NCBI GenBank assembly: GCA_035687365.1
Contig: DASRXU010000226.1
Span: forward strand, 4,911-68,910
Reading direction: 5' to 3'
Source of the DNA: Planctomycetaceae bacterium
Lineage (GTDB): Bacteria > Planctomycetota > Planctomycetia > Planctomycetales > Planctomycetaceae
Length of the DNA stretch: 64,000 nucleotides
Made by a program: the position numbers and the translations under genes. Positions 1-64,000 of this stretch are shown here, piece by piece. The notes below the pieces were generated by a model that made no database searches, was not told the DNA's origin, and was given only the letters and a program-made list of their open reading frames with translations. The number at the start of each line of letters is the position of its first letter. The stretch's first letter is position 1.

Positions 1-1124
<1,124 letters not shown>

Positions 1125-1199
1125 ACTGCATTCTCCTTTGTCGATCGTCGTCATTCTTGAGCTGTTCCGCGAAAGGATTCGTTCGGCGCTGCCCCAGGG

Positions 1200-1574
1200 T
1201 CATTTGAACTTCGGACGAGCTGTCCCCCACAGGAGGATGGCACCAACCACGAGCAGCCAGAACGGAATCACGCCCAGGCCAGGAATGGCCTCCAAAACAA
1301 GCCCCGGCAAAAGCAGCCACTGCCAGCCAAGCACGGCAAACAGCAGTATGGCCGTGAGCACGTCCGTGGCCCAGACAGCCGGTGGAGCAAACACCACAAA
1401 TCCGCACACCGCGTCCGAGATGGCCGCGATGCCCAGCGCCAGGAGAATCTGTCGCTTTGAGAAACGCAGAGCGCTTCCTCGGCCGGTCTTTGCACTCGAC
1501 ACGTCAGAATTCTCGACACCCGGGGCGGGGAGCTTCGTTCCGTGTTGGCCGTTGTCGGTCAAGGCATCTGACAT
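1200..1574 (-). CDS. Small integral membrane protein, function unknown
   Basis: 124-aa ORF. Hydrophilic N-terminus followed by hydrophobic stretches (ILLALGIAAISDAVCGFVVFAPPAVWATDVLTAILLFAVLGWQWLLLPGLVL...FWLLVVGAILLW). Co-directional with neighbours at short spacing. Confidence 0.5.
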   Translation of the reverse strand: MSDALTDNGQHGTKLPAPGVENSDVSSAKTGRGSALRFSKRQILLALGIAAISDAVCGFVVFAPPAVWATDVLTAILLFAVLGWQWLLLPGLVLEAIPGLGVIPFWLLVVGAILLWGTARPKFK

Positions 1575-1667
1575 GCTCGTCCCGATCCGTTTTGCGATCC
1601 GCCCCTTCCGCCGACCAAATTCCGTATGGTCGGCAGACAGGGGATCGATGCGTCGCTTACTCGTCGA

Positions 1668-2438
1668 CTAGCGCATCCTCCCTCCGAAGCCGCCGCCGAA
1701 ACCACCGCGAAAGCCACCGTCGCCCCCGCGGAATGCCGCAGCGCCGCCACGATCACCTTCGAATCCACCGGCACCGCCGCGAAACGCCGCACCGCCGACG
1801 CCAACGGCTCCGACCGGGTAGCCGACTCCTCCGACTGGTACGCCGTAGGGTTGCTCGGGCACCACCTGTGACACGCCTTCGTCCGACGGAAGTGCGTTGT
1901 AGTAACCCGCAGCCGCCGCGTTGTTAGCCGCGGCACCGTATGCGGCTGCACCGTAGGCTCCAGCTGCGGCGGGATAGGCACCGACCGCGCCGACAGCAGC
2001 GTTCGGGTGGTAAGCACCGGCCGCTCCATAAGCGGCCCCGTTCGGGTGATATTCGCCCGCTGCGCCGTACGCTCCGTTCGGGTGATAGCCACCCGCTTGG
2101 CCGTTGTAACTGCCCTCGTGGCTGCCGCTATAGTTGTTGCCGTTGTAGCTGCCCTGGCGGCTGCCGCTGTAACTGCCTCCGCTGGAACTTCCTTCGTGGC
2201 TGCCGTTGTAATGATTTCCGCTGTAGCTGCCTTCGCGGCTGCCGCTATAACCGCTGCCTCGGTTGTAGCTGCCTTCGTGGCTGCCACTATAGTGGTTGCC
2301 GCTGTAACTCCCTGAGTGACTACCGCTATAGCCGCCACCATTATGCGTGCCTCCAAAGCCGCGAGCGTGGACATCGGTGGGCGAAACAACAGTGAACGTC
2401 AACACGGCCGCAGTGCCGATCAGCAGATTCTTGATCAT
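1668..2438 (-). CDS. Secreted Gly/Ser/Tyr/His/Asn-rich low-complexity protein with C-terminal RGG/FGG tail
   Basis: Signal-peptide-like start MIKNLLIGTAAVLTFTVVSPTDVHA. Then GSHEGSY-type repeats, three YHPN(G/A)A repeats, and the tail FRGGAGGFEGDRGGAAAFRGGDGGFRGGFGGGFGGRMR. The same-strand alternate frame (1559-2389) has no signal peptide. Confidence 0.6.
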   Translation of the reverse strand: MIKNLLIGTAAVLTFTVVSPTDVHARGFGGTHNGGGYSGSHSGSYSGNHYSGSHEGSYNRGSGYSGSREGSYSGNHYNGSHEGSSSGGSYSGSRQGSYNGNNYSGSHEGSYNGQAGGYHPNGAYGAAGEYHPNGAAYGAAGAYHPNAAVGAVGAYPAAAGAYGAAAYGAAANNAAAAGYYNALPSDEGVSQVVPEQPYGVPVGGVGYPVGAVGVGGAAFRGGAGGFEGDRGGAAAFRGGDGGFRGGFGGGFGGRMR

Positions 2439-2532
2439 CGATTTTGTCCCTATGAAGCGTGTGCGAATTGATTCAAAACAATGTGTGCTTGGTGTTCGTC
2501 ATCTCGGGCGGCAACATGCCGCTTGGGAACTG

Positions 2533-3486
2533 TTAGGCGCCGGCTTTCTTGACGCTGCGTTTGAAAATCACTTCCTTTAAATCGGGAAGTCGAACGCCTC
2601 CCAAAGTGCGATCGGTCGATTTCAACGAGAGGGTGTCATCGTCCAACTTTTGGAAAACTTTGACAGCGGTCGTCTTGGTTCCGTCACCGAGCACACCCGA
2701 AGACTGTGACCACCAGCCGTTCGCGATCGGTTTCCATGTGTCCTTGGCGTAACCCGAGTCGGAGGAGAAGTTCCACGAGGTCAGCTGCTTCGTTTCGGGA
2801 TCCCAGCCGATAATCTGCGTCCCCGATGCCGAAGGAAGTCCCGCGGTAGTGACCTGGTAGGTGCGTTCGACAAAGCTCTTGTTCTTCATCCAGCGGCACG
2901 TGGTTTCGATCCGCGTGTCTCCCTCTCCCGCCTGCCAGGTGCCGATCAGCCATTCGAAGTCGTCCAGCTTGTGATAGTTGGACGGGCTGGCAACCTTCAT
3001 GTCGTGGACGGACGATAACATCCACTTCCCCTCGTTCAGCACGTAGATCGCCGTATAACGGCTGGACCCCGGCGCTCCCGCGGGGGGCGGTTGGATCATG
3101 GCGCGGCCATCTTCGACCGCAGTCGACTCGTTGATCACGCGCACCGAGTCGGTGACGCTACTGATCTTGGCTTGCGGATTGGCGGCGAAAAACTCGGCGT
3201 ATTCCTTCTTGATCACGTCGCGGCCCAGATAGCGCTGCCCGTCTTCGTCGATGTATTCGGCGTCGGCAGTCCACAGACCGGCGACTTTGTCGGCGTTGCC
3301 GGTGTTGAAGGCTTGATCGAAGTCGGAGGCCGCCTTGCGGACCGCGAGTTCGGCCGGAGATTGGGATTTGGCAGGAGTCGTTTCCTTAACGGGCGCCGAC
3401 TCTTTGACGGGCTCCGCGGCCCCAACGAGTTCGGCAATGGCAAGAACAAAGGCGATTCGCACGATCATCGACAATGGACGTTTCAT
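2533..3486 (-). CDS. Secreted NTF2-like (SgcJ/EcaC / DUF4440-type) protein with a second C-terminal beta-rich domain
   Basis: Internal start MKRPLSMIVRIAFVLAIAELVGA at 3484-3486 chosen over the 463-aa ORF. Its ATG overlaps the upstream gene's stop as ATGA. Pattern AVRKAASDFDQAFNTGNADKVAGLWTADAEYIDEDGQRYLGRDVI...YVLNEGKWMLSSVH is typical of SnoaL/DUF4440 folds. C-terminal half begins FEWLIGTWQAGEGD. Paralog at 27966-28904. Confidence 0.75.
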   Translation of the reverse strand: MKRPLSMIVRIAFVLAIAELVGAAEPVKESAPVKETTPAKSQSPAELAVRKAASDFDQAFNTGNADKVAGLWTADAEYIDEDGQRYLGRDVIKKEYAEFFAANPQAKISSVTDSVRVINESTAVEDGRAMIQPPPAGAPGSSRYTAIYVLNEGKWMLSSVHDMKVASPSNYHKLDDFEWLIGTWQAGEGDTRIETTCRWMKNKSFVERTYQVTTAGLPSASGTQIIGWDPETKQLTSWNFSSDSGYAKDTWKPIANGWWSQSSGVLGDGTKTTAVKVFQKLDDDTLSLKSTDRTLGGVRLPDLKEVIFKRSVKKAGA

Positions 3487-3887
3487 GATTTGATTTCCAA
3501 GAGAGAGAGTTTCAGAGAACTGTGCCGCAGGCAGGCGACACACCAGACGCCCATCACCGTGTGAAGAATCACAGCCGGCCACAACGCCACGCCGTAGAGG
3601 CCATCTCCGATGGCGGCGTAAACGAGGATGGCGGCGACAGCGACGTCGTAGAGCAACATTGCGGCAATCAATCCGTTTGCCGCTCGGCTTTGCGTGTCGC
3701 CGCGAGCCAGCCAGCAGGCAACACCCAAGGTCAGCAACCCCGCCCCGCAGACGCGACCGGCCGTCAACGCAACGGGTCCCTCCAGCGGCGCACCGACCAG
3801 GAACGCCACCGCTACCGAAGGGTAGCTCAGGAGCGCCAATCCGGCTCCCAGTTCGATCAGCGCGCTGACGATTTGCAGGCTTTTCAT
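3483..3887 (-). CDS. Integral membrane protein (about 4 TM helices), function unknown
   Basis: 134-aa hydrophobic ORF (MKSLQIVSALIELGAGLALLSYPSVAVAFLVGAP...). Its stop overlaps the downstream start (ATGA), implying translational coupling. Confidence 0.6.
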   Translation of the reverse strand: MKSLQIVSALIELGAGLALLSYPSVAVAFLVGAPLEGPVALTAGRVCGAGLLTLGVACWLARGDTQSRAANGLIAAMLLYDVAVAAILVYAAIGDGLYGVALWPAVILHTVMGVWCVACLRHSSLKLSLLEIKS

Positions 3888-3996
3888 GGGGGAAGAACTG
3901 CGCGACAGGACGTAGCAGACACACTAAGGACGCTTTTTCAGCTTAAAATCGATGGGCGGACGGCCCTTGCGAGCCGCCCGCCGGGAATAATCCGAT

Positions 3997-5850
<1,854 letters not shown>

Positions 5851-5967
5851 TATTATTTTTCTCCAAATGTAGGACTCTGAATGATCGGGCTGGAAACACT
5901 CCGACCCGACTGCCCCAACTTAGTGCGGCCTCTCTTGGCTGCTCCGTGGCTCGTGTGCGTGCCTTCT

Positions 5968-6738
5968 TTATTGGCCAATCAGGGAAAGGGCGTTGCGAAG
6001 TGGCGTGCTCGAAATCTGAATCAGCCCACCGAAGGGCTCGTCCAAGTCGACGATTAGAAACATGGCGCCGGCTACCGACAGGGCGCAGACGAAAAGGGCG
6101 GAGATCACGGTCGGGTTCAACGGACTGAACAATCCGAAACCTGTGAAGAGCACGGTGAGCCAGAACACCACCACGACCAGAAACGCCGTCGGGATGGCGC
6201 TCTCGTTTTCCTCGATCAAGAGCCAGCGGCTTCTGGCAAGATCGGTCGTGATCTGCAAGGCTTGGGACTGGGCCCAGCGCTGCCCCTCGTTCTTGGGCGA
6301 AAGATCTCGAATTTGATCAATCAGCGATCCGCCGCTGGCCGTCAGTGATGAATCCCCCAACCCCGACTTCTTTGAAGCGTCGCCCGGCCAGAGGTGTTCG
6401 ATGTTCGAGGCGACCAATCGCCGGAGTGCCTCCCGCGCACCTTTCGTTTCGGGTCCGTAGCGGGCCAGTGCATGGTCCAGCAGCACGAGATTGGCGGCCA
6501 ATTGCTGGAAGCCGGTCCGCTGTCCATCGAACGAACTCTTTGCCGACGCGATCAAGAGGCCGAGAACGAGAGCGGCAAGCGTCGCGATCAGGCCCATTCC
6601 CAACTTGACGACATCTTTCGAGTCTGGGCTCACATGATGCTCGGGAAGGACCGCGCGCAACATCATCCCCACGAGCGCACCGCCGAAGGTGCACGCAAAA
6701 ACGATCCCTCCAATCGCAATCGACTCCACGCAGAACAC
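5968..6738 (-). CDS. DUF4239-like (bestrophin-like) membrane protein
   Basis: 256 aa. N-terminal TM pair, central soluble helical region, and C-terminal TM pair (AFLVVVVFWLTVLFTGFGLF...ALFVCALSVAGAMFLIVDLDEPFGG). The family assignment is from memory of DUF4239 architecture. Confidence 0.55.
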   Translation of the reverse strand: MFCVESIAIGGIVFACTFGGALVGMMLRAVLPEHHVSPDSKDVVKLGMGLIATLAALVLGLLIASAKSSFDGQRTGFQQLAANLVLLDHALARYGPETKGAREALRRLVASNIEHLWPGDASKKSGLGDSSLTASGGSLIDQIRDLSPKNEGQRWAQSQALQITTDLARSRWLLIEENESAIPTAFLVVVVFWLTVLFTGFGLFSPLNPTVISALFVCALSVAGAMFLIVDLDEPFGGLIQISSTPLRNALSLIGQ

Positions 6739-7189
6739 CTCTCATGACTAACGACGCTCTTTCGGAGCTGTGCCGATGTCACCGGGCAGAAAGTTAGAGA
6801 ACGGAATTACGATTGTTTTGTGCGCCCGGAGGCAACAAGCCCATCCCGACCGCTGTGCCTCAAAAACGAAAGCACAAAGCTGCGAAGGTTCAGCCGGAAT
6901 TCAAGCCCGCTCGACCAAGAGAAGTCGAGGCTCACATAGAATGGGACGAATCCAGTCCGGTTAGACTCACGCAAAGAAGGGCAGTCACTGCCGCCAACGC
7001 TTGCCGATCATCAGCAAGCCACGATCATCTGAAGCGCCGGAGCGCCGAAGTCAACGAGATATCGAGGTCGCGTCGAGCAGGGAATAGTTAATTCCACGCA
7101 CGCTTGTGTGGGGGATCTACGTACAGTAGGAACGGTCCAAGAAGCGTTGTCTTTTCGATTTCTAATGAGCCCCGAGGCGTGAGCGGGAT

Positions 7190-7216
7190 CTCGAGCGCCC
7201 CTGATGGGCGCTCGAG
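7190..7216 (-). terminator. Stem-loop immediately downstream of sulfatase 7229-9112
   Basis: Perfect 11-bp inverted repeat CTCGAGCGCCC/GGGCGCTCGAG with a 5-nt loop, 13 nt after the stop. There is no clear U-tract. Confidence 0.45.
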
Positions 7217-7228
7217 TACCAGAGTCCA

Positions 7229-9112
7229 TTAATCGCCGTGGTGGGCCTTGATCACCGCCTCGATCTGCTTCTTGATCGCATCCAGGTTGAACGAAGCCGG
7301 ATCCTGCATCGGCGGATAGTTGATTGCGGTCTGCGCAAGTTTAGCCACCTCTTTCTGGACAAACACAAACCTCCAAAACTCACGCGCGTAGAAGTCATTC
7401 ATGTAGCCCCCGCCGAGATCGTTTAGGCTCTGCTGACCGATCGACGGCGTCCGTTCGAAGGGATCCTGACGGATATTTACGATGGTGGGCATGTCCGTCG
7501 TGACTTTGGGCCCGGGCCAGCCTTGGGGTTGCTGGTAGAACTGGTACTTGAAATCGCCGATCCGGACGGCACCCAGATGCGGGCCGCCAAAATAGAAGAG
7601 TTCTTGACGCTTGGACGGCCCTTTGTCGAGCAGCAAGTCCAACTGGTTGTAGCCGTCGAGGTGGTTCTTGTAGGTCCGATCCCCGAGCTTCACGCCGTTC
7701 AGGAGTTCGTCCGTGATGTTGGGATTGCCCGCAGCGGCAAGCATGGTGGGAAACCAGTCAAGACCGGAAAAAAGTCCGTTTTGAATCGTGCCGGGCTTGA
7801 TCTTGCCCGGCCAGCGGGCGATGCACGGCACGCGGAAGCCGCCTTCCATGACGGTGCCCTTCGTGGCCTTGAACGGCGTCATGCCACCGTCTGGCCAGGT
7901 GAATACCTCGGCCCCGTTGTCAGTGCTGAAGACGACGAGGGTGTTGTCCGCCTCACCGATGTCGTCCAGGTGTTTCATGATGGCGCCGATGGAATCGTCC
8001 ATCTGCTTCATGCCCGCCTCTTCCAGGCCGTAGTTGGTCTGGTAGTTCATCGTCTCCTGGTACTTCGGAGACAAGAACGTGAAGACGTGCATGCGCGTCG
8101 TGTTGTGCCAAATGAAAAATGGTTTGCCATTCTTCTTGGCATCGTCCATGAAGCGATTGGTGTTTTCGACCAACACTTCGTCAAAGGTCTCCATGTCGTG
8201 CTTTGAACCCGGAGGTCCAGCCTGCCAGTGCTGGCGGCCTTCCATGTTCTTGAAGGGACGCAAAGGTCCCTCGTCCACCACACGTTGCTTGCCGACTTTG
8301 CCCCAGCGAGGCATGACTGTGTCGTCGTCAGTGTCGGTCGCCCAGCAATGCACGAGGTTCCGCGGTCCATAGGTCTGGAAGAAAGCCGGGTCCGAGGGGA
8401 ACGAGTACCAGAACGGGTCGGACATGGCGTCGAGGTGGTACAGATAGCCGAAGAATTCGTCGAAGCCATGCAAGGTCGGCAGGAACTTATTCAGGTCACC
8501 TAGGTGGTTCTTGCCGAATTGGCCGGTGACATAGCCCTGCGCTTTCAGGGCCGTGGCGATCGTACAAGCCTTAGCCGGCATTCCGACGTTTGCGCCCGCC
8601 TGCCCCACGGTCGTCAGACCGGTACGGAGAGGAATCTCCCCGGTGATGAAATTGGCGCGACCGGCCGTGCAGCTGGCCTCGGCGTAGTAGTCGGTAAACC
8701 GCATTCCCTCGCGCGCGAGCTTATCGAGATTCGGCGTCTTGCCGGACATGATGCCCTGGTGGTAGGCGCCGATGTTAAACCAACCGACGTCGTCACCCAT
8801 GATGAACAGAATATTTGGCTTTTTGCCTTCGGCCTGCAGGCTAGCGATCTTCGCATTCACCGTACCCATCGCCAGGAGTTGGCTCTTCGCTGAGCCGGTT
8901 GAGCAACAGGCGTGTTCAGTAGGCTTCGAGGCGACACTTGATTCAGTCAATAGCGCAGCGGAAGCACTGCCCATTTTTTCCTTCGCGCTTTGTCGGGACG
9001 GCTCCGCCTTTGCGCTGTGAAATAGGTCAAGCCGGCTCGACGACGCTGCGTAGCCAAGCAGCCCGCCGACCGCCAATACGGCGATCATCTGGGCCCTGGT
9101 GTTTCTGAACAT
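7229..9112 (-). CDS. Sulfatase (S1 family), N-terminal anchor; motif C-T-A-G-R
   Basis: 627 aa. KKPNILFIMGDDVGWFNIGAYH, SCTAGRANFITGEIPLRTGL (Cys codon 8669-8671), GQFGKNHLGD, FSTDNGAE. Confidence 0.9.
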   Translation of the reverse strand: MFRNTRAQMIAVLAVGGLLGYAASSSRLDLFHSAKAEPSRQSAKEKMGSASAALLTESSVASKPTEHACCSTGSAKSQLLAMGTVNAKIASLQAEGKKPNILFIMGDDVGWFNIGAYHQGIMSGKTPNLDKLAREGMRFTDYYAEASCTAGRANFITGEIPLRTGLTTVGQAGANVGMPAKACTIATALKAQGYVTGQFGKNHLGDLNKFLPTLHGFDEFFGYLYHLDAMSDPFWYSFPSDPAFFQTYGPRNLVHCWATDTDDDTVMPRWGKVGKQRVVDEGPLRPFKNMEGRQHWQAGPPGSKHDMETFDEVLVENTNRFMDDAKKNGKPFFIWHNTTRMHVFTFLSPKYQETMNYQTNYGLEEAGMKQMDDSIGAIMKHLDDIGEADNTLVVFSTDNGAEVFTWPDGGMTPFKATKGTVMEGGFRVPCIARWPGKIKPGTIQNGLFSGLDWFPTMLAAAGNPNITDELLNGVKLGDRTYKNHLDGYNQLDLLLDKGPSKRQELFYFGGPHLGAVRIGDFKYQFYQQPQGWPGPKVTTDMPTIVNIRQDPFERTPSIGQQSLNDLGGGYMNDFYAREFWRFVFVQKEVAKLAQTAINYPPMQDPASFNLDAIKKQIEAVIKAHHGD

Positions 9113-9241
9113 GCTGTCCTCCAGTTGAAAGTTCGAGAAGGATTCGGCTCAATGCGTTGGGCCGAATGCCAAAACTTCGTCGCCCGCCACGGGGGGCACC
9201 CCAAAGGGCGCCCGCGGTGAAATTATTTACCTCTTCGGTGA

Positions 9242-11182
9242 TCAGTCGCTCGAATGGCTTGCCTGCTGCACCTGCTTCAGAATGCCGTCGAGGTTGTAGG
9301 TTTCCGGCGCCTGGAGCGGCGGAAACTCCTTGTAAGACATGAGGTGCTTGTACCAGAGCTGCTGACCGATCGGCAGCATGTTCCAGTCGTATTGGAATGC
9401 AGTCACGGGGCCGCCCAATGCGCCGCCCATTCCCATGGCCGTCTTCTGGTCGATTCCGACGGCCTGCTCAAACGGGTCCCGTTTGATGTTCTGGACCAGC
9501 GTGAAGTGAAAAGGAACGAGCGGCATGATCCAGCCAGCCGGTCCCGGCTGCGACATGTTGTAATACATCTTCCAGTTCTTGTAGCGGACCGCGGAAGGTG
9601 TGGCACCTGAGAAGTAGAAGAAGTAATCGCGCGCCGACTTTTCCGACCGTCCTTCGAGATAGGCGAGTTGGTTGACGCCGTCGAGCGTCGTTTTGACGAT
9701 GCCCGGATACTGTCCGGCTTCGATCTGCTTCTTCAGCTCGTCGCCCTTCGCGCCACCGGCCGCTTCAACGAGCGTCGGCAGCCAGTCGAGAGCCGCGAAG
9801 AGTTGGTTCTTGACCGTGCCGGGCTTGATGTGGCCCGGCCAGCGAACGACGCAGGGCGCGCGGTAGCCGCCTTCCCAAGCTTCGCCCTTCTGGCCCTTGA
9901 ACGGCGTCACGCCGCCGTCCGGGAAGCTAATCGCTTCGGCACCGTTATCGGTCGTGAAGACGACGATCGTGTTGTCGAGCTGACCCATGTCTTCGAGCTT
10001 CTTGAGGACATAGCCGATGTTGTCATCCATCTGCTTCATGCCGGCTTCGTTGACGCCCCAATCTTTGCCGCCGGGCTCTCCGACCATCGCCATGTACTTG
10101 TCGGACAAGACGGTGGTGACATGCATGCGGGCCGGGTTGTACCAGACGAAGAACGGCTTGTTGGTTTTCTTGGGGTCGTTGCGATCGAGGAAATCAATGA
10201 CGTGGGACGAGATCTCCTCGTCCACAGTCTTCGAGCGTTCGAGCGTCAGCGGGCCTTCGTCTTTGCCCATCTGTTGCGCCGCGGTGCCGTCACCCGATTT
10301 CATCCAAATGATTGGACGTGGGACGGCCATGCAGACGCCATCCTTAGGGTCGATCGCGCCCGGAGGATCCGGAATTCCGGGAATTGGCTCAACCTTCATA
10401 GGCGGCGCGATGCCCTGCACGGTCGGAGTCTTGTTGATGTCTGGGAAGCTCACTTGCTGCATGGCGTCCAGGTGATACAGGTAGCCCCAATATTCCTGGA
10501 AGCCGTGCGCCGTCGGCAGGGACGCCGGATGGTCGCCCAAGTGGTTTTTCCCAAACTCACCGGTGGAGTAGCCTAGGTCCAACAGAAACTTGGCGATGCA
10601 AGGCGTGCCGGGGCGTAAGTAAGACGGGCTGCCGGGCAACTGCGGCGGGATCATGCCGGTGCGCAGTGGATACATGCCCGTGATGAAGGCGTTGCGTCCC
10701 GACGTGCAGCTCTGCATGGCGACATAGTCCATGAAGATTGCACCCTCGTTCGCGATGCGGTCGATGTTCGGTGTTTCGCCAACCATCAGGCCGCGGTGGT
10801 AACAGGCCGGCTGCATCCAGCCGATATCGTCGCCCATGATGAACAGGATGTTGGGCTTTTTGCCTTCGGCTTGAAGGTTGACCAATTTGGCGTCGACGTT
10901 GTTGACCGCGACGAGTTGCCCGCGAGCAGAGCCCGTGGAACAGCAGGTGTGTCCCGCAGTCTTCGACGTTCCGCTGGGCTGCGCGACGGCCTTTTGGATC
11001 GTGAGTGCCATCGGGGTTGAGGACTGGCGAGAAACGCCCGCGTGTTTTTCACTCACCTTTTGTAGAACTGGCTCGGCTTTCGCGCTGTGGAACACGTCCA
11101 TGCGACTCGACGCGGCGACATAGCCGGCCAGTCCACCCATCGCCAATACGGCGATCATCTGGGCTCGAGGACTTCTCAGCAT
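9242..11182 (-). CDS. Sulfatase (S1 family), N-terminal anchor; motif C-T-S-G-R
   Basis: 646 aa. KKPNILFIMGDDIGWMQPACYH, QSCTSGRNAFITGMYPLRTGM (Cys codon 10706-10708), GEFGKNHLGD, FTTDNGAE. Confidence 0.9.
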   Translation of the reverse strand: MLRSPRAQMIAVLAMGGLAGYVAASSRMDVFHSAKAEPVLQKVSEKHAGVSRQSSTPMALTIQKAVAQPSGTSKTAGHTCCSTGSARGQLVAVNNVDAKLVNLQAEGKKPNILFIMGDDIGWMQPACYHRGLMVGETPNIDRIANEGAIFMDYVAMQSCTSGRNAFITGMYPLRTGMIPPQLPGSPSYLRPGTPCIAKFLLDLGYSTGEFGKNHLGDHPASLPTAHGFQEYWGYLYHLDAMQQVSFPDINKTPTVQGIAPPMKVEPIPGIPDPPGAIDPKDGVCMAVPRPIIWMKSGDGTAAQQMGKDEGPLTLERSKTVDEEISSHVIDFLDRNDPKKTNKPFFVWYNPARMHVTTVLSDKYMAMVGEPGGKDWGVNEAGMKQMDDNIGYVLKKLEDMGQLDNTIVVFTTDNGAEAISFPDGGVTPFKGQKGEAWEGGYRAPCVVRWPGHIKPGTVKNQLFAALDWLPTLVEAAGGAKGDELKKQIEAGQYPGIVKTTLDGVNQLAYLEGRSEKSARDYFFYFSGATPSAVRYKNWKMYYNMSQPGPAGWIMPLVPFHFTLVQNIKRDPFEQAVGIDQKTAMGMGGALGGPVTAFQYDWNMLPIGQQLWYKHLMSYKEFPPLQAPETYNLDGILKQVQQASHSSD

Positions 11183-11359
11183 GTTCGTTCTCCTGTTGCA
11201 GTTTCGAAACGGATGGCCCGAAGCACTTCGGGCCGACGGCCGCGGATTTCGTGGCGCGGTACTTTCACCAGTGGCATCTCGAACGGAAGCAAAAAGTCGT
11301 CTTGAACGTGGCGTCGTGCCGTCGTACTCAGCAACGCGCCCTCGCGTTTAGTAGCGGAC

Positions 11360-12088
11360 TCAGGGCTTCAACTCCCAGGTCTTGAGTTGCTGCCGAGCCG
11401 TCCCGAAGTTACCGAGGTGGTAAACGGACGCCCCCGTCGACGAGAACGTGAACGGCTCAAACTTCTCGTCCAGCATCTTCTTCAGGTAGTCCTGCGTGGC
11501 GAGGCCGATCGTCACGTGCGGATTGAACTTCTCGCCGGTTTCTTTCGGCACGAACGTCGCCACGTAGTCGATGGTCGGCTGGTTGATGTCGGGGTCTTCG
11601 TTCGTCGTGACGAAGGCTGCCGCGGTCCCAGTCTCGACGGTAAACGGCGTGACGGCGTCGATCAGCTTCTTTTGATACTTGAGGAGGTCGTCGGTCGGCT
11701 CGATCACGATCCCGGCAAGGCCCATTTCCTTCCAGGGGATGAAGTAGTACTTGTACGCTTTCAGCTTCCAGGCGGTCGGCTTCTCCTCGGCGAGGACTTT
11801 GCCAACGGCCTCGTACACCTTGTCGAGATCCGCCGTCTTCACGTACCGCTGCAGACAGGAGATATGCGGGTGATGCGACTTGCCCAAGGCGAAGCCCTTG
11901 GGGAAATCCTTGAGCAAGCGCTGATTGGCCTCCGTGGCGTGCTGGACCATCGTGGCGTCGGGCTCGAGCACGATGTCGATCGCTGTGACCGGGCTCGGCT
12001 GCTCAGCCGTCACGGGTTGAGCGGTTCCGAGCAGCAGAGCCGGCAGACCGATAGTCAGTGTGGTGAAGATCTTCAGGCATCGATTCAT
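11360..12088 (-). CDS. Secreted 2H phosphoesterase superfamily protein
   Basis: Start MNRCLKIFTTLTIGLPALLLGTAQPVTA (ATG 12086-12088). Two H-x-(S/T)-x motifs (HPHISCL and NPHVTIGL) at spacing typical of 2H cyclic phosphodiesterase / LigT-like folds. Confidence 0.7.
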   Translation of the reverse strand: MNRCLKIFTTLTIGLPALLLGTAQPVTAEQPSPVTAIDIVLEPDATMVQHATEANQRLLKDFPKGFALGKSHHPHISCLQRYVKTADLDKVYEAVGKVLAEEKPTAWKLKAYKYYFIPWKEMGLAGIVIEPTDDLLKYQKKLIDAVTPFTVETGTAAAFVTTNEDPDINQPTIDYVATFVPKETGEKFNPHVTIGLATQDYLKKMLDEKFEPFTFSSTGASVYHLGNFGTARQQLKTWELKP

Positions 12089-12129
12089 GTGTGACACCCG
12101 TGGGATGGCAGTTCGGAACATTGGCCCGT

Positions 12130-13161
12130 CTACTTCTCGAACGGGAACACGCGCTTCCAGTCGGTCTTCATGTGGATCACGAACCAGCCCTTCGCCTGGG
12201 CCTCGTCGTAGAGCGACTGCGGGAAGGTGCCGACCTTGCTGTTGGGCAAACCGTCGGCCGGTCCGTACGCGTATTCGCGCTCGGCGTCGTCGTGCAGCAC
12301 GAGCATCATCAGGCGAGCGCCGGCGCCCGCTCCCGTGTACTCCAACATCTGACGATCGCCCGAGGAGTTGCCGAATGCCGCGTGCGGGCGGCGACCGATC
12401 ACCAGGTGGATCGCTTCGGGCTTCCCGGCGTTGTTGTCATTAATCGCGAGCTTCGGCTCTTTAATGAGCACCGGCTCGCCGTTCTTGGCGTAGATGTATT
12501 TCGTCTCGCCGGCGCTCCCGATCACCTGTTCTGGCGGGATGCCGTACGTCTTTTCGGCGAACACGCGAACGAAGTCCTGGCCGCTTCCGGTCACGATGTA
12601 CGTCTTGAAGCCGTTGGCCCGAAAGTAACGCAACAGTTCGAGCATCGGCTGATACGCAAGTTCGGTATAGGGGCGTTTGAAGCGCGGATGACGGGCCGTT
12701 TCCAGCCAGTGCGCGACCTCGAGATCGAAGTCTTTGACCGACATCCCGGAAAGAGTGGCCTCGATAAGTTTGCCCAGTTCGTGCCAGCCCAGCTTGAATA
12801 TCGCTTCGTGATTCCCAGAGAGCGCTGTCTTGAACGGCTCGACATCCTTGAGGTGCGGTTTGTGTTTGACGAGGGCCTTCACGCGGTCGAGGCAGTAGAC
12901 CACCTGCGTGTACATCGGATGCTCGACCCACAAGGTGCCGTCCATGTCGAACGTGGCAATCCGCTGTTCGGGCGGGACGAACTTCGCGCTCCCCTTGTCG
13001 GTCGTCTCATGAACGAAAGCGACGATTGCGCTCTTCCTCGGTCCGTCGTTCCACGAGGGCAGCGGATCGCCCGGCGCCGGCTGCGCTAGCGCGGGGCGGA
13101 CCAGGGAGAGCAACGTGAAGATCGCGAGTGCGGCCAATACTCGTCCGAATCGAGTCAACAT
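12130..13161 (-). CDS. Secreted HAD-superfamily hydrolase (phosphatase-like)
   Basis: Signal peptide MLTRFGRVLAALAIFTLLSLVRPALA. HAD motif I FDMDGTLW, motif II-like IVTGSG, and distal GNSSGD. Confidence 0.8.
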   Translation of the reverse strand: MLTRFGRVLAALAIFTLLSLVRPALAQPAPGDPLPSWNDGPRKSAIVAFVHETTDKGSAKFVPPEQRIATFDMDGTLWVEHPMYTQVVYCLDRVKALVKHKPHLKDVEPFKTALSGNHEAIFKLGWHELGKLIEATLSGMSVKDFDLEVAHWLETARHPRFKRPYTELAYQPMLELLRYFRANGFKTYIVTGSGQDFVRVFAEKTYGIPPEQVIGSAGETKYIYAKNGEPVLIKEPKLAINDNNAGKPEAIHLVIGRRPHAAFGNSSGDRQMLEYTGAGAGARLMMLVLHDDAEREYAYGPADGLPNSKVGTFPQSLYDEAQAKGWFVIHMKTDWKRVFPFEK

Positions 13162-13199
13162 TCCTAGATTTCCCCAATCTCTGATCGTGTCGGGTCGCC

Positions 13200-14366
13200 C
13201 TACTGCGTGCTCTTCTCGCTCGGGTCAGCCGATCGCGCGCAGCGGAAACCAATGTGCGACATGCCCGTGTCGGGCGTGCAACCGTGCCGCGCGCTGGGCC
13301 GATAGCGGCTGCAGTAGGAGTCGTTGCAGAGGAAGGAGCCGCCCTTTTGAACTCGCAACGGACTGAAGGGCTGCCGCGGGTCGAAACTCTTTTCCGGTCC
13401 TTGCGGATTGAGAGTGACCTTTTGCGTGGCTCGCTGACGGTAAAGGTCGACCTGATACCAGTCGCCGCACCACTGCCAGACATTGCCCGACATGTCGTAG
13501 AGGCCGTAACCGTTGGGGGGAAATGCTCGAACCGGGCTGGGGCCGACGTATCCATCTTTGCCCGTGTTCTTGGTCGGAAAATCGCCCTGCCAGATATTGG
13601 CGTGGATGATGTTGGTGTCGCTGGGCGTGTCGTCACCCCACACGTAAGGCTTGTTGTCGAGGCCGCCGCGGGCGGCGAATTCCCACTCGGCCTCGGTCGG
13701 CAATCGCTTGCCGGCCCACGTCGCGTAGGCAACGGCGTCATCCCACGAGACATGCACGACCGGATGATTTTCCCGGCCATCGATGCTGCTTGCAGGACCT
13801 TCCGGGTGCCGCCAGTTTGCACCCGACGTCCACGTCCACCATTGCGAAAAGTCCCGCAGATCCTTGGGCGGTTTTGCCGTCGGATGAAACACGAGCGAAC
13901 CCGGCACCAGTTTCTCCGGAGGCGGCGGCGGAGTGCCAGGCGGGCTCTGGCGAAGGATCTCGGCGACGTCGACGGGCTTCTCGGCCGTCGTGACGTAGTT
14001 CGTGGCCTCGACGAACGCGCGGAATTGCGCGTTGGTGACATCGGTTTCGTCGATCCAGAAGGGGGCGACGCGCACGCGGTGGGCGGGTTTTTCTTCGGCC
14101 CAGCCGATTTCCGAATCAGTCCCCATGGTGAATTCGCCACCGGGAATCCAGACCATCCCTGATGACGCCGACGTAGCCGGCTTGGCTGACGACGAATTGG
14201 AGGGCGGTGACTTACCAAAAAATCGAGGCGCGAAGCTGAAGAGGAAGAACGAGACGACAAACGCAGCGATGCCCAGAGCGACAACGCGCCCGATTCGCCG
14301 CGCGGGCAGCGCGCCAACGCTGGGCTTTGGTTTGTCGGTCATTTTGGTTTGGGCTTTGGGATTCAT
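13200..14366 (-). CDS. Formylglycine-generating enzyme family protein (SUMF1-type), N-terminally membrane anchored
   Basis: [103 protein letters not shown] (active-site Cys pair). TM segment [20 protein letters not shown]. Start at MNPKAQ (14364-14366) preferred; 14414 is possible. Confidence 0.9.
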
Positions 14367-14459
14367 CGCGAATGTCTGATTCCAGTGCGAGGCACTGCTG
14401 AGCAAACTCAGCAATCTTGTGACTGGTGAGCAAGCTCAGCAGTGGCACACGGAGGCGCT

Positions 14460-14495
14460 GCAGTCATCAAGGGTTCAGCAGTCATCAAGGGTTCA
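14460..14495. repeat. Exact 18-bp tandem duplication (2 copies) beginning at the stop codon of 14493-14861
   Basis: gcagtcatcaagggttca occurs at 14460-14477 and again at 14478-14495. On the minus strand each copy begins with TGA. Confidence 0.95.
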
Positions 14496-14861
14496 GGTCG
14501 TTGTCTCGCTCGCAATCCATTGCCGGGCCTCTTCGATTTGGGCGATGTCGAAGTACCGGATCTTGGCCTTCGTGAAGGGCTTGCAGAAGGTGGCCATGCC
14601 CTGCTCCCACTTCTTCTCTCCGACCACGGCCAGGCGCTCGATGTCCTTCCAATGCTTGAGATCGAACTTGAGATCCTCCCACATGGCGCCCGCGGTCCAC
14701 CCGTGAAAATCCTGCATCACAAACAAGATGTGCAGCTTCCCGTACTGTTTGATCTGCGCGTCGACCGCCGGCACAAGGCGTTCATAGGATTCCTTGGTCA
14801 ATTTTCCGGTGACGTGAACCTCCAAAGCCCGTCCGACTGCGATCGTTTCGAGACTATCCAC
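14493..14861 (-). CDS. STAS/SEC14-like (SpoIIAA-like, DUF3478-type) domain protein
   Basis: 122 aa. MDSLETIAVGRALEVHVTGKLTKESYERLVPAVDAQIKQYGKLHILFVMQDFHGWT...ERLAVVGEKKWEQ matches the SpoIIAA-like STAS pattern. Confidence 0.65.
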   Translation of the reverse strand: MDSLETIAVGRALEVHVTGKLTKESYERLVPAVDAQIKQYGKLHILFVMQDFHGWTAGAMWEDLKFDLKHWKDIERLAVVGEKKWEQGMATFCKPFTKAKIRYFDIAQIEEARQWIASETTT

Positions 14862-15386
14862 GAGTTGACTCCTTCAATGAGGCGATCCCAATCCCAAATG
14901 CCATGAAACTCTCAAACGTAAACGCTCGCACAGGGGTTGGCGGCCTGCGCTCGGCGCCCCGTTACGACGCTGAAACGAGCGCAACGGAATCCCGGCTACT
15001 GAAGCGAGAAGACTCGCATGGCACTATCGGTAATCTTTCGAGCGGCGAGCGGCCACTGCGAAAAGTACCAGTACCTTCAGGGGAAAACCGACAGTAGACT
15101 AAGGACCACGCCTTGCTTGAGGCCGCGAACCGGTGCCTTCGAGCCGCGAATGAACGAATTTCCACTGCGGCGGACGAAAGAGGAAAGAAATTCCATCCGA
15201 TGTCGTCGTCCGCGAGTCTTTCCCGGACGTGCCCGCGCACTTCGGTGAGAGGTGATGGCGCAGAGAATGCGCCGCCAGCATACCCAGGCGTGCGAATCGA
15301 TTCAAGACGCTCAATCGAGAGACTAACTGGCGAAATCTTGCGATCCAGCCGCGGTTCGCACGCCTTTCTTTCAACAGTGACACATC

Positions 15387-17630
15387 ATGCGAATCGTCCT
15401 CAGGGCCCTGCCCTTCCTTTCCGCGCTGGCGCTGGTCGTCGGCGTGTCGGTCCCCGCCCGCGCCGATGGCCGCCGGTTGGTTGTCCTGCTGTACCCGCAG
15501 GGGAGCAATGCGGCCGTCGGAAACCGCCTGATGGAGCAAGGAATTCGATCGGTCTTCGAGAACAGTTCGGCTGACACGATCGACGTCTACAACGAGTACC
15601 TCGAACTGTCCGCGCCCGCGAAAAGCGGGTTGCTGCAGCTGCAAGCTGAGTTTTTGCGGCGAAAATACTCCGGCCGCAAAGTCGACCTCGTGGTCGCCTG
15701 GCTTTCGCCTTCGCTCGATTTTGCCCTCGAGCATCGGCAGGAAATCTTTCCGGGCGTGCCGATCGTGTATAGCACCGTTGAAGAACGGGAACTCAAGGCG
15801 CGCAAGCTGCCGCCCGATGTAATTGGCGCTCCGATCAATCTGGACATGACAGGGACATTGGACGTGGCCTTACGGCTGCATCCGCAGACGCAACACGTCT
15901 TCGTCGTCGCCGGCACCGCGAAGTTCGATGAGTATTGGGTGGCCGAGGCGCGGAAAGCGTTTCGCCCCTATGAGCAGGAACGTGATTTCGTCTATTTGAC
16001 CGGGCTCACCATGGAAGACCTCCTGAACAAGGTGGCCCATCTCCCCGAGCGGAGCATCGCTTATTACCTCTACGTCTTTCGGGACGGCTCCGGAAAGGAC
16101 CTTGTTCCTGCCGACGTGGTCGAGCGTTTGGCGAAAGTGTCGAACGCTCCCATCTACGGCTACGGCGAGTCGTACATCGGCCGCGGGCTCGTGGGTGGCC
16201 ATGTCGTCAGCCTCGAGAACGAAGCGAAAACTGCCGGTGCCCTGGCGCTCCGCATTCTGGCGGGAGAAACGCCGCAACAGATCGGCCCGCAGCCCGCCAG
16301 CGAGACAGTTTACATCTTCGATGCGCGGCAACTGGCGCGCTGGGGCATTCCTGAGGCGCGTCTGCCGGCGGGCAGCGTCGTCCGCTTCAAGGAGCTGAGC
16401 CTGTGGGGTCTGTACAAGTGGCCCATCATCGGCGTGATCTCGCTCTGCGGCCTCGAAGCGTTGCTGATCGCGACCCTGCTCGTGTTACTGGCTAATCGCA
16501 AGCGGGCCAACATCGCGCTCCGCGAGAGTGAAGAACGTTTTCGCCTGATGGCCGACACGGCTCCCGTGATGATCTGGATGTCGGGAACGGACAAGGCTTG
16601 CACCTACTTCAATAAACCTTGGCTCGACTTCACGGGCCGCGCGTTGCCGCTGTCATTGGGGGATGGTTGGGCGGCAGACGTCCATCCTGAAGATCTCAAG
16701 TCATGCTTGGAGGCCTACAGTCAGGCTTTCGACGACCGCGAGTCATTCCGCATGCAGTATCGTTTGCGGCGACACGACGGAGAGTATCGCTGGATCGTCG
16801 ACATTGGCGTGCCTCGCATCGATTCCGACGGCAAGTTCGAGGGTTACATCGGCTCCTGTATCGACATTACCGACCAAAAGCGGGTCGAGGAGACGATGCG
16901 GGACAATCAGCGCGAATTGCGGATGTTGAGCGGCAGGCTGATCCAGGCTCAAGAAATGGAACGCCGGCGCATCGCCCGAGAGCTGCACGACGACCTCAGC
17001 CAAAGCCTGGCGCTGCTCTCGGTGAAAATCGATATGCTCCGCCAGAAATCGACCGCCGCGTCCGGCCAATCGAACGGATCGATCGACGAGTTGTCGACCC
17101 ACGTCAAGCAGCTCTCGACGTCCGTCCACAACATCTCGCATCAACTGCACCCGCTCAAGCTCGAGCAATTGGGACTGGTGGCGGCCATTCGAGCCCTCTG
17201 TTGGGAACTGAGCCGCAGCCACGGGGTCTCGATCGATTTCGCTCACGGTGTGGCTCCGCAACCCATCTCCGACGAAGCGGCTTCCTGCCTTTATCGGATC
17301 GTGCAAGAGTCGGCGCGGAATGTGATCAAACACAGTGGGGCCCGGCGGGCAAAGGTCGAGCTTGAGGCGAGCATCGAAGCCATTTGCCTACGGATTGCCG
17401 ATGATGGAACGGGTTTCGACCCTCGCTTGGTCGTTGGAACCGGCGGACTCGGCCTCGTCAGCATGCGAGAGCGGCTGCAACTCGTCGGGGGCACGTTGAC
17501 GATCGATTCGCGGCCTTCAGGTGGGACGCGAATTGATGCTCGAATTCCCCTGACCGCCGCACGGACCGAGGCGACTCGCCCGCCGACGATCTCGGACGGC
17601 ACGTTGCAGGCGGTGCAGTCGCGGCTATGA
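15387..17630 (+). CDS. Sensor histidine kinase (NarL/HisKA_3 type): periplasmic ABC-substrate-binding-like sensor, TM, PAS, HisKA_3, HATPase
   Basis: 747 aa. Signal/TM start, TM WPIIGVISLCGLEALLIATLLVLL, PAS (EERFRLMADTAPVMIWMSG...YRWIVD), H-box ARELHDDLSQSLA, and ATPase motifs NVIKHSGA, DDGTGFD, GLGLVSMRERL. Confidence 0.9.
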   Translation: MRIVLRALPFLSALALVVGVSVPARADGRRLVVLLYPQGSNAAVGNRLMEQGIRSVFENSSADTIDVYNEYLELSAPAKSGLLQLQAEFLRRKYSGRKVDLVVAWLSPSLDFALEHRQEIFPGVPIVYSTVEERELKARKLPPDVIGAPINLDMTGTLDVALRLHPQTQHVFVVAGTAKFDEYWVAEARKAFRPYEQERDFVYLTGLTMEDLLNKVAHLPERSIAYYLYVFRDGSGKDLVPADVVERLAKVSNAPIYGYGESYIGRGLVGGHVVSLENEAKTAGALALRILAGETPQQIGPQPASETVYIFDARQLARWGIPEARLPAGSVVRFKELSLWGLYKWPIIGVISLCGLEALLIATLLVLLANRKRANIALRESEERFRLMADTAPVMIWMSGTDKACTYFNKPWLDFTGRALPLSLGDGWAADVHPEDLKSCLEAYSQAFDDRESFRMQYRLRRHDGEYRWIVDIGVPRIDSDGKFEGYIGSCIDITDQKRVEETMRDNQRELRMLSGRLIQAQEMERRRIARELHDDLSQSLALLSVKIDMLRQKSTAASGQSNGSIDELSTHVKQLSTSVHNISHQLHPLKLEQLGLVAAIRALCWELSRSHGVSIDFAHGVAPQPISDEAASCLYRIVQESARNVIKHSGARRAKVELEASIEAICLRIADDGTGFDPRLVVGTGGLGLVSMRERLQLVGGTLTIDSRPSGGTRIDARIPLTAARTEATRPPTISDGTLQAVQSRL

Positions 17631-17660
17631 TCGAAGTACGGCTCACTGAACTCTGGAAAA

Positions 17661-18302
17661 ATGGCGATGAGGCGTCCTCGCGTCCTGTTGGCTGACGATC
17701 ACCGACTTCTGCGAGAAGCCTTCGCAGAGTTGTTGAAGGCGGAATGTGACGTCGTCGGGACTGCCGCAGACGGCCGCGCGTTGCTCGAGATCGCGCCCGA
17801 CCTTCGTCCCGATATCGTGGTGCTCGACATCGCAATGCCCCTGCTTAATGGCTTGGACGCCGCCCGCCAACTCAAGCAAACCATGCCGGATGTGAAGGTG
17901 GTGTTCCTCACGGTGAGCGAGGATCCCGATCTCGCCGCCGAGGCCTTTCGGGTGGGCGCCTCGGGCTATCTGCTCAAAAACTCGGCCGCTTCGGAGTTGC
18001 TGCAAGCAATCCGCGAGGTCTTTGAGGGACGGTCCTACGTTACGCCCCTGGCGACTCGAGGTTTGGTCGATCGCTTACAAAATCCCGCGCCTGCGCAGGC
18101 GAATTCCGATCTCAGTCCGCGGCAACGCGAAGTGCTGCAGCTGCTGGCGGAAGGGCACACGATGAAAGAGATTGCCCGCCAATTGAAGATCAGTCCCCGG
18201 ACTGTGGCCTTCCACAAATACACGATGATGGAAACGCTCGGGATCAAATCGAGCGCCTTGCTGGTGCAATTTGCACTCAAACAGGGCGTGGTGTCGGCCT
18301 AG
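17661..18302 (+). CDS. Response regulator, NarL/LuxR family (REC + HTH)
   Basis: RVLLADDH...DIVVLDIAMPLLNG...KVVFLT, plus C-terminal LSPRQREVLQLLAEGHTMKEIARQLKISPRTVAFHK. Confidence 0.9.
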   Translation: MAMRRPRVLLADDHRLLREAFAELLKAECDVVGTAADGRALLEIAPDLRPDIVVLDIAMPLLNGLDAARQLKQTMPDVKVVFLTVSEDPDLAAEAFRVGASGYLLKNSAASELLQAIREVFEGRSYVTPLATRGLVDRLQNPAPAQANSDLSPRQREVLQLLAEGHTMKEIARQLKISPRTVAFHKYTMMETLGIKSSALLVQFALKQGVVSA

Positions 18303-18455
18303 CCCTGCATACTGGCTAATCGCTGATCAGCCTGTCAGTTTTGCCAGTAGCGTGTCCGACAACGCCGTGTTAGCGTTTCGTGAAGTGCCAGACGCGCGAC
18401 GTATCCGGCCGCGGGGCACTGGTCCGACCGCGGGGCACTGAGCCGGCGGGGTTTC

Positions 18456-18914
18456 ATGGCTGGACTCCCTTCAACAAGTCTCGATGGCCAGGAGACAGCG
18501 CGCGCTCGCGTGCTGCTGGCCGACGACCACCGGGACTTTCTCGTAGCGACCACTCGACTCTTGGAGCCGGAGTTTGATGTCGTCGAAACTGTCGACAATG
18601 GCCGTGCCCTCGTCGAGGGCGCTCCGCGTCTCGATCCTGACCTGTTGGTCGTCGATATCGCAATGCCGATCCTGAACGGCATTGAGGCGGCCCGGCAGCT
18701 CACCGCCTCGGGCACGCGGGCTAAGATCGTGTTTCTCACCGTGCACGACGATGAGGATTACGTTCGCGCCGCGCAGGCGGCCGGCGCGCTCGGATACGTA
18801 ATCAAGTCACGGCTGGCGTCCGACCTGGCGCCGGCGCTTCGAGAAGCGCTCGAAGGGCGGACCTTCGTGTCACCCTCCATTGAACAGCCGTCAGATCAGA
18901 ACCCGAATCCGTAG
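18456..18914 (+). CDS. Single-domain response regulator (REC only)
   Basis: ARVLLADDHRDFL...DLLVVDIAMPILNGIEAARQL...KIVFLTVHDDEDYV...GALGYVIKS. No output domain. Confidence 0.8.
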   Translation: MAGLPSTSLDGQETARARVLLADDHRDFLVATTRLLEPEFDVVETVDNGRALVEGAPRLDPDLLVVDIAMPILNGIEAARQLTASGTRAKIVFLTVHDDEDYVRAAQAAGALGYVIKSRLASDLAPALREALEGRTFVSPSIEQPSDQNPNP

Positions 18915-19264
18915 GGATAGATCGGGCCCCAGCCCCAACCGGGGAATCCGAAGTAACGTGAGCCGGCATAGCCCGCGTAGCCGTAGTATCCGACCGCGTA
19001 GGGAGCCGGAACGGCGTAGGCAACAACCGGTGGGTACGGATAGTAGCCCAGGGCATAGGGTGCCGCGACGGTTGTCGCGGCGTAGGCGGCCGGGGCGTAA
19101 GAGGTGGCGTACGGATAGTAGCCGATCGGATACGGGTCGATCGCGCCGTAGTACCGCGTCCCGTACTGAGTGTAGCTGGGCGTGGCCGGAGGGCAGCAAT
19201 TGGGATCGGCCGGTTGAGCTGCATGGGTCGTCGCGGCAACCACCGCGAAACACGTGAGCGCCAT
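18896..19264 (-). CDS. Small secreted Tyr/Pro/Ala/Gly-rich low-complexity protein
   Basis: Start chosen at MALTCFAVVAATTHAAQP (ATG 19262-19264) within the 215-aa ORF. Mature part: CCPPATPSYTQYGTRYYGAIDPYPIGYYPYATSY...GYYGYAGYAGSRYFGFPGWGWGPIYPYGFGF. Its 3' end overlaps the convergent REC gene by 19 nt. Confidence 0.45.
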   Translation of the reverse strand: MALTCFAVVAATTHAAQPADPNCCPPATPSYTQYGTRYYGAIDPYPIGYYPYATSYAPAAYAATTVAAPYALGYYPYPPVVAYAVPAPYAVGYYGYAGYAGSRYFGFPGWGWGPIYPYGFGF

Positions 19265-19768
19265 CGCTAACTGTGTCAGATTCTTAACTGTCTTGCGGCT
19301 GCCGACGGCGCAATTCCGGGAAACGGATTTCAAGGGAAAACCTCGCGCGAGACGAACTGTTGAACAAGTTGCAGGCTCTAAGCCCCACCTGTTCCCTTCT
19401 AGCGTGGCCAAAGAGGGGCGGTCAACAAAATTCTGGCCCCGACCGAGCGATCGGGGGCCGTTCCCGCGAGGAGCGAAAGGGGTTCGATGCCACTTCCTCT
19501 CAAAAGCGTTAACAACGCTCCTAGGAGTCTCCGGGCCAAGCAAGTCGAAAAATGCGCCGATGGTTCCGGGTTGACCGACTCGGCTATACTGTCGAGCGAA
19601 GGCCGAAAATCGTCCGTGACCGCGTCTGGGACATCAGGTCCCGGCGCGCGGTCCTTTCTGAACGTGCGGGGCCGAATCGCGCTGAACGTTTCGCCGGGCT
19701 CGCACTGTCCTTTCCTCTGAGAGCCGACACCGCTTCTGCACCGTCAGGAGCCGATCGCGTCCAATCGG

Positions 19769-22700
19769 ATGGGAAATTCCACACCCCCCGAGCCCCAAGA
19801 CTCATTCATTCTGGATTCAGGGGCCACGCCGCCGGATCCCGCCGCCCGCTCGTCGGCAAGCGATCAGGATGCGCTACTGACATTCATCGCGGGCTCGGAA
19901 ATCCCCGTAACGAGTGTGCCTGCGGCCGTCCCTCCCGCTTTCGGACGGTACACGGTGCAGCGGGCCCTCGGCGCGGGGAGTTTCGGGACAGTGTATCTCG
20001 GTCACGACGCGCAGCTCGACCGCCCGGTCGCCATCAAAGTGCTGCGCAGCGGCCCGAACGTCCCGCGCGAAGAAGCCGATCGCCTGATGCAGGAGGCCCG
20101 GAAGCTCGCCCGACTGCACCACCCGGGCATCGTGACGGTTCACGATGTCGGGACGCAAGACGGTCAAGTCTTCATCGTCTCGAATTATCTCGACGGGCAG
20201 AACCTTGCTGATCGGCTGAAGCAGAACCCGCCGAACTGGCCGGAGGCCGCTCGAATTGCCGCGTGCGTCGCCGAAGCGCTGGCTCACGCGCATGCCCATT
20301 TCACGATTCACCGTGACGTCAAACCGGCCAACATTATCATGACATCGGCTGGCCAGCCCGTGCTGGTCGATTTCGGACTGGCGTTGGATGACTCGTCGGC
20401 CGGCGGTCGCGAGTTGGGAATCGTCTCGGGAACGCCGTCCTACATGGCGCCCGAGCAAGTCGCCGGTGCGGCCCACCGCATCGACGGGCGAACCGACGTC
20501 TACAGTCTGGGCGTAGTGCTCTACCAGATGCTTTGCGGGCGCGTTCCCTTCCGTGCCAGCACGACGCGTGAACTTCTGCGCCAGGTCCGCGACGACGAGC
20601 CGCAACCGCTCCGCCAGGTCGTTCTCAACCTTCCACCCGAGTTGGAACGCATCTGCTTCAAGGCTCTCGCGAAAAAGATCCAAGATCGCTACGGCACCGC
20701 GTCAGATTTCGCCGAAGACTTGCGGCGGGCGATCCAAGCGGCTTCCGACTCGACTGGGTCTTCCTTCGTTCGGCACTCGATCGTGCTCGAGCCCGACGCT
20801 CCGGCATCCAGTTCAATGTCGACGGGCTCGGTTCCCTCGGGGGCCACCGTGTCGGGTTTGTCCTCGGCCGCCCATTCACTTGCAAACGCTCCACCGCTCG
20901 CCTCATCGCGGTCGTCCTCGATACAGTCTTCCGCGAACTTCTCCTCGTCGCGCCGTCGCATTCGTGAGGCCGAGCGTCGCCAGGTGACCGTGCTGATCTG
21001 TGGCACCGACTTGTTCGAATCCGAGGCGTATCTGGAGAATCTAGAAGCGGAGGACCAGGCGAAGGTGCTGGGCGCCTTTCAGCAAGCCTGCACGGCCGCC
21101 GTGCGCCCGTTCGATGGAACTGTGGTGCAGTGCAACGAGCAAGGGCTATTGGCGTGTTTCGGCTTTCCGGTCGCGTACGAGGACAGCGCTCGCCGAGCCG
21201 CGCGAGCCGGTCTCAATCTCCTGACCGCAATGGACGAATTGGGCAAGGATTTCCAACACAAGCACCAGCTCGAACTAAGTCCGTGGGTCGGACTTCACAC
21301 CGGGCCGGCGTTGGTCGAAGAAAAAGAAGACGCCTTTTCGCTCGTAGGTGAGGCGCGGAATGTTGCACTCAAACTTGCCGAGAGTGCCGAGCCGGGACAG
21401 CTGATTTGCACCGAGGCCACGCATCGCCTGATCTGGTTCCGTTTTCAATGCGCGAGTCTCGGTCGCCGCAAGATCAAAGGCGTGCCGGAACCGGTCGAAC
21501 TATTCGAAGTGCAGGGCCTAAGTCTCAACCGAACTTCGTTGGATGCGGCCGGTCCGACGGGCCTCACGCCGTTGACCGGTCGCGATCATGAGACCGCCTT
21601 GCTCCAGGATCGCTGGGATCAGGCGAAGGAAGGGATGGGCCAAGTCGTGCTGCTCCCCGGCGAAGCCGGCGTGGGGAAGTCACGCCTGGTCTACACGCTG
21701 GAGCAGTATGTCGAGTCGCAGAGTGCCGAAGGCGAATCGCCGGCCGGGTCGGTTGCTGCCGCCGAGGCCGAAGCGACGCCAGGGGCGACCGTGATCAAAT
21801 GGCGGTGCTCGCCTCACTTTCAGAACACGGGACTCTATCCGGCGATCGAGTTTTTCAAGCAAGCGTTGGCGCTGCGTCCCGACGAGGCACCCAGCGCGCA
21901 GCTCGATCGATTGATCGACTATCTCCGTCAGCACGATCTCGCTCGACCCGACACCGTCCCGTTGTTTGCTTCACTGCTCTCGCTGCCCGCCGACGAGCGG
22001 TTTCCCCCGTTGGGACTGTCGCCCGTGCGAGAGCGGGAGGAAATGTTTCAAGCCCTGGCCGATTGGCTGAGCGCAGCGGCGAGCCGGCAGCCGGTGCTGT
22101 TCGTCATCGAAGATCTGCATTGGGTCGACGCTTCGACCAAAGAGTTTCTCACCAAGTTTTTGGCCGAAGGATTGCACGAGCGAATTCTGGCTCTGCTCAC
22201 CTTCCGTCCCGAGTTTCAGCCCCCGTGGCCGTCGGTCGGTTCGCAGCATACAACGCTGACCTTGAACCGTCTCAATCGCCGCCAGGTGGCCGAGTTCATG
22301 GCGAAGAAATTAAAGAGCGCGGCGCCGGAGAAGCTGGTCGACCAGATTTACGATCGAACCGGCGGCGTGCCCCTCTTCGTGGAAGAATTCACGAAGATGG
22401 TGCAGGAGTCGGGCGCGTTGAAAGGGACCAAAGCCGGGGGGACACCGATTGCCGCTCTGCCTGCGCACGAGATCCCTTCGACGCTGCAAGATCTGATCAT
22501 GGCGCGCCTCGATCGGCTCGAGGGCGATCGCGAGATCGCCCAGCTGGCCGCGACAATCGGTCGCGAATTCAGCTACGAACTGCTGGCCGCTGTCGTGACT
22601 CTCGACGAGCCGACCCTTCAGGCGGAACTGACGAAGCTGGTGCAGGCGGAAATTCTGTTTCAGAAGGGACGTCTGCCGAAGTGCAGTTACGCGTTCAAGC

Positions 22701-24181
22701 ACGCGTTGCTCGAAGACGCCCTGTACAACTCGCTGGTGAAGAGCAAACGGCAGCAGTTTCATCAGCGGATCGCGGAGGTCTTGGAGGCGCGGTTTGCGCA
22801 GACGGTACAGACGCAGCCCGAATTGCTGGCTCACCACTTCACCGAAGCCGGAATGACCGCGAAGGCGATCGTCTATTGGCTAACGGCGGGGTTGCGTTCG
22901 CGGCAGCGGTCGGCCGAGATCGAGGCGATCGGCCACCTCACGAAAGGACGCGCGCTCTTGGAGACGCTCGCTCCTTCGACCGAGCGCGACGCCCAAGAAC
23001 TCGAGCTGCTCGGCCCGCTGGGCGTCGCGTACGTCGCGGTGCGGGGCTACGCCGCGCCCGAAGTCGAGCCGGTCTTTCGCCGGGCACGCGAGCTCTGTGA
23101 ACGGGTCGGACAGCCGCTGCAGCTGTTCGCGATCATGCTCGGCATTTGGGAGTGGCACACCGTGCGGGGCGACCTGCGGCTGTGTGCCGATCTCGCGGTG
23201 GAGGGCATCGACTTCGCTCAGTCGCAGAACGATCCGGGCATCATGATGGAAGCCCTGTTCATGCGGGGGGAGACGATGCTGCATCGCGGCGACTTCGCCG
23301 GCGCTCGGGAGAGCTTTGCGGACGCCGTCGAACACTACGACGATCGGGAACGGACGAAAGCTTGGGCCGTTCACACCAGTCATGACGCGGGCATCACGCA
23401 CCGCAGCAACCTCGCCGTCGCCTTGTGGCACCAGGGCTATCCGGACCAGGCGATTCGGGCCAATCGCGAAATGTGCGAACTGGCCCGACAAATCGGTCAT
23501 CCGTACAGCCTGGCCTACGCGATGCATCACACCGCATGGCTCTTCCAACTCTGCCGGATTGGGAGCGAGGTCCGCTCTGCGGCGCATGAAGGAACGGCGA
23601 TCGCAACCGCGCAGGGCTTTGCGCTGTGGCGTGCGACCGGCGCGTTCTTCGCGGGGGGCGGCCTCTTGCTCGAAGGCAAGGTGCCTGACGCGATTCCCTT
23701 GCTGCTGGGAGGTGTTGCGGCCTTCGAGGCGGGCGGGGCCGAGCTAACTCTCTCGTTTCAGTTCGGCACTCTGGGAGAAGCCTATCTGCAGCTTGGCCGC
23801 TTCGCTGAAGCTCATGCCGCCCTGGATCGAGGGCTGGCGATCGTCGAGAAGAACGACGAGCGCTGCCACGAGCCGGAGCTGTTACGACTCAAGGGAGAGC
23901 TGCTGCTAAGCGAGTCAGCGGAGTCCGCGTCCTCCGTCGCTGCTGAAGAGTATTTCCAGCGCGCGATTGAGACTGCGCGTCAGCAACAAAGTCGGGCTTG
24001 GGAGTTTCGGACGACGATGAGTCTCGCCCGGCTCTGGAAACGGCAAGGTCGCAGCGAGGAAGCTCGCCGCGCCCTGGCGGCCGTCTTCGAGAGCTATCAA
24101 GAGGGTTTCGCGACTCCGGATCTTGTGGAAGCCGCGGCACTCCTAAAGGCCATGAGTCTCTTGAACCGGTGCCAGCAATGA
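19769..24181 (+). CDS. Multidomain Ser/Thr protein kinase - class III cyclase-homology domain (degenerate) - STAND/AAA ATPase - TPR protein
   Basis: 1470 aa. Kinase motifs GSFGTVY, VAIKVL, HRDVKPANI, DFGLA, GTPSYMAPE. Cyclase-like ERRQVTVLICGTDLFES...VVQCNEQGLLACFGFP...GLHTGPALV...GEARNVALKL. Walker A GEAGVGKS and Walker B LFVIEDLHWVD. Long C-terminal TPR-like helical repeats. Confidence 0.9.
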   Translation: MGNSTPPEPQDSFILDSGATPPDPAARSSASDQDALLTFIAGSEIPVTSVPAAVPPAFGRYTVQRALGAGSFGTVYLGHDAQLDRPVAIKVLRSGPNVPREEADRLMQEARKLARLHHPGIVTVHDVGTQDGQVFIVSNYLDGQNLADRLKQNPPNWPEAARIAACVAEALAHAHAHFTIHRDVKPANIIMTSAGQPVLVDFGLALDDSSAGGRELGIVSGTPSYMAPEQVAGAAHRIDGRTDVYSLGVVLYQMLCGRVPFRASTTRELLRQVRDDEPQPLRQVVLNLPPELERICFKALAKKIQDRYGTASDFAEDLRRAIQAASDSTGSSFVRHSIVLEPDAPASSSMSTGSVPSGATVSGLSSAAHSLANAPPLASSRSSSIQSSANFSSSRRRIREAERRQVTVLICGTDLFESEAYLENLEAEDQAKVLGAFQQACTAAVRPFDGTVVQCNEQGLLACFGFPVAYEDSARRAARAGLNLLTAMDELGKDFQHKHQLELSPWVGLHTGPALVEEKEDAFSLVGEARNVALKLAESAEPGQLICTEATHRLIWFRFQCASLGRRKIKGVPEPVELFEVQGLSLNRTSLDAAGPTGLTPLTGRDHETALLQDRWDQAKEGMGQVVLLPGEAGVGKSRLVYTLEQYVESQSAEGESPAGSVAAAEAEATPGATVIKWRCSPHFQNTGLYPAIEFFKQALALRPDEAPSAQLDRLIDYLRQHDLARPDTVPLFASLLSLPADERFPPLGLSPVREREEMFQALADWLSAAASRQPVLFVIEDLHWVDASTKEFLTKFLAEGLHERILALLTFRPEFQPPWPSVGSQHTTLTLNRLNRRQVAEFMAKKLKSAAPEKLVDQIYDRTGGVPLFVEEFTKMVQESGALKGTKAGGTPIAALPAHEIPSTLQDLIMARLDRLEGDREIAQLAATIGREFSYELLAAVVTLDEPTLQAELTKLVQAEILFQKGRLPKCSYAFKHALLEDALYNSLVKSKRQQFHQRIAEVLEARFAQTVQTQPELLAHHFTEAGMTAKAIVYWLTAGLRSRQRSAEIEAIGHLTKGRALLETLAPSTERDAQELELLGPLGVAYVAVRGYAAPEVEPVFRRARELCERVGQPLQLFAIMLGIWEWHTVRGDLRLCADLAVEGIDFAQSQNDPGIMMEALFMRGETMLHRGDFAGARESFADAVEHYDDRERTKAWAVHTSHDAGITHRSNLAVALWHQGYPDQAIRANREMCELARQIGHPYSLAYAMHHTAWLFQLCRIGSEVRSAAHEGTAIATAQGFALWRATGAFFAGGGLLLEGKVPDAIPLLLGGVAAFEAGGAELTLSFQFGTLGEAYLQLGRFAEAHAALDRGLAIVEKNDERCHEPELLRLKGELLLSESAESASSVAAEEYFQRAIETARQQQSRAWEFRTTMSLARLWKRQGRSEEARRALAAVFESYQEGFATPDLVEAAALLKAMSLLNRCQQ

Positions 24182-24185
24182 AAAC

Positions 24186-24212
24186 ACGGCTGAGCGTTTA
24201 CCGCTCAGCCGT
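24186..24212. terminator. Bidirectional stem-loop between convergent genes
   Basis: ACGGCTGAGCG-tttac-CGCTCAGCCGT (11-bp perfect stem), located 5 nt after the stop of 19769-24181 and 25 nt after the stop of 24237-24545. Confidence 0.6.
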
Positions 24213-24236
24213 GGCAATCAAACTTAAGAGGACGAA

Positions 24237-24545
24237 CTACTTCCGTTCGGGAAGGTGCACCTCCCGAACGGTTTTGTTGTTCCCCGCCACCACCAACTCC
24301 AGCGCCGCACCGGGCTTCAGGCGATCGTCCTTGATGCCCGCATCGCTAAGGCCTCCCTTGGGACCGAGAAACTTCGTCTTGGAATCGACCTTGTATTCCT
24401 TCTTGTCTTCCCCGTCTTTGACGAACAGCATTTTCTTTTTGACGTCAACCTTGATCAACGTCACGCTGTAGGTCTTGTCGGCGGCCAACACGGCGCTGGC
24501 GATGAACAAGAACGCAAGGACAGCGGCGACAGGGCGGCGTAACAT
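24237..24545 (-). CDS. Small secreted protein, one copy of an uncharacterised ~75-aa beta-type domain
   Basis: Signal peptide MLRRPVAAVLAFLFIASAVLA. The domain TLIKVDVKKKMLFVKDGEDKKEYKVDSKTKFLGPKGGLSDAGIKDDRLKPGAALELVV is homologous to both halves of 24613-25455. Confidence 0.65.
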   Translation of the reverse strand: MLRRPVAAVLAFLFIASAVLAADKTYSVTLIKVDVKKKMLFVKDGEDKKEYKVDSKTKFLGPKGGLSDAGIKDDRLKPGAALELVVAGNNKTVREVHLPERK

Positions 24546-24612
24546 GAGGAAACTCCCGGATGCGATTGGGCGAGGACAACTCTGTGAATGAGATCGGAAC
24601 GGATCAGCCGGG

Positions 24613-25455
24613 TTAGGCGGCTTTCTTGACTCGGCGGCTCACTGCCGTGTTCACCTTCACTTCTTTGACTTTGCGACCGCCTACTTCGGTGATGACCGTC
24701 AGCGGCGCGCCGGCTTGAAGGGCGGGGTCGCTCAAACCTTTCCGGCTCACCCGACTATTGACCAGGATTTTCACGTCGTTCGACAACAGGAACGAGCGAT
24801 CTTTGCCGTTAACGAGCGAAATGACCAGCATCCGCCTGGCCGGGTCAAAGCTCTTCACCTTGCCGGGGAATTCGCTGTCTTCGTCCTCTTCTTCGTCTTT
24901 GGCGGCGTCCTTGCCAGCCGTCCGCTTAGAGTCAGTCGTGCCACGAAACCGCGATGTGCGCGTGGTGGTCGCCGGCGTGGTGGGAGTCGAGGACGGTGCC
25001 GGGCTGGTCGACGGAGTCGTGGTCTCGGAATCGTTCGTGTTGGGCGTGCTGCTCGGCGACTTCGAGGAACCGGAAACTCGCGTCCTGGGCGATCCGGCCG
25101 TCGCTTTCATTTCGCGGGCCTTGCGATCGTAGCCGAGATGAAGTTCGGCCGCCGTGGTGCCGTTGGCCACGACCGTGATCGGAAGGCCGCTGTGGAATCG
25201 GTGGTCCTTGAGCCGACTGTGCACCACTCCGCCGCGCGGACCGACGATCACCGTCTCTTCATTGATGGAATAGGTGCGTTCACGATTGTTGCTGTCAGCA
25301 ATGGTCACCGTCCCCTTGGCGACGTCGACCGTCACGACCTTTCCCGTAACCCCGTCTTTGACTTCGGAATCCTTGGCTTCCGCGCGGGGAGCACAGAGCC
25401 CGAACAATCCGATCGCCAAACTGCATAACACGGCAACTGTCGGCTTACGTAACAT
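24613..25455 (-). CDS. Secreted protein with two copies of the same ~75-aa domain separated by a Ser/Thr/Pro-rich and acidic linker
   Basis: Signal peptide MLRKPTVAVLCSLAIGLFGLCAPRAEA. Domain 1: GKVVTVDVAKGTVTIADSNNRERTYSINEETVIVGPRGGVVHSRLKDHRFHSGLPITVV. Linker: SSKSPSSTPNTNDSETTTPSTSPAPSSTPTTPATTT...DEEEDED. Domain 2: GKVKSFDPARRMLVISLVNGKDRSFLLSNDVKILV...LQAGAPLTVI. Confidence 0.7.
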   Translation of the reverse strand: MLRKPTVAVLCSLAIGLFGLCAPRAEAKDSEVKDGVTGKVVTVDVAKGTVTIADSNNRERTYSINEETVIVGPRGGVVHSRLKDHRFHSGLPITVVANGTTAAELHLGYDRKAREMKATAGSPRTRVSGSSKSPSSTPNTNDSETTTPSTSPAPSSTPTTPATTTRTSRFRGTTDSKRTAGKDAAKDEEEDEDSEFPGKVKSFDPARRMLVISLVNGKDRSFLLSNDVKILVNSRVSRKGLSDPALQAGAPLTVITEVGGRKVKEVKVNTAVSRRVKKAA

Positions 25456-25545
25456 GTTTCTGCTTTCTCAAGAATGATTTGCGGGAGGGGTTACGGATAT
25501 CAGGGGCGATCGAGCACCGGCCCATTGCCAGGCTCGTGCCTTGTT

Positions 25546-25923
25546 TCAAGTTTCGTTAGCGGTCGCGGGTAACTTGCCGTCTGGCGTCAGGCGGTCGACG
25601 ATTTTCGGCAGGATTTCCGCCAGGTGCGATCGCAGGACCTCCGGAGAGATGCCAACATGCGCAGCGAGCTGTTGAATCTGCTCCGAACCGAGGGCTTTTT
25701 CGAGCTGCTCCGGAGAAACCGCCTGGTTGGCCCCCGTGCCAATCCACGATTGGACCGCTTGCCCCAACCCTTTTGATTCGAGTTGTTGCAAGATGGCCGT
25801 CAATCCGCCGCCGTCGTTGGTCTGAAACTTCTTGACGACGGCATTGGCAAGCTTGGCCTGAGTAGAGTCAGGATTGCCGAATCCGGTGACAACCATTTCG
25901 GCCAGCGTGGTAAACAAACCCAT
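25546..25923 (-). CDS. YidB-like (DUF937) protein
   Basis: Internal start MGLFTTLAEMV (ATG 25921-25923) chosen because the longer ORF overlaps the upstream gene. GGGLTAILQQLESKGLGQAVQSWIGTGANQAVSPEQLEKALGSEQIQQLAAHVGISPEVLRSHLAEILPKIVDRLTPDGKLP matches the YidB pattern. Confidence 0.75.
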   Translation of the reverse strand: MGLFTTLAEMVVTGFGNPDSTQAKLANAVVKKFQTNDGGGLTAILQQLESKGLGQAVQSWIGTGANQAVSPEQLEKALGSEQIQQLAAHVGISPEVLRSHLAEILPKIVDRLTPDGKLPATANET

Positions 25924-26015
25924 GACAAACTCCTCGGCCCAAGGTTTTTCGATCAGAATCCGATTTGCGGCGGACGTTCGCACTGCCCTTCGCAGGGACA
26001 CGACTGTAAGTGACA

Positions 26016-27935
26016 CTACGGAGCCGGCGGCGGATCCGAAGAGGCCTGTTCTCCTGCCGGAGGCGTGAACGCCGCGATCAATTGCGGTGCGAGCTTGTCT
26101 TGCGGCACAAGCTTCTCGAACTTCTGAAGCTCCTTCATGGCGCTCGGAATGTGGTTCAGGACGAGGTAGTGATAGGCCAACAAGAACAGGCCATCGCTCG
26201 ATTTCGGGTGGGCCCGCACGTATTCCTCCAGCACGCGAAGTTGCCGCGTATACGTTTCCGGATCGGCATAAAGCTCGCGCAACGTCTCCCAGGTCCAACC
26301 CGGCCCCGCAGACAAAACGGCATAGGCTCCAGCCGCTGCATCGCGATACTTGCCCTGGGCGAACAGCACCAACGAACGGAATTCGTGGAGCATGGGATCG
26401 TTGGGTTGAAGCTTGATCGCCTGGTCGACTTCGCTCAGCGCTTTCGCGTAATCGTTCGATTTGAAGGCCCCGCGCGCCGCTTCGAAGATTTGAGCATCTT
26501 GCGACGGCAGTTCGTTGGCCGCTTCGGGCGGCTGACCGGCGTCGGCGACTGCGGGCGCGACCGAATTATCGTTGGGAATATCGCTGGGCGGGTACGCGTC
26601 GTATCCCGCGACCGCGCCGTTGTCCGAGTAGGTCGGAGCGACCTCTTGAGACGGCATGACAATCGGCTGCGAGTAGTCGATGTAGTTGTAGCTCGTATCG
26701 ACTGGCGCGGCGCCGACAACCACCGGCTGCGGAGCGACGTAGAACGGATTGTTGTAGACGTACGAGTCACCCGGCGACGCGAGCCAGCCCGAGGCCACAC
26801 TCGCGCCGTACCAGGCGGCCGGCGCGTGGTACCAGTTGTTCCACGAACCGTGGTTCCAGTTGCCGTAGCGACCCGACCAGTTGTTGTTCCAGTTGCCGCT
26901 GCCATTCCAATTGCCGCGACCGTTCCAATTTCCTTGGCCGTTCCAGTTGTGGTTGTTGACGACGTTGTTCGTGTTGTTGTTGACGTTGATATCGCCGCGG
27001 TTGCCACTGTTGATATTGCCGGTGTTGATGTTGGTGCGATTGCCGATATTGGTGCGGTCGCCGATGTTCGTCCGATCGCCGACGTTGGGGCGATTGACGT
27101 ACTCGGGTCGAGGCAAGCGTCCGTTTCCTCCCTGCCCCGGACGATTGGGCCAGTTCGGGCGGTTGCCGGCATTCGGCCATCGTTCTCCACTCCCGCCCTG
27201 CCCTGGACGATCGGGACGATTTCCTGCGTTGGGCCAACGCTCGCCGCTGCCTCCCTGACCCGGTCGCGATGGCTGGCCAGGCCGAGTGCCAGCTCCAGGC
27301 CACCGTTCACCTGTGCCCCCTTGCCCGGGACGAGTCGGACCCTCGGGTCGATTTCCCGCTCCGGGCCAGCGTTCTCCACTGCCACCCTGTCCCGGTCGAT
27401 TCGGTTGATTCGGACGGTTACCGATGCCCGCCCATTGTTCGCCGCCACCACCCGCGCCCGGACGATTTCCCATTACTGGTCGTTGACCGGGTTGGTTGCC
27501 GGCACCCGGACGTTGAACGTTACCCGGCACGCGATCACCGCCCGGTCGCTGTCCAGCACCGGGCCGCACTCCGGCACCTGGTCGATTCGCGCCGCCAAAA
27601 TCAGGGCGACCGGCGAAATGGTTGCCGCCGGCTTGCGGACCGCGATTGGCCATCCCACCGCCCGCGCCGCCGTGCGGAACCATGCCCGCTCCGCCGCCCC
27701 GATTAGCCGGTCGCGCCGGAGCCCCGCCGCCACCGCCAAATGACGGCGTTCGATGCATGGCTTCACCACCGCCGCCACGCGGCGCGCCACCACCGCCTCC
27801 TCGGCTGCCGCCTGCAAAACCGGCGCGACCACCGCCACCACCCGCACGTCCGCCGCGTTCACCGATTCCGAATCCCGGTTGCTGCAAGAGACCCAGGATG
27901 CACACGGCAACCAGAGTCAGTTGGATTTTTTTCAT
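26016..27935 (-). CDS. Secreted protein: RGG/Gly-Arg-Pro-rich repeats, Asn/Trp-rich repeats, C-terminal TPR-like domain
   Basis: 639 aa. Signal peptide MKKIQLTLVAVCILGLLQQPGFG. GERGGRAGGGGGRAGFAGGSRGGGGGAPRGGGGE. Four near-identical RPGQGG(S/T)GERWP(G/N)AG(N/T)RP units. DRTNIG and GNWNG repeats. C-terminal helical region FKSNDYAKALSEVDQAIKLQPNDPMLHEFRSLVLFAQGKYRDAA... Confidence 0.7.
   Translation of the reverse strand: MKKIQLTLVAVCILGLLQQPGFGIGERGGRAGGGGGRAGFAGGSRGGGGGAPRGGGGEAMHRTPSFGGGGGAPARPANRGGGAGMVPHGGAGGGMANRGPQAGGNHFAGRPDFGGANRPGAGVRPGAGQRPGGDRVPGNVQRPGAGNQPGQRPVMGNRPGAGGGGEQWAGIGNRPNQPNRPGQGGSGERWPGAGNRPEGPTRPGQGGTGERWPGAGTRPGQPSRPGQGGSGERWPNAGNRPDRPGQGGSGERWPNAGNRPNWPNRPGQGGNGRLPRPEYVNRPNVGDRTNIGDRTNIGNRTNINTGNINSGNRGDINVNNNTNNVVNNHNWNGQGNWNGRGNWNGSGNWNNNWSGRYGNWNHGSWNNWYHAPAAWYGASVASGWLASPGDSYVYNNPFYVAPQPVVVGAAPVDTSYNYIDYSQPIVMPSQEVAPTYSDNGAVAGYDAYPPSDIPNDNSVAPAVADAGQPPEAANELPSQDAQIFEAARGAFKSNDYAKALSEVDQAIKLQPNDPMLHEFRSLVLFAQGKYRDAAAGAYAVLSAGPGWTWETLRELYADPETYTRQLRVLEEYVRAHPKSSDGLFLLAYHYLVLNHIPSAMKELQKFEKLVPQDKLAPQLIAAFTPPAGEQASSDPPPAP
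27111..27443 (-). repeat. In-frame tandem coding repeats (~19-22 codons, 4 full copies + 1 partial) inside 26016-27935
   Basis: Protein residues ~165-275 contain RPGQGGSGERWPGAGNRP, RPGQGGTGERWPGAGTRP, RPGQGGSGERWPNAGNRP (twice), and RPGQGGNGRLPRP. Confidence 0.85.
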
Positions 27936-27965
27936 AAGGAAGCTCCCGTCACTGTGAGTCGATGA

Positions 27966-28904
27966 CTACCGTGTCTCGGCTGCGGCCGTTTGATCGGGCG
28001 CTCCGCGCCGGAATGTGACGAGGGAATCAGCCAAAGGTTGACTATCGATCGAGCGATCGAGGGCTTGCCATTTGAAATGATTGTCGTCGACGAACGACCA
28101 GACTTGCCGCGCCGAGGCCGTGCGCGCGTCGGGCAGCACGCCCGTCACGGCGACCTCCCACTTGTTGCCGTCGCGCTCCCAGGTGCCGTCGCTGAAGCCA
28201 CCCTTCGAGTCGAAGATCCAACTGCGAATCTGATTGTTCGCCGGATCCCAACCGATCCGCTGGGTGATCGCGAGCGGTTCCTGGTTGGGCCGTTTGATCG
28301 TGTACTCCTGAATCAGGTAACTCTTGCCCGGTCCCCAGTGGCACGTCATCTGAATGTCGGCCTCCTTGTTCTCGTCCTCCCAGCGTCCGACCAGCCATTC
28401 GAGCTGTTTCAGCCGCGTATAAGGAGTGGGCTCGACCGTTTCGGCGACCGGTGCAACGTCTTGCACGCGGGTCATTTGCCACTTGCCGTCGGACTTGACG
28501 AGCACGGCCGAAAACCGCGTTTTGTCGGTTGTTCCATCGGGTGCCGAAATCGTGACCGTGCCGTCCTCGAGAGCGACGTCGGACTTGAGCACGCGCACCG
28601 ATTGGACATCGACTTTGAGCGAATAGCCTTTCGTGGCCACGCGCCCCTTCTTGAACAGTTCGACGATCGCGTCGCGACCTTTGGTAGCCTTGCCTTCGTC
28701 ATTGATGTACTCGGCGTCGGCGGACCAGTGCTTGCCGGCTTCGTCGAACTTCTGCTTGTTGTAGGCGTCCGCATACTGGGCCACGCCTTTGCGGATTGCG
28801 GCTTCCTCATCCGAAGCGGGTTTTGCATTTTGAGCGAGGGCTGCGCCGGCAAAGCAAAGGCCCATGAGGCCTGCCAGGCCAAGAACCGGTACGCGGGTTC
28901 GCAT
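27966..28904 (-). CDS. Secreted NTF2-like (SgcJ/EcaC / DUF4440-type) protein with second C-terminal domain; paralog of 2533-3486
   Basis: Signal peptide MRTRVPVLGLAGLMGLCFAGAALA. AIRKGVAQYADAYNKQKFDEAGKHWSADAEYINDEGKATKGRDAI...VLVKSDGKWQMTRV. C-terminal half LEWLVGRWEDENKE...RIGWDPANNQIRSWIFDSKGGFSDGTWERDGNKW is colinear with the 2533-3486 product. Confidence 0.8.
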   Translation of the reverse strand: MRTRVPVLGLAGLMGLCFAGAALAQNAKPASDEEAAIRKGVAQYADAYNKQKFDEAGKHWSADAEYINDEGKATKGRDAIVELFKKGRVATKGYSLKVDVQSVRVLKSDVALEDGTVTISAPDGTTDKTRFSAVLVKSDGKWQMTRVQDVAPVAETVEPTPYTRLKQLEWLVGRWEDENKEADIQMTCHWGPGKSYLIQEYTIKRPNQEPLAITQRIGWDPANNQIRSWIFDSKGGFSDGTWERDGNKWEVAVTGVLPDARTASARQVWSFVDDNHFKWQALDRSIDSQPLADSLVTFRRGAPDQTAAAETR

Positions 28905-29800
28905 GATGAATTCCTTCAGCGGAACGAATGGGAGTGCGCGGTCGACTCGAGTGTTCCGAATCGCACGCGAGGTTTGCGTTGGGGAAGCGAAGACAAACGG
29001 GCGAGTCGGTGAGGAGATCGCCTGATGAGTGAGCCTCAGGCCAAGAGCGTTTCGTCCGCCGACATCGGAAGGCGGCCGATCCTGTGTCCGATGCAGGAAG
29101 ACTCACCTGGACAGAACAGAACAGTGCAGAATTGTAAGTCCGTCCAAAGTCCGCGCCGGAAAATCATTCACCGGACGAGCCCGCGTTCGAACTCGAGGTT
29201 TCGAGTCAGAAAGCAAAGAAATGCGCGATTCAGCATATCGGCGGTGAATCGCCGATTCAAGATCTCGCAGAGTACCGCTTCCGCGCGGAACGCATTTCGC
29301 TCGTTCACATACTCGCGGTCTACGCAATCAATTTCTTCCCCGCAGCATCCCGTTGGTCCCGCTGAGGCCGCCCGCTGGTTTCGAGCGCGCGCAACCGCAA
29401 GTCGTGCGCTCGATACATCCGGCATAACCGCGCCGCCACCAGCGCGCATCCGACTTTTCCGGCTGAACCTGCACACCCTGTTCACGCCGTTTGAGCGGCA
29501 CGACCGAAATAAAGCTTGACGCTCTGCTCACGAGATCCAGCCGCGTTCGCCTCGACTTGAATAGCGAGGGAAGTCCTTGCTTCCACATGGCTTGGAGAGC
29601 GTAGGACGGGCCGTGTTCCCTTGCCTCGGCCCCTTCGCCCATTCAGAGCTATCGCGACTCCCGCCCGGGAACGTGTCGCTTCCCAGACTGCAGCTCGGCC
29701 CACTTCTTCCGAGTAAACGCGCTCTCAGGCTCGCTCATCGATCAATACAGCCAAGAGCCGGGAAGTGGCTGAGAGGTCTGGACGAAAGGACTCACACATC

Positions 29801-31426
29801 ATGCGAAGCTGGAAGCATCGCTTGGTGTTTATTCTGGCATCCGGAGTCGCTTGCGGGAGCGGTTCGAACGGAACACCGCTCGCAGCGCAAGAACCGCCCG
29901 CGGGTGCTCTGCCAGCGCTGCCCCGCACCTTTGCGGATCAGCGCGATGTTCTTCACGGGCCAATCCTCTCGGTAGGTGAAGCGATTCCCCGGTTGCCTTC
30001 AGAGGAGTTGACCGCGGCTGACAGACCGCTTCCGATCAATCTGGCGACGGCCCTGCAACTTGCGGGTGCCCGGCCGACTATCATCGCGGTCGCGCAGGCG
30101 AGCGTGGGAGTCGCGCAGGCCCAGCTATCCAAGGCAAATGTACTGTGGCTGCCCTCGTTAAACGTCGGGGCAGGTTACTACCGCCATGACGGCGCGACCC
30201 AGGGCCAGTCCGGGAACTTTTACGACAACTCCAAGGACCAGTTCTTCGCGGGTGCTGGTCTTACGGCAAGAGTGGCGGCAACGGACGCCCTGTTCGCTCC
30301 CCTTGCGGCCCGGCAGGTAGTCAGGTCGCGGATGAGCGATGTACAGGCCGCCCGCAACGATGCGCTACTGGCTGTGGCAGAAGCTTACTTCGACGTGCAA
30401 CAGGCCCGGGGACGTTTGGCCGCCAGCCGTGACGTGCTGGAGAAGGGCTTGAAGTTGGAGCCGGTTTTGATCGCTCAAGTCCAGGGGAGCGGACAATCAA
30501 CGGACTTGCACAGGGGCAGAGCCGTGCGAGCCAGTTTCGAAGATCGAATCGCTACAACCAGAGAGCAGTGGGGGGTGGCCAGCGCCAATTTGACTCAAGT
30601 GCTGCGACTGGATCCCACTGCGACGGTCGTCCCGCTTGAACCGCCGAACTTGAGCGTGACGCTCGTCTCGCCGCAGGTTTCCGTAGACGACCTCATCCCG
30701 ATCGGGCTGACCGCCCGGCCCGAACTGGCCTCCCAGCAGGCCCTTGTGCAAGCGGCGCTCGCTCGGATCAAGCAGGAACGCATGCGCCCGCTGCTCCCCA
30801 GCCTCGTGTTGGAGGGTGCTCCCGGCCCCGCGGGGCCTGGTGGTTTAATGGGTGGAGTCTTCGGCTCCACCATCAACGGCGCGGAGAATCCCACCCTAGC
30901 CCGCGACGACGTCAGCGTGGGACTGGTGTGGGAGTTGCAAAACCTCGGCCTTGGCAACCGGGCGCTCGTACGCCAGCGCCGCTCGGAGCACGAGCAACAA
31001 GTGATCGAATTGTTCCGAACCCAGGACCAAGTGGCCGCCGAAATCGCCCGAGCCCATGTCCAGTTGCGGTCGTCGACAGCGCGCGTTGCTTCGGCCGAGA
31101 ACGGTCTCGGAGAAGCTCGACTCGCGTATGAAGGAAGCGTTGCAGAGTTGGGAAAAGTCGAGCACTTAGGCGGAGTCGAGATCGTAGTCCGCCGAGCATT
31201 TGAAGTGGTCGCAGCGCTTAGGTCGTGGTCCGAGGCGTACGACACCTACTTCCAAAGCGTAAACGACTATAACCGAGCGCAGTTCCGGTTGTTCCGTTCG
31301 TTGGGCTATCCTGCGGCGATCCTGGCGTACGAGCGCGCGCCCGAACCTATGGTGCCTGTGGACACGACCCGTCCGCCCCAGATGGCTCCCGTCTGCGCCC
31401 CCGACCCGTGTCCGTACCGTCAGTGA
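29801..31426 (+). CDS. TolC-family outer membrane efflux protein
   Basis: Start MRSWKHRLVFILASGVACGSG (ATG 29801). PINLATALQLAGARPTIIAVAQASVGVAQAQLSKANVLWLPSLNVGAGYYRHDG, and a two-fold repeat of helical/beta segments typical of the OEP family. No MFP or pump gene is adjacent. Confidence 0.75.
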   Translation: MRSWKHRLVFILASGVACGSGSNGTPLAAQEPPAGALPALPRTFADQRDVLHGPILSVGEAIPRLPSEELTAADRPLPINLATALQLAGARPTIIAVAQASVGVAQAQLSKANVLWLPSLNVGAGYYRHDGATQGQSGNFYDNSKDQFFAGAGLTARVAATDALFAPLAARQVVRSRMSDVQAARNDALLAVAEAYFDVQQARGRLAASRDVLEKGLKLEPVLIAQVQGSGQSTDLHRGRAVRASFEDRIATTREQWGVASANLTQVLRLDPTATVVPLEPPNLSVTLVSPQVSVDDLIPIGLTARPELASQQALVQAALARIKQERMRPLLPSLVLEGAPGPAGPGGLMGGVFGSTINGAENPTLARDDVSVGLVWELQNLGLGNRALVRQRRSEHEQQVIELFRTQDQVAAEIARAHVQLRSSTARVASAENGLGEARLAYEGSVAELGKVEHLGGVEIVVRRAFEVVAALRSWSEAYDTYFQSVNDYNRAQFRLFRSLGYPAAILAYERAPEPMVPVDTTRPPQMAPVCAPDPCPYRQ

Positions 31427-31427
31427 A

Positions 31428-31583
31428 GACCCGACACTTCCCGACTGGACCGCCGGGGTGAACTGGTACCTGACCCCGAACGTGAAGTGTCAGTTCAATT
31501 ACATCGCCGAACATCGCGATGTGCCCGGCGTGACGCCCGGTTGGATCAACGGCGCCGGAGTTCGCGTCGCGTTTAATTTCTGA
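31428..31583 (+). pseudogene. 3'-terminal remnant of a beta-barrel porin gene (OprO/OprP-like C-terminus)
   Basis: The frame starting just after the TolC stop reads ...DWTAGVNWYLTPNVKCQFNYIAEHRDVPGVTPGWINGAGVRVAFNF* with a terminal aromatic residue. No start codon or upstream barrel is present. Followed by stem-loop GCGGCGAC...GTCGCCGC at about 31600-31641. Confidence 0.5.
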
Positions 31584-31901
31584 GCTTCTCTTACGCTCAC
31601 AGCGGCGACGGCTCACTCGACGCGATGGGTCGTCAGTCGCCGCGCCAATTGCCGAAATCATCGGGGCAAAAGGCATCGCGGCCGTGGATTGCAATTCAGC
31701 CCGGCGCGCGGGACAGTAACCCGCGCTTTCCCCTCTTGCCGCTAAGTCAGCGGGCCGGCTGATCTGCTGTTCAAACCGCCACTGCCACTGCCGCGTGGCG
31801 GGTGTTTCGACGCTCTACATCAGGACGACGCGGATCCCTTCCAAAGATCCGTAGTTCAGACAACGTTGACCTTCCAGACTTTCCTGACGGAGAACTCAGA
31901 C

Positions 31902-33836
31902 ATGCGTCTGTCACGACTTCAAGTGTCGGCGGTGTTGACGGCTGGAGCCATCCTCGGTTACGTGTTCGCGTCTGGCAGCGGATCGAAGGTCGAGCAGGCC
32001 AACGGCGCGCCGACAGCGGCCGCGGTTGCGCGAGAGGTTTCCAGCGGTCGCGGCCCGACGCGTTCGACCTTCAAAGTGAGCGCGACTCCCCTCATTCCGC
32101 AGATCGCGACGACGTCAATCGCCAAGGATCAGCCGGCCCGCTGCTCCAGCGGCGCGACCCGGAGCACTTTGCTGACGGCCACCCCAACTCAATTGGCCCA
32201 AGCGCAAGAAGTCGTCCCGCAGCGCAAATCGAAGCCGAACATCCTGGTGATTTTCGGCGACGACGTCGGCGTTACCAACATCAGTGCCTATAGCGACGGC
32301 CTGATGGGGTATGAGACGCCTAACATCGACCGCATCGGCAAAGAAGGACTCCGCTTTCTTCATTATTACGGCGAACAGTCGTGCACGGCGGGTCGGGCCG
32401 CTTTCCTCACTGGACAGCACGGCATTCGCACGGGGCTGACGAAGGTCGGGTTCCCTGGCGCGCCGATGGGAATGAGTCAACTCGATCCCTCGATCGGGGG
32501 CTTACTCAAGAGTCTCGGCTACAGCACGGGTCAATTCGGCAAGAATCACGTCGGCGATCGCAACGAGAGCCTGCCGACAGTCAACGGGTTCGACGAGTTC
32601 TTCGGCAACCTCTACCACCTCAACGCCGAGGAAGAGCCGGAGCTGCCCGACTATCCGAAGGATCCGGCCTACCGTGCCAAGTTCGGCCCCCGCGGCGTCC
32701 TCAAGTGCAAGGCGAGCGATAAGAACGACGAAACCGTCGATCCGCGATTCGGCAAGGTCGGCAAACAGACCATCGAGGACACGGGCGCCCTCACGAAGAA
32801 GCGAATGGAGACCATCGACGACGAGACTTCGGCCGCTGCCATCGACTACATGAAACGGCAGCATGCCGACGGCAAGCCGTTCTTTGTTTGGATGAACACG
32901 ACACGGATGCACCTGCGCACACATGTCCGCGCGGAACACCGGGGTCGCTACAAGCACGGCGACAGCGAATACATCGACGGCATGATCGAGCACGACGACA
33001 CCGTTGGCTCGCTGCTCAAGGCCCTCGACGACATGGGCATCGCTGGCAATACAATCGTCGTGTACTCGAGCGACAACGGCCCGCACATGAACAGCTGGCC
33101 CGACGGCGCGATGACACATTTCCGTTCTGAGAAGAACACCAACTGGGAGGGGGCGTTCCGCGTCCCCTGCCTGGTTCGTTGGCCCGGCGTGATTCATCCA
33201 GGCACGGTCACCAACGAGCTGATGGGTCACAACGACTGGATCCCGACGCTTTGCGCCTTCGCTGGCGAACCGGACATCAAAGGCAAATTGCTCAAGGGTT
33301 ACGACGCCAACAGCAAGACTTACAAAGTCCATCTCGACGGGTACGACCAGTCGACGTTTCTGAAGAGCGTCACCGGCACCGCGGGAAACAACAACGGGAC
33401 GAAGAGCGCCCGCAACACGTTCTTCTACTCGGACGACGATGGCCTGCTCGTGGGCCTGCGACAGGGTGACTACAAGTACGTTTTCTCGGAACAGCGGTCA
33501 CCGGGAACGCTGCAGGTCTGGGCCGAGCCCTTCACGACTTTGCGGCTGCAGAAGATCTTCAACCTGATGCAGGATCCCTTCGAGCGAGCCGACATCACTT
33601 CCAATACCTTTTGGGATTGGCAGCTGAACCATGTTGGATCGGCGTACGGAATGATGGACGACGTCTTCAAGTTCGTGGCGACGTTCGACGAATTCCCACC
33701 ACGCTCCTCTCCGCCCTCGTTCAATCCGGCGAACTTGATGGAACAGAAGCTCCGGGAAATCAAGGCCGGCAAGAAGCTGCGCCAGGCGTTTCCCATGCTC
33801 AACCGCGCTGCGGGTGAGGCCGGGCCGAAGGAATAG
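31902..33836 (+). CDS. Sulfatase (S1 family), N-terminal anchor; motif C-T-A-G-R
   Basis: ATG at 31902 (MRLSRLQVSAVLTAGAILGYVFASG) preferred over TTG at 31866. KPNILVIFGDDVGVTNISAYS, QSCTAGRAAFLTGQHGIRTGL (Cys codon 32382-32384), GQFGKNHVGD, YSSDNGPH. Confidence 0.9.
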   Translation: MRLSRLQVSAVLTAGAILGYVFASGSGSKVEQANGAPTAAAVAREVSSGRGPTRSTFKVSATPLIPQIATTSIAKDQPARCSSGATRSTLLTATPTQLAQAQEVVPQRKSKPNILVIFGDDVGVTNISAYSDGLMGYETPNIDRIGKEGLRFLHYYGEQSCTAGRAAFLTGQHGIRTGLTKVGFPGAPMGMSQLDPSIGGLLKSLGYSTGQFGKNHVGDRNESLPTVNGFDEFFGNLYHLNAEEEPELPDYPKDPAYRAKFGPRGVLKCKASDKNDETVDPRFGKVGKQTIEDTGALTKKRMETIDDETSAAAIDYMKRQHADGKPFFVWMNTTRMHLRTHVRAEHRGRYKHGDSEYIDGMIEHDDTVGSLLKALDDMGIAGNTIVVYSSDNGPHMNSWPDGAMTHFRSEKNTNWEGAFRVPCLVRWPGVIHPGTVTNELMGHNDWIPTLCAFAGEPDIKGKLLKGYDANSKTYKVHLDGYDQSTFLKSVTGTAGNNNGTKSARNTFFYSDDDGLLVGLRQGDYKYVFSEQRSPGTLQVWAEPFTTLRLQKIFNLMQDPFERADITSNTFWDWQLNHVGSAYGMMDDVFKFVATFDEFPPRSSPPSFNPANLMEQKLREIKAGKKLRQAFPMLNRAAGEAGPKE

Positions 33837-34010
33837 ATCGGGCCACGCGATCAATCGCAGAGGGAACGATTCCTCCGTTTCTCTCAAAAAGGACCCGAGA
33901 TCATGCGCGCGTGAAAACTTCGCTCCGCCCCGCAGATCACAGTTGGCTCCGAACCGGTCCCCTGATCCTGCAACTCGCTAGCCCTTGAATGCTCCAAAAC
34001 GCTCGTCGCA

Positions 34011-35453
34011 TTGACGTGGAGAACCAACGTGCGAACTTCAACGATCCTCCTCGCGATTCTTATCGCGTCTGCGGTGGCACCGGGCCAGGAAACTTTGCGC
34101 GGCGGATTTCCCGCACCCGAGGCGTCACAAAACGCGCGCGATGCCGAGGACTTTCAGCGGGCCGTCACGGCCTATCGCTTCTGGTATCCGACTGCGTCGT
34201 GCGAAGGCATCTTCAACGGCGGACTGGAACTGGGCCAAAAGGTCAACGAGGACATGATGATCCTGTCGGCCGGGCCGCGGCAGGTGGTCTTCACAGCGAA
34301 TTCCGATACGCCTTATGGCTCGGGAACATTTGACCTCAAAGATCGGCCGCTCGTGGTCGAGTTGCCGCCGGGGCCATTCATCGCCTTGGCGGACGATCAT
34401 CATCAGCGTTGGATCATGGACATGGGGTTGCCCGGGCCTGACGCCGGCAAGGGCGGAAAGCATCTGCTCCTGCCGCCGGGCTACAAAGGTGAAGTGCCGA
34501 GCGGTTATCACGTCGGCCGTTCGGCGTCGTACAAGGTGCTCGTCGCGATTCGAGCGCTGCCGATTAACGGCGACGTCGTCGGAGCGATGGCCGCCCTGCG
34601 CTCCATCAAGATCTATCCGCTGTCGAGCGCGGCCGACCCCAAGCTCGTGAAGTACACCGATATCACGCAGAAGCCGATGGACGGCACGTGCCTGCGCTGG
34701 GAAGACAACCTGCAGTTCTGGGAGAAGCTGCACGACGTCTTCGAGGCCGAGCCAGTGGTGCCCGAGTTCCGGGCAATGTCGGGCTTGCTGATGTCGCTCG
34801 GCATTGAGAAGGGCAAACCGTTCGCCCCGGACGCGCGGATGAAAGACATCTTGGAACGCGCTGCCAAGGCGGGGCGCGAGCAATTGCTCGTTTCGGCATT
34901 CGACAGCAACCGACCCAACCGCGCGGCGTGGGACGATCGGAAGTGGGAGTGGGTGAGCTTTGTGGCAGACAACGGCAACTTCCGTACTCCGGGCGGCCTC
35001 GATCTCGAGGCCCGTGATCGTTGGTTCGCGCAGGCGATCGTCACGTCGCCGGCCATGTTCCGCCGCTCGCCCGGTGCCGGCTCCCTCTACTGGTTGGCTG
35101 CGCGCGATCGCAGCGGCGCCTATCTCGATGGCAGCAAGAGCTACAAGCTTGCTGTCCCACTGCCCGTGCCCGCCGGCCTCTTCTGGTCGGTCACCGCTTA
35201 CGACGCGGCCACCCGCAGTGAAGTGCAAACCGATCAAGACAAGGCGGCCCTTCGCTCGCTGTTCGAGCTAAAGGATCTGTCGGGCGATTCCGTCGACCTC
35301 TACTTCGGCCCGACCGCACCCGCGGGCAAAGAATCTCGCTGGATCAAAACCGCGGCTGGCAAAGGCTGGTTTGCCTACTTCCGCATCTACGGACCCAAAG
35401 GTCCGGCCTTCGACGGCAATTGGAAGCCGGGGGATTTTGAGGAGGTGAAGTGA
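34011..35453 (+). CDS. DUF1254 + DUF1214 domain-containing secreted protein
   Basis: 480 aa, signal-like STILLAILIASAVAPGQE. AVTAYRFWYPTAS...FTANSDTPYGSGTFDL (DUF1254-like), then WFAQAIVTSPAMF...FWSVTAYD...GWFAYFRIYGP (DUF1214-like). The start is uncertain (TTG 34011 or GTG 34029). Confidence 0.8.
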   Translation: MTWRTNVRTSTILLAILIASAVAPGQETLRGGFPAPEASQNARDAEDFQRAVTAYRFWYPTASCEGIFNGGLELGQKVNEDMMILSAGPRQVVFTANSDTPYGSGTFDLKDRPLVVELPPGPFIALADDHHQRWIMDMGLPGPDAGKGGKHLLLPPGYKGEVPSGYHVGRSASYKVLVAIRALPINGDVVGAMAALRSIKIYPLSSAADPKLVKYTDITQKPMDGTCLRWEDNLQFWEKLHDVFEAEPVVPEFRAMSGLLMSLGIEKGKPFAPDARMKDILERAAKAGREQLLVSAFDSNRPNRAAWDDRKWEWVSFVADNGNFRTPGGLDLEARDRWFAQAIVTSPAMFRRSPGAGSLYWLAARDRSGAYLDGSKSYKLAVPLPVPAGLFWSVTAYDAATRSEVQTDQDKAALRSLFELKDLSGDSVDLYFGPTAPAGKESRWIKTAAGKGWFAYFRIYGPKGPAFDGNWKPGDFEEVK

Positions 35454-35550
35454 ACGAAAAAGCCCCGAGCGGCTGCTCGTCCGCTCGGGGTCAATCTGCC
35501 GCTCTTGAAGAGCGGTTCCATTCGGCTGCTCACCGAACGAGATCATCGGC

Positions 35551-36090
35551 TTACTTCGTTTTCTTCAGCGCAATGGGACTCCAAACCGTGTAGTGTCCCC
35601 CGGGCTGCAACGTTCTGAGGTCCAGCGATGCCTCGTGCACGACCGACTTCGCGAGGTCGCCCTCCGTATTCTGCTGGTAGATGTGCACGTGATGGCCGTC
35701 TTCGTTCCTGACGATGGCCGTATGATGCGGCATGTTTTGTTGGGAGGATCGCGTGCCACCGTTCGCGGTTGTCGTGGTTTTCTTGAAGACGCAATTCTCA
35801 AACTGGATGATGTCGCCGGGTTTGATGCCGGTCGTAATCTGCCCGCGGCTGTGTCCCCAGTGATAGTCGGTCTGGTTGGAGAGATCACCCGGCTTGGCGT
35901 GAGCGATCCGCAGCGCCTCGATGACGAGGTCGGTGCATTCGCCGCTGCCGACTTTCTTTCCCAGTTGAGAGTGTGCGTACTTCACCACTTTGGCTTCGAC
36001 GCTACTGACCGCGGACGAGGTCCCCGCGCCACAAGTGATTGCGACCGACGTCAGAGCTAGTCCGACGACCAAACCATGTTTCGCGTTCAT
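35551..36090 (-). CDS. Secreted papain-fold (NlpC/P60- or CHAP-like) cysteine peptidase/amidase candidate
   Basis: Internal start MNAKHGLVVGLALTSVAITCGA (ATG 36088-36090) within a 418-aa ORF. Candidate catalytic Cys in GSGECTDLVIEAL, then PGDIIQFENC, and His in PHHTAIVRNEDGHHVHIY. Confidence 0.5.
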   Translation of the reverse strand: MNAKHGLVVGLALTSVAITCGAGTSSAVSSVEAKVVKYAHSQLGKKVGSGECTDLVIEALRIAHAKPGDLSNQTDYHWGHSRGQITTGIKPGDIIQFENCVFKKTTTTANGGTRSSQQNMPHHTAIVRNEDGHHVHIYQQNTEGDLAKSVVHEASLDLRTLQPGGHYTVWSPIALKKTK

Positions 36091-36227
36091 AACTTTCCCC
36101 TTAAACACTTTTTCCCGTAAGGCTCCGAGCGTGAGGCAACTTGGAAACTTGCTGTCGAGCGTTTTCGCAGCATCAGCGGCGGCCGGATCGCTCCGGCCGT
36201 TTTCGTTTTCCAGCGATGAGCGATCGC

Positions 36228-36968
36228 TCATTTCTGACTGGTGACGGTATGCTCTGATTTCTTGGTGGTGAGACCGGTGCCGGCGTCTGTGAATGAAGGG
36301 ACGAGCTTGTAAAGATCGCGCTCGAATTTGTCCCGCTCCTTGGCCGAGTCGAAGGTCTTCTCTTTGAAGTCGTCGAGCCGGGCGTCGGCGTACGTGCGAT
36401 ACGAGTCGGTGCCGAACAGGACGGTGGTATGCTCGGTACGAATTTGAGTCTTGAATCCCAGCTTTCGGCACTTGGCCGCCGGCTCTTTCACGGCTGTCCC
36501 GATCAGCTCGCTCGTCGTCTTCTGAAACTGATAGGCGACTTGGACCCAGCCGTTCGTTTTGTACTTCAGCACGTAGACCCTCGAGGAAGAGACGGTCACC
36601 TGTTTCGTGGTGATCGCTTTCGGCGAGGTCGAGGTGACCTCCAGCTTGAGCGTTTGGGCTTCCTTCGTGCGATTGAACTCGGCGTTGACCGATCCGGCCG
36701 TGTTCTTGGCCAACGTGAGACTTCCCTCTTTGATTTTCACAAAGCCGCCCGAGCCGTTCTCCAAGAACAGCCGCCACGTTGCGACGACAGGCGTCGTCGA
36801 TTTGCACTTCACCAACGCCTCGAACGTTCCTTTGTTATTGGCAAAGATATGGGGAATCGAGAACAGGTCGGTATGCGACGGCGTCGGGCCGACCGGTTCG
36901 AAAGCCCGTGCCGACTGACCCAGAGCTAATGCAATGACGGTGGCGATGATTGCGGTGCAGGTTTTCAT
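36228..36968 (-). CDS. Secreted hypothetical protein (Lys/Thr-rich, beta-rich)
   Basis: Signal peptide MKTCTAIIATVIALALGQSARA. 246 aa, no recognisable motif. Lies in a visibly AT-richer stretch. Confidence 0.6.
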   Translation of the reverse strand: MKTCTAIIATVIALALGQSARAFEPVGPTPSHTDLFSIPHIFANNKGTFEALVKCKSTTPVVATWRLFLENGSGGFVKIKEGSLTLAKNTAGSVNAEFNRTKEAQTLKLEVTSTSPKAITTKQVTVSSSRVYVLKYKTNGWVQVAYQFQKTTSELIGTAVKEPAAKCRKLGFKTQIRTEHTTVLFGTDSYRTYADARLDDFKEKTFDSAKERDKFERDLYKLVPSFTDAGTGLTTKKSEHTVTSQK

Positions 36969-38085
36969 GGCTTGTCGATCCTTGCGTCCGTGCGACTTGG
37001 TGATCGTTCAGGCCGCTGGGCCCGGACGTTGGTTGGTTTGAACTTGCCGAGGCGCTAAGTGCGAGGTTTGTTACTGACGCCCAAATCTCGCGTACCCCGG
37101 ATAAGCAGGAACCGGAGCAAAACCGGACAGAAAGATTAAAAGTTCTTACAAATATGGGTGGCGACTTGGCGGCATTGGGGACCGCGAACCGCTCCGAGAA
37201 ACGACCGAAACGGTCAGCCTTTGGCCTTGCGCGCCGTTTATGATGAGAGGTATGCACTTCCTCGGAGTTGGCGGGACAGCATTCCTTGCGACAGTGGCCA
37301 CATGTTGGGTGATTGCCGGGGTTGGGCTTTCGCTTGTTGAGTGCGGACGGGATCGGGGCAGGCTTCTGAGCAATTGGCGATTCGCGTGTTTCGAAGGGCC
37401 CGTGCGGCTGGTTCGGGAAAGAGTCGATTGGCTGTGGGCAATGTTTTTCGGGTCAGCAAGACAGCGCGATAGCCAACCGACGGCGAAAGACCTCTCCGAC
37501 GTGCTCCAAATCCCGATCGTCGACGCTGAACTCTCGCTCGAACTGAGCGAAGCCTTCTTTCACCCGACCGACGATCCGCAATTGAATGGCGAAGCCGTCG
37601 GACTTCTCTGCACTTCGACTCCTCGTAATGAGACGTGGCGGGCGCAAGCGAGCGAGTGCTGTCGAAGGCTGAAAGAGCTTTCGCTGAAGCGGTGAGCCGT
37701 CACCGCTGACAGCTTCGCGGCCCCTGGACGCGCCTCCGACTGCGCCATCGCGCCGCGCGCGCGGTTCGAGAATCTTCGGAGAAACGCGTCCGCAAACGCT
37801 CGCAAATCCGCTTGTACGCGAGTCCGATCGAGTGCCGATCCCGGATTCGAACGACTTGCAGTTGCAAGTCACCGGAAACCCATCAACATGACCTTGTGAA
37901 AAAGGCGAGCCACGCCGTGAATACCCCTTACCCGCGCCTGAAGATTGCGCGCGTATCGCAAACGGTCACGTTTACCTTTAGTGACCGCCCCTCTTATGAA
38001 AAAATAAGGACGCGAAGGGGAAGCGAGCGACAATCAGCGGTATCGTGTCTCCGGGACCCATGAATGGGTCCGCCGATCTGAAGGG

Positions 38086-38841
38086 ATGCCGCGTCGTTTC
38101 CGTGGAGTGATGATGGCGATCAAAGGCGATTCGTCCGGGTCGGTCGAAACACACGGCAGGGCGCGTCGTCGCCGGTTTATCGTTCTCAAGAAATGGTCCG
38201 CGTTCGAGCTGCTGATTTCCCTGCTCGCGATGGTCATTGTAACGCCGTTTGTCGAAGACCTGGCGCATGGGCCTTTGATCGAGGGAATGCTCCTCACCTT
38301 CGTGATGGCCTCCGCAGTGTTGGCCGTTTCGGACCGCCGGTCGGCCCTGTGGATCGCGGTGGCGATCGCGCTGCTGGCCATCGCCGGACGCTGGGTTCAT
38401 CACTTTGACGCGGGCCGATTTCCGCAGGCGATCTACCTGGCACCGAGTCTGGCCCTGCTGGCCTTTGTCTTGGTGCAGTATCTCCGTTACATCCTGCAGG
38501 CGCCGGTCGTGACGTTCGTCGTGTTGTGCGCGGCTGCATCGACTTATGTAATGCTGGGACTGCTCTGGACGATGGCTTATGTGTTAGACGCGAGCATCGA
38601 GCCAAACGCGTTCGCCTCCACCTTGACGCCTAACACGCCGAACTTAATGACCGGCTTCAACGCATTTTACTTCAGCTTTGTGACGCTCAGCACGGTCGGC
38701 TACGGCGACATTGTTCCGGTCTCAAAAGTGGCCCGGATGCTGGCCACGATGGAAGCCATCACAGGGACACTGTACGTCGCGATGCTGATTGCGAGGCTGG
38801 TGTCGATGCACGCTTCAACGCGATCTGAGCATTCAAATTGA
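38086..38841 (+). CDS. Potassium channel family protein
   Basis: Multiple TM helices and the K+ selectivity filter TLSTVGYGDIVP, followed by inner helix MLATMEAITGTLYVAMLIARLV. The exact start is uncertain. Confidence 0.8.
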   Translation: MPRRFRGVMMAIKGDSSGSVETHGRARRRRFIVLKKWSAFELLISLLAMVIVTPFVEDLAHGPLIEGMLLTFVMASAVLAVSDRRSALWIAVAIALLAIAGRWVHHFDAGRFPQAIYLAPSLALLAFVLVQYLRYILQAPVVTFVVLCAAASTYVMLGLLWTMAYVLDASIEPNAFASTLTPNTPNLMTGFNAFYFSFVTLSTVGYGDIVPVSKVARMLATMEAITGTLYVAMLIARLVSMHASTRSEHSN

Positions 38842-38868
38842 GGTTGGCGGACGCACCGTCAGGCCGCG

Positions 38869-40173
38869 TTAATCCGCCGAAAGACGCAGGTGGGCTTTGA
38901 CGTGATCGATGTGCTGCCGCAGCGTGTAATGCAAATCGGCATATCCGGTCGGCAAACGGAGGTGACTGGCGCGCTCCTCCAGATGATTCAAGCGGCCGAG
39001 CAGGTCTTCGGGACTCTTTTCAGCCTTCGCGGCCAATTCCAACTCAATCAGTCGCAGCTCGCCGTAGAGCCGGAAAATCCGTCGCCGCATGCTCCAGTTG
39101 TAGACCGCCGGCACCAGCCTCAGCAGTGGGTAGGCGACACCGATCACGGGGATCGAAAGCACTAACAACCGCCCGACGAGCACAGCCAGCCAGAACGGCA
39201 GATACCGTTGCAGGAACGGCCGTCCCGATTTGTAAAACTGCCGCGCTTCGGGGGAGAGCGGGATGTCGAATTGCTCGGCGGCTGGAAACTGTCCCGATTT
39301 GTGAAAGACCCCCGCACCCGAATGGACTTCTGTCGCCGCGTCGAGCAGCAGGTATTGAATTGCCGGATGCAGATCGTCCCGGACGACCAGGCTCGACTTC
39401 GGCGCCAAGAGCGTGACGTCCGTCGGCGGACGATCGGCGGCCAGGTTGCCAACACCGGCCGGCAACGTCAGCCGGTTGAGCGACGGATCGAGCATAACGT
39501 AAGCGTTCGCACGGGAAAAATTCGACAGCTCGACGCGAGAGTCGGCGAGCAGCCGTCGCACAATGGGTGCGTCCCACGACGTGACCAGAAAGGTCGCATC
39601 GATTTTGCCCGCAAGCAGTTGCTCGCCCGACTCGGTGAGCGGCAGCGGCAACAGGTTCGCCTCTCCCGGACCGATCCCGTTTAGCGACAACAGTTCCAGA
39701 GCGATCGCCCGGGAACCGCTCCCTTCGGGACCGATCGAAACTCTTCGGCCGCGCAGGCCCTCCAAGTGCAGGCCGGGCGCCGCCCCTCGGTAAAACAGCC
39801 ACAAGGGCTCATAGGAGATCGTGCCCAACGAAACCAGATTGGGCGACTCGGCGTCCGAGGTGAGCCCGTTCTGCACGAGGCCGACGCTCACATCCGATCG
39901 TGGGTCGCCGAGCCGGTTGAGATTTTCGACGGCGCCCGCCGACGGCACCAATTGCAGATCGACATGCGATCGCGCCAGGATGGCCCGATAACGCTGCGAG
40001 ACCTCGTCATAGGCACCTCCGGGGGTGCCGGTGCTCATCTTCACCACGCGCGGCGGGAACGGTCCTAGGTAGACGACGGTGGCAGCAATCGCACCAATGA
40101 TCAGCGTCGCGGCGGCGACGTAGAACCATTTCGCCGCGTGGCGTAGGGCGCGTTTGTCGGGTTGCCTCGTCAT
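38869..40173 (-). CDS. TAXI-family (TRAP-associated) solute-binding-like protein with N- and C-terminal TM segments
   Basis: MSTGTPGGAYDEVSQRYRAILARSHVDLQLVPSAGAVENLNRL...VSIGPEGSGSRAIALELL. C-terminal TM LPFWLAVLVGRLLVLSIPVIGVAYPLL plus a helical tail. Confidence 0.7.
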   Translation of the reverse strand: MTRQPDKRALRHAAKWFYVAAATLIIGAIAATVVYLGPFPPRVVKMSTGTPGGAYDEVSQRYRAILARSHVDLQLVPSAGAVENLNRLGDPRSDVSVGLVQNGLTSDAESPNLVSLGTISYEPLWLFYRGAAPGLHLEGLRGRRVSIGPEGSGSRAIALELLSLNGIGPGEANLLPLPLTESGEQLLAGKIDATFLVTSWDAPIVRRLLADSRVELSNFSRANAYVMLDPSLNRLTLPAGVGNLAADRPPTDVTLLAPKSSLVVRDDLHPAIQYLLLDAATEVHSGAGVFHKSGQFPAAEQFDIPLSPEARQFYKSGRPFLQRYLPFWLAVLVGRLLVLSIPVIGVAYPLLRLVPAVYNWSMRRRIFRLYGELRLIELELAAKAEKSPEDLLGRLNHLEERASHLRLPTGYADLHYTLRQHIDHVKAHLRLSAD

Positions 40174-40226
40174 CCTTCACCGTTCTCAAGAGCCAAGATT
40201 GCGGACGAGCGAGAGCCACTACCTCG

Positions 40227-41024
40227 TCAGAGCTTTGAGGCCCGAGTCAGCAGGTAATCCTGCCGTAGGGTGTTTTCCTCGTAGTATTCAGCGACCAAAT
40301 TCTCATATTCGCGGCGGAACGCGGCCAGTTTGTCCGGATCGGTCGCAGACAATGTTTCGACCAATTTGATCAACGGACCGACTGTCTTTTCGGCTCGCGT
40401 TCTGAAGTGCTGAGGACTGAGCGCGGGGGCCCGCATCGTGCCGCGATCGAAGACAATATCCTTCACGGCATTGCCCAGTCGCTGAGTCACGATCCCGGGG
40501 TCACCCCATTGCTGCGGCGGCGCGGCGCCGGGCGGTGGTGGAGGTGAATAGCGGGCCGTCAGCGCGAACATGCGCCCCATGAAGAGTTCGGGCGGCCATG
40601 TAGCGAAAGCGATCGTCCCGCCGGGCTTCAACACGCGGAGCATCTCGGCAACGGCGACCTCAGGGCGAGGCGCGAAGATATGGCCAAACTGGCTCGTGAC
40701 GACGTCGAACGCCGCGTCGGCAAAAGGCAATGCCTCGGCGTCTCCTTCGCGCCAATCGATTTCGACTCCCGCTATCTGTGAATTGTCGCGCGCTCGCTCG
40801 AGCAACGCCGGCGTGAGATCGAGGCCGGTCGCCCGCGCGCCGAGGCGTGCTGCCGTGACGGACACCACGCCGGTGCCACACGCGACGTCGAGGACATGTT
40901 GACCGGCGTGCACCCTGGCATGCTTCACCAGTTGAGCTGCGACCGTAGTCGTAAACATCTCGAGCGGCGCAAAATGGGCCCAACCGACCTTTTGTGCCGC
41001 CTTGAATGACTCAAACGGATCCAT
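40227..41024 (-). CDS. Class I SAM-dependent methyltransferase
   Basis: Motif I VLDVACGTGVVS, then GLDLTPALLERAR, DAAFDVVTSQFG, and LKPGGTIAF. Confidence 0.85.
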   Translation of the reverse strand: MDPFESFKAAQKVGWAHFAPLEMFTTTVAAQLVKHARVHAGQHVLDVACGTGVVSVTAARLGARATGLDLTPALLERARDNSQIAGVEIDWREGDAEALPFADAAFDVVTSQFGHIFAPRPEVAVAEMLRVLKPGGTIAFATWPPELFMGRMFALTARYSPPPPPGAAPPQQWGDPGIVTQRLGNAVKDIVFDRGTMRAPALSPQHFRTRAEKTVGPLIKLVETLSATDPDKLAAFRREYENLVAEYYEENTLRQDYLLTRASKL

Positions 41025-41301
41025 GGTCGCAGTTCTCCGAGCACACGTACGGCATCGAATGTCTTTGGACGTTGGACGCTAAACCCGGGCGGATTGTGTT
41101 GTCAACCCGCGGACCCCCCGACTCACTCGGCAGCAAATTCACGTCGGCATCGGCGTGATCGATCTGTTGGACTCGCGCACCGTGAACGTGTGGGCAGGCG
41201 ATAAGGTTCACGCGGCTCTCGACTCCCATATCCTTAGCGGCCACGTCGCGGGTAGGATGCAGCGACCTGAATTCACGCTCAACTTGTCAAAAGGAGCATC
41301 C

Positions 41302-42243
41302 ATGGCGGATTCTTCGTCGGCCAAAAGCGTGGCGGAACAGATCGTCGACGTGCAGCGAGCCATTGCCGGCCCGCATCCCGGTTTTCGCACAGTGCATGCC
41401 AAAGGCGTGGTCTGCACGGGAACATTCGTCGCCGGCCCCGAAGCCAAACGGATCAGCAAAGCGGCCCATTTTCAGGGGCAATCGGTTCCGGTGACTCTCC
41501 GCTTCTCCAACGGCAGCGGCGATCCGAATGGACCTGACGGCGCCCCCGACGTCCGGGGCCTGGCCGTGAAGTTTCTGTTGGCCGACGGTCGCAAGACCGA
41601 TCTCTTGGCCATCACGAACGAAGCGTTCCTCGTGCCGAAGGCCGAGGACTTTTTGGCTTTCTTGCGGACTAACCTTCCCGACCCGACGACCGGCAAGCCC
41701 AACCCCGACGCGGTTCCAAACTTTGTCCAAAGCCATCCGACCGTCGGCGCCTTCATCGGACGCTTGATGCAGAAGCCGGTCCCAGTCAGTCTTGCTCAGG
41801 CGGTGTACCACGCCATCAACGCGTTCCGTTTCACGGCGGCCGACGGGAGCAGCCGCTTCGGCCGCTATCGCTGGATCCCAGACGCCGGAGAGAAGTACCT
41901 CACGCCGGAAGAGGGCGCCAAGCAAGACGCGAACTTCCTGCGCACGGAACTCACGGCCCGCTTGGCAAAGGGCCCGGCGACGTTTCGCCTCCACCTGCAA
42001 ATCGCCGAACCCGGCGACCCGACCAAAGACCCGACGATCATCTGGCCCGCGGAGCGCCGCCTCGTCGAATTGGGCCGCCTGCAAATCGACTCCGTCTCTC
42101 CCACGAGTGAGGCTGACGAGAAACGCCTGATCTTCGACCCAATCAAGCTGACGGACGGCATCGATCTCACCGACGATCCTATCCCCGCAGCCCGCTCGGC
42201 GGCTTATTCCGTTTCCTACGAGCGGCGCACGAAAGAGATGTGA
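41302..42243 (+). CDS. Catalase-related peroxidase (small catalase-family haem protein)
   Basis: ATG 41302 preceded by AAGGAG (41291-41296). HPGFRTVHAKGVVCTGTFVA...VTLRFSNGSGDPNGPDGAPDVRGLAVKF...FDPIKLTDGI...RSAAYSVSYERR. Confidence 0.8.
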   Translation: MADSSSAKSVAEQIVDVQRAIAGPHPGFRTVHAKGVVCTGTFVAGPEAKRISKAAHFQGQSVPVTLRFSNGSGDPNGPDGAPDVRGLAVKFLLADGRKTDLLAITNEAFLVPKAEDFLAFLRTNLPDPTTGKPNPDAVPNFVQSHPTVGAFIGRLMQKPVPVSLAQAVYHAINAFRFTAADGSSRFGRYRWIPDAGEKYLTPEEGAKQDANFLRTELTARLAKGPATFRLHLQIAEPGDPTKDPTIIWPAERRLVELGRLQIDSVSPTSEADEKRLIFDPIKLTDGIDLTDDPIPAARSAAYSVSYERRTKEM

Positions 42244-42860
42244 GCGCAGTTAGCTCCTGCTGCGCGCAATTTCGCCAGATCTGAAGAAAACTGATCTTGG
42301 TCGAAAATCAAAACAGCGGACAATGAAATTAGGCGGATCTGAGGGGTCGCTGGTGGTCTTTTGTGTCGGTCCGCGTAGGGCGCGGTAGGCCAAATACCTC
42401 GGCGGGCCAAGAGTCTCATCCCGTCGCGCCGGGACGCGTTCTCTTAATAGACTTGGGGACCGCTGCCGTCCTGAAGCGTTGAAAGGCTGGCCGGTGGGAA
42501 CGGCATTCCCGGCGGGGTGGGAATGAATTTCTGAATAGGGGGGCGTGTGACGTTCCCGCCATCGGTCTGAGCGGGCCGGTCAGGTCTCAGAGCGGGACCG
42601 GCGGGAAACTGACTGGAAGTGGCAGGTCCTAACTTGCTTTTCGGTAAATGCTTGTGGCGAACCGCGGTCAGGTCCGGACACTTTCGCGCAATTGGGGACC
42701 CGGGTCCGGACCGACTATTCTGTCCCGACCCAGTCCCGGCCGTTGGTATCCCAACGCGATTGCCCTCCGCCTCCCGGTTACTCGGTCGACGCGGCCGCGG
42801 CAGCCAGCGTCATAGCGATCCAGCACGAATCCGCACCGGGTGCAGGGGCATTGCCCCTGC

Positions 42861-44312
42861 CTAGAAGTCGATTTTGGCGCTGATGCCGAGGACGAGGGCT
42901 GTGTCGATGTCTTGCGCGTTGGGAGGAATCGTGCGGTCGCGGGCCGGCAGGACGACTTGCAAGTCCGGCGTCACATGACAATAAGGCGTGACGGCGATGC
43001 TGTAGAACAGCTCCACCACTTGATCGTTGTCGATCGGCAAGAGCACTGGAGCGAAGTCGCGAACGGGCCCGGAGTAGCGTGTAAAAGCATAGCCGACGCC
43101 GAACGTATCGAGCGGGCGGTTGCTGATCGGGCTGCCGCCGTAGAGGGCGACGTTGGCGGTGAACCGGATCGGACTCGGCCCATTGTCGGCGACGCCAATG
43201 TTCGTAAAGACGCCGTACTCACGCTTCGCGTTGCAGGGATCGACCCACAGCGCCTGAGTGCCGGTGTAAAAGAGTGACCAGGAATCGCGGGTGAAATTCG
43301 GCGTGATGACAAGGCCTTGCGCGGGATCGAAGTACGCCGTCGGCGACAGATCGTTGTAGTTACCGGTGCCGAACGTGCCCGAGAGGCCTTGCGAGCCCGG
43401 CTTTCCGAAGAACTTCGTCGGCAGAGTGGCGTTGGCAAAGAGCGTCACACCGTTATCGAACAAGGTGTCGAAACCGCTGGTTGTGGGTGTGTTGTTCGTG
43501 TCGAGCACCATGAAGGTGAAGACGGGTGCGCCGTCTTGCAGGATGGCCGCTCCGGCTCCGAGGGTCGAGTACGGAACCGTTCGCGCGACGATCACGGGAA
43601 ACGACATCTGGAGGTTCCAGAAGCCGTCAAGTGCGCGAGCACCTGTGAACGGCATCTTGAACTCGTCGAGCATGTTCATTTTGCCGCCGAAGGTCACGAA
43701 GTTTTCCGAAAGCGCCTGCGTGAATTTTACGCCGGTGAGGGCGGTTTCCACGCCACTCGCCTTGGGGAACAATTCGGCGGTGTTCACGGGCATGAGCGCG
43801 CCGGTGTCGGTGTTCACCGAGTCGCCATAGCGGGTTTCGCCGTGCAACGTGATGAAGAAGCCTTTCCAGAGGCCGGCCTTTTCGCCGTCGATGTTTACGA
43901 AGTAGTCGTTGCGGCCGCCGTAACGGAAATTGTCGGTGATGCCTCCGCTCGCGACCCCCTGATAGATCTGATAGGTGTCGACATTGACGGTAATTCCGTG
44001 TGCGGCAAGCTGATCGCGCACGCCGCACACACTGCCCAACAGGTAAGGTCGTGTGCAGAGATCACCGTCAAAAGGCGATGGAGTGCATGCGGGCTGTTGG
44101 GTCAGAGGTTCACAAGCCTGGCCAGATGTCACCGTGGGCATCGGAGCCGTTGGAGAACTGGCGGAGGGCGCGCTCGGGGGAGCTGGGGGCGGTGCCATCG
44201 CCTCGGGCAGTGACAACGCGTTGTCGAAGCCGTTGTCGTCGCACCGAGCCAAGACCGACCCGGTGATCAAAAGGAGGATGGTCGCGAATAAGCGGATTGA
44301 AACTCGAATCAT
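42861..44312 (-). CDS. Carbohydrate-selective porin (OprB-family-like) outer membrane beta-barrel
   Basis: Start MIRVSIRLFATILLLITGSVLA (ATG 44310-44312). PYLLGSVCGVRDQLAAHGITVNVDTYQIYQGVASGG. Alternating beta-strand pattern throughout, with terminal ...LGISAKIDF. Confidence 0.65.
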   Translation of the reverse strand: MIRVSIRLFATILLLITGSVLARCDDNGFDNALSLPEAMAPPPAPPSAPSASSPTAPMPTVTSGQACEPLTQQPACTPSPFDGDLCTRPYLLGSVCGVRDQLAAHGITVNVDTYQIYQGVASGGITDNFRYGGRNDYFVNIDGEKAGLWKGFFITLHGETRYGDSVNTDTGALMPVNTAELFPKASGVETALTGVKFTQALSENFVTFGGKMNMLDEFKMPFTGARALDGFWNLQMSFPVIVARTVPYSTLGAGAAILQDGAPVFTFMVLDTNNTPTTSGFDTLFDNGVTLFANATLPTKFFGKPGSQGLSGTFGTGNYNDLSPTAYFDPAQGLVITPNFTRDSWSLFYTGTQALWVDPCNAKREYGVFTNIGVADNGPSPIRFTANVALYGGSPISNRPLDTFGVGYAFTRYSGPVRDFAPVLLPIDNDQVVELFYSIAVTPYCHVTPDLQVVLPARDRTIPPNAQDIDTALVLGISAKIDF

Positions 44313-44534
44313 GGACGCCCCCCCTCTGACCCGATTGAGCACGGCCCACCGGAGATATCGAAAATCGCCGACGCGCCGGTTTCATCGGCTGGCGCGTGCG
44401 CGCTACTTCGACACCATCAGGATTGGCAGGACAATCGTTTTACACCGTTCAAGCCGAACGCCGAACAGGTGCTGTTCTGCCGGTTGTTCGGGCTTTTCCG
44501 CCGGAGCGCCCCAGAGGGAATCGCGGGGAGCACT

Positions 44535-46109
44535 TCAGGTTTCTACCAACCGTTGAAGCACTTCATTTCGGCGGTCGTTGTCCACGATCATTCTGGCTAC
44601 GGGGAGCGCGGCCTCGGCCCCTTCATTTCCAGCGATTTCCAACGCACAAGCCGCCGTCGCTTCGTCGCGCACCTTCGCATCCTGAATGGCCTGGAGTGCC
44701 ACCGCCGCGACGTTGCTCTCGCCTTCCTCGGCCGACTCTCGTGCCAATTTGAGCAGTGTCTGGTCTCGTTGCGGGCCTGCGCTCATTGCGAGGGCTGCTT
44801 GCAGCTTGGTATTGCTGGCGATGACGTCTTGTTCGTTGCCGGAAAACAATGACGCGCCAAAACTCTCGACAAGGCCGGCCAGGATGCTGCACGCGATGCC
44901 GCCAAAGATCGCGTAATCCCGCGGAAAGATTTTGAAGGCGCTCGAGATGAACAACAGCGTGGCGGCCGTCCCGAGGATGCCCGCGGCGACGTGAACCAGT
45001 TGCCGAGCCACTTTCGGCTCGATGCCAAAGAGGCTGGTTACCCAGTGATCGGATGATGTTTCAGCGGCATGGCGGTTGGCGTTTTTCCCGTGCTCGTGGG
45101 CTCCCGGTATCTGTGTGCCGGCGTTTGTGATCATGTTGACTTGTTCCTTGATCTCACTGGCATGTTGATAGCGGCGGCCCGGTTCGGACTCGAGAGAGCG
45201 CAGCACAATGTCATCCAGACGCACGTCGACGTGCAGTGTCTTGGAGGGGACATCGAAGCGGCCGATCGGCAATTTTCCCGTGAGCATTTCGTAGAACACG
45301 ACGCCCAAGGAATAGATGTCGGCCCGATGATCAACCGAATGGGCCTGCTGCAACTGTTCGGGAGCCATGTAGCCCAGGGTCCCCATCAGTTGACCTGTTC
45401 CCGTCAGGGACAAGTCTTCGGCACCGCGGCCCAGGAGCTTGGCCAGGCCGAAGTCGGCAATCTTCACGCGGCCTTTCTTATCGATGAGGATGTTCTCGGG
45501 CTTGATGTCCCGATGCACGATTCCCTCGTCGTGCGCGAATTGCAACGCCTCGCAAATCTGGGGAACGATCCGCAGAGCCTGTTCCGGCTCGAGCTTTTCG
45601 CCGTGGATCAACGCTCGGAGATTGACGCCATCGACGTACTCCATCACGAAGTAAAAGAATTCGTCGGTCCGGCCGAAATCGTAAACTTGGACGATGTTCG
45701 GGTGGTTGAGTTGCGCAAGGGCCTGGGCCTCCCGCGTGAATCGCTCGGCGAAAGCCGGATCGGCCCCGACAGAGGGAGGGAGGATCTTGACGGCTACGAG
45801 GCGATTGAGATTGCGCTGCCGCGCTTTGTAGACGACGCCCATTCCCCCCTGCCCCAAATGCTCGAGGATCTCGAGCTGAGGAAATTGCTGGGCGAGAGTT
45901 TCAAGATAGGGACTCGCTGGCCGAGACGGCGGTGGCACTGTGGCCGCGGATCGATCTTGCGGAGCGAACGGCGGACTGGTTGCCTTCGAGTGGTCCGCGG
46001 TCGCTTGGCCGCCCAGGCCGGCCTGCATCAGGCACTTGGGGCAGATGCCGGCCGGTGCCTCGGACGAAAGCTGTGCGCCGCACTTGGGGCAGGTTCGTGT
46101 TTCCGTCAT
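44535..46109 (-). CDS. Ser/Thr protein kinase with N-terminal zinc ribbon and C-terminal TM/helical-repeat region
   Basis: Start MTETRTCPKCGAQLSSEAPAGICPKCL (ATG 46107-46109). GQGGMGVVYKA, VAVKIL, HRDIKPENIL, DFGLAK, GTLGYMAPEQ. TM VAAGILGTAATLLFISSAF. Confidence 0.9.
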   Translation of the reverse strand: MTETRTCPKCGAQLSSEAPAGICPKCLMQAGLGGQATADHSKATSPPFAPQDRSAATVPPPSRPASPYLETLAQQFPQLEILEHLGQGGMGVVYKARQRNLNRLVAVKILPPSVGADPAFAERFTREAQALAQLNHPNIVQVYDFGRTDEFFYFVMEYVDGVNLRALIHGEKLEPEQALRIVPQICEALQFAHDEGIVHRDIKPENILIDKKGRVKIADFGLAKLLGRGAEDLSLTGTGQLMGTLGYMAPEQLQQAHSVDHRADIYSLGVVFYEMLTGKLPIGRFDVPSKTLHVDVRLDDIVLRSLESEPGRRYQHASEIKEQVNMITNAGTQIPGAHEHGKNANRHAAETSSDHWVTSLFGIEPKVARQLVHVAAGILGTAATLLFISSAFKIFPRDYAIFGGIACSILAGLVESFGASLFSGNEQDVIASNTKLQAALAMSAGPQRDQTLLKLARESAEEGESNVAAVALQAIQDAKVRDEATAACALEIAGNEGAEAALPVARMIVDNDRRNEVLQRLVET

Positions 46110-46186
46110 CGGGGGTCTCCAACTTTCTCTCGCTGCCTCTTCTGACGGAAATAGGCGCAAGCGTAACAAGACTTTCTCAGAGATCT

Positions 46187-46948
46187 TCACAACTGGAGGG
46201 TGGCAAAAAGCTTGGAGATCTCGTCGTCGACGTCTTCCTCACCGTTCAAGGTCTCGGCAATCTCCTGCCGAAGCAACTCTCGATAGCGTCGCCGCAGGCG
46301 GCTGGCGGCCATTTTGACGGCGGCTTCCGTCGTGTTCAGCCGGGCGGCGGCATCCGCGTAGGTGCTGCCGGCGTGCTCGCCAATGAGAAAGGCCTTCAGT
46401 TCTTCGAACTGTTCGACCTTGCCCGCCTCGGCGGCTTCTGCTTCGAGTCGCTGGAGAATTCGGCCCAGCAGCGCAAGGGCCCATTCGCGATCGTAAATCT
46501 GCTCGGCTGTCAAACCGCGCGTGGGCTCGATGCGATAGCGCGAATCGGCGGACTCAAAGTCGAGCGGGATCGGAGCTTTTCCGCCGCCCCGCTTTAGGGC
46601 CCTGGCTCGCTCACGTTCCTTGGAGAGAAAATGCTTCAGAGACGTCAGCAGAAACGCGCGGAAACGACCCCGCTCGGCCTTGGCCGAGCCGACATAGTTC
46701 TTCGTCAGCAGCTCAGCAAAAAATGCTTGCGTCAAATCGTGGGCGTCATTGACGTCGCCCACCCGGCGACGGACGTAAGCATAGAGCGGATACCAATAGG
46801 CCTCGCACAACGCCTCCAAGGCACGCCGCGAATCGGGAGAGGACCGGCGACCGGCCACGAGCACGACGCTCCAGCGCGTCGCGGCAAATTCTCGGTCAGT
46901 CCCCAGAGTAGAGTTCGCCCGGTTCCTCGCCTTGGCCATCCTCACCAT
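46187..46948 (-). CDS. ECF-type RNA polymerase sigma factor (kinase-associated, ECF43-like)
   Basis: FAATRWSVVLVAG..., region 2 AYWYPLYAYVRRRVGDVNDAHDLTQAFFAELL, and region 4 YADAAARLNTTEAAVKMAASRLRRRYRELL. Located 77 nt upstream of the kinase gene on the same strand. No anti-sigma gene is visible. Confidence 0.8.
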   Translation of the reverse strand: MVRMAKARNRANSTLGTDREFAATRWSVVLVAGRRSSPDSRRALEALCEAYWYPLYAYVRRRVGDVNDAHDLTQAFFAELLTKNYVGSAKAERGRFRAFLLTSLKHFLSKERERARALKRGGGKAPIPLDFESADSRYRIEPTRGLTAEQIYDREWALALLGRILQRLEAEAAEAGKVEQFEELKAFLIGEHAGSTYADAAARLNTTEAAVKMAASRLRRRYRELLRQEIAETLNGEEDVDDEISKLFATLQL

Positions 46949-47075
46949 CGTAAGAACAGCCGGGGCCGTGTTCCACGGGCAATTCTGTCCCTCTCACACG
47001 GCCGAGCGGCGGCTCACTTGGAGGCGGAGTCATAACCACCCTCTCCCGGTACTCCGGGAGAGGGTTCCGCTACCT

Positions 47076-48164
47076 CTAATACGGAAGGACGTCGGGTGGC
47101 GGATAGCCGTGTTGCTCTCGGCCGACTGCCGCGTCGTATCTTTTGGTCGACTTGTAGAGTTCGAGGTGCCCGTCAGCCGCCAGTGGAGCGCAACGCTGCC
47201 GCAGCGACTCCATCTCCGAGGGGGGCATCGCCTGAAAGCCGCGGGCGATCGACAGATTCTGGTGAAGCACAGCAAGCGAGTCGATGCCGGTAATCGTGCA
47301 GGCCACGGGCAGACTCATCGCGTAACGCAGGGCCTCTTCGGCGCTGACGGCCCCATGGATCACAGGTTGTCCGTCGCCTCCTAAACTCTTCATGCCGAGC
47401 GCGGCCATGCCGCGGCGATTCACTTCCGGCAGCACCGCGCGCTCGAAGCTGCGATAGGTCGCGTCGAAACAATTCAGCGGCATCTGGACCGCGTCGAAGG
47501 GATAGTTGTGCGACAGCATCTTCAGATGGATCGCCGGATTCTTGTGGCCAGTGAACCCCGTGAAGCGAACCCTCCCGTCCTTCTTGGCCTGGTCGAGCGC
47601 CTCGATCGCGCCTCCTTTCGCGAAGTGCAAATCGGGATCGTTGTCGTAAACGACCTCGTGAATTTGCCAGAGATCCAGATGATCGGTGCGCAATCGCTTG
47701 AGCGACTCTTCCAACTGCTGCAGCGCGACCTGCTTGTCCCGCCCGTGCGTGCAGACCTTGGTCATCAGAAAGACCTTGTCGCGCCGGCCCACGAGCGCGC
47801 GGCCCATCAGATCTTCGCTGCGACCCTGGTTGTACTCCCAAGCGTTGTCCATAAAGGTCACGCCTGCGTCGACTGCTTCTTGCACAATTCGCGTCGCTTC
47901 GTCGAACGAACTGACGGTGCCCAAGTGGAAGCCGCCCAAGCCGAGAATCGAAACTCGCGCGCCGGTATTTCCCAAGGCCCTGCTCGGAATCATGCCCTGC
48001 CCGCCTTCCGTATTTTCGTTCGCCGCACCCAGAGCGCCGGATGCCGAATTCAGCGATCCCGCCAAAGCGACTCCCGTGCCGACCAAGCCTGTTTGCAGGA
48101 ATTGCCGACGGTTGGGTTCCGACAATTCATCAGCCAAGTCGGTCGGGTGTTCCCATTGATCCAC
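47076..48164 (-). CDS. Aldo/keto reductase with twin-arginine (Tat) signal peptide
   Basis: N-terminus ...SEPNRRQFLQTGLVGTGVALAGSLNSASGALGA (RR codons 48105-48110). AKR body LGLGGFHLG...DAGVTFMDNAWEY...LDLWQIHEV. Confidence 0.85.
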   Translation of the reverse strand: MDQWEHPTDLADELSEPNRRQFLQTGLVGTGVALAGSLNSASGALGAANENTEGGQGMIPSRALGNTGARVSILGLGGFHLGTVSSFDEATRIVQEAVDAGVTFMDNAWEYNQGRSEDLMGRALVGRRDKVFLMTKVCTHGRDKQVALQQLEESLKRLRTDHLDLWQIHEVVYDNDPDLHFAKGGAIEALDQAKKDGRVRFTGFTGHKNPAIHLKMLSHNYPFDAVQMPLNCFDATYRSFERAVLPEVNRRGMAALGMKSLGGDGQPVIHGAVSAEEALRYAMSLPVACTITGIDSLAVLHQNLSIARGFQAMPPSEMESLRQRCAPLAADGHLELYKSTKRYDAAVGREQHGYPPPDVLPY

Positions 48165-48203
48165 GCGCTGAGTCTCCTGAGGCGAATCGGAGCCGGTTCC
48201 TCT

Positions 48204-49244
48204 CTAAACGGGGAACCAGTTCCCCGTTCCCCCGGCCAACATCTCTTTCACTTCTTTTTGGGCCGCGTCGATCGGGAACCCGTGTGGCATCCGCGTCATC
48301 GGATTGTCGAATTGCAACGACGACTTGTAGGGCTCAAAGCGTCCGTCCGCAGCTGCCGATGCACAACGAGCGCGCAGCGCATCCATTTCGCTGCGTGTCA
48401 TGGGCTGAAAGCCACGGGCGACCTTCAAGTTTTCGTGCAGATTGCTGAGCGAGTTCATGCCGCTGATGGTCGTGACCACGGGCAAGCTCATCGCGTAACG
48501 GAGCAGTTCCTGAGGTTTGACGAGGCCCTTCTTAATCGCCGCCGCCGTTCCTCCCATGCACTTCATACCGAGGCCGCCCATGCCACGGCGGTTGACCTCA
48601 GGCAAGACGTGCTTCTCGAAGCTGTGGTAGCTCACGTCGAACGCATTGAGGGGCATTTGAACCGTGTCGAAGGGATAGCCGAGTTCGAGCATCTTCAGAT
48701 GGAATGTGGGATCCTTGTGGCCGGTAAAACCGACAAAGCGGACCTTGCCCTGTTTCTTCGCGCGGTCGAGCGCCTCGACTGCGCCTCCTTTCGCGTAAGC
48801 CAGCTCGGGATCGTTGTCGTAGACGATGCCGTGAATCTGCCACAGGTCGAGATAATCGGTCTGCAGTCGCTTCAACGACTCTTCGAGCATCGCCATGGCG
48901 ATGTCGCCGCTACGACCATGTGTGCAGACTTTGGTCATCAGGAAAACTTTGTCGCGGCGACCCTTCAGGCCGCGACCGAGCCAGTTCTCGGTTTTGCCGT
49001 TGTAATATTCCCAGCAGTTGTCGAAGAACGTGATGCCCGCGTCGACGGCTTCGTGGACGAGGCGAATCGCTCCATCGACCGTCGGAAAGTCGCCCAAGTG
49101 GTGGCCGCCCACTCCCAGGGCCGAAATCTGCACTCCCGTGCGGCCAAGTGGACGGCGCGGGACCTCACTGGAATTGCGGGCGGACTGCTCGCTCGCTCCT
49201 GCGGCGGCCGATCCCTCGCTCTGAGCCTCTGCCATTTCTCGCAC
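48204..49244 (-). CDS. Aldo/keto reductase (paralog of 47076-48164, no signal peptide)
   Basis: LGVGGHHLG...DAGITFFDNCWEY...LDLWQIHGI. Colinear and highly similar to the upstream paralog throughout. Confidence 0.85.
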   Translation of the reverse strand: MREMAEAQSEGSAAAGASEQSARNSSEVPRRPLGRTGVQISALGVGGHHLGDFPTVDGAIRLVHEAVDAGITFFDNCWEYYNGKTENWLGRGLKGRRDKVFLMTKVCTHGRSGDIAMAMLEESLKRLQTDYLDLWQIHGIVYDNDPELAYAKGGAVEALDRAKKQGKVRFVGFTGHKDPTFHLKMLELGYPFDTVQMPLNAFDVSYHSFEKHVLPEVNRRGMGGLGMKCMGGTAAAIKKGLVKPQELLRYAMSLPVVTTISGMNSLSNLHENLKVARGFQPMTRSEMDALRARCASAAADGRFEPYKSSLQFDNPMTRMPHGFPIDAAQKEVKEMLAGGTGNWFPV

Positions 49245-49360
49245 TCCTTTGGGCGAGCCGCGGCGGCGTCCAAGAATTGTCCCACACGCACGCGGTCGAC
49301 GTTCGAGGTCTCGCTATTGGAAGGCACACAGGCGAGCGTTGCAAGTGAGGTGCCGTCGAT

Positions 49361-51058
49361 TCATGACTTCACGAGTGGGGTGTATGCCGGAGTCCATTGG
49401 GTGGCAATCACACGTTGCCGAATCTCGTCGGGCGTGGCTTTCGGGGCAACGCCTTCCTTCACCGCCTCGATCCCGACGGCGGTCGCGATCTCGATGGCAA
49501 TTTTTCGAAGGTCGGTCAAAGCCGGCAGGAGCGATGCAGACGGATCGCGCAGCGCGGGCGAGTGCGCGCCCAACGTACGCGCGGCGGCCAGGATCATCCC
49601 ATCCGTCACGCGCCGCGCTCCGGAGGCCACGATACCCAGCCCCATCGCCGGAAAGATGTAGATGTTGTTGCACTGTGTGATGCGAAACGTGCGATTCCCA
49701 AAGCTGACTGGTGCGAAGGGTGACCCCGTGGCGATCAGCGCGCGGCCTTCCGTCCAGCGAATCAGATTCTCGGCGGTCGCTTCAGATCGGGAGGTCGGAT
49801 TGGAAAGCGGGAAAATAATTGGCCGCTCCGCCTTACGAGCCATCTCCCGCACGATCGGCTCGCTGAAAGCACCGGTAGCCGACGACAACCCAATGAGGAT
49901 CGTGGCATCGACCTTGCCGATTACATCGGCCAGCCCAATCTGGCCCCGCGCCGAACGCGGCCAACTGGAAACACGCGCGGCCGGCTGCGCGTAGACACTC
50001 TGTTCGGGCGTGAGATCCGTTCGTCCCGAGTGCAAGAGGCCATCTTTATCAAGGAGCCAGAAGCGGCTGCAGGCCTCTTGCTCCGACAGTCCTTCTTCGC
50101 GCATGGCCGCTCGCAAGAAATCGGAGACGCCGATCCCCGCCGACCCGGCGCCGAGCATCACGATTTGCTGGTCCTTCAATGGCTTTCCCGCCACTTTGAC
50201 GGCGCCCAGAATGGCCCCCAGCGCGACGGCGGCCGTCCCTTGGATGTCGTCGTTGAACGTCAGGAAGTCGTTGCGGTAGCGCTCCAGAATGGGTCGCGCG
50301 TGGGGCGTCGCGAAGTCTTCCCAATGCAGAAACGTGTCTGGGAGTTCTTGCTGCACGGCGCGAAAGAATTGGTCGACGAAATCGAAATATGCTTGTCCCG
50401 TAATGCGTTCGTGGCGCCAGCCGAGATATTCGGGGTCGGAGAGCTTGTCGGCATTGTTCGTGCCGACGTCCAGCACGATGGGCAACGTGCGATCCGGATG
50501 AATTCCGCCAATCAACGAATACAACGACAGCTTGCCGATCGGAATCCCCATTCCACCGGCCCCTTGATCGCCGATGCCCAGAATCCGCTCGCCGTCGGTC
50601 ACGACGATAACGTCCACCTCGGCATTGGGACGGTTGCGCAAAATCGTGTGGATCGAATCACGCAGCGGATAAGACAAGAACATGCCGCGGGGACGTCGAT
50701 AAATGTGACTGAACTGCTCACAGGCGAGACCGACTACCGGCGTGTAAACGATCGGAGTCATTTCCTCGATGTGATCCATCAGCAGCCGATAGAACAGCAC
50801 CTCGTTCGTGTCTTGGAGCGCGCGGAGATAGATGTGTCGCTCGAGATCGTCGTCCTTTCGGCGGTAAGCCTCATAGGCGCGCACAGCTTGCTCGTCGAGG
50901 CTTTCAATGTGCGGCGGCAAGAGGCCGAGCAATCCGAGACGGCTTCGCTCTTCTTCCGTGAATCCCGTTCCCTTGTTCAAACCTTGCCGGTTCAAAAGCT
51001 CCATCCCGCGCGCTTGAGCTTGTGAAGTCGCGGGGTTGGTTGTTTGCTGGGCGGCCAT
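49361..51058 (-). CDS. maeA: NAD(P)-dependent malic enzyme (large type)
   Basis: Start MAAQQTT (ATG 51056-51058). LNKGTGFTEEERSRLGLLGLLPP, IVYTPVVG, VVTDGERILGIGDQGAGGMGIPIGKL, FNDDIQGTAAV, GAGSAGIG. Confidence 0.85.
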   Translation of the reverse strand: MAAQQTTNPATSQAQARGMELLNRQGLNKGTGFTEEERSRLGLLGLLPPHIESLDEQAVRAYEAYRRKDDDLERHIYLRALQDTNEVLFYRLLMDHIEEMTPIVYTPVVGLACEQFSHIYRRPRGMFLSYPLRDSIHTILRNRPNAEVDVIVVTDGERILGIGDQGAGGMGIPIGKLSLYSLIGGIHPDRTLPIVLDVGTNNADKLSDPEYLGWRHERITGQAYFDFVDQFFRAVQQELPDTFLHWEDFATPHARPILERYRNDFLTFNDDIQGTAAVALGAILGAVKVAGKPLKDQQIVMLGAGSAGIGVSDFLRAAMREEGLSEQEACSRFWLLDKDGLLHSGRTDLTPEQSVYAQPAARVSSWPRSARGQIGLADVIGKVDATILIGLSSATGAFSEPIVREMARKAERPIIFPLSNPTSRSEATAENLIRWTEGRALIATGSPFAPVSFGNRTFRITQCNNIYIFPAMGLGIVASGARRVTDGMILAAARTLGAHSPALRDPSASLLPALTDLRKIAIEIATAVGIEAVKEGVAPKATPDEIRQRVIATQWTPAYTPLVKS

Positions 51059-51320
51059 GCTCCGTCCTCCAGTTCCGCAGGTGAGCGTCACCTGCTGCGT
51101 CGCGCGAATGTCGGAGTGCTATTCGAGACAGTCTTTTACCACGAGCGAATGTGCGGCCGCCATGCTCGCAGAGCCGGAGATTTTAAGGAAAGGCCGTTCC
51201 TTTCGCGGGAATTGCCGTTTCTTCATCGGTCCAGTTGACGCCCCAACGACGCCGGTCATAAAACGGGTGACATAGAAGTCGCGCCCCTCGAGAATCCCGC
51301 TTTGCAAAGGAGACCTTGCG

Positions 51321-51830
51321 ATGGGAAAGACTGCAGCACGTGGGAAAGTCGCCAAGGCTTTGGAAACTCCGACCGATCTCAACCGGGACGGAGTCGAGGA
51401 AATCTGTGAGGAGCTGCGGAAGCTCTTGGCCGACGTCTTCGCGCTGTATATTAAGACGAAGAACTTTCACTGGCACATGAGCGGGCCGCATTTTCGCGAT
51501 TACCATCTGCTGCTCGACGAGCAGTCGGACCAGATCTTCGCCATGACCGACGACATCGCCGAGCGCGCCCGCAAGATCGGCGGCACCACGCTGCATTCGA
51601 TCAGTGAGATCGCCCGCGAACAACGACTGAGCGACAACAACGACGAGTTCGTCGCTCCCGCGGACATGCTGGCGGAACTCACCGACGACAATCAGGCCCT
51701 GGTTCGTTCGATGCGAGCGACCCACGAAGTTTGCGATCGGCATAACGACATCGCCACGGCCAGCATGCTCGAGAACTGGATCGACGAGTCCGAACGGAGG
51801 ACTTGGTTCCTGGCGGAGAATGGCCGCTAG
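51321..51830 (+). CDS. dps: Dps-family DNA protection / ferritin-like protein
   Basis: LLADVFALYIKTKNFHWHMSGPHFRDYHLLLDEQSDQIFAMTDDIAERARKIGG. AAGGAG-like RBS upstream. Confidence 0.9.
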   Translation: MGKTAARGKVAKALETPTDLNRDGVEEICEELRKLLADVFALYIKTKNFHWHMSGPHFRDYHLLLDEQSDQIFAMTDDIAERARKIGGTTLHSISEIAREQRLSDNNDEFVAPADMLAELTDDNQALVRSMRATHEVCDRHNDIATASMLENWIDESERRTWFLAENGR

Positions 51831-51995
51831 TCTAATTGGCGGACAGCTGTAGGGTGTGACCAGCTCGCGTAGCGAGCGCAGGCACACCATCCATTCAAAA
51901 AACGGTGTGTCTGCGGCCCCGTTGCGGCATTGTCACACCCTAGAAAATAGGCCGCGCGCAGCGTCGCGCGTTCATGCACTGCGAGGAGCACAGGC

Positions 51996-53717
51996 ATGGC
52001 CAAAGTTGCCGAAGTCCTGGTCGAGATGCTGGTTGCGGCGGGCGTAAAGCGAGTCTTCGGCGTCGTCGGTGATTCGCTGAACGGAATCACCGAAGCGATC
52101 CGCAAAGACAAAAAAATTGAGTGGATGCACGTCCGCCACGAAGAAGCGGCGGCATTCGCGGCCGGCGCGGAGGCTCATCTGCAAAAGGGGCTCGCCGTCT
52201 GCGCGGGAAGTTGTGGGCCGGGCAATCTGCATTTGATCAACGGACTGTTCGATTGCCATCGCAGCCGGGTCCCAGTTCTGGCGATCGCCGCCCAAATCCC
52301 CAGCCACGAGATCGGCAGCGGCTATTTTCAGGAGACCAACCCCGAGCAGTTGTTCAAAGATTGCAGCCACTATTGTCAGTTGGTGTCGCAGCCCGATCAG
52401 TTGCCGCGGATGCTGGCGATCGCCATGCGGACCGCGATTGCCAAGCGAGGCGTCGCGGTTGTCGTTTTGCCGGGAGATGTGGCCCTTCGCAATTGCACCG
52501 AGCCGCCGTTGGCTCTGGGCATCGAGGACGCCACTCCGATCGTTCACCCCTCGGATTCCGAGCTGCGAAAGGCGGCTGACATTCTGAATGTCGCCCGCAG
52601 AGTGACGATTCTGGGAGGCGCCGGCTGCGATGGGGCACACGCGGATTTGATTGGCGTCGCCGAGCAACTGAAGGCGCCGATCGTCCACGCCCTGCGCGGC
52701 AAGGAGTTCATCGAATACGACAATCCCTACGACGTGGGGATGACCGGACTGCTCGGATTCTCCTCCGGGTACCACGCCATGATGAACTGCGACGCGTTGC
52801 TGATGCTGGGAACCGACTTTCCCTATCAGCAGTTTTATCCGAAGAAAGCGCAGGTGATTCAGGTCGACGTTCGCGGCGACCAACTCGGACGGCGCACCAA
52901 GATTGACCTGGGGCTAGTTGGCACGGTGAAAGACACGCTGACGGCTCTTCGGCCGCTCCTTACCGAGAAGACCGATCGGTCCTATCTCGACACGTGTTTG
53001 GCGCACTACAAGCAGACTCGCAAAGGTCTCGACGACTTGGCCGTCGGCGAACCCGGTCGTACGCCGATCCATCCGCAGTTTGTCGCGAAAGTAATTGACG
53101 AACTGGCCGCCGACGATGCGGTCTTCACCTGCGACGTCGGCACGCCGACCATTTGGGCGGCCCGATACCTGCACTTCAACGGTAAGCGACGGCTGGTCGG
53201 CTCGTTCGTTCACGGCTCGATGGCGTGTGCCTTGCCACAAGCCATAGGAGCACAGGCCGCCTATCCGAACCGCCAGGTGATCAGCCTTTCGGGCGACGGC
53301 GGCGTGGCCATGCTGCTGGGCGAGCTGCTCACCCTCAAACAGCTCGAACTGCCAGCCAAGGTCGTGGTTTTCAACAACAGCTCCTTGGGATTCGTCGAGT
53401 TGGAGATGAAGTCGGCCGGATACATCGGCTATGGAACGGACCTGGTCAATCCGAACTTTGCGCAGCTCGCGGAATCGGCCGGCATTTTCGGCGTCCGCGT
53501 GGAGCAGCCGCAGGATCTCCGTCCGGCATTGTCTCGCGCATGTTCGCACGCCGGTCCAGCCGTGATCGACGTGATTGTGAATCGTCAGGAACTGTCGATG
53601 CCGCCCACGATCACGGCTGAACAAGCGATCGGCTTCAGTCTGTACTTGATCCGCGCTGTGATGAACGGCCGGGGCGACGAAGTGGTCGATTTGGCGAAGA
53701 CGAACCTCTTCCGGTAA
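51996..53717 (+). CDS. poxB: Thiamine-diphosphate-dependent pyruvate dehydrogenase (quinone) / pyruvate oxidase
   Basis: GVKRVFGVVGDSLNG...IEWMHVRHEEAAAFAAGAEAHL...AVCAGSCGPGNLHLINGLFDCHRSRVPVLAIAAQIPSHEIGSGYFQETNPEQLF is nearly colinear with E. coli PoxB as I recall it. TPP motif GDGG...NN. Confidence 0.85.
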   Translation: MAKVAEVLVEMLVAAGVKRVFGVVGDSLNGITEAIRKDKKIEWMHVRHEEAAAFAAGAEAHLQKGLAVCAGSCGPGNLHLINGLFDCHRSRVPVLAIAAQIPSHEIGSGYFQETNPEQLFKDCSHYCQLVSQPDQLPRMLAIAMRTAIAKRGVAVVVLPGDVALRNCTEPPLALGIEDATPIVHPSDSELRKAADILNVARRVTILGGAGCDGAHADLIGVAEQLKAPIVHALRGKEFIEYDNPYDVGMTGLLGFSSGYHAMMNCDALLMLGTDFPYQQFYPKKAQVIQVDVRGDQLGRRTKIDLGLVGTVKDTLTALRPLLTEKTDRSYLDTCLAHYKQTRKGLDDLAVGEPGRTPIHPQFVAKVIDELAADDAVFTCDVGTPTIWAARYLHFNGKRRLVGSFVHGSMACALPQAIGAQAAYPNRQVISLSGDGGVAMLLGELLTLKQLELPAKVVVFNNSSLGFVELEMKSAGYIGYGTDLVNPNFAQLAESAGIFGVRVEQPQDLRPALSRACSHAGPAVIDVIVNRQELSMPPTITAEQAIGFSLYLIRAVMNGRGDEVVDLAKTNLFR

Positions 53718-53949
53718 TCGGGCGGTCAATACGGAGCTTCTCCCGCAGTTTTGAACCAAAGCTCAGGAACCACCAAGGCACCAAGAGACGAAGGGCAGCC
53801 CTTTTCAGCCAATCTTTACCTTGGTGTCCTTGGTGCCTTTGTGGTTCAAATCTGATTTGCCGCAATCTCGAGCGCGGAAGCCGTTCCCAATTTGCGCTTC
53901 CGGCCTTTACACTGCTTGTATTGAATTGCGCTCCCCTACCCTATCTGAG

Positions 53950-55236
53950 ATGCTGCTCGCCAAACGGGAGGTTCCCATTCTCAAGTTTATTGTCTGTCTG
54001 GCTTTGGTCTTCGCGTCATTCAAGTCCTTCGCACACGCCGAGAACTGGGCGCATTGGCGCGGACCCACGGGAAATGGAATAGCGATCAATGCCTCGCCTC
54101 CGATTGAGTGGAGCGACACGAAGAACGTCAAATGGAAGGTCGAAGTTCCCGGCCAGGGGCTTTCCTCGCCCATCGTCTGGGAGAACCGGGTCTTTGTGAC
54201 GTCGGCCGTTCCGCTGAGTGGCGATGTGACGCGGGGACTACCGAACCTCGAATTCAAAGTCTTCTGTTACGACCGGCAGAACGGCAAGCTGCTGTGGCAG
54301 AAGACGGCCACCGTCGCCACGCCGCACCAAAAGACTCACGAAACGAACGGCTTCGCCTCTGCCTCTCCCTGCACCGATGGGGAGCACATTTACGCCCACT
54401 TCGGCTCGAGAGGCCTCTTTTGCTACTCGATGAATGGAGATTTCGTCTGGAAGCGAGACGACTTCGGAAAAATGGACACGTTGTTCGGCTTTGGTGAAGG
54501 GAGTTCGCCGACGCTCGAAGGGGACATGATCCTCGTCCCCTGGGATCACAAGGGGCCATCGGCGCTCTATGCGCTCAACAAGCGGACCGGCGAAACCATC
54601 TGGAAGGCCACTCGCCAGGAGCCAACGTGTTGGGCCACTCCGCTTGTGGTGGAACATGCGGGGCACAAGCAAGTCGTCATGAACGGGCAGAAATCAGTTC
54701 GCAGCTACGACCTGGCAACGGGGAAAGAGCTGTGGCGCTGTGGCGGGCAAACCTTGCGCCCGATCGCTTCTCCGGTCGCCATCAATGATCTGGTGATCGT
54801 GGGCAGCGGGTACCAGGGCGCCTTCTTGGGCGCCTTCCATTTGGATGGGACCGGAGACATCCAGGGGACGAACAAAGTCGTCTGGGAACTCAGTCATGAT
54901 ACGCCCGACGTGGCTTCGCCCCTGCTCTCCTCGGGACGGCTCTATTTTCACAAGGCAAAAACGGGACTGCTTTCGTGCGTCGACGCGGCGACTGGCAAGC
55001 CGCATTATTTTGGACGCCGGATTGGACTCGACAACACTTACGCTTCGCCCGTCGCAGCCGGCGGCCACATTTATTTGACTGCCAGATCCGGCACCACCGC
55101 GGTCATCGACGATGCAGACGACTTGAAAGTGGTCGCCACCAACAAGCTGGATGAAACTATTGGCGCCACACCGGCTCCCGTTGATCACGAACTCTTCATT
55201 CGGGGCGACAAGCACCTCTTTTGCATCGCCCGCTAG
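53950..55236 (+). CDS. Secreted PQQ-like beta-propeller repeat protein
   Basis: ATG 53950. Signal ILKFIVCLALVFASFKSFAHA, then ENWAHWRGPTGNGIA and repeated blade motifs (SSPIVWENRVFV, ASPCTDGEHIYA, SSPTLEGDMILV, ATPLVVEH..., ASPLLSSGRLYF, ASPVAAGGHIYL). Confidence 0.8.
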   Translation: MLLAKREVPILKFIVCLALVFASFKSFAHAENWAHWRGPTGNGIAINASPPIEWSDTKNVKWKVEVPGQGLSSPIVWENRVFVTSAVPLSGDVTRGLPNLEFKVFCYDRQNGKLLWQKTATVATPHQKTHETNGFASASPCTDGEHIYAHFGSRGLFCYSMNGDFVWKRDDFGKMDTLFGFGEGSSPTLEGDMILVPWDHKGPSALYALNKRTGETIWKATRQEPTCWATPLVVEHAGHKQVVMNGQKSVRSYDLATGKELWRCGGQTLRPIASPVAINDLVIVGSGYQGAFLGAFHLDGTGDIQGTNKVVWELSHDTPDVASPLLSSGRLYFHKAKTGLLSCVDAATGKPHYFGRRIGLDNTYASPVAAGGHIYLTARSGTTAVIDDADDLKVVATNKLDETIGATPAPVDHELFIRGDKHLFCIAR

Positions 55237-55253
55237 CGTCAGGCACGTCGGAC

Positions 55254-55700
55254 TTAGCGTGATTTGGCCAGCCAGCGGTCGAGTTGATTCGCGAATGCCT
55301 GTCGGTCTCTCTGACTGAAGTTCGACGGTCCGCCTGTGATCAAGCCCCCACCGCGGAGTTCATCCAAGAGATTCCGCGCGGCGAGCCGCGCTCCCACGTT
55401 CTCCTCGGTGTAGAGTTCGCCGCGGGGGTTGAGAGCCTGACCCCCTTTGGCGACCACATCGGCCGCCAGGGGAATGTCAGCGGTGATTACCAAATCACCC
55501 GCTGCGACGAGTTCAACAATATGGCGGTCGGCGACATTCATCCCTTCTCCGACGCGGATACTGCTGATGAACGGCGACGCAGGGGTGCGCATCGGCTGGT
55601 TGGCGACCAGAGTCACCCTGATTTGCCGCCGCTTCGCAACGCGATACAACAGCTCCTTGATTTCTCCAGGACAGGCGTCGGCGTCCACCCAAATCGTCAT
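55254..55700 (-). CDS. YaiI/YqxD family protein (DUF188/UPF0178)
   Basis: Start [25 protein letters not shown] (ATG 55698-55700). ...[15 protein letters not shown]. Confidence 0.85.
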
Positions 55701-55869
55701 GCAGCAGGTGCCTCCGACTTCTTCAGCGTCGGACCTCATTACACTCGGGCCTCTGCTCGCATTGTGAGTGGCGCGGCCTGCCGAGACAATTCAGATCGAT
55801 GAACTCCCCATCGATCTTCGGACGCGAGAGACGTGGGCCAGGTCGCTGTGATCACGTACGGAGACGTCG

Positions 55870-56724
55870 ATGCTCGAGCGAAGTGTGTCCATTGAAGGTA
55901 TTGCGGTCCCGCGTTTTCTGTATGGAACCGCCTGGAAAGAGGACGAAACGCAGCGGCTGACCGAACTCGCGCTGACGCAGGGATTCCGGGGTGTCGATAC
56001 AGCCAACCAGCGCCGCCACTATCACGAAGCGGCGGTCGGGCAAGCCATCTCCACGTCAGTCAATAAAAGGCTGCTCAATCGGGAAGATCTTTTTCTGCAG
56101 ACCAAATTCACTTTCCGCCCGGGGCAAGATCATCGCTTGCCCTACGATCCTGACGCGCCGATTCCGCGGCAGGTCGAGCAATCGTTCGCCAGCTCACTCG
56201 AGCACTTGCGAACGGAAAAAATCGATTCTTATCTCCTGCACGGCCCGTCCCAACGCACCGGTCTGGGCCCGGCCGATTGGGCCGCCTGGCGGGCAATGGA
56301 AGCGATCCATGAGAGCGGCCGGGTTGGCATGCTCGGAATCAGCAATGTCACGCTCGAGCAACTCCAACGACTCTGTCAGGAAGCTCGCGTGCGACCCCGT
56401 TTCGTTCAGAATCGATGTTACGCAGTCCGAGGATGGGATCGTCAAGTCCGCGAGTTCTGCGCCGCCACAGACATGGTCTATCAAGGCTTTTCGCTGCTGA
56501 CGGCCAACAGAGAGGCGATGGCCCGTCCCGAGTTGGTCCGGATCGCCAAACACCACGGTCGGACGCTCAGCCAGATCGTTTTTCGATTTGCCCTCGACGT
56601 TGGCATGATGATTCTGACCGGCACGACCAACGCCGACCACATGCGAGAGGATCTCGATGTCTTCGATTTCCGCCTCGAGCCCGACGAAGTCAAATTGATC
56701 GAGGGATTGGGGACCGGAGCGTGA
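55870..56724 (+). CDS. Aldo/keto reductase
   Basis: PRFLYGTAWKEDETQRLTELALTQGFRGVDTANQRRHYHEAAVG...IDSYLLHGP...GISNV. Confidence 0.85.
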   Translation: MLERSVSIEGIAVPRFLYGTAWKEDETQRLTELALTQGFRGVDTANQRRHYHEAAVGQAISTSVNKRLLNREDLFLQTKFTFRPGQDHRLPYDPDAPIPRQVEQSFASSLEHLRTEKIDSYLLHGPSQRTGLGPADWAAWRAMEAIHESGRVGMLGISNVTLEQLQRLCQEARVRPRFVQNRCYAVRGWDRQVREFCAATDMVYQGFSLLTANREAMARPELVRIAKHHGRTLSQIVFRFALDVGMMILTGTTNADHMREDLDVFDFRLEPDEVKLIEGLGTGA

Positions 56725-57106
56725 GATCAACGGATCGAGCCGGCCACGGTCCTCGCAACGGGACGCAGATCGGCGATGGCAGTACTGTCACGATTGGCCG
56801 ACGAATCGCGCAGCCGATCCACCCTAGCGTTCGACAAAAATGTTTGGAGCGGTTGTAACGGGCCAACTGCCAGACCTAAGGCACGCTTCAGGTTTTGACA
56901 CCGTGTAACGCCTGTGCGGCAACCGATGTTTCCTGTGGCCTCCTATCGGATTGACGCCCGGGGCAAGCCAACACGGACAACGCGACCGCACCTGCTGAAG
57001 TGCAATTTTGCTTTATCAATGGAAACACTCATACGGACGGCTCGGCTGCCGGACCGATACCGGTGAATCACGCTGAAGTCTCTCTCCCTCAACGCCGCAG
57101 GCGATC

Positions 57107-57502
57107 GTGAAGCTTTTACTCGTCGACGATTCTGTGATTGGCCGTGTGGTCGTCCACCGAAACTGCATTGCAGTTGGGTTTCAGGACGACGAGATCATCC
57201 AGGCGGAAAACGGCCAGACCGCGCTCCAGCGTTTTGAGCGGAGTGCCTGCGACGGCGTCATTACGGACTGGAGTATGCCCGTGATGGACGGCCTCACGTT
57301 CGTCAAGGAGCTTCGCAAGCGCGATCAACAGGTTCCGATTTTGATGTTTACCGCGTCGTGCCGACGCGAGGACGTGATCGCAGCCATCGAGGCCGGCGCA
57401 AACGATTATCTCGTTAAGCCCTTCGCACCGGGCGACCTCCAAAAGAAGCTTCGGAAGCTCATGGCCCTCATGAGGCAAAATGAGGCGCGTTCAGCGTCTT
57501 GA
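57107..57502 (+). CDS. CheY-like single-domain response regulator
   Basis: GTG start. KLLLVDDS...DGVITDWSMPVMDGLTFVKELR...PILMFTA...GANDYLVKPF. Confidence 0.85.
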   Translation: MKLLLVDDSVIGRVVVHRNCIAVGFQDDEIIQAENGQTALQRFERSACDGVITDWSMPVMDGLTFVKELRKRDQQVPILMFTASCRREDVIAAIEAGANDYLVKPFAPGDLQKKLRKLMALMRQNEARSAS

Positions 57503-58019
57503 GGTTGTCTAGGCCGGTGGGAAGCCGACGGCGTTCGATTTTGTGCGTTGCAATCCCCGCTGCGCGTTCGAGTGGACAGCGATTCTTAACACGCTAACAA
57601 CGGCGTTCGCGTTATTGCTGTCGGTCGCGGCCTTCATGAAGACCGACGATCTGCGCCGACAGGTCGAGCGAACCGCGACAGAAGCCGATCGCGGTCAGAT
57701 GGTACCATTCGATACCATTCCACCACTTCGCGACCAGGAAATCCACAAAAAACGGCAAATTTTACAACCGGCCGAAAGCACGCCCAAATGAGCGAAAAAC
57801 CCTACATTTTAAGAATCGGGGCGACCGGCGATGCACATTTCCTAACGACTTAACAGGAATGCGGCTGTTGCATGCCGCGATCTCGCAAAGCAGGCCGTTT
57901 TCCGCTGCCGAACTCGCTGTTCGGGGCGCCGAACAGCCTTGCTAGGCGGGTACGCCCACAGCCAACAACCTGTCCCCTCCCCTCCGGTTTCGGTGCAACC
58001 GGCGCAGGGAGTGTAGGCA

Positions 58020-59900
58020 ATGCTTCGTCGAATGAATCCTGGTTTTGTGCCTCGCGATGGCCGCATCCTCAAGGTCGTGTCGGTAAGCAGGATTAGCACG
58101 GACCATCAGGACGAGCGCAGTCTGGAAGACCAGCTTGCCAAGCACAAGAACTTCCTCGCGGGCCACTACAGCGGCCAAATCGCGTGGAAGGTCATCAAGA
58201 GTCGCGGAAGCGGAGAACACCTGGACCGGCAGGAGCTCAGCGAGCTTGAAGCCCTGATCGAGAGCGAAGAGGTTGATCTCGTGATTGCCGAGGACCTCGG
58301 GCGAATCTGCCGTCGCCGCCGAGCCTATGACTTTTGCGAGATTTGCGTCGACCACAATGTCCGGTTGATCGCAATCAACGATCGAGTCGACACCGTCGAA
58401 GACGGATGGCAAGACGGCGCGTTCATTTCGACGTGGCACCATGAGCGCTCGAATCGTGACACTTCAGAGCGGATCAAGCGCACGTTGCGCAACCTTTTTG
58501 AGCAAGGCGGCGTCTGTCAGACGTTCCCGTACGGGTACATTAAACCTGCCAATACCAAGAGCGACGCAGACGTGCGGAAAGACCCGGAGGCGGAGCCAGT
58601 CTACGACGAGTGGTTTACCCGCTTGGAGAAAGGTCAACCGTACACCGAGGTCGGCGATTGGCTGAACGCCAAGGGAGTGGTAACTGGCCCATGGTGTGAC
58701 AAGAAGTCTTGGGATGGACCGCTCGTCAGCAAGCGCGTAAACAAGACTGGCCGGCATCGCAATGAGAAGGCTCCGCAGGAACTTCAGCTGTTCCGATCCG
58801 TGCCGCACCTCGCATTTATCGATGCGGAGCGATACGACCGAGTAATCAGGCTTCTGGCCGAGCGATACGACCGGTCTCGCCGCAAAGGGGAGAACGGTAA
58901 GGACACTCGGGCTGGCGTATCCAGAAAACGAAGTCGGTGGCCTGGGCAGCACATCTTCTGTGGCATCTGCGGCCGTCCGTATCTCTGGGGCGGAAATGGC
59001 GAAGCAGATCACCTGATGTGCCAGGGCGCTAAGCTTCATCGCTGCTGGCTCGGGACGAGTTGCGACGGGCGGTTGGCCGCCAAACGAATCAGCGCCGCAG
59101 TCTTCGAAGAAATCGAACGGCTGCCGGACTTTGACGAAGCCCTGTTTGAAGCAATCACCGCGGAGTCGAAGCGACTCGATGGTGATCGTGAGGAACAGCT
59201 AGCGAGATTGTCCGCCTCCCAGCATAAGGTTCAGCGGGAAATCGATAACCTCGTTGCATTCATTCGCGGCGGCGACTCTAGCCCCCGAGTCCGCGAAGAT
59301 CTCGCGCAGTTGGAAGAGAAACTTCATCAACTTCGAGCTGATACTCAGAAGCTCGCGAAGGCTCCCTCGGATGGCATTTCGATCCCGCCTGTGGAAGAAC
59401 TCAAAAGGCTTGCTCGAGCGGCGTTCGCTGGCCTAGCTGGCGAAAGCCCTGAATTTGGCCGGGCCATGAAGTTGATCATCCCAAAAATCGTTGTGTTTCC
59501 TGTTCGCCTATGTGCCGGTGGGTTGATCGTGCTGCGTGCGCAATTTGGGCTACAGCTTGCCCGCCTTCTGCCTGACGAGAGGGTTCAGCAGGCCCTGCAG
59601 CGGCCACTTGAGCGAGTCCTGACTATCAACTTGTTCGATCCGCCGCAGCCGGAAGCGTTTCGGCGTCGCGTCTGCGACTTGCGGGCTGCTGGGATGACGC
59701 AAAAGGAGGCTGCGGATCAATGCGGTCTGACTGTCACCGCCGCGCAAGACGCGGCTGGGCTCCAAAGACGCATGGACGCTCTCGGATTGACTGATCCCTA
59801 CGTGGCGGTGATTAAGCCGCCGGTCGACTACTGCAAGCTTCGACGGCACCTCCATCGTCGTTATCGCTTCGAGCCCCTCGAGGATGCTGGCAAGTTCTGA
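58020..59900 (+). mobile_element. Large serine recombinase (resolvase/invertase N-domain + recombinase domain + zinc ribbon + long helical C-terminus)
   Basis: 626 aa. KVVSVSRISTDHQDERSLEDQ (nucleophile Ser context), DLVIAEDLGRICRRRR, LIAINDRVDT, Cys cluster FCGICGRPY...HLMCQG...HRCW, and a coiled-coil-like segment. Confidence 0.85.
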
Positions 59901-59925
59901 GCCGTCGCGGTCTCCAATTTGTTAG

Positions 59926-59958
59926 CCCAGCATGAGCGATCGTGCTGGGTTTTTTTTT
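59926..59958 (+). terminator. Rho-independent terminator after the recombinase gene
   Basis: CCCAGCATG-agcgat-CGTGCTGGG followed by nine T residues (59950-59958). Confidence 0.85.
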
Positions 59959-59984
59959 GGCGCTAAAACCCTTGGAGAATCGAC

Positions 59985-60149
59985 GTGACGAACGATCAAC
60001 CTAAGCAAGCTAAACAGGTACCAGCCTCATCCACCGAGGGCGAGCCACTTCAACGCCTGCTGCGCCTCGTCGCGCGCGATGTAGTCCGGCGACTGAGGGC
60101 GCAACAGACTCAACCGAAGGGACCGGCGACGGACGAGAGTCAGGGATGA
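59985..60149 (+). CDS. Small ORF (54 aa) bracketed by two terminators, function unknown
   Basis: GTG 59985 with GGAG 6-7 nt upstream. MTNDQPKQAKQVPASSTEGEPLQRLLRLVARDVVRRLRAQQTQPKGPATDESQG. Below the ORF-track length cutoff. Followed by a strong hairpin. Confidence 0.35.
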   Translation: MTNDQPKQAKQVPASSTEGEPLQRLLRLVARDVVRRLRAQQTQPKGPATDESQG

Positions 60150-60160
60150 TCAACCATCGC

Positions 60161-60198
60161 TTGGGCCGCCCTGCGGGGCGGCCCAAGACGTCTTTTTC
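60161..60198 (+). terminator. Rho-independent terminator
   Basis: TTGGGCCGCCC-tgcg-GGGCGGCCCAA (11-bp perfect stem), then gacgTCTTTTTCTT. Confidence 0.8.
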
Positions 60199-60572
60199 TT
60201 AGCTATCGTGCACTTGGGTTAAACGCGGAGACTCCAGCAGCAGAAAGATCTTCAGGATTTTGGCCCTCGGATTGCCGTGGCCCCTCTTCTGCCAGGCGAA
60301 CGACGACAACCGGATTTGTGGCGAGGCGCCTTTGAACTCGATGCTGACCAGTCGTCGCAAACCACTGACCCGAAAACCGTCAACGCGACGAGTTTCCGGT
60401 GTTTTGATTTCGCGAACGAGTTTTCGGGACAGGAAGTTCGTAGGGCGTTCGCCCATGTCCTGATTGGTGCGGCAAAATCGGAAAACGAACGTTTGTTGGT
60501 CTCGGATTCGCGACCGAGCTGCTTTCCGCAACCATTGATGGATTAAGGCTCTGCTTCGCCGTTGAACGCACT

Positions 60573-61238
60573 TTGCTAGCATTGAGTTGTGTCCGGACTT
60601 CAAGAGGGGGGATTCTCATTCGGTTCGTTCTTCCAATTGCGATCTTCCTTCTGACCGCGACCTCCGAGGGCGAGCGCAAGGTCGTTCCGCCAACCATCGG
60701 AGCCACAGTCGCCGATGTCGCGATCAAGGACGTGAGCGGACGGGTCCGCACTTTGAGAGAGTTCAAAAACAAAAAGGCGATCGTGGTCGTATTCGTCGGA
60801 ACGGAGTGTCCGATCGCGAACCTGTACTTTCCGACCTTGGCCGAGATGCAAAAGCGCTACGCCGACAAGGGGGTTCAAATCCTGGCGATCAACTCCAACG
60901 ATCAGGACACGTTCGCAGATGTGGTGGCCCATGCTAACGAGCGCAAGCTGCCGTTTCCGGTCTGCAAGGACGCTGACCAGAGCGCGATGGAAGCGTTTAG
61001 GGCACGGCGCACTCCGGAAGTTTTTCTTCTCGACGGTGACCGGACGATCCGTTACCGTGGACGCATTGACGACCAGTACGGCTACACTTATCGGCGCGCG
61101 GTTCCGACTCACACGGAACTCAAGGACGCGCTGACGGAGATGCTGGCCGGAAAGCGTGTCACCATTCCCGAGTCGGAGTGCCAGGGTTGCCTGATCGGGC
61201 GCGCAAGAAAAGACGGTTCGAACAACCGAGTGAGGTGA
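60573..61238 (+). CDS. Secreted thioredoxin-fold redoxin (AhpC/TSA-like) protein with a single Cys in the active-site position
   Basis: Signal-like ILIRFVLPIAIFLLTATSEG. KAIVVVFVGTECPIANLYFPTL...VQILAINSND...PFPVCKD...RTPEVFLLD. TTG start (60573 or 60582) is uncertain. Confidence 0.75.
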   Translation: MLALSCVRTSRGGILIRFVLPIAIFLLTATSEGERKVVPPTIGATVADVAIKDVSGRVRTLREFKNKKAIVVVFVGTECPIANLYFPTLAEMQKRYADKGVQILAINSNDQDTFADVVAHANERKLPFPVCKDADQSAMEAFRARRTPEVFLLDGDRTIRYRGRIDDQYGYTYRRAVPTHTELKDALTEMLAGKRVTIPESECQGCLIGRARKDGSNNRVR

Positions 61239-61246
61239 AACGACTC

Positions 61247-62536
<1,290 letters not shown>

Positions 62537-62554
62537 TCTCCCGCGACGAACACG

Positions 62555-62601
62555 CAAGACCTCCGAGGTCCAAGGACCTGCGGAGGTCTTGTCGTTTTTT
62601 T
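62555..62601. terminator. Long stem-loop + T-tract between convergent genes
   Basis: CAAGACCTCCG AGGTCC aa GGACCT g CGGAGGTCTTG followed by tcgTTTTTTT. Confidence 0.85.
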
Positions 62602-62634
62602 GAGCAGTTTCCCGAATGAATCGCGGCTCGACAG

Positions 62635-64000
62635 TCAGTGAGTTTTGTCTGCGCTCGCCTGCGGAGCTGCCGCTCGTTCCCCCGTGAAACTGACGTACCC
62701 GGTCATTCCGTCGAAGTCATAGTCCACGGTCCCATTCAGCGCGTTGCCTTTGACCTTTCCTTGAAAGTGCAGCCGATACTTTTTGCCGTCGCGGTCGCGA
62801 GCGACGTCGAAAGTCACTTCCTCGCCGAACACAAGTGCGTTGCTGACCGACGTCTCGCCCTGCTCGCCGATGTAAACGCCTTTGAGAGCATTCCCAACTT
62901 CGGTGAGCTTGACGGTTGGGTCAAAGATGGGACCCTCCCTGAGCACGATGTGTAGTTTCCAGGTGCCGGCCGCGCTCACCGTCGGGGTCTTTAGCCGCTC
63001 GCCCTCAAACGGAAATTCTCTTGCGCCTGCGGGGGTCGCGATCTTCGCCGTTCCTTGCATCTTGGCGCCCGACAGTTTGGCGACGAAGTCGATCGTGAAG
63101 GTGTTCGGCCCCATTTGCTGGGGCGCTTTGAACGACAATTCACCCTCCTTCAACTTGACGTCCCGAATCGGCGCGGGCTTGCCTGTGAAGCCGACGAAAT
63201 CGCCACTGATCTTGCCGTCCTTGTCGGTGAGATTCAGCATGATCTGACGGGTGAGCGCCCCCTGGCCGCCGCGCCTGCCGGAGCCCCCGCCGCCAGCTTG
63301 GGCTCGCGGTCCACGCTGGGCGCCGCCGGCAAATGCAAGGGAGAGTTTCCAAGAGCCAGAGAGCGTTGTCTTCGGCTTGTCGGTTTTGCCGTCGCCTCCG
63401 TGGGCCGAGTCTCGCGACCGGCGATGGGCGTCGAAAAAGTCGAAGATCTCTTTGACCGATGTCACCGCGACAGAGATGTGGTCGCCTTCTGGATACTCGA
63501 GATATTTGACATCGTAGCCCAGCTCCTTGGCCTTTTGCGCGACCGCCCGGCATCCAGCGACCGGGACCAGGGCATCCTTCACGCCGGCGACGATAATCAA
63601 CGGGATCTTAGGTCCCGATTTGAGAGCCGTTTCCAACAGCGAAGACATCCGCGATCCGGCGATGAGAGCGAGTGCGGCGAATTGATCGCGGTGCGTCAGG
63701 CCGATGAGCCACGTTCCAGCCGAACCCATCGAGTGGCCGGCCAGGTAGACGCGGTTGCGATCGACGTTGTAGTCCTTTTGCACGAGGGCGGTGACGTCCA
63801 GGACGTCGCGCTCGGCGCCGTTGGCCTTTTGATAGCCGCTCAAAGGGCCGCGGCCGTTCACCGCAACGATGATGTAGCCGCGCTCTTCGGCAAGCCTTGG
63901 CCAGCGGCCTTCGTAGCGGTCGAAGAAATTGTTCTCGTCGCCCCCCGCACCGTGTAAGAGCGTGATCAGCGGGCAGGCCTTGGATTTGCTATAGTTCGAC
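62635..64000 (-). CDS. Alpha/beta hydrolase (esterase/peptidase-like) fused to two copies of a C-terminal beta-domain; the 5' end lies beyond the right edge
   Basis: The frame stays open to the window edge (...PLITLLHGAGGDENNFFDRYEGRWPRLAEERGYIIVAVNGRGP). Nucleophile elbow GHSMGS, then VAGVKD and EGDH. Followed by two related ~110-aa modules starting GSWKLSL... and GTWKLHI..., each ending F(E/T)GER. Confidence 0.8.
   Translation of the reverse strand, partial: SNYSKSKACPLITLLHGAGGDENNFFDRYEGRWPRLAEERGYIIVAVNGRGPLSGYQKANGAERDVLDVTALVQKDYNVDRNRVYLAGHSMGSAGTWLIGLTHRDQFAALALIAGSRMSSLLETALKSGPKIPLIIVAGVKDALVPVAGCRAVAQKAKELGYDVKYLEYPEGDHISVAVTSVKEIFDFFDAHRRSRDSAHGGDGKTDKPKTTLSGSWKLSLAFAGGAQRGPRAQAGGGGSGRRGGQGALTRQIMLNLTDKDGKISGDFVGFTGKPAPIRDVKLKEGELSFKAPQQMGPNTFTIDFVAKLSGAKMQGTAKIATPAGAREFPFEGERLKTPTVSAAGTWKLHIVLREGPIFDPTVKLTEVGNALKGVYIGEQGETSVSNALVFGEEVTFDVARDRDGKKYRLHFQGKVKGNALNGTVDYDFDGMTGYVSFTGERAAAPQASADKTH

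What the first reader, a model, noticed from the sequence alone, without database searches (positions are those of the whole stretch)
1668..3887. Locus A of a recurring pair: secreted NTF2-like protein directly upstream of a secreted RGG/FGG Gly-rich low-complexity protein
Gene order on the minus strand is: 4-TM protein (3887-3483), ATGA overlap, NTF2-like SgcJ/EcaC-type protein (3486-2533), a 94-nt gap, then the G/S/Y-rich protein ending in FRGGAGGFEGDRGGAAAFRGGDGGFRGGFGGGFGGRMR (2438-1668). The same adjacency recurs at 27966-28904 / 26016-27935, with a paralogous NTF2-like gene and a 30-nt gap. There the low-complexity partner begins GFGIGERGGRAGGGGGRAGFAGGSRGGGGG. Two independent occurrences in 64 kb argue for a functional couple. 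NTF2-fold proteins are textbook binders of FG-repeat or RGG-type disordered partners in eukaryotes (NTF2 with FG nucleoporins; the G3BP NTF2-like domain). That analogy is purely speculative here, but it gives a testable idea: the NTF2-like protein may be a chaperone, receptor or modifier of an extracytoplasmic gel- or condensate-forming protein. I know of no described bacterial system of this kind.
Basis: partly seen in the sequence, partly recalled or inferred. Interest (0 to 1): 0.75.

Follow-up and report, generated by a model that had tools for sequence, protein, structure and literature searches.

The report
Conserved secreted NTF2–glycine-rich gene pair
Planctomycete bacteria almost always place a gene for an exported NTF2-fold protein directly in front of a gene for an exported, glycine-rich disordered protein; this pairing has not been described and its function is unknown.

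Summary
I extended it well beyond this window.

- **The NTF2-like proteins.** The two are paralogs (32% identity).
- **The adjacency.** In 77 of 77 assessable related loci, spread across Planctomycetota, the next gene on the same strand (median gap 61 nt) encodes a signal peptide followed by RG(F)GG and a Gly-rich low-complexity region. Starting from the other side, 4 of 4 glyB homologs (59-37% identity) have the NTF2-like gene directly upstream.
- **Partner classes.** There are three. The canonical class has an FGG/RGG disordered region plus a conserved new C-terminal domain, and NCBI mislabels it "protocadherin". The glyA type is low complexity only. The glyB type ends in a TPR domain. Class tracks the NTF2 phylogeny.
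- **Translation.** Both low-complexity ORFs are under purifying selection (dN/dS 0.08-0.23).
- **Neighbours.** Co-oriented sulfatase genes are frequent.
- **Databases and literature.** No Pfam or NCBIfam family, PDB relative or paper covers the pair.

The functional coupling is strongly supported. The idea that the NTF2 domain binds the FG/RGG region is untested. My best guess is a cognate binder or escort for a matrix-forming protein of the cell envelope.

The parts
3955..3982 (-). Terminator-like hairpin (12-bp stem, 10 GC pairs, T tail) between the upstream sulfatase gene and the 4-TM gene. It probably marks the 5' boundary of the locus A transcription unit.
   Evidence: No terminator-like site lies between ntfA and glyA.
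3483..3887 (-). 134-aa membrane protein with about four hydrophobic segments. Its stop overlaps the ntfA start (ATGA). It is a lineage-specific accessory of glyA-type loci.
   Evidence: No Pfam or NCBIfam family. Homologs occur only in L003, L006, L007, L008 and L009, at varying positions.
2533..3486 (-). ntfA, 317 aa: signal peptide, Pro/Lys/Glu-rich linker, NTF2-like cone (about residues 44-165; SgcJ/EcaC, DUF4440), then a helix plus about 10 beta-strands forming a Trp-rich barrel (residues 171-312; conserved motif SGTQIIGWDP).
   Evidence: 116 homolog clusters found. 1,671 representatives at E <= 1e-30.
2439..2532 (-). 94-nt intergenic spacer between ntfA and glyA.
   Evidence: The median spacer in 69 related loci is 61 nt.
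1668..2438 (-). glyA, 256 aa: signal peptide ending ..TDVHA|RGFGG, YSGSHEGSY(S/N)GNHY repeats, GYHPNGAYGAAG repeats, an LPSDEG remnant motif and a C-terminal FRGG/FGGG tail. It has no folded domain.
   Evidence: Orthologs in L003, L006, L007 and L061 are 65-87% identical, with dN/dS 0.08-0.20 at dS about 0.7-3.5.
1200..1574 (-). 124-aa membrane protein directly downstream of glyA. It may belong to the same unit in close relatives only.
   Evidence: Homologs lie downstream in L061 and L007. No Pfam family.
3997..5850 (-). 617-aa sulfatase (PF00884) co-oriented directly upstream of locus A. It is one example of a recurrent neighbour of the pair.
   Evidence: Sulfatase ORFs lie within 6 kb in 31 of 80 loci, co-oriented in 28 of those 31.
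27966..28904 (-). ntfB, 312 aa: paralog of ntfA with the same two-domain layout (DUF4440/SnoaL plus DUF1579).
26016..27935 (-). glyB, 639 aa: signal peptide, Gly/Arg-rich start, RPGQGGSGERWP repeats, Asn-rich and Trp-rich segments, then a C-terminal TPR domain (about residues 480-620).
   Evidence: The 635-aa ortholog P0237 supports the full ORF, and the low-complexity part has dN/dS 0.23. Public gene calls split this ORF wrongly.
25546..25980 (-). YidB-like protein downstream of glyB. It is kept only in the closest ortholog locus and is not part of the conserved core.

Best explanation
Both loci are copies of a two-gene cassette found across Planctomycetota. Both products are exported by the Sec pathway.

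- Gene 1 encodes a two-domain soluble protein: an NTF2-like cone plus a Trp-rich beta-barrel.
- Gene 2 encodes a protein whose mature N-terminus is RG(F)GG, followed by 100-350 residues of Gly-rich, aromatic- or Arg-containing disordered sequence. What follows that region varies by class: a new beta-rich domain, a TPR domain, or nothing.

Shown: conserved order, strand and short spacing; co-diversification of the two genes; purifying selection on the low-complexity ORFs; the fold of gene 1.

Inferred: the two genes are co-transcribed, and the two proteins act on each other outside the cytoplasm. I consider it most likely that the NTF2/barrel protein is the cognate binder of the disordered protein. 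It would escort, cap or anchor it, and so control where and when the cohesive FGG/RGG/YSG region assembles into a matrix, coat or fibre of the cell envelope.

Speculative: because co-oriented sulfatase genes are frequent neighbours, this matrix may take part in capturing or handling anionic sulfated glycans.
For: 1. The partner is present in 77 of 77 assessable loci among 80 from GTDB species-representative genomes (Planctomycetaceae, Pirellulaceae, Thermoguttaceae, Adhaeretor, Anatilimnocola, Bremerella, Fuerstiella and others). It is on the same strand, with a median gap of 61 nt.
2. The reciprocal test holds. Four of 4 glyB homologs at 59, 47, 39 and 37% identity have a roughly 300-aa NTF2-like gene directly upstream, while other neighbours differ. 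Three of 4 far-edge NTF2 members (26-38% identity) also keep such a partner.
3. Partner class follows the NTF2 tree. The glyA-type NTF2 proteins form a single clade nested among canonical ones (apart from the frameshifted L009 copy), and the TPR-type ones group together.
4. The junction motif L-P-L-A-D-[CAV]-W-[GA]|R-G-[FGR]-G-G is conserved beyond what a generic signal peptide needs.
5. In the glyA clade the partner is reduced to a signal peptide plus low complexity. The pair is still kept, and glyA has dN/dS 0.08-0.20. The disordered region is therefore itself the selected partner.
6. The canonical disordered region is about 140 aa, about 50% Gly, 9% Phe, 7-8% Arg and under 3% acidic, with about 12 FG/GF dipeptides. 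AlphaFold gives it pLDDT about 30.
7. The NTF2-like domain has no invariant polar catalytic set. Its invariant residues are Gly, Ala, Trp and a GR motif, and the barrel is Trp-rich.
8. One possible in-frame fusion of gene 1 with a canonical partner exists (P0437).
9. No terminator-like site lies between ntfA and glyA.
Against: - There is no direct evidence of binding, localisation, expression or assembly.
- Signal peptides were judged by eye and from alignment, not with a dedicated predictor.
- Many NTF2-like proteins of the SnoaL/SgcJ type are enzymes or small-molecule binders, so an enzymatic role is not excluded.
- The single fusion protein lacks the Gly-rich region and sits on one 2.5-kb short-read contig. 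It may be an assembly collapse. If it is real, it points to the folded part of the partner rather than to the disordered region.
- glyA is Tyr/His/Ser-rich and glyB is Arg/Pro/Asn/Trp-rich, not FG-rich. If the NTF2 protein reads the low-complexity region, it must tolerate very different chemistries.
- The sulfatase association is modest (31 of 80 loci), and these genomes are sulfatase-rich anyway.
Confidence: 0.45

Rival explanations
1. Enzyme and substrate. The NTF2-like/barrel protein is an enzyme, as the NCBI name 'SgcJ/EcaC family oxidoreductase' suggests. It would covalently modify or cross-link the Gly-rich protein, for example at Tyr, His or Arg, or process its N-terminus, maturing it into an insoluble envelope material.
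For: - The N-domain belongs to TIGR02246. Its closest structures include SgcJ, SgcE6, limonene epoxide hydrolase and ketosteroid-isomerase-like proteins.
- The mature N-terminus RG(F)GG and the -4 Asp / -2 Trp positions are strikingly conserved, as would suit a recognition site.
- glyA is rich in Tyr and His, residues often used for oxidative cross-links.
Against: - No invariant Asp/His/Tyr/Glu set typical of catalytic NTF2-like enzymes appears in 50 aligned sequences. The invariant positions are Gly, Ala and Trp.
- SgcJ itself has no demonstrated activity (my own knowledge).
- The three partner classes differ greatly in chemistry.
Confidence: 0.2
2. Spacer model. The Gly-rich region is only a long flexible tether that holds the C-terminal module (new beta domain or TPR) away from the membrane or wall. 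The NTF2/barrel protein binds that folded module or a shared ligand such as a glycan, not the low-complexity region.
For: - 65 of 85 classified loci have a conserved, confidently folded C-terminal domain (pLDDT 75-92).
- TPR domains are protein-binding modules.
- The P0437 fusion keeps the folded part and drops the Gly-rich part.
- The Trp-rich barrel, together with neighbouring sulfatases, could indicate glycan binding.
Against: - glyA-type partners (9 loci, including this window) have no folded domain at all. They are nevertheless kept next to the NTF2 gene under strong purifying selection.
- The only feature shared by all three partner classes is the N-terminal RG(F)GG and the Gly-rich region.
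Confidence: 0.2
3. Sulfated-glycan capture module. The mildly cationic RGG/FGG region binds anionic sulfated polysaccharides at the cell surface or in the periplasm. The NTF2/barrel protein hands the substrate on to the neighbouring sulfatases.
For: - Sulfatase ORFs lie within 6 kb in 31 of 80 loci. They are co-oriented in 28 of those 31 and often directly adjacent. The same is seen in L086/L087 and L090.
- Locus A is flanked by sulfatases.
- The canonical disordered region has a positive net charge and few acidic residues.
Against: - Most loci (49 of 80) have no sulfatase nearby.
- Planctomycete genomes carry very many sulfatases, and the background density was not measured here.
- The mature glyA protein has a net charge of about -1.
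Confidence: 0.1
4. Chance or artefact. The low-complexity ORFs are untranslated by-products of GC-rich repetitive DNA, and the adjacency is coincidental.
For: - Public gene callers split glyB and chose another frame for its 5' part.
- Long antisense and off-frame ORFs overlap both genes.
Against: - The reading frame, the signal peptide and the motifs are conserved across orthologs. dN/dS is 0.08-0.23 while dS is about 0.7-1.5.
- The adjacency is found in 77 of 77 assessable loci.
Confidence: 0.01

Closest known systems
SgcJ/EcaC family (TIGR02246; DUF4440/SnoaL-like NTF2 superfamily), e.g. SgcJ 4OVM and SgcE6 4I4K
   Same: The N-terminal domains of ntfA and ntfB score above the family cutoff. 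The model superposes on SgcJ and SgcE6 with TM 0.82-0.88.
   Different: - The known members are cytoplasmic, single-domain proteins of enediyne gene clusters with no established activity (my own knowledge).
- The proteins here carry a signal peptide and a second Trp-rich barrel.
- They are always paired with a secreted Gly-rich protein.
Eukaryotic NTF2 with FxFG nucleoporins, and the G3BP NTF2-like domain with FGDF motifs
   Same: An NTF2-fold protein is genetically tied to a disordered protein rich in Phe-Gly and Arg-Gly. The canonical disordered region is about 50% Gly and 9% Phe, with about 12 FG/GF dipeptides.
   Different: - There is no sequence relationship beyond the superfamily. PF02136 scores 14.5 bits against a cutoff of 21.
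- The location is extracytoplasmic.
- Binding has not been tested.
- glyA and glyB are not FG-rich.
Curli (CsgA with CsgC/CsgE/CsgF) and Fap functional-amyloid operons
   Same: An operon couples a secreted, aggregation-prone, low-complexity structural protein with a small periplasmic accessory protein that could control its assembly.
   Different: - No CsgG- or FapF-like channel gene, nor any other conserved third gene, is present.
- The sequences are unrelated.
- The partner is Gly-rich and predicted to be disordered, not a Q/N-rich beta-solenoid repeat.
PEX13 YG domain with PEX5 (nuclear-pore-like phase of peroxisomes; PMC9795577, abstract seen)
   Same: A Tyr/Gly-rich disordered domain outside the nucleus forms a selective phase that a receptor engages. 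glyA is 29% Gly and 10% Tyr.
   Different: The PEX13 system is eukaryotic and membrane-anchored, and its receptor does not have an NTF2 fold. This is an analogy only.
Proteins that NCBI names 'protocadherin' in Planctomycetota (e.g. Stieleria, Rosistilla, Roseiconus; ETAA8_19670 of Anatilimnocola aggregata)
   Same: These are the canonical partner class, found downstream of ntfA-like genes in 65 loci.
   Different: - The name is not supported. The three tested proteins have no cadherin or any other Pfam domain at E <= 1.
- glyA and glyB lack the canonical C-terminal region.

Membership tests
SgcJ/EcaC NTF2-like family (TIGR02246) | Score above the curated NCBIfam cutoff | tested here: met
   ntfA scores 60.6 bits and ntfB 51.1 bits against a cutoff of 33.95. 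DUF4440 scores 48.3 and 51.6 against 25.2.
SgcJ/EcaC NTF2-like family (TIGR02246) | Alpha+beta cone fold of the NTF2 superfamily | tested here: met
   The AlphaFold model has pLDDT 87.8, and residues 44-165 form three helices plus a curved sheet. Foldseek matches 4ovm, 4i4k and 3hx8 with target TM 0.82-0.88.
SgcJ/EcaC NTF2-like family (TIGR02246) | Oxidoreductase or other catalytic activity, as implied by the family name | not testable with these tools
   No invariant polar catalytic residues appear in the 50-sequence alignment. Activity requires biochemistry.
DUF1579 (PF07617) | Score above the Pfam gathering threshold in the C-terminal domain | tested here: inconclusive
   ntfB scores 29.5 bits against 25.2 (met). 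ntfA has no hit at E <= 0.1. The two C-domains align with each other over their full length.
Eukaryotic NTF2 / G3BP-type FG-motif receptors | Membership of the NTF2 domain family PF02136 | tested here: not met
   ntfA scores 14.5 bits against a cutoff of 21. ntfB has no hit.
Eukaryotic NTF2 / G3BP-type FG-motif receptors | Direct binding of Phe-Gly motifs in a hydrophobic surface groove | not testable with these tools
   No complex prediction or model coordinates were available. This needs a multimer model or a binding assay.
Eukaryotic NTF2 / G3BP-type FG-motif receptors | A partner that carries FG repeats in a charge-poor disordered region | tested here: inconclusive
   Met for canonical partners (median 12 FG/GF dipeptides in about 140 aa). 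Weak for glyA (5) and glyB (3).
Curli / Fap functional-amyloid systems | A dedicated outer-membrane secretion channel gene (CsgG or FapF) in the operon | tested here: not met
   Clustering all ORFs in the 80 loci finds no third gene family conserved with the pair, other than sulfatases in 31 loci.
Cadherin / protocadherin (the NCBI product name of the canonical partners) | Cadherin repeat domains | tested here: not met
   Three canonical partners have no Pfam family at E <= 1. One canonical partner, glyA and glyB were also scanned against NCBIfam and none matched a cadherin family.
TPR repeat proteins | TPR motifs above the Pfam threshold in glyB | tested here: met
   TPR_2 scores 30.1 against 27 and TPR_14 28.3 against 23.5, at residues 485-545. 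TPR_9 lies at 552-618 but is below its cutoff. The region is strongly conserved in 10 homologs.
Polymorphic toxin systems with NTF2-like immunity proteins | A toxin domain in the neighbouring protein and a cytoplasmic immunity protein | tested here: not met
   The partners show no toxin, Rhs or other Pfam domain. The NTF2-like proteins carry N-terminal signal peptides.

The most novel reading that the evidence does not exclude
Planctomycetes build an extracytoplasmic phase or meshwork from FGG/RGG/YG-type disordered proteins, and a dedicated NTF2-fold protein reads it. This would be a bacterial analog, by convergence, of the NTF2-FG-nucleoporin or PEX5-PEX13 principle. It might gate or organise macromolecule traffic, for example the uptake of sulfated polysaccharides, through the unusually large planctomycete periplasm.
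Probability: 0.1. Interest if true: 0.95.

Novelty: categorically new. Interest (0 to 1): 0.72.

Why it matters
- **Scale.** The cassette is large and apparently confined to one phylum. The NTF2/barrel protein alone has 1,671 representatives at 50% identity. At least 892 canonical-partner clusters and at least 472 TPR-type partner clusters were found.
- **Copy number.** It is often present in several copies per genome.
- **Annotation gap.** It is unannotated or misannotated: "protocadherin", "hypothetical", or ORFs split by gene callers.
- **Rarity of the type.** Secreted disordered proteins of the FG/RGG type are almost unknown in bacteria.
- **Experimental entry point.** A strictly conserved, genetically linked NTF2-fold partner offers a direct route into how such proteins are handled outside the cytoplasm, and possibly into planctomycete envelope biology and the use of sulfated glycans.
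- **Minimal outcome.** Even the least ambitious result, a new envelope protein pair, would assign a context to thousands of hypothetical proteins.

Tried and rejected
- **Locus search with the 17-sequence alignment A1.** This failed for lack of a conserved 7-10 column stretch. The narrower alignment A2 worked.
- **BLASTP of glyA against glyB.** No alignment, so they are not paralogs in the usual sense.
- **HMM of the canonical partner's last 300 aa against all window reading frames.** No hit. Neither glyA nor glyB contains that domain, and the window holds no canonical partner.
- **Pfam and NCBIfam on glyA and on canonical partners.** Nothing.
- **Profile search of PDB sequences with the barrel domain of gene 1 and with the C-domain of the canonical partner.** Only chance-level hits: RsfG at E = 0.6 and CadC at E = 0.96.
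- **hhalign between those two beta domains.** Probability 0.1%, so they are unrelated.
- **Foldseek on the canonical partner model.** Only OspA-like single-layer sheets at very low TM, and weak lipocalin hits (probability 0.8, TM 0.36). I make no fold assignment.
- **Apparent fusions P0461 and L076.** These are frameshift run-ons, not fusions.
- **Literature.** Seven searches found nothing on the pair: protocadherin with Rhodopirellula or Pirellula, Mu-protocadherin, DUF1579, planctomycete with glycine-rich, NTF2 or periplasm, and Gemmata with FG repeat. The Gemmata pore paper mentions neither FG repeats nor NTF2.
- **Toxin-immunity reading.** Rejected; see the membership test.
- **Promoter scan.** No sigma-70-like sites in either locus, which is uninformative for this phylum.
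Full report
**1. Observation**

The window has 60.5% G+C. Exact protein matches lie on soil and sediment metagenome contigs, and the closest genomes are Planctomycetaceae MAGs. All ORFs named in the finding exist on the minus strand:

- a 134-aa protein with about four hydrophobic segments (3483-3887);
- ntfA (2533-3486, 317 aa);
- glyA (1668-2438, 256 aa);
- ntfB (27966-28904, 312 aa);
- glyB (26016-27935, 639 aa).

The ATGA overlap at 3486-3483 and the 94-nt and 30-nt spacers are as described. ntfA and ntfB are 32% identical over 276 residues (E = 4e-50), and no third copy lies in the window. glyA is 27% Gly and glyB 18% Gly. The two cannot be aligned with each other.

**2. What the genes encode**

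*The NTF2-like proteins.* Both match DUF4440/SnoaL models and TIGR02246, the "SgcJ/EcaC family oxidoreductase" (60.6 and 51.1 bits against a cutoff of 33.95). ntfB also matches DUF1579 in its C-terminal half.

An AlphaFold2 model of ntfA, built on a 50-sequence alignment, has mean pLDDT 87.8. It shows:

- a disordered N-terminus (residues 1-28, the signal peptide and linker);
- an NTF2 cone (residues 44-165);
- after one helix, about ten antiparallel strands (residues 182-310).

Foldseek places the cone next to SgcJ, SgcE6 and ketosteroid-isomerase-like proteins, with target TM 0.82-0.88. The second domain has no sequence relative in the PDB. It carries most of the family's invariant residues, many of them Trp, including the motif SGTQIIGWDP.

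*glyA.* This protein is a signal peptide followed only by low-complexity sequence: YSGSHEGSY/GNHY repeats, GYHPNGAYGAAG repeats and an FRGG/FGGG tail.

*glyB.* This protein has a Gly/Arg-rich start, RPGQGGSGERWP repeats, Asn-rich and Trp-rich stretches, and a well-conserved C-terminal TPR domain.

**3. Are the low-complexity ORFs real genes?**

Yes.

- glyA orthologs in four other genomes (65-87% identity) keep the frame. Their dN/dS is 0.08-0.20, with dS about 0.7-1.5 in most pairs.
- glyB has a 635-aa ortholog called as one gene (P0237). Against it, the low-complexity part alone has dN/dS 0.23.
- Public gene calls that split glyB into a wrong-frame 129-aa ORF plus a 366-aa piece are artefacts.

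**4. Is the adjacency conserved?**

A scan of one genome per GTDB species gave 318 confirmed relatives of ntfA. The 80 best were fetched with flanks, and all are Planctomycetota.

- Three loci end within 200 nt of the NTF2 gene and cannot be judged.
- In all 77 others, the next gene on the same strand encodes a hydrophobic signal sequence followed by RG(F/G/R)GG and a Gly-rich stretch. I inspected the six loci my pattern missed, and each has the partner.
- The median spacer is 61 nt.
- Starting from the partner side, 4 of 4 glyB homologs at 59, 47, 39 and 37% identity have a roughly 300-aa NTF2-like gene directly upstream, in otherwise different neighbourhoods.
- Among four of the most distant NTF2 relatives (26-38% identity), three keep such a partner. 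One has a different secreted low-complexity protein.

The family is large:

- 1,671 representatives at 50% identity with E <= 1e-30 for gene 1;
- at least 892 clusters of the commonest partner;
- at least 472 clusters of the glyB type.

Several MAGs carry two or more cassettes, as this window does.

**5. Partner classes**

*Canonical (65 loci).*

- Signal peptide.
- About 140 aa of disordered sequence: about 50% Gly, 9% Phe, 7-8% Arg, under 3% acidic.
- The motif LNSFLGLPSDEG.
- GPxGG hairpin repeats.
- A Trp-rich stretch, then YDYGxNVxYQD.
- A C-terminal domain ending ETGLYNLTKDEAPxLIHFG..TEQWLLVRL.

AlphaFold gives pLDDT about 30 for the Gly-rich part and 75-92 for the last 170 residues. No convincing structural or sequence relative was found. 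NCBI names these proteins "protocadherin", which nothing here supports.

*glyA type (9 loci, including this window).* Low complexity only, with an LPSDEG remnant. The corresponding NTF2 proteins form a single clade nested among canonical ones, apart from the frameshifted L009 copy. This class therefore looks like a derived truncation.

*TPR type (glyB, L083-L090).* Some members carry an extra C-terminal domain.

An HMM of the canonical C-terminal 300 aa finds nothing in the window. The features shared by all three classes are:

- the position of the gene;
- the signal peptide with its conserved junction L-P-L-A-D-[CAV]-W-[GA]|R-G-[FGR]-G-G;
- the Gly-rich region.

**6. Neighbourhood**

No third gene is conserved with the pair.

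- The 4-TM gene of locus A occurs only in the closest glyA-type loci, at varying positions.
- A strong terminator-like hairpin (3982-3955) lies upstream of the 4-TM gene. None lies between ntfA and glyA.
- Sulfatase genes are a recurrent neighbour. They lie within 6 kb in 31 of 80 loci, are co-oriented with the pair in 28 of those 31, and are often directly adjacent. They also appear next to TPR-type pairs.
- The window itself is sulfatase-dense. I did not measure background density, so this link is only suggestive.

**7. Mechanism**

Shown: a strictly conserved, closely spaced, co-oriented pair of exported proteins that co-diversify.

Inferred: co-transcription, and a direct functional interaction outside the cytoplasm.

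I favour (0.45) a model in which the NTF2/barrel protein is the cognate binder, escort or anchor of a cohesive disordered protein that builds part of the envelope matrix. Three observations support it:

- The glyA clade shows that the low-complexity region alone is enough to keep the pair together under purifying selection.
- Gene 1 shows no conserved catalytic residue set.
- One candidate in-frame fusion of the two proteins exists (P0437). It sits on a single short contig, and it lacks the Gly-rich part.

The rivals are an enzyme-substrate relation (0.2), a spacer model in which the folded C-terminal module is what matters (0.2), and a sulfated-glycan capture role (0.1). Chance or artefact is excluded.

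**8. Comparison with known systems**

- The N-domain is a member of the SgcJ/EcaC NTF2-like family.
- The proteins are not members of the eukaryotic NTF2 family (PF02136 is below threshold).
- The pair lacks the channel genes of curli and Fap systems.
- It has no toxin domains.
- The "protocadherin" label fails.

The analogy with NTF2-FG nucleoporins, G3BP-FGDF or PEX5-PEX13 YG domains is attractive for the canonical FG/RGG-rich partners, but it is untested. Seven literature searches found no description of the pair.

**9. Verdict**

The reading as a functional couple is supported. The reading as an FG-binding NTF2 protein remains a hypothesis. As a system, the pair matches nothing described.

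Noticed in passing
window 26016-27935 (-); L001 5086-6932: Public gene calls split glyB into a 129-aa ORF in the wrong frame and a 366-aa C-terminal piece. The Gly-rich N-terminal half is therefore missing from protein databases for this and probably many similar genes.
   Followed up: yes
window 3997-5850, 7229-9112, 9242-11182 (all -), 31866-33836 (+), 34011-35453 (+): Four full-length PF00884 sulfatase genes and a DUF1254/DUF1214 protein lie within 35 kb. A further sulfatase and a second DUF1254/DUF1214 protein lie just beyond the window start, according to the matching contig.
   Followed up: partly
L088 113-2320 (P0437, Logan SRR22387974): A 735-aa protein in which an NTF2/barrel protein is fused in frame to a canonical partner lacking its signal peptide and Gly-rich region. 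It is either a genuine Rosetta-stone fusion or an assembly collapse across the repeat.
   Followed up: partly
window 24237-24545, 24613-25455, 25546-25980 (all -): Three genes lie downstream of locus B: a YidB-like protein, a 280-aa secreted Ser/Thr/Pro-rich protein, and a 102-aa relative of that protein's N-terminal part. The same trio follows the 59%-identical ortholog locus L083, but not more distant loci.
   Followed up: partly
window 35551-36807 (-): A 418-aa ORF matches the AIM3/BBC1 cysteine-proteinase-fold domain (PF25459, E = 3.6e-17). By its name this looks like a eukaryote-derived Pfam family.
   Followed up: no
window 19769-24181 (+): A 1470-aa Ser/Thr kinase with AAA_16, TPR and guanylate-cyclase-like hits, convergent with the locus B gene string. 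It is also present in L001.
   Followed up: no
L091 3007-3741: At the far edge of the NTF2 family (P0113, 30% identity), the downstream gene is a 244-aa secreted Gln/Ala-rich protein that looks coiled-coil-like, instead of a Gly-rich one. This is the only exception seen.
   Followed up: partly
L085, L089, L090 (C-terminal about 100 aa of the TPR-type partners): Some TPR-type partners carry an extra C-terminal domain (pattern GxW.A...DGS.F.L.L..D..F.WKF ... DPGL.F.R). JGI annotates some glyB homologs as TIGR03066 family, which may correspond to this domain. glyB itself lacks it.
   Followed up: no
window 26010-27743 (+), 1559-2389 (-), 1940-2395 (+): Long ORFs on the opposite strand or in other frames overlap glyA and glyB. 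They are by-products of GC-rich, repetitive coding sequence and could mislead gene callers.
   Followed up: partly
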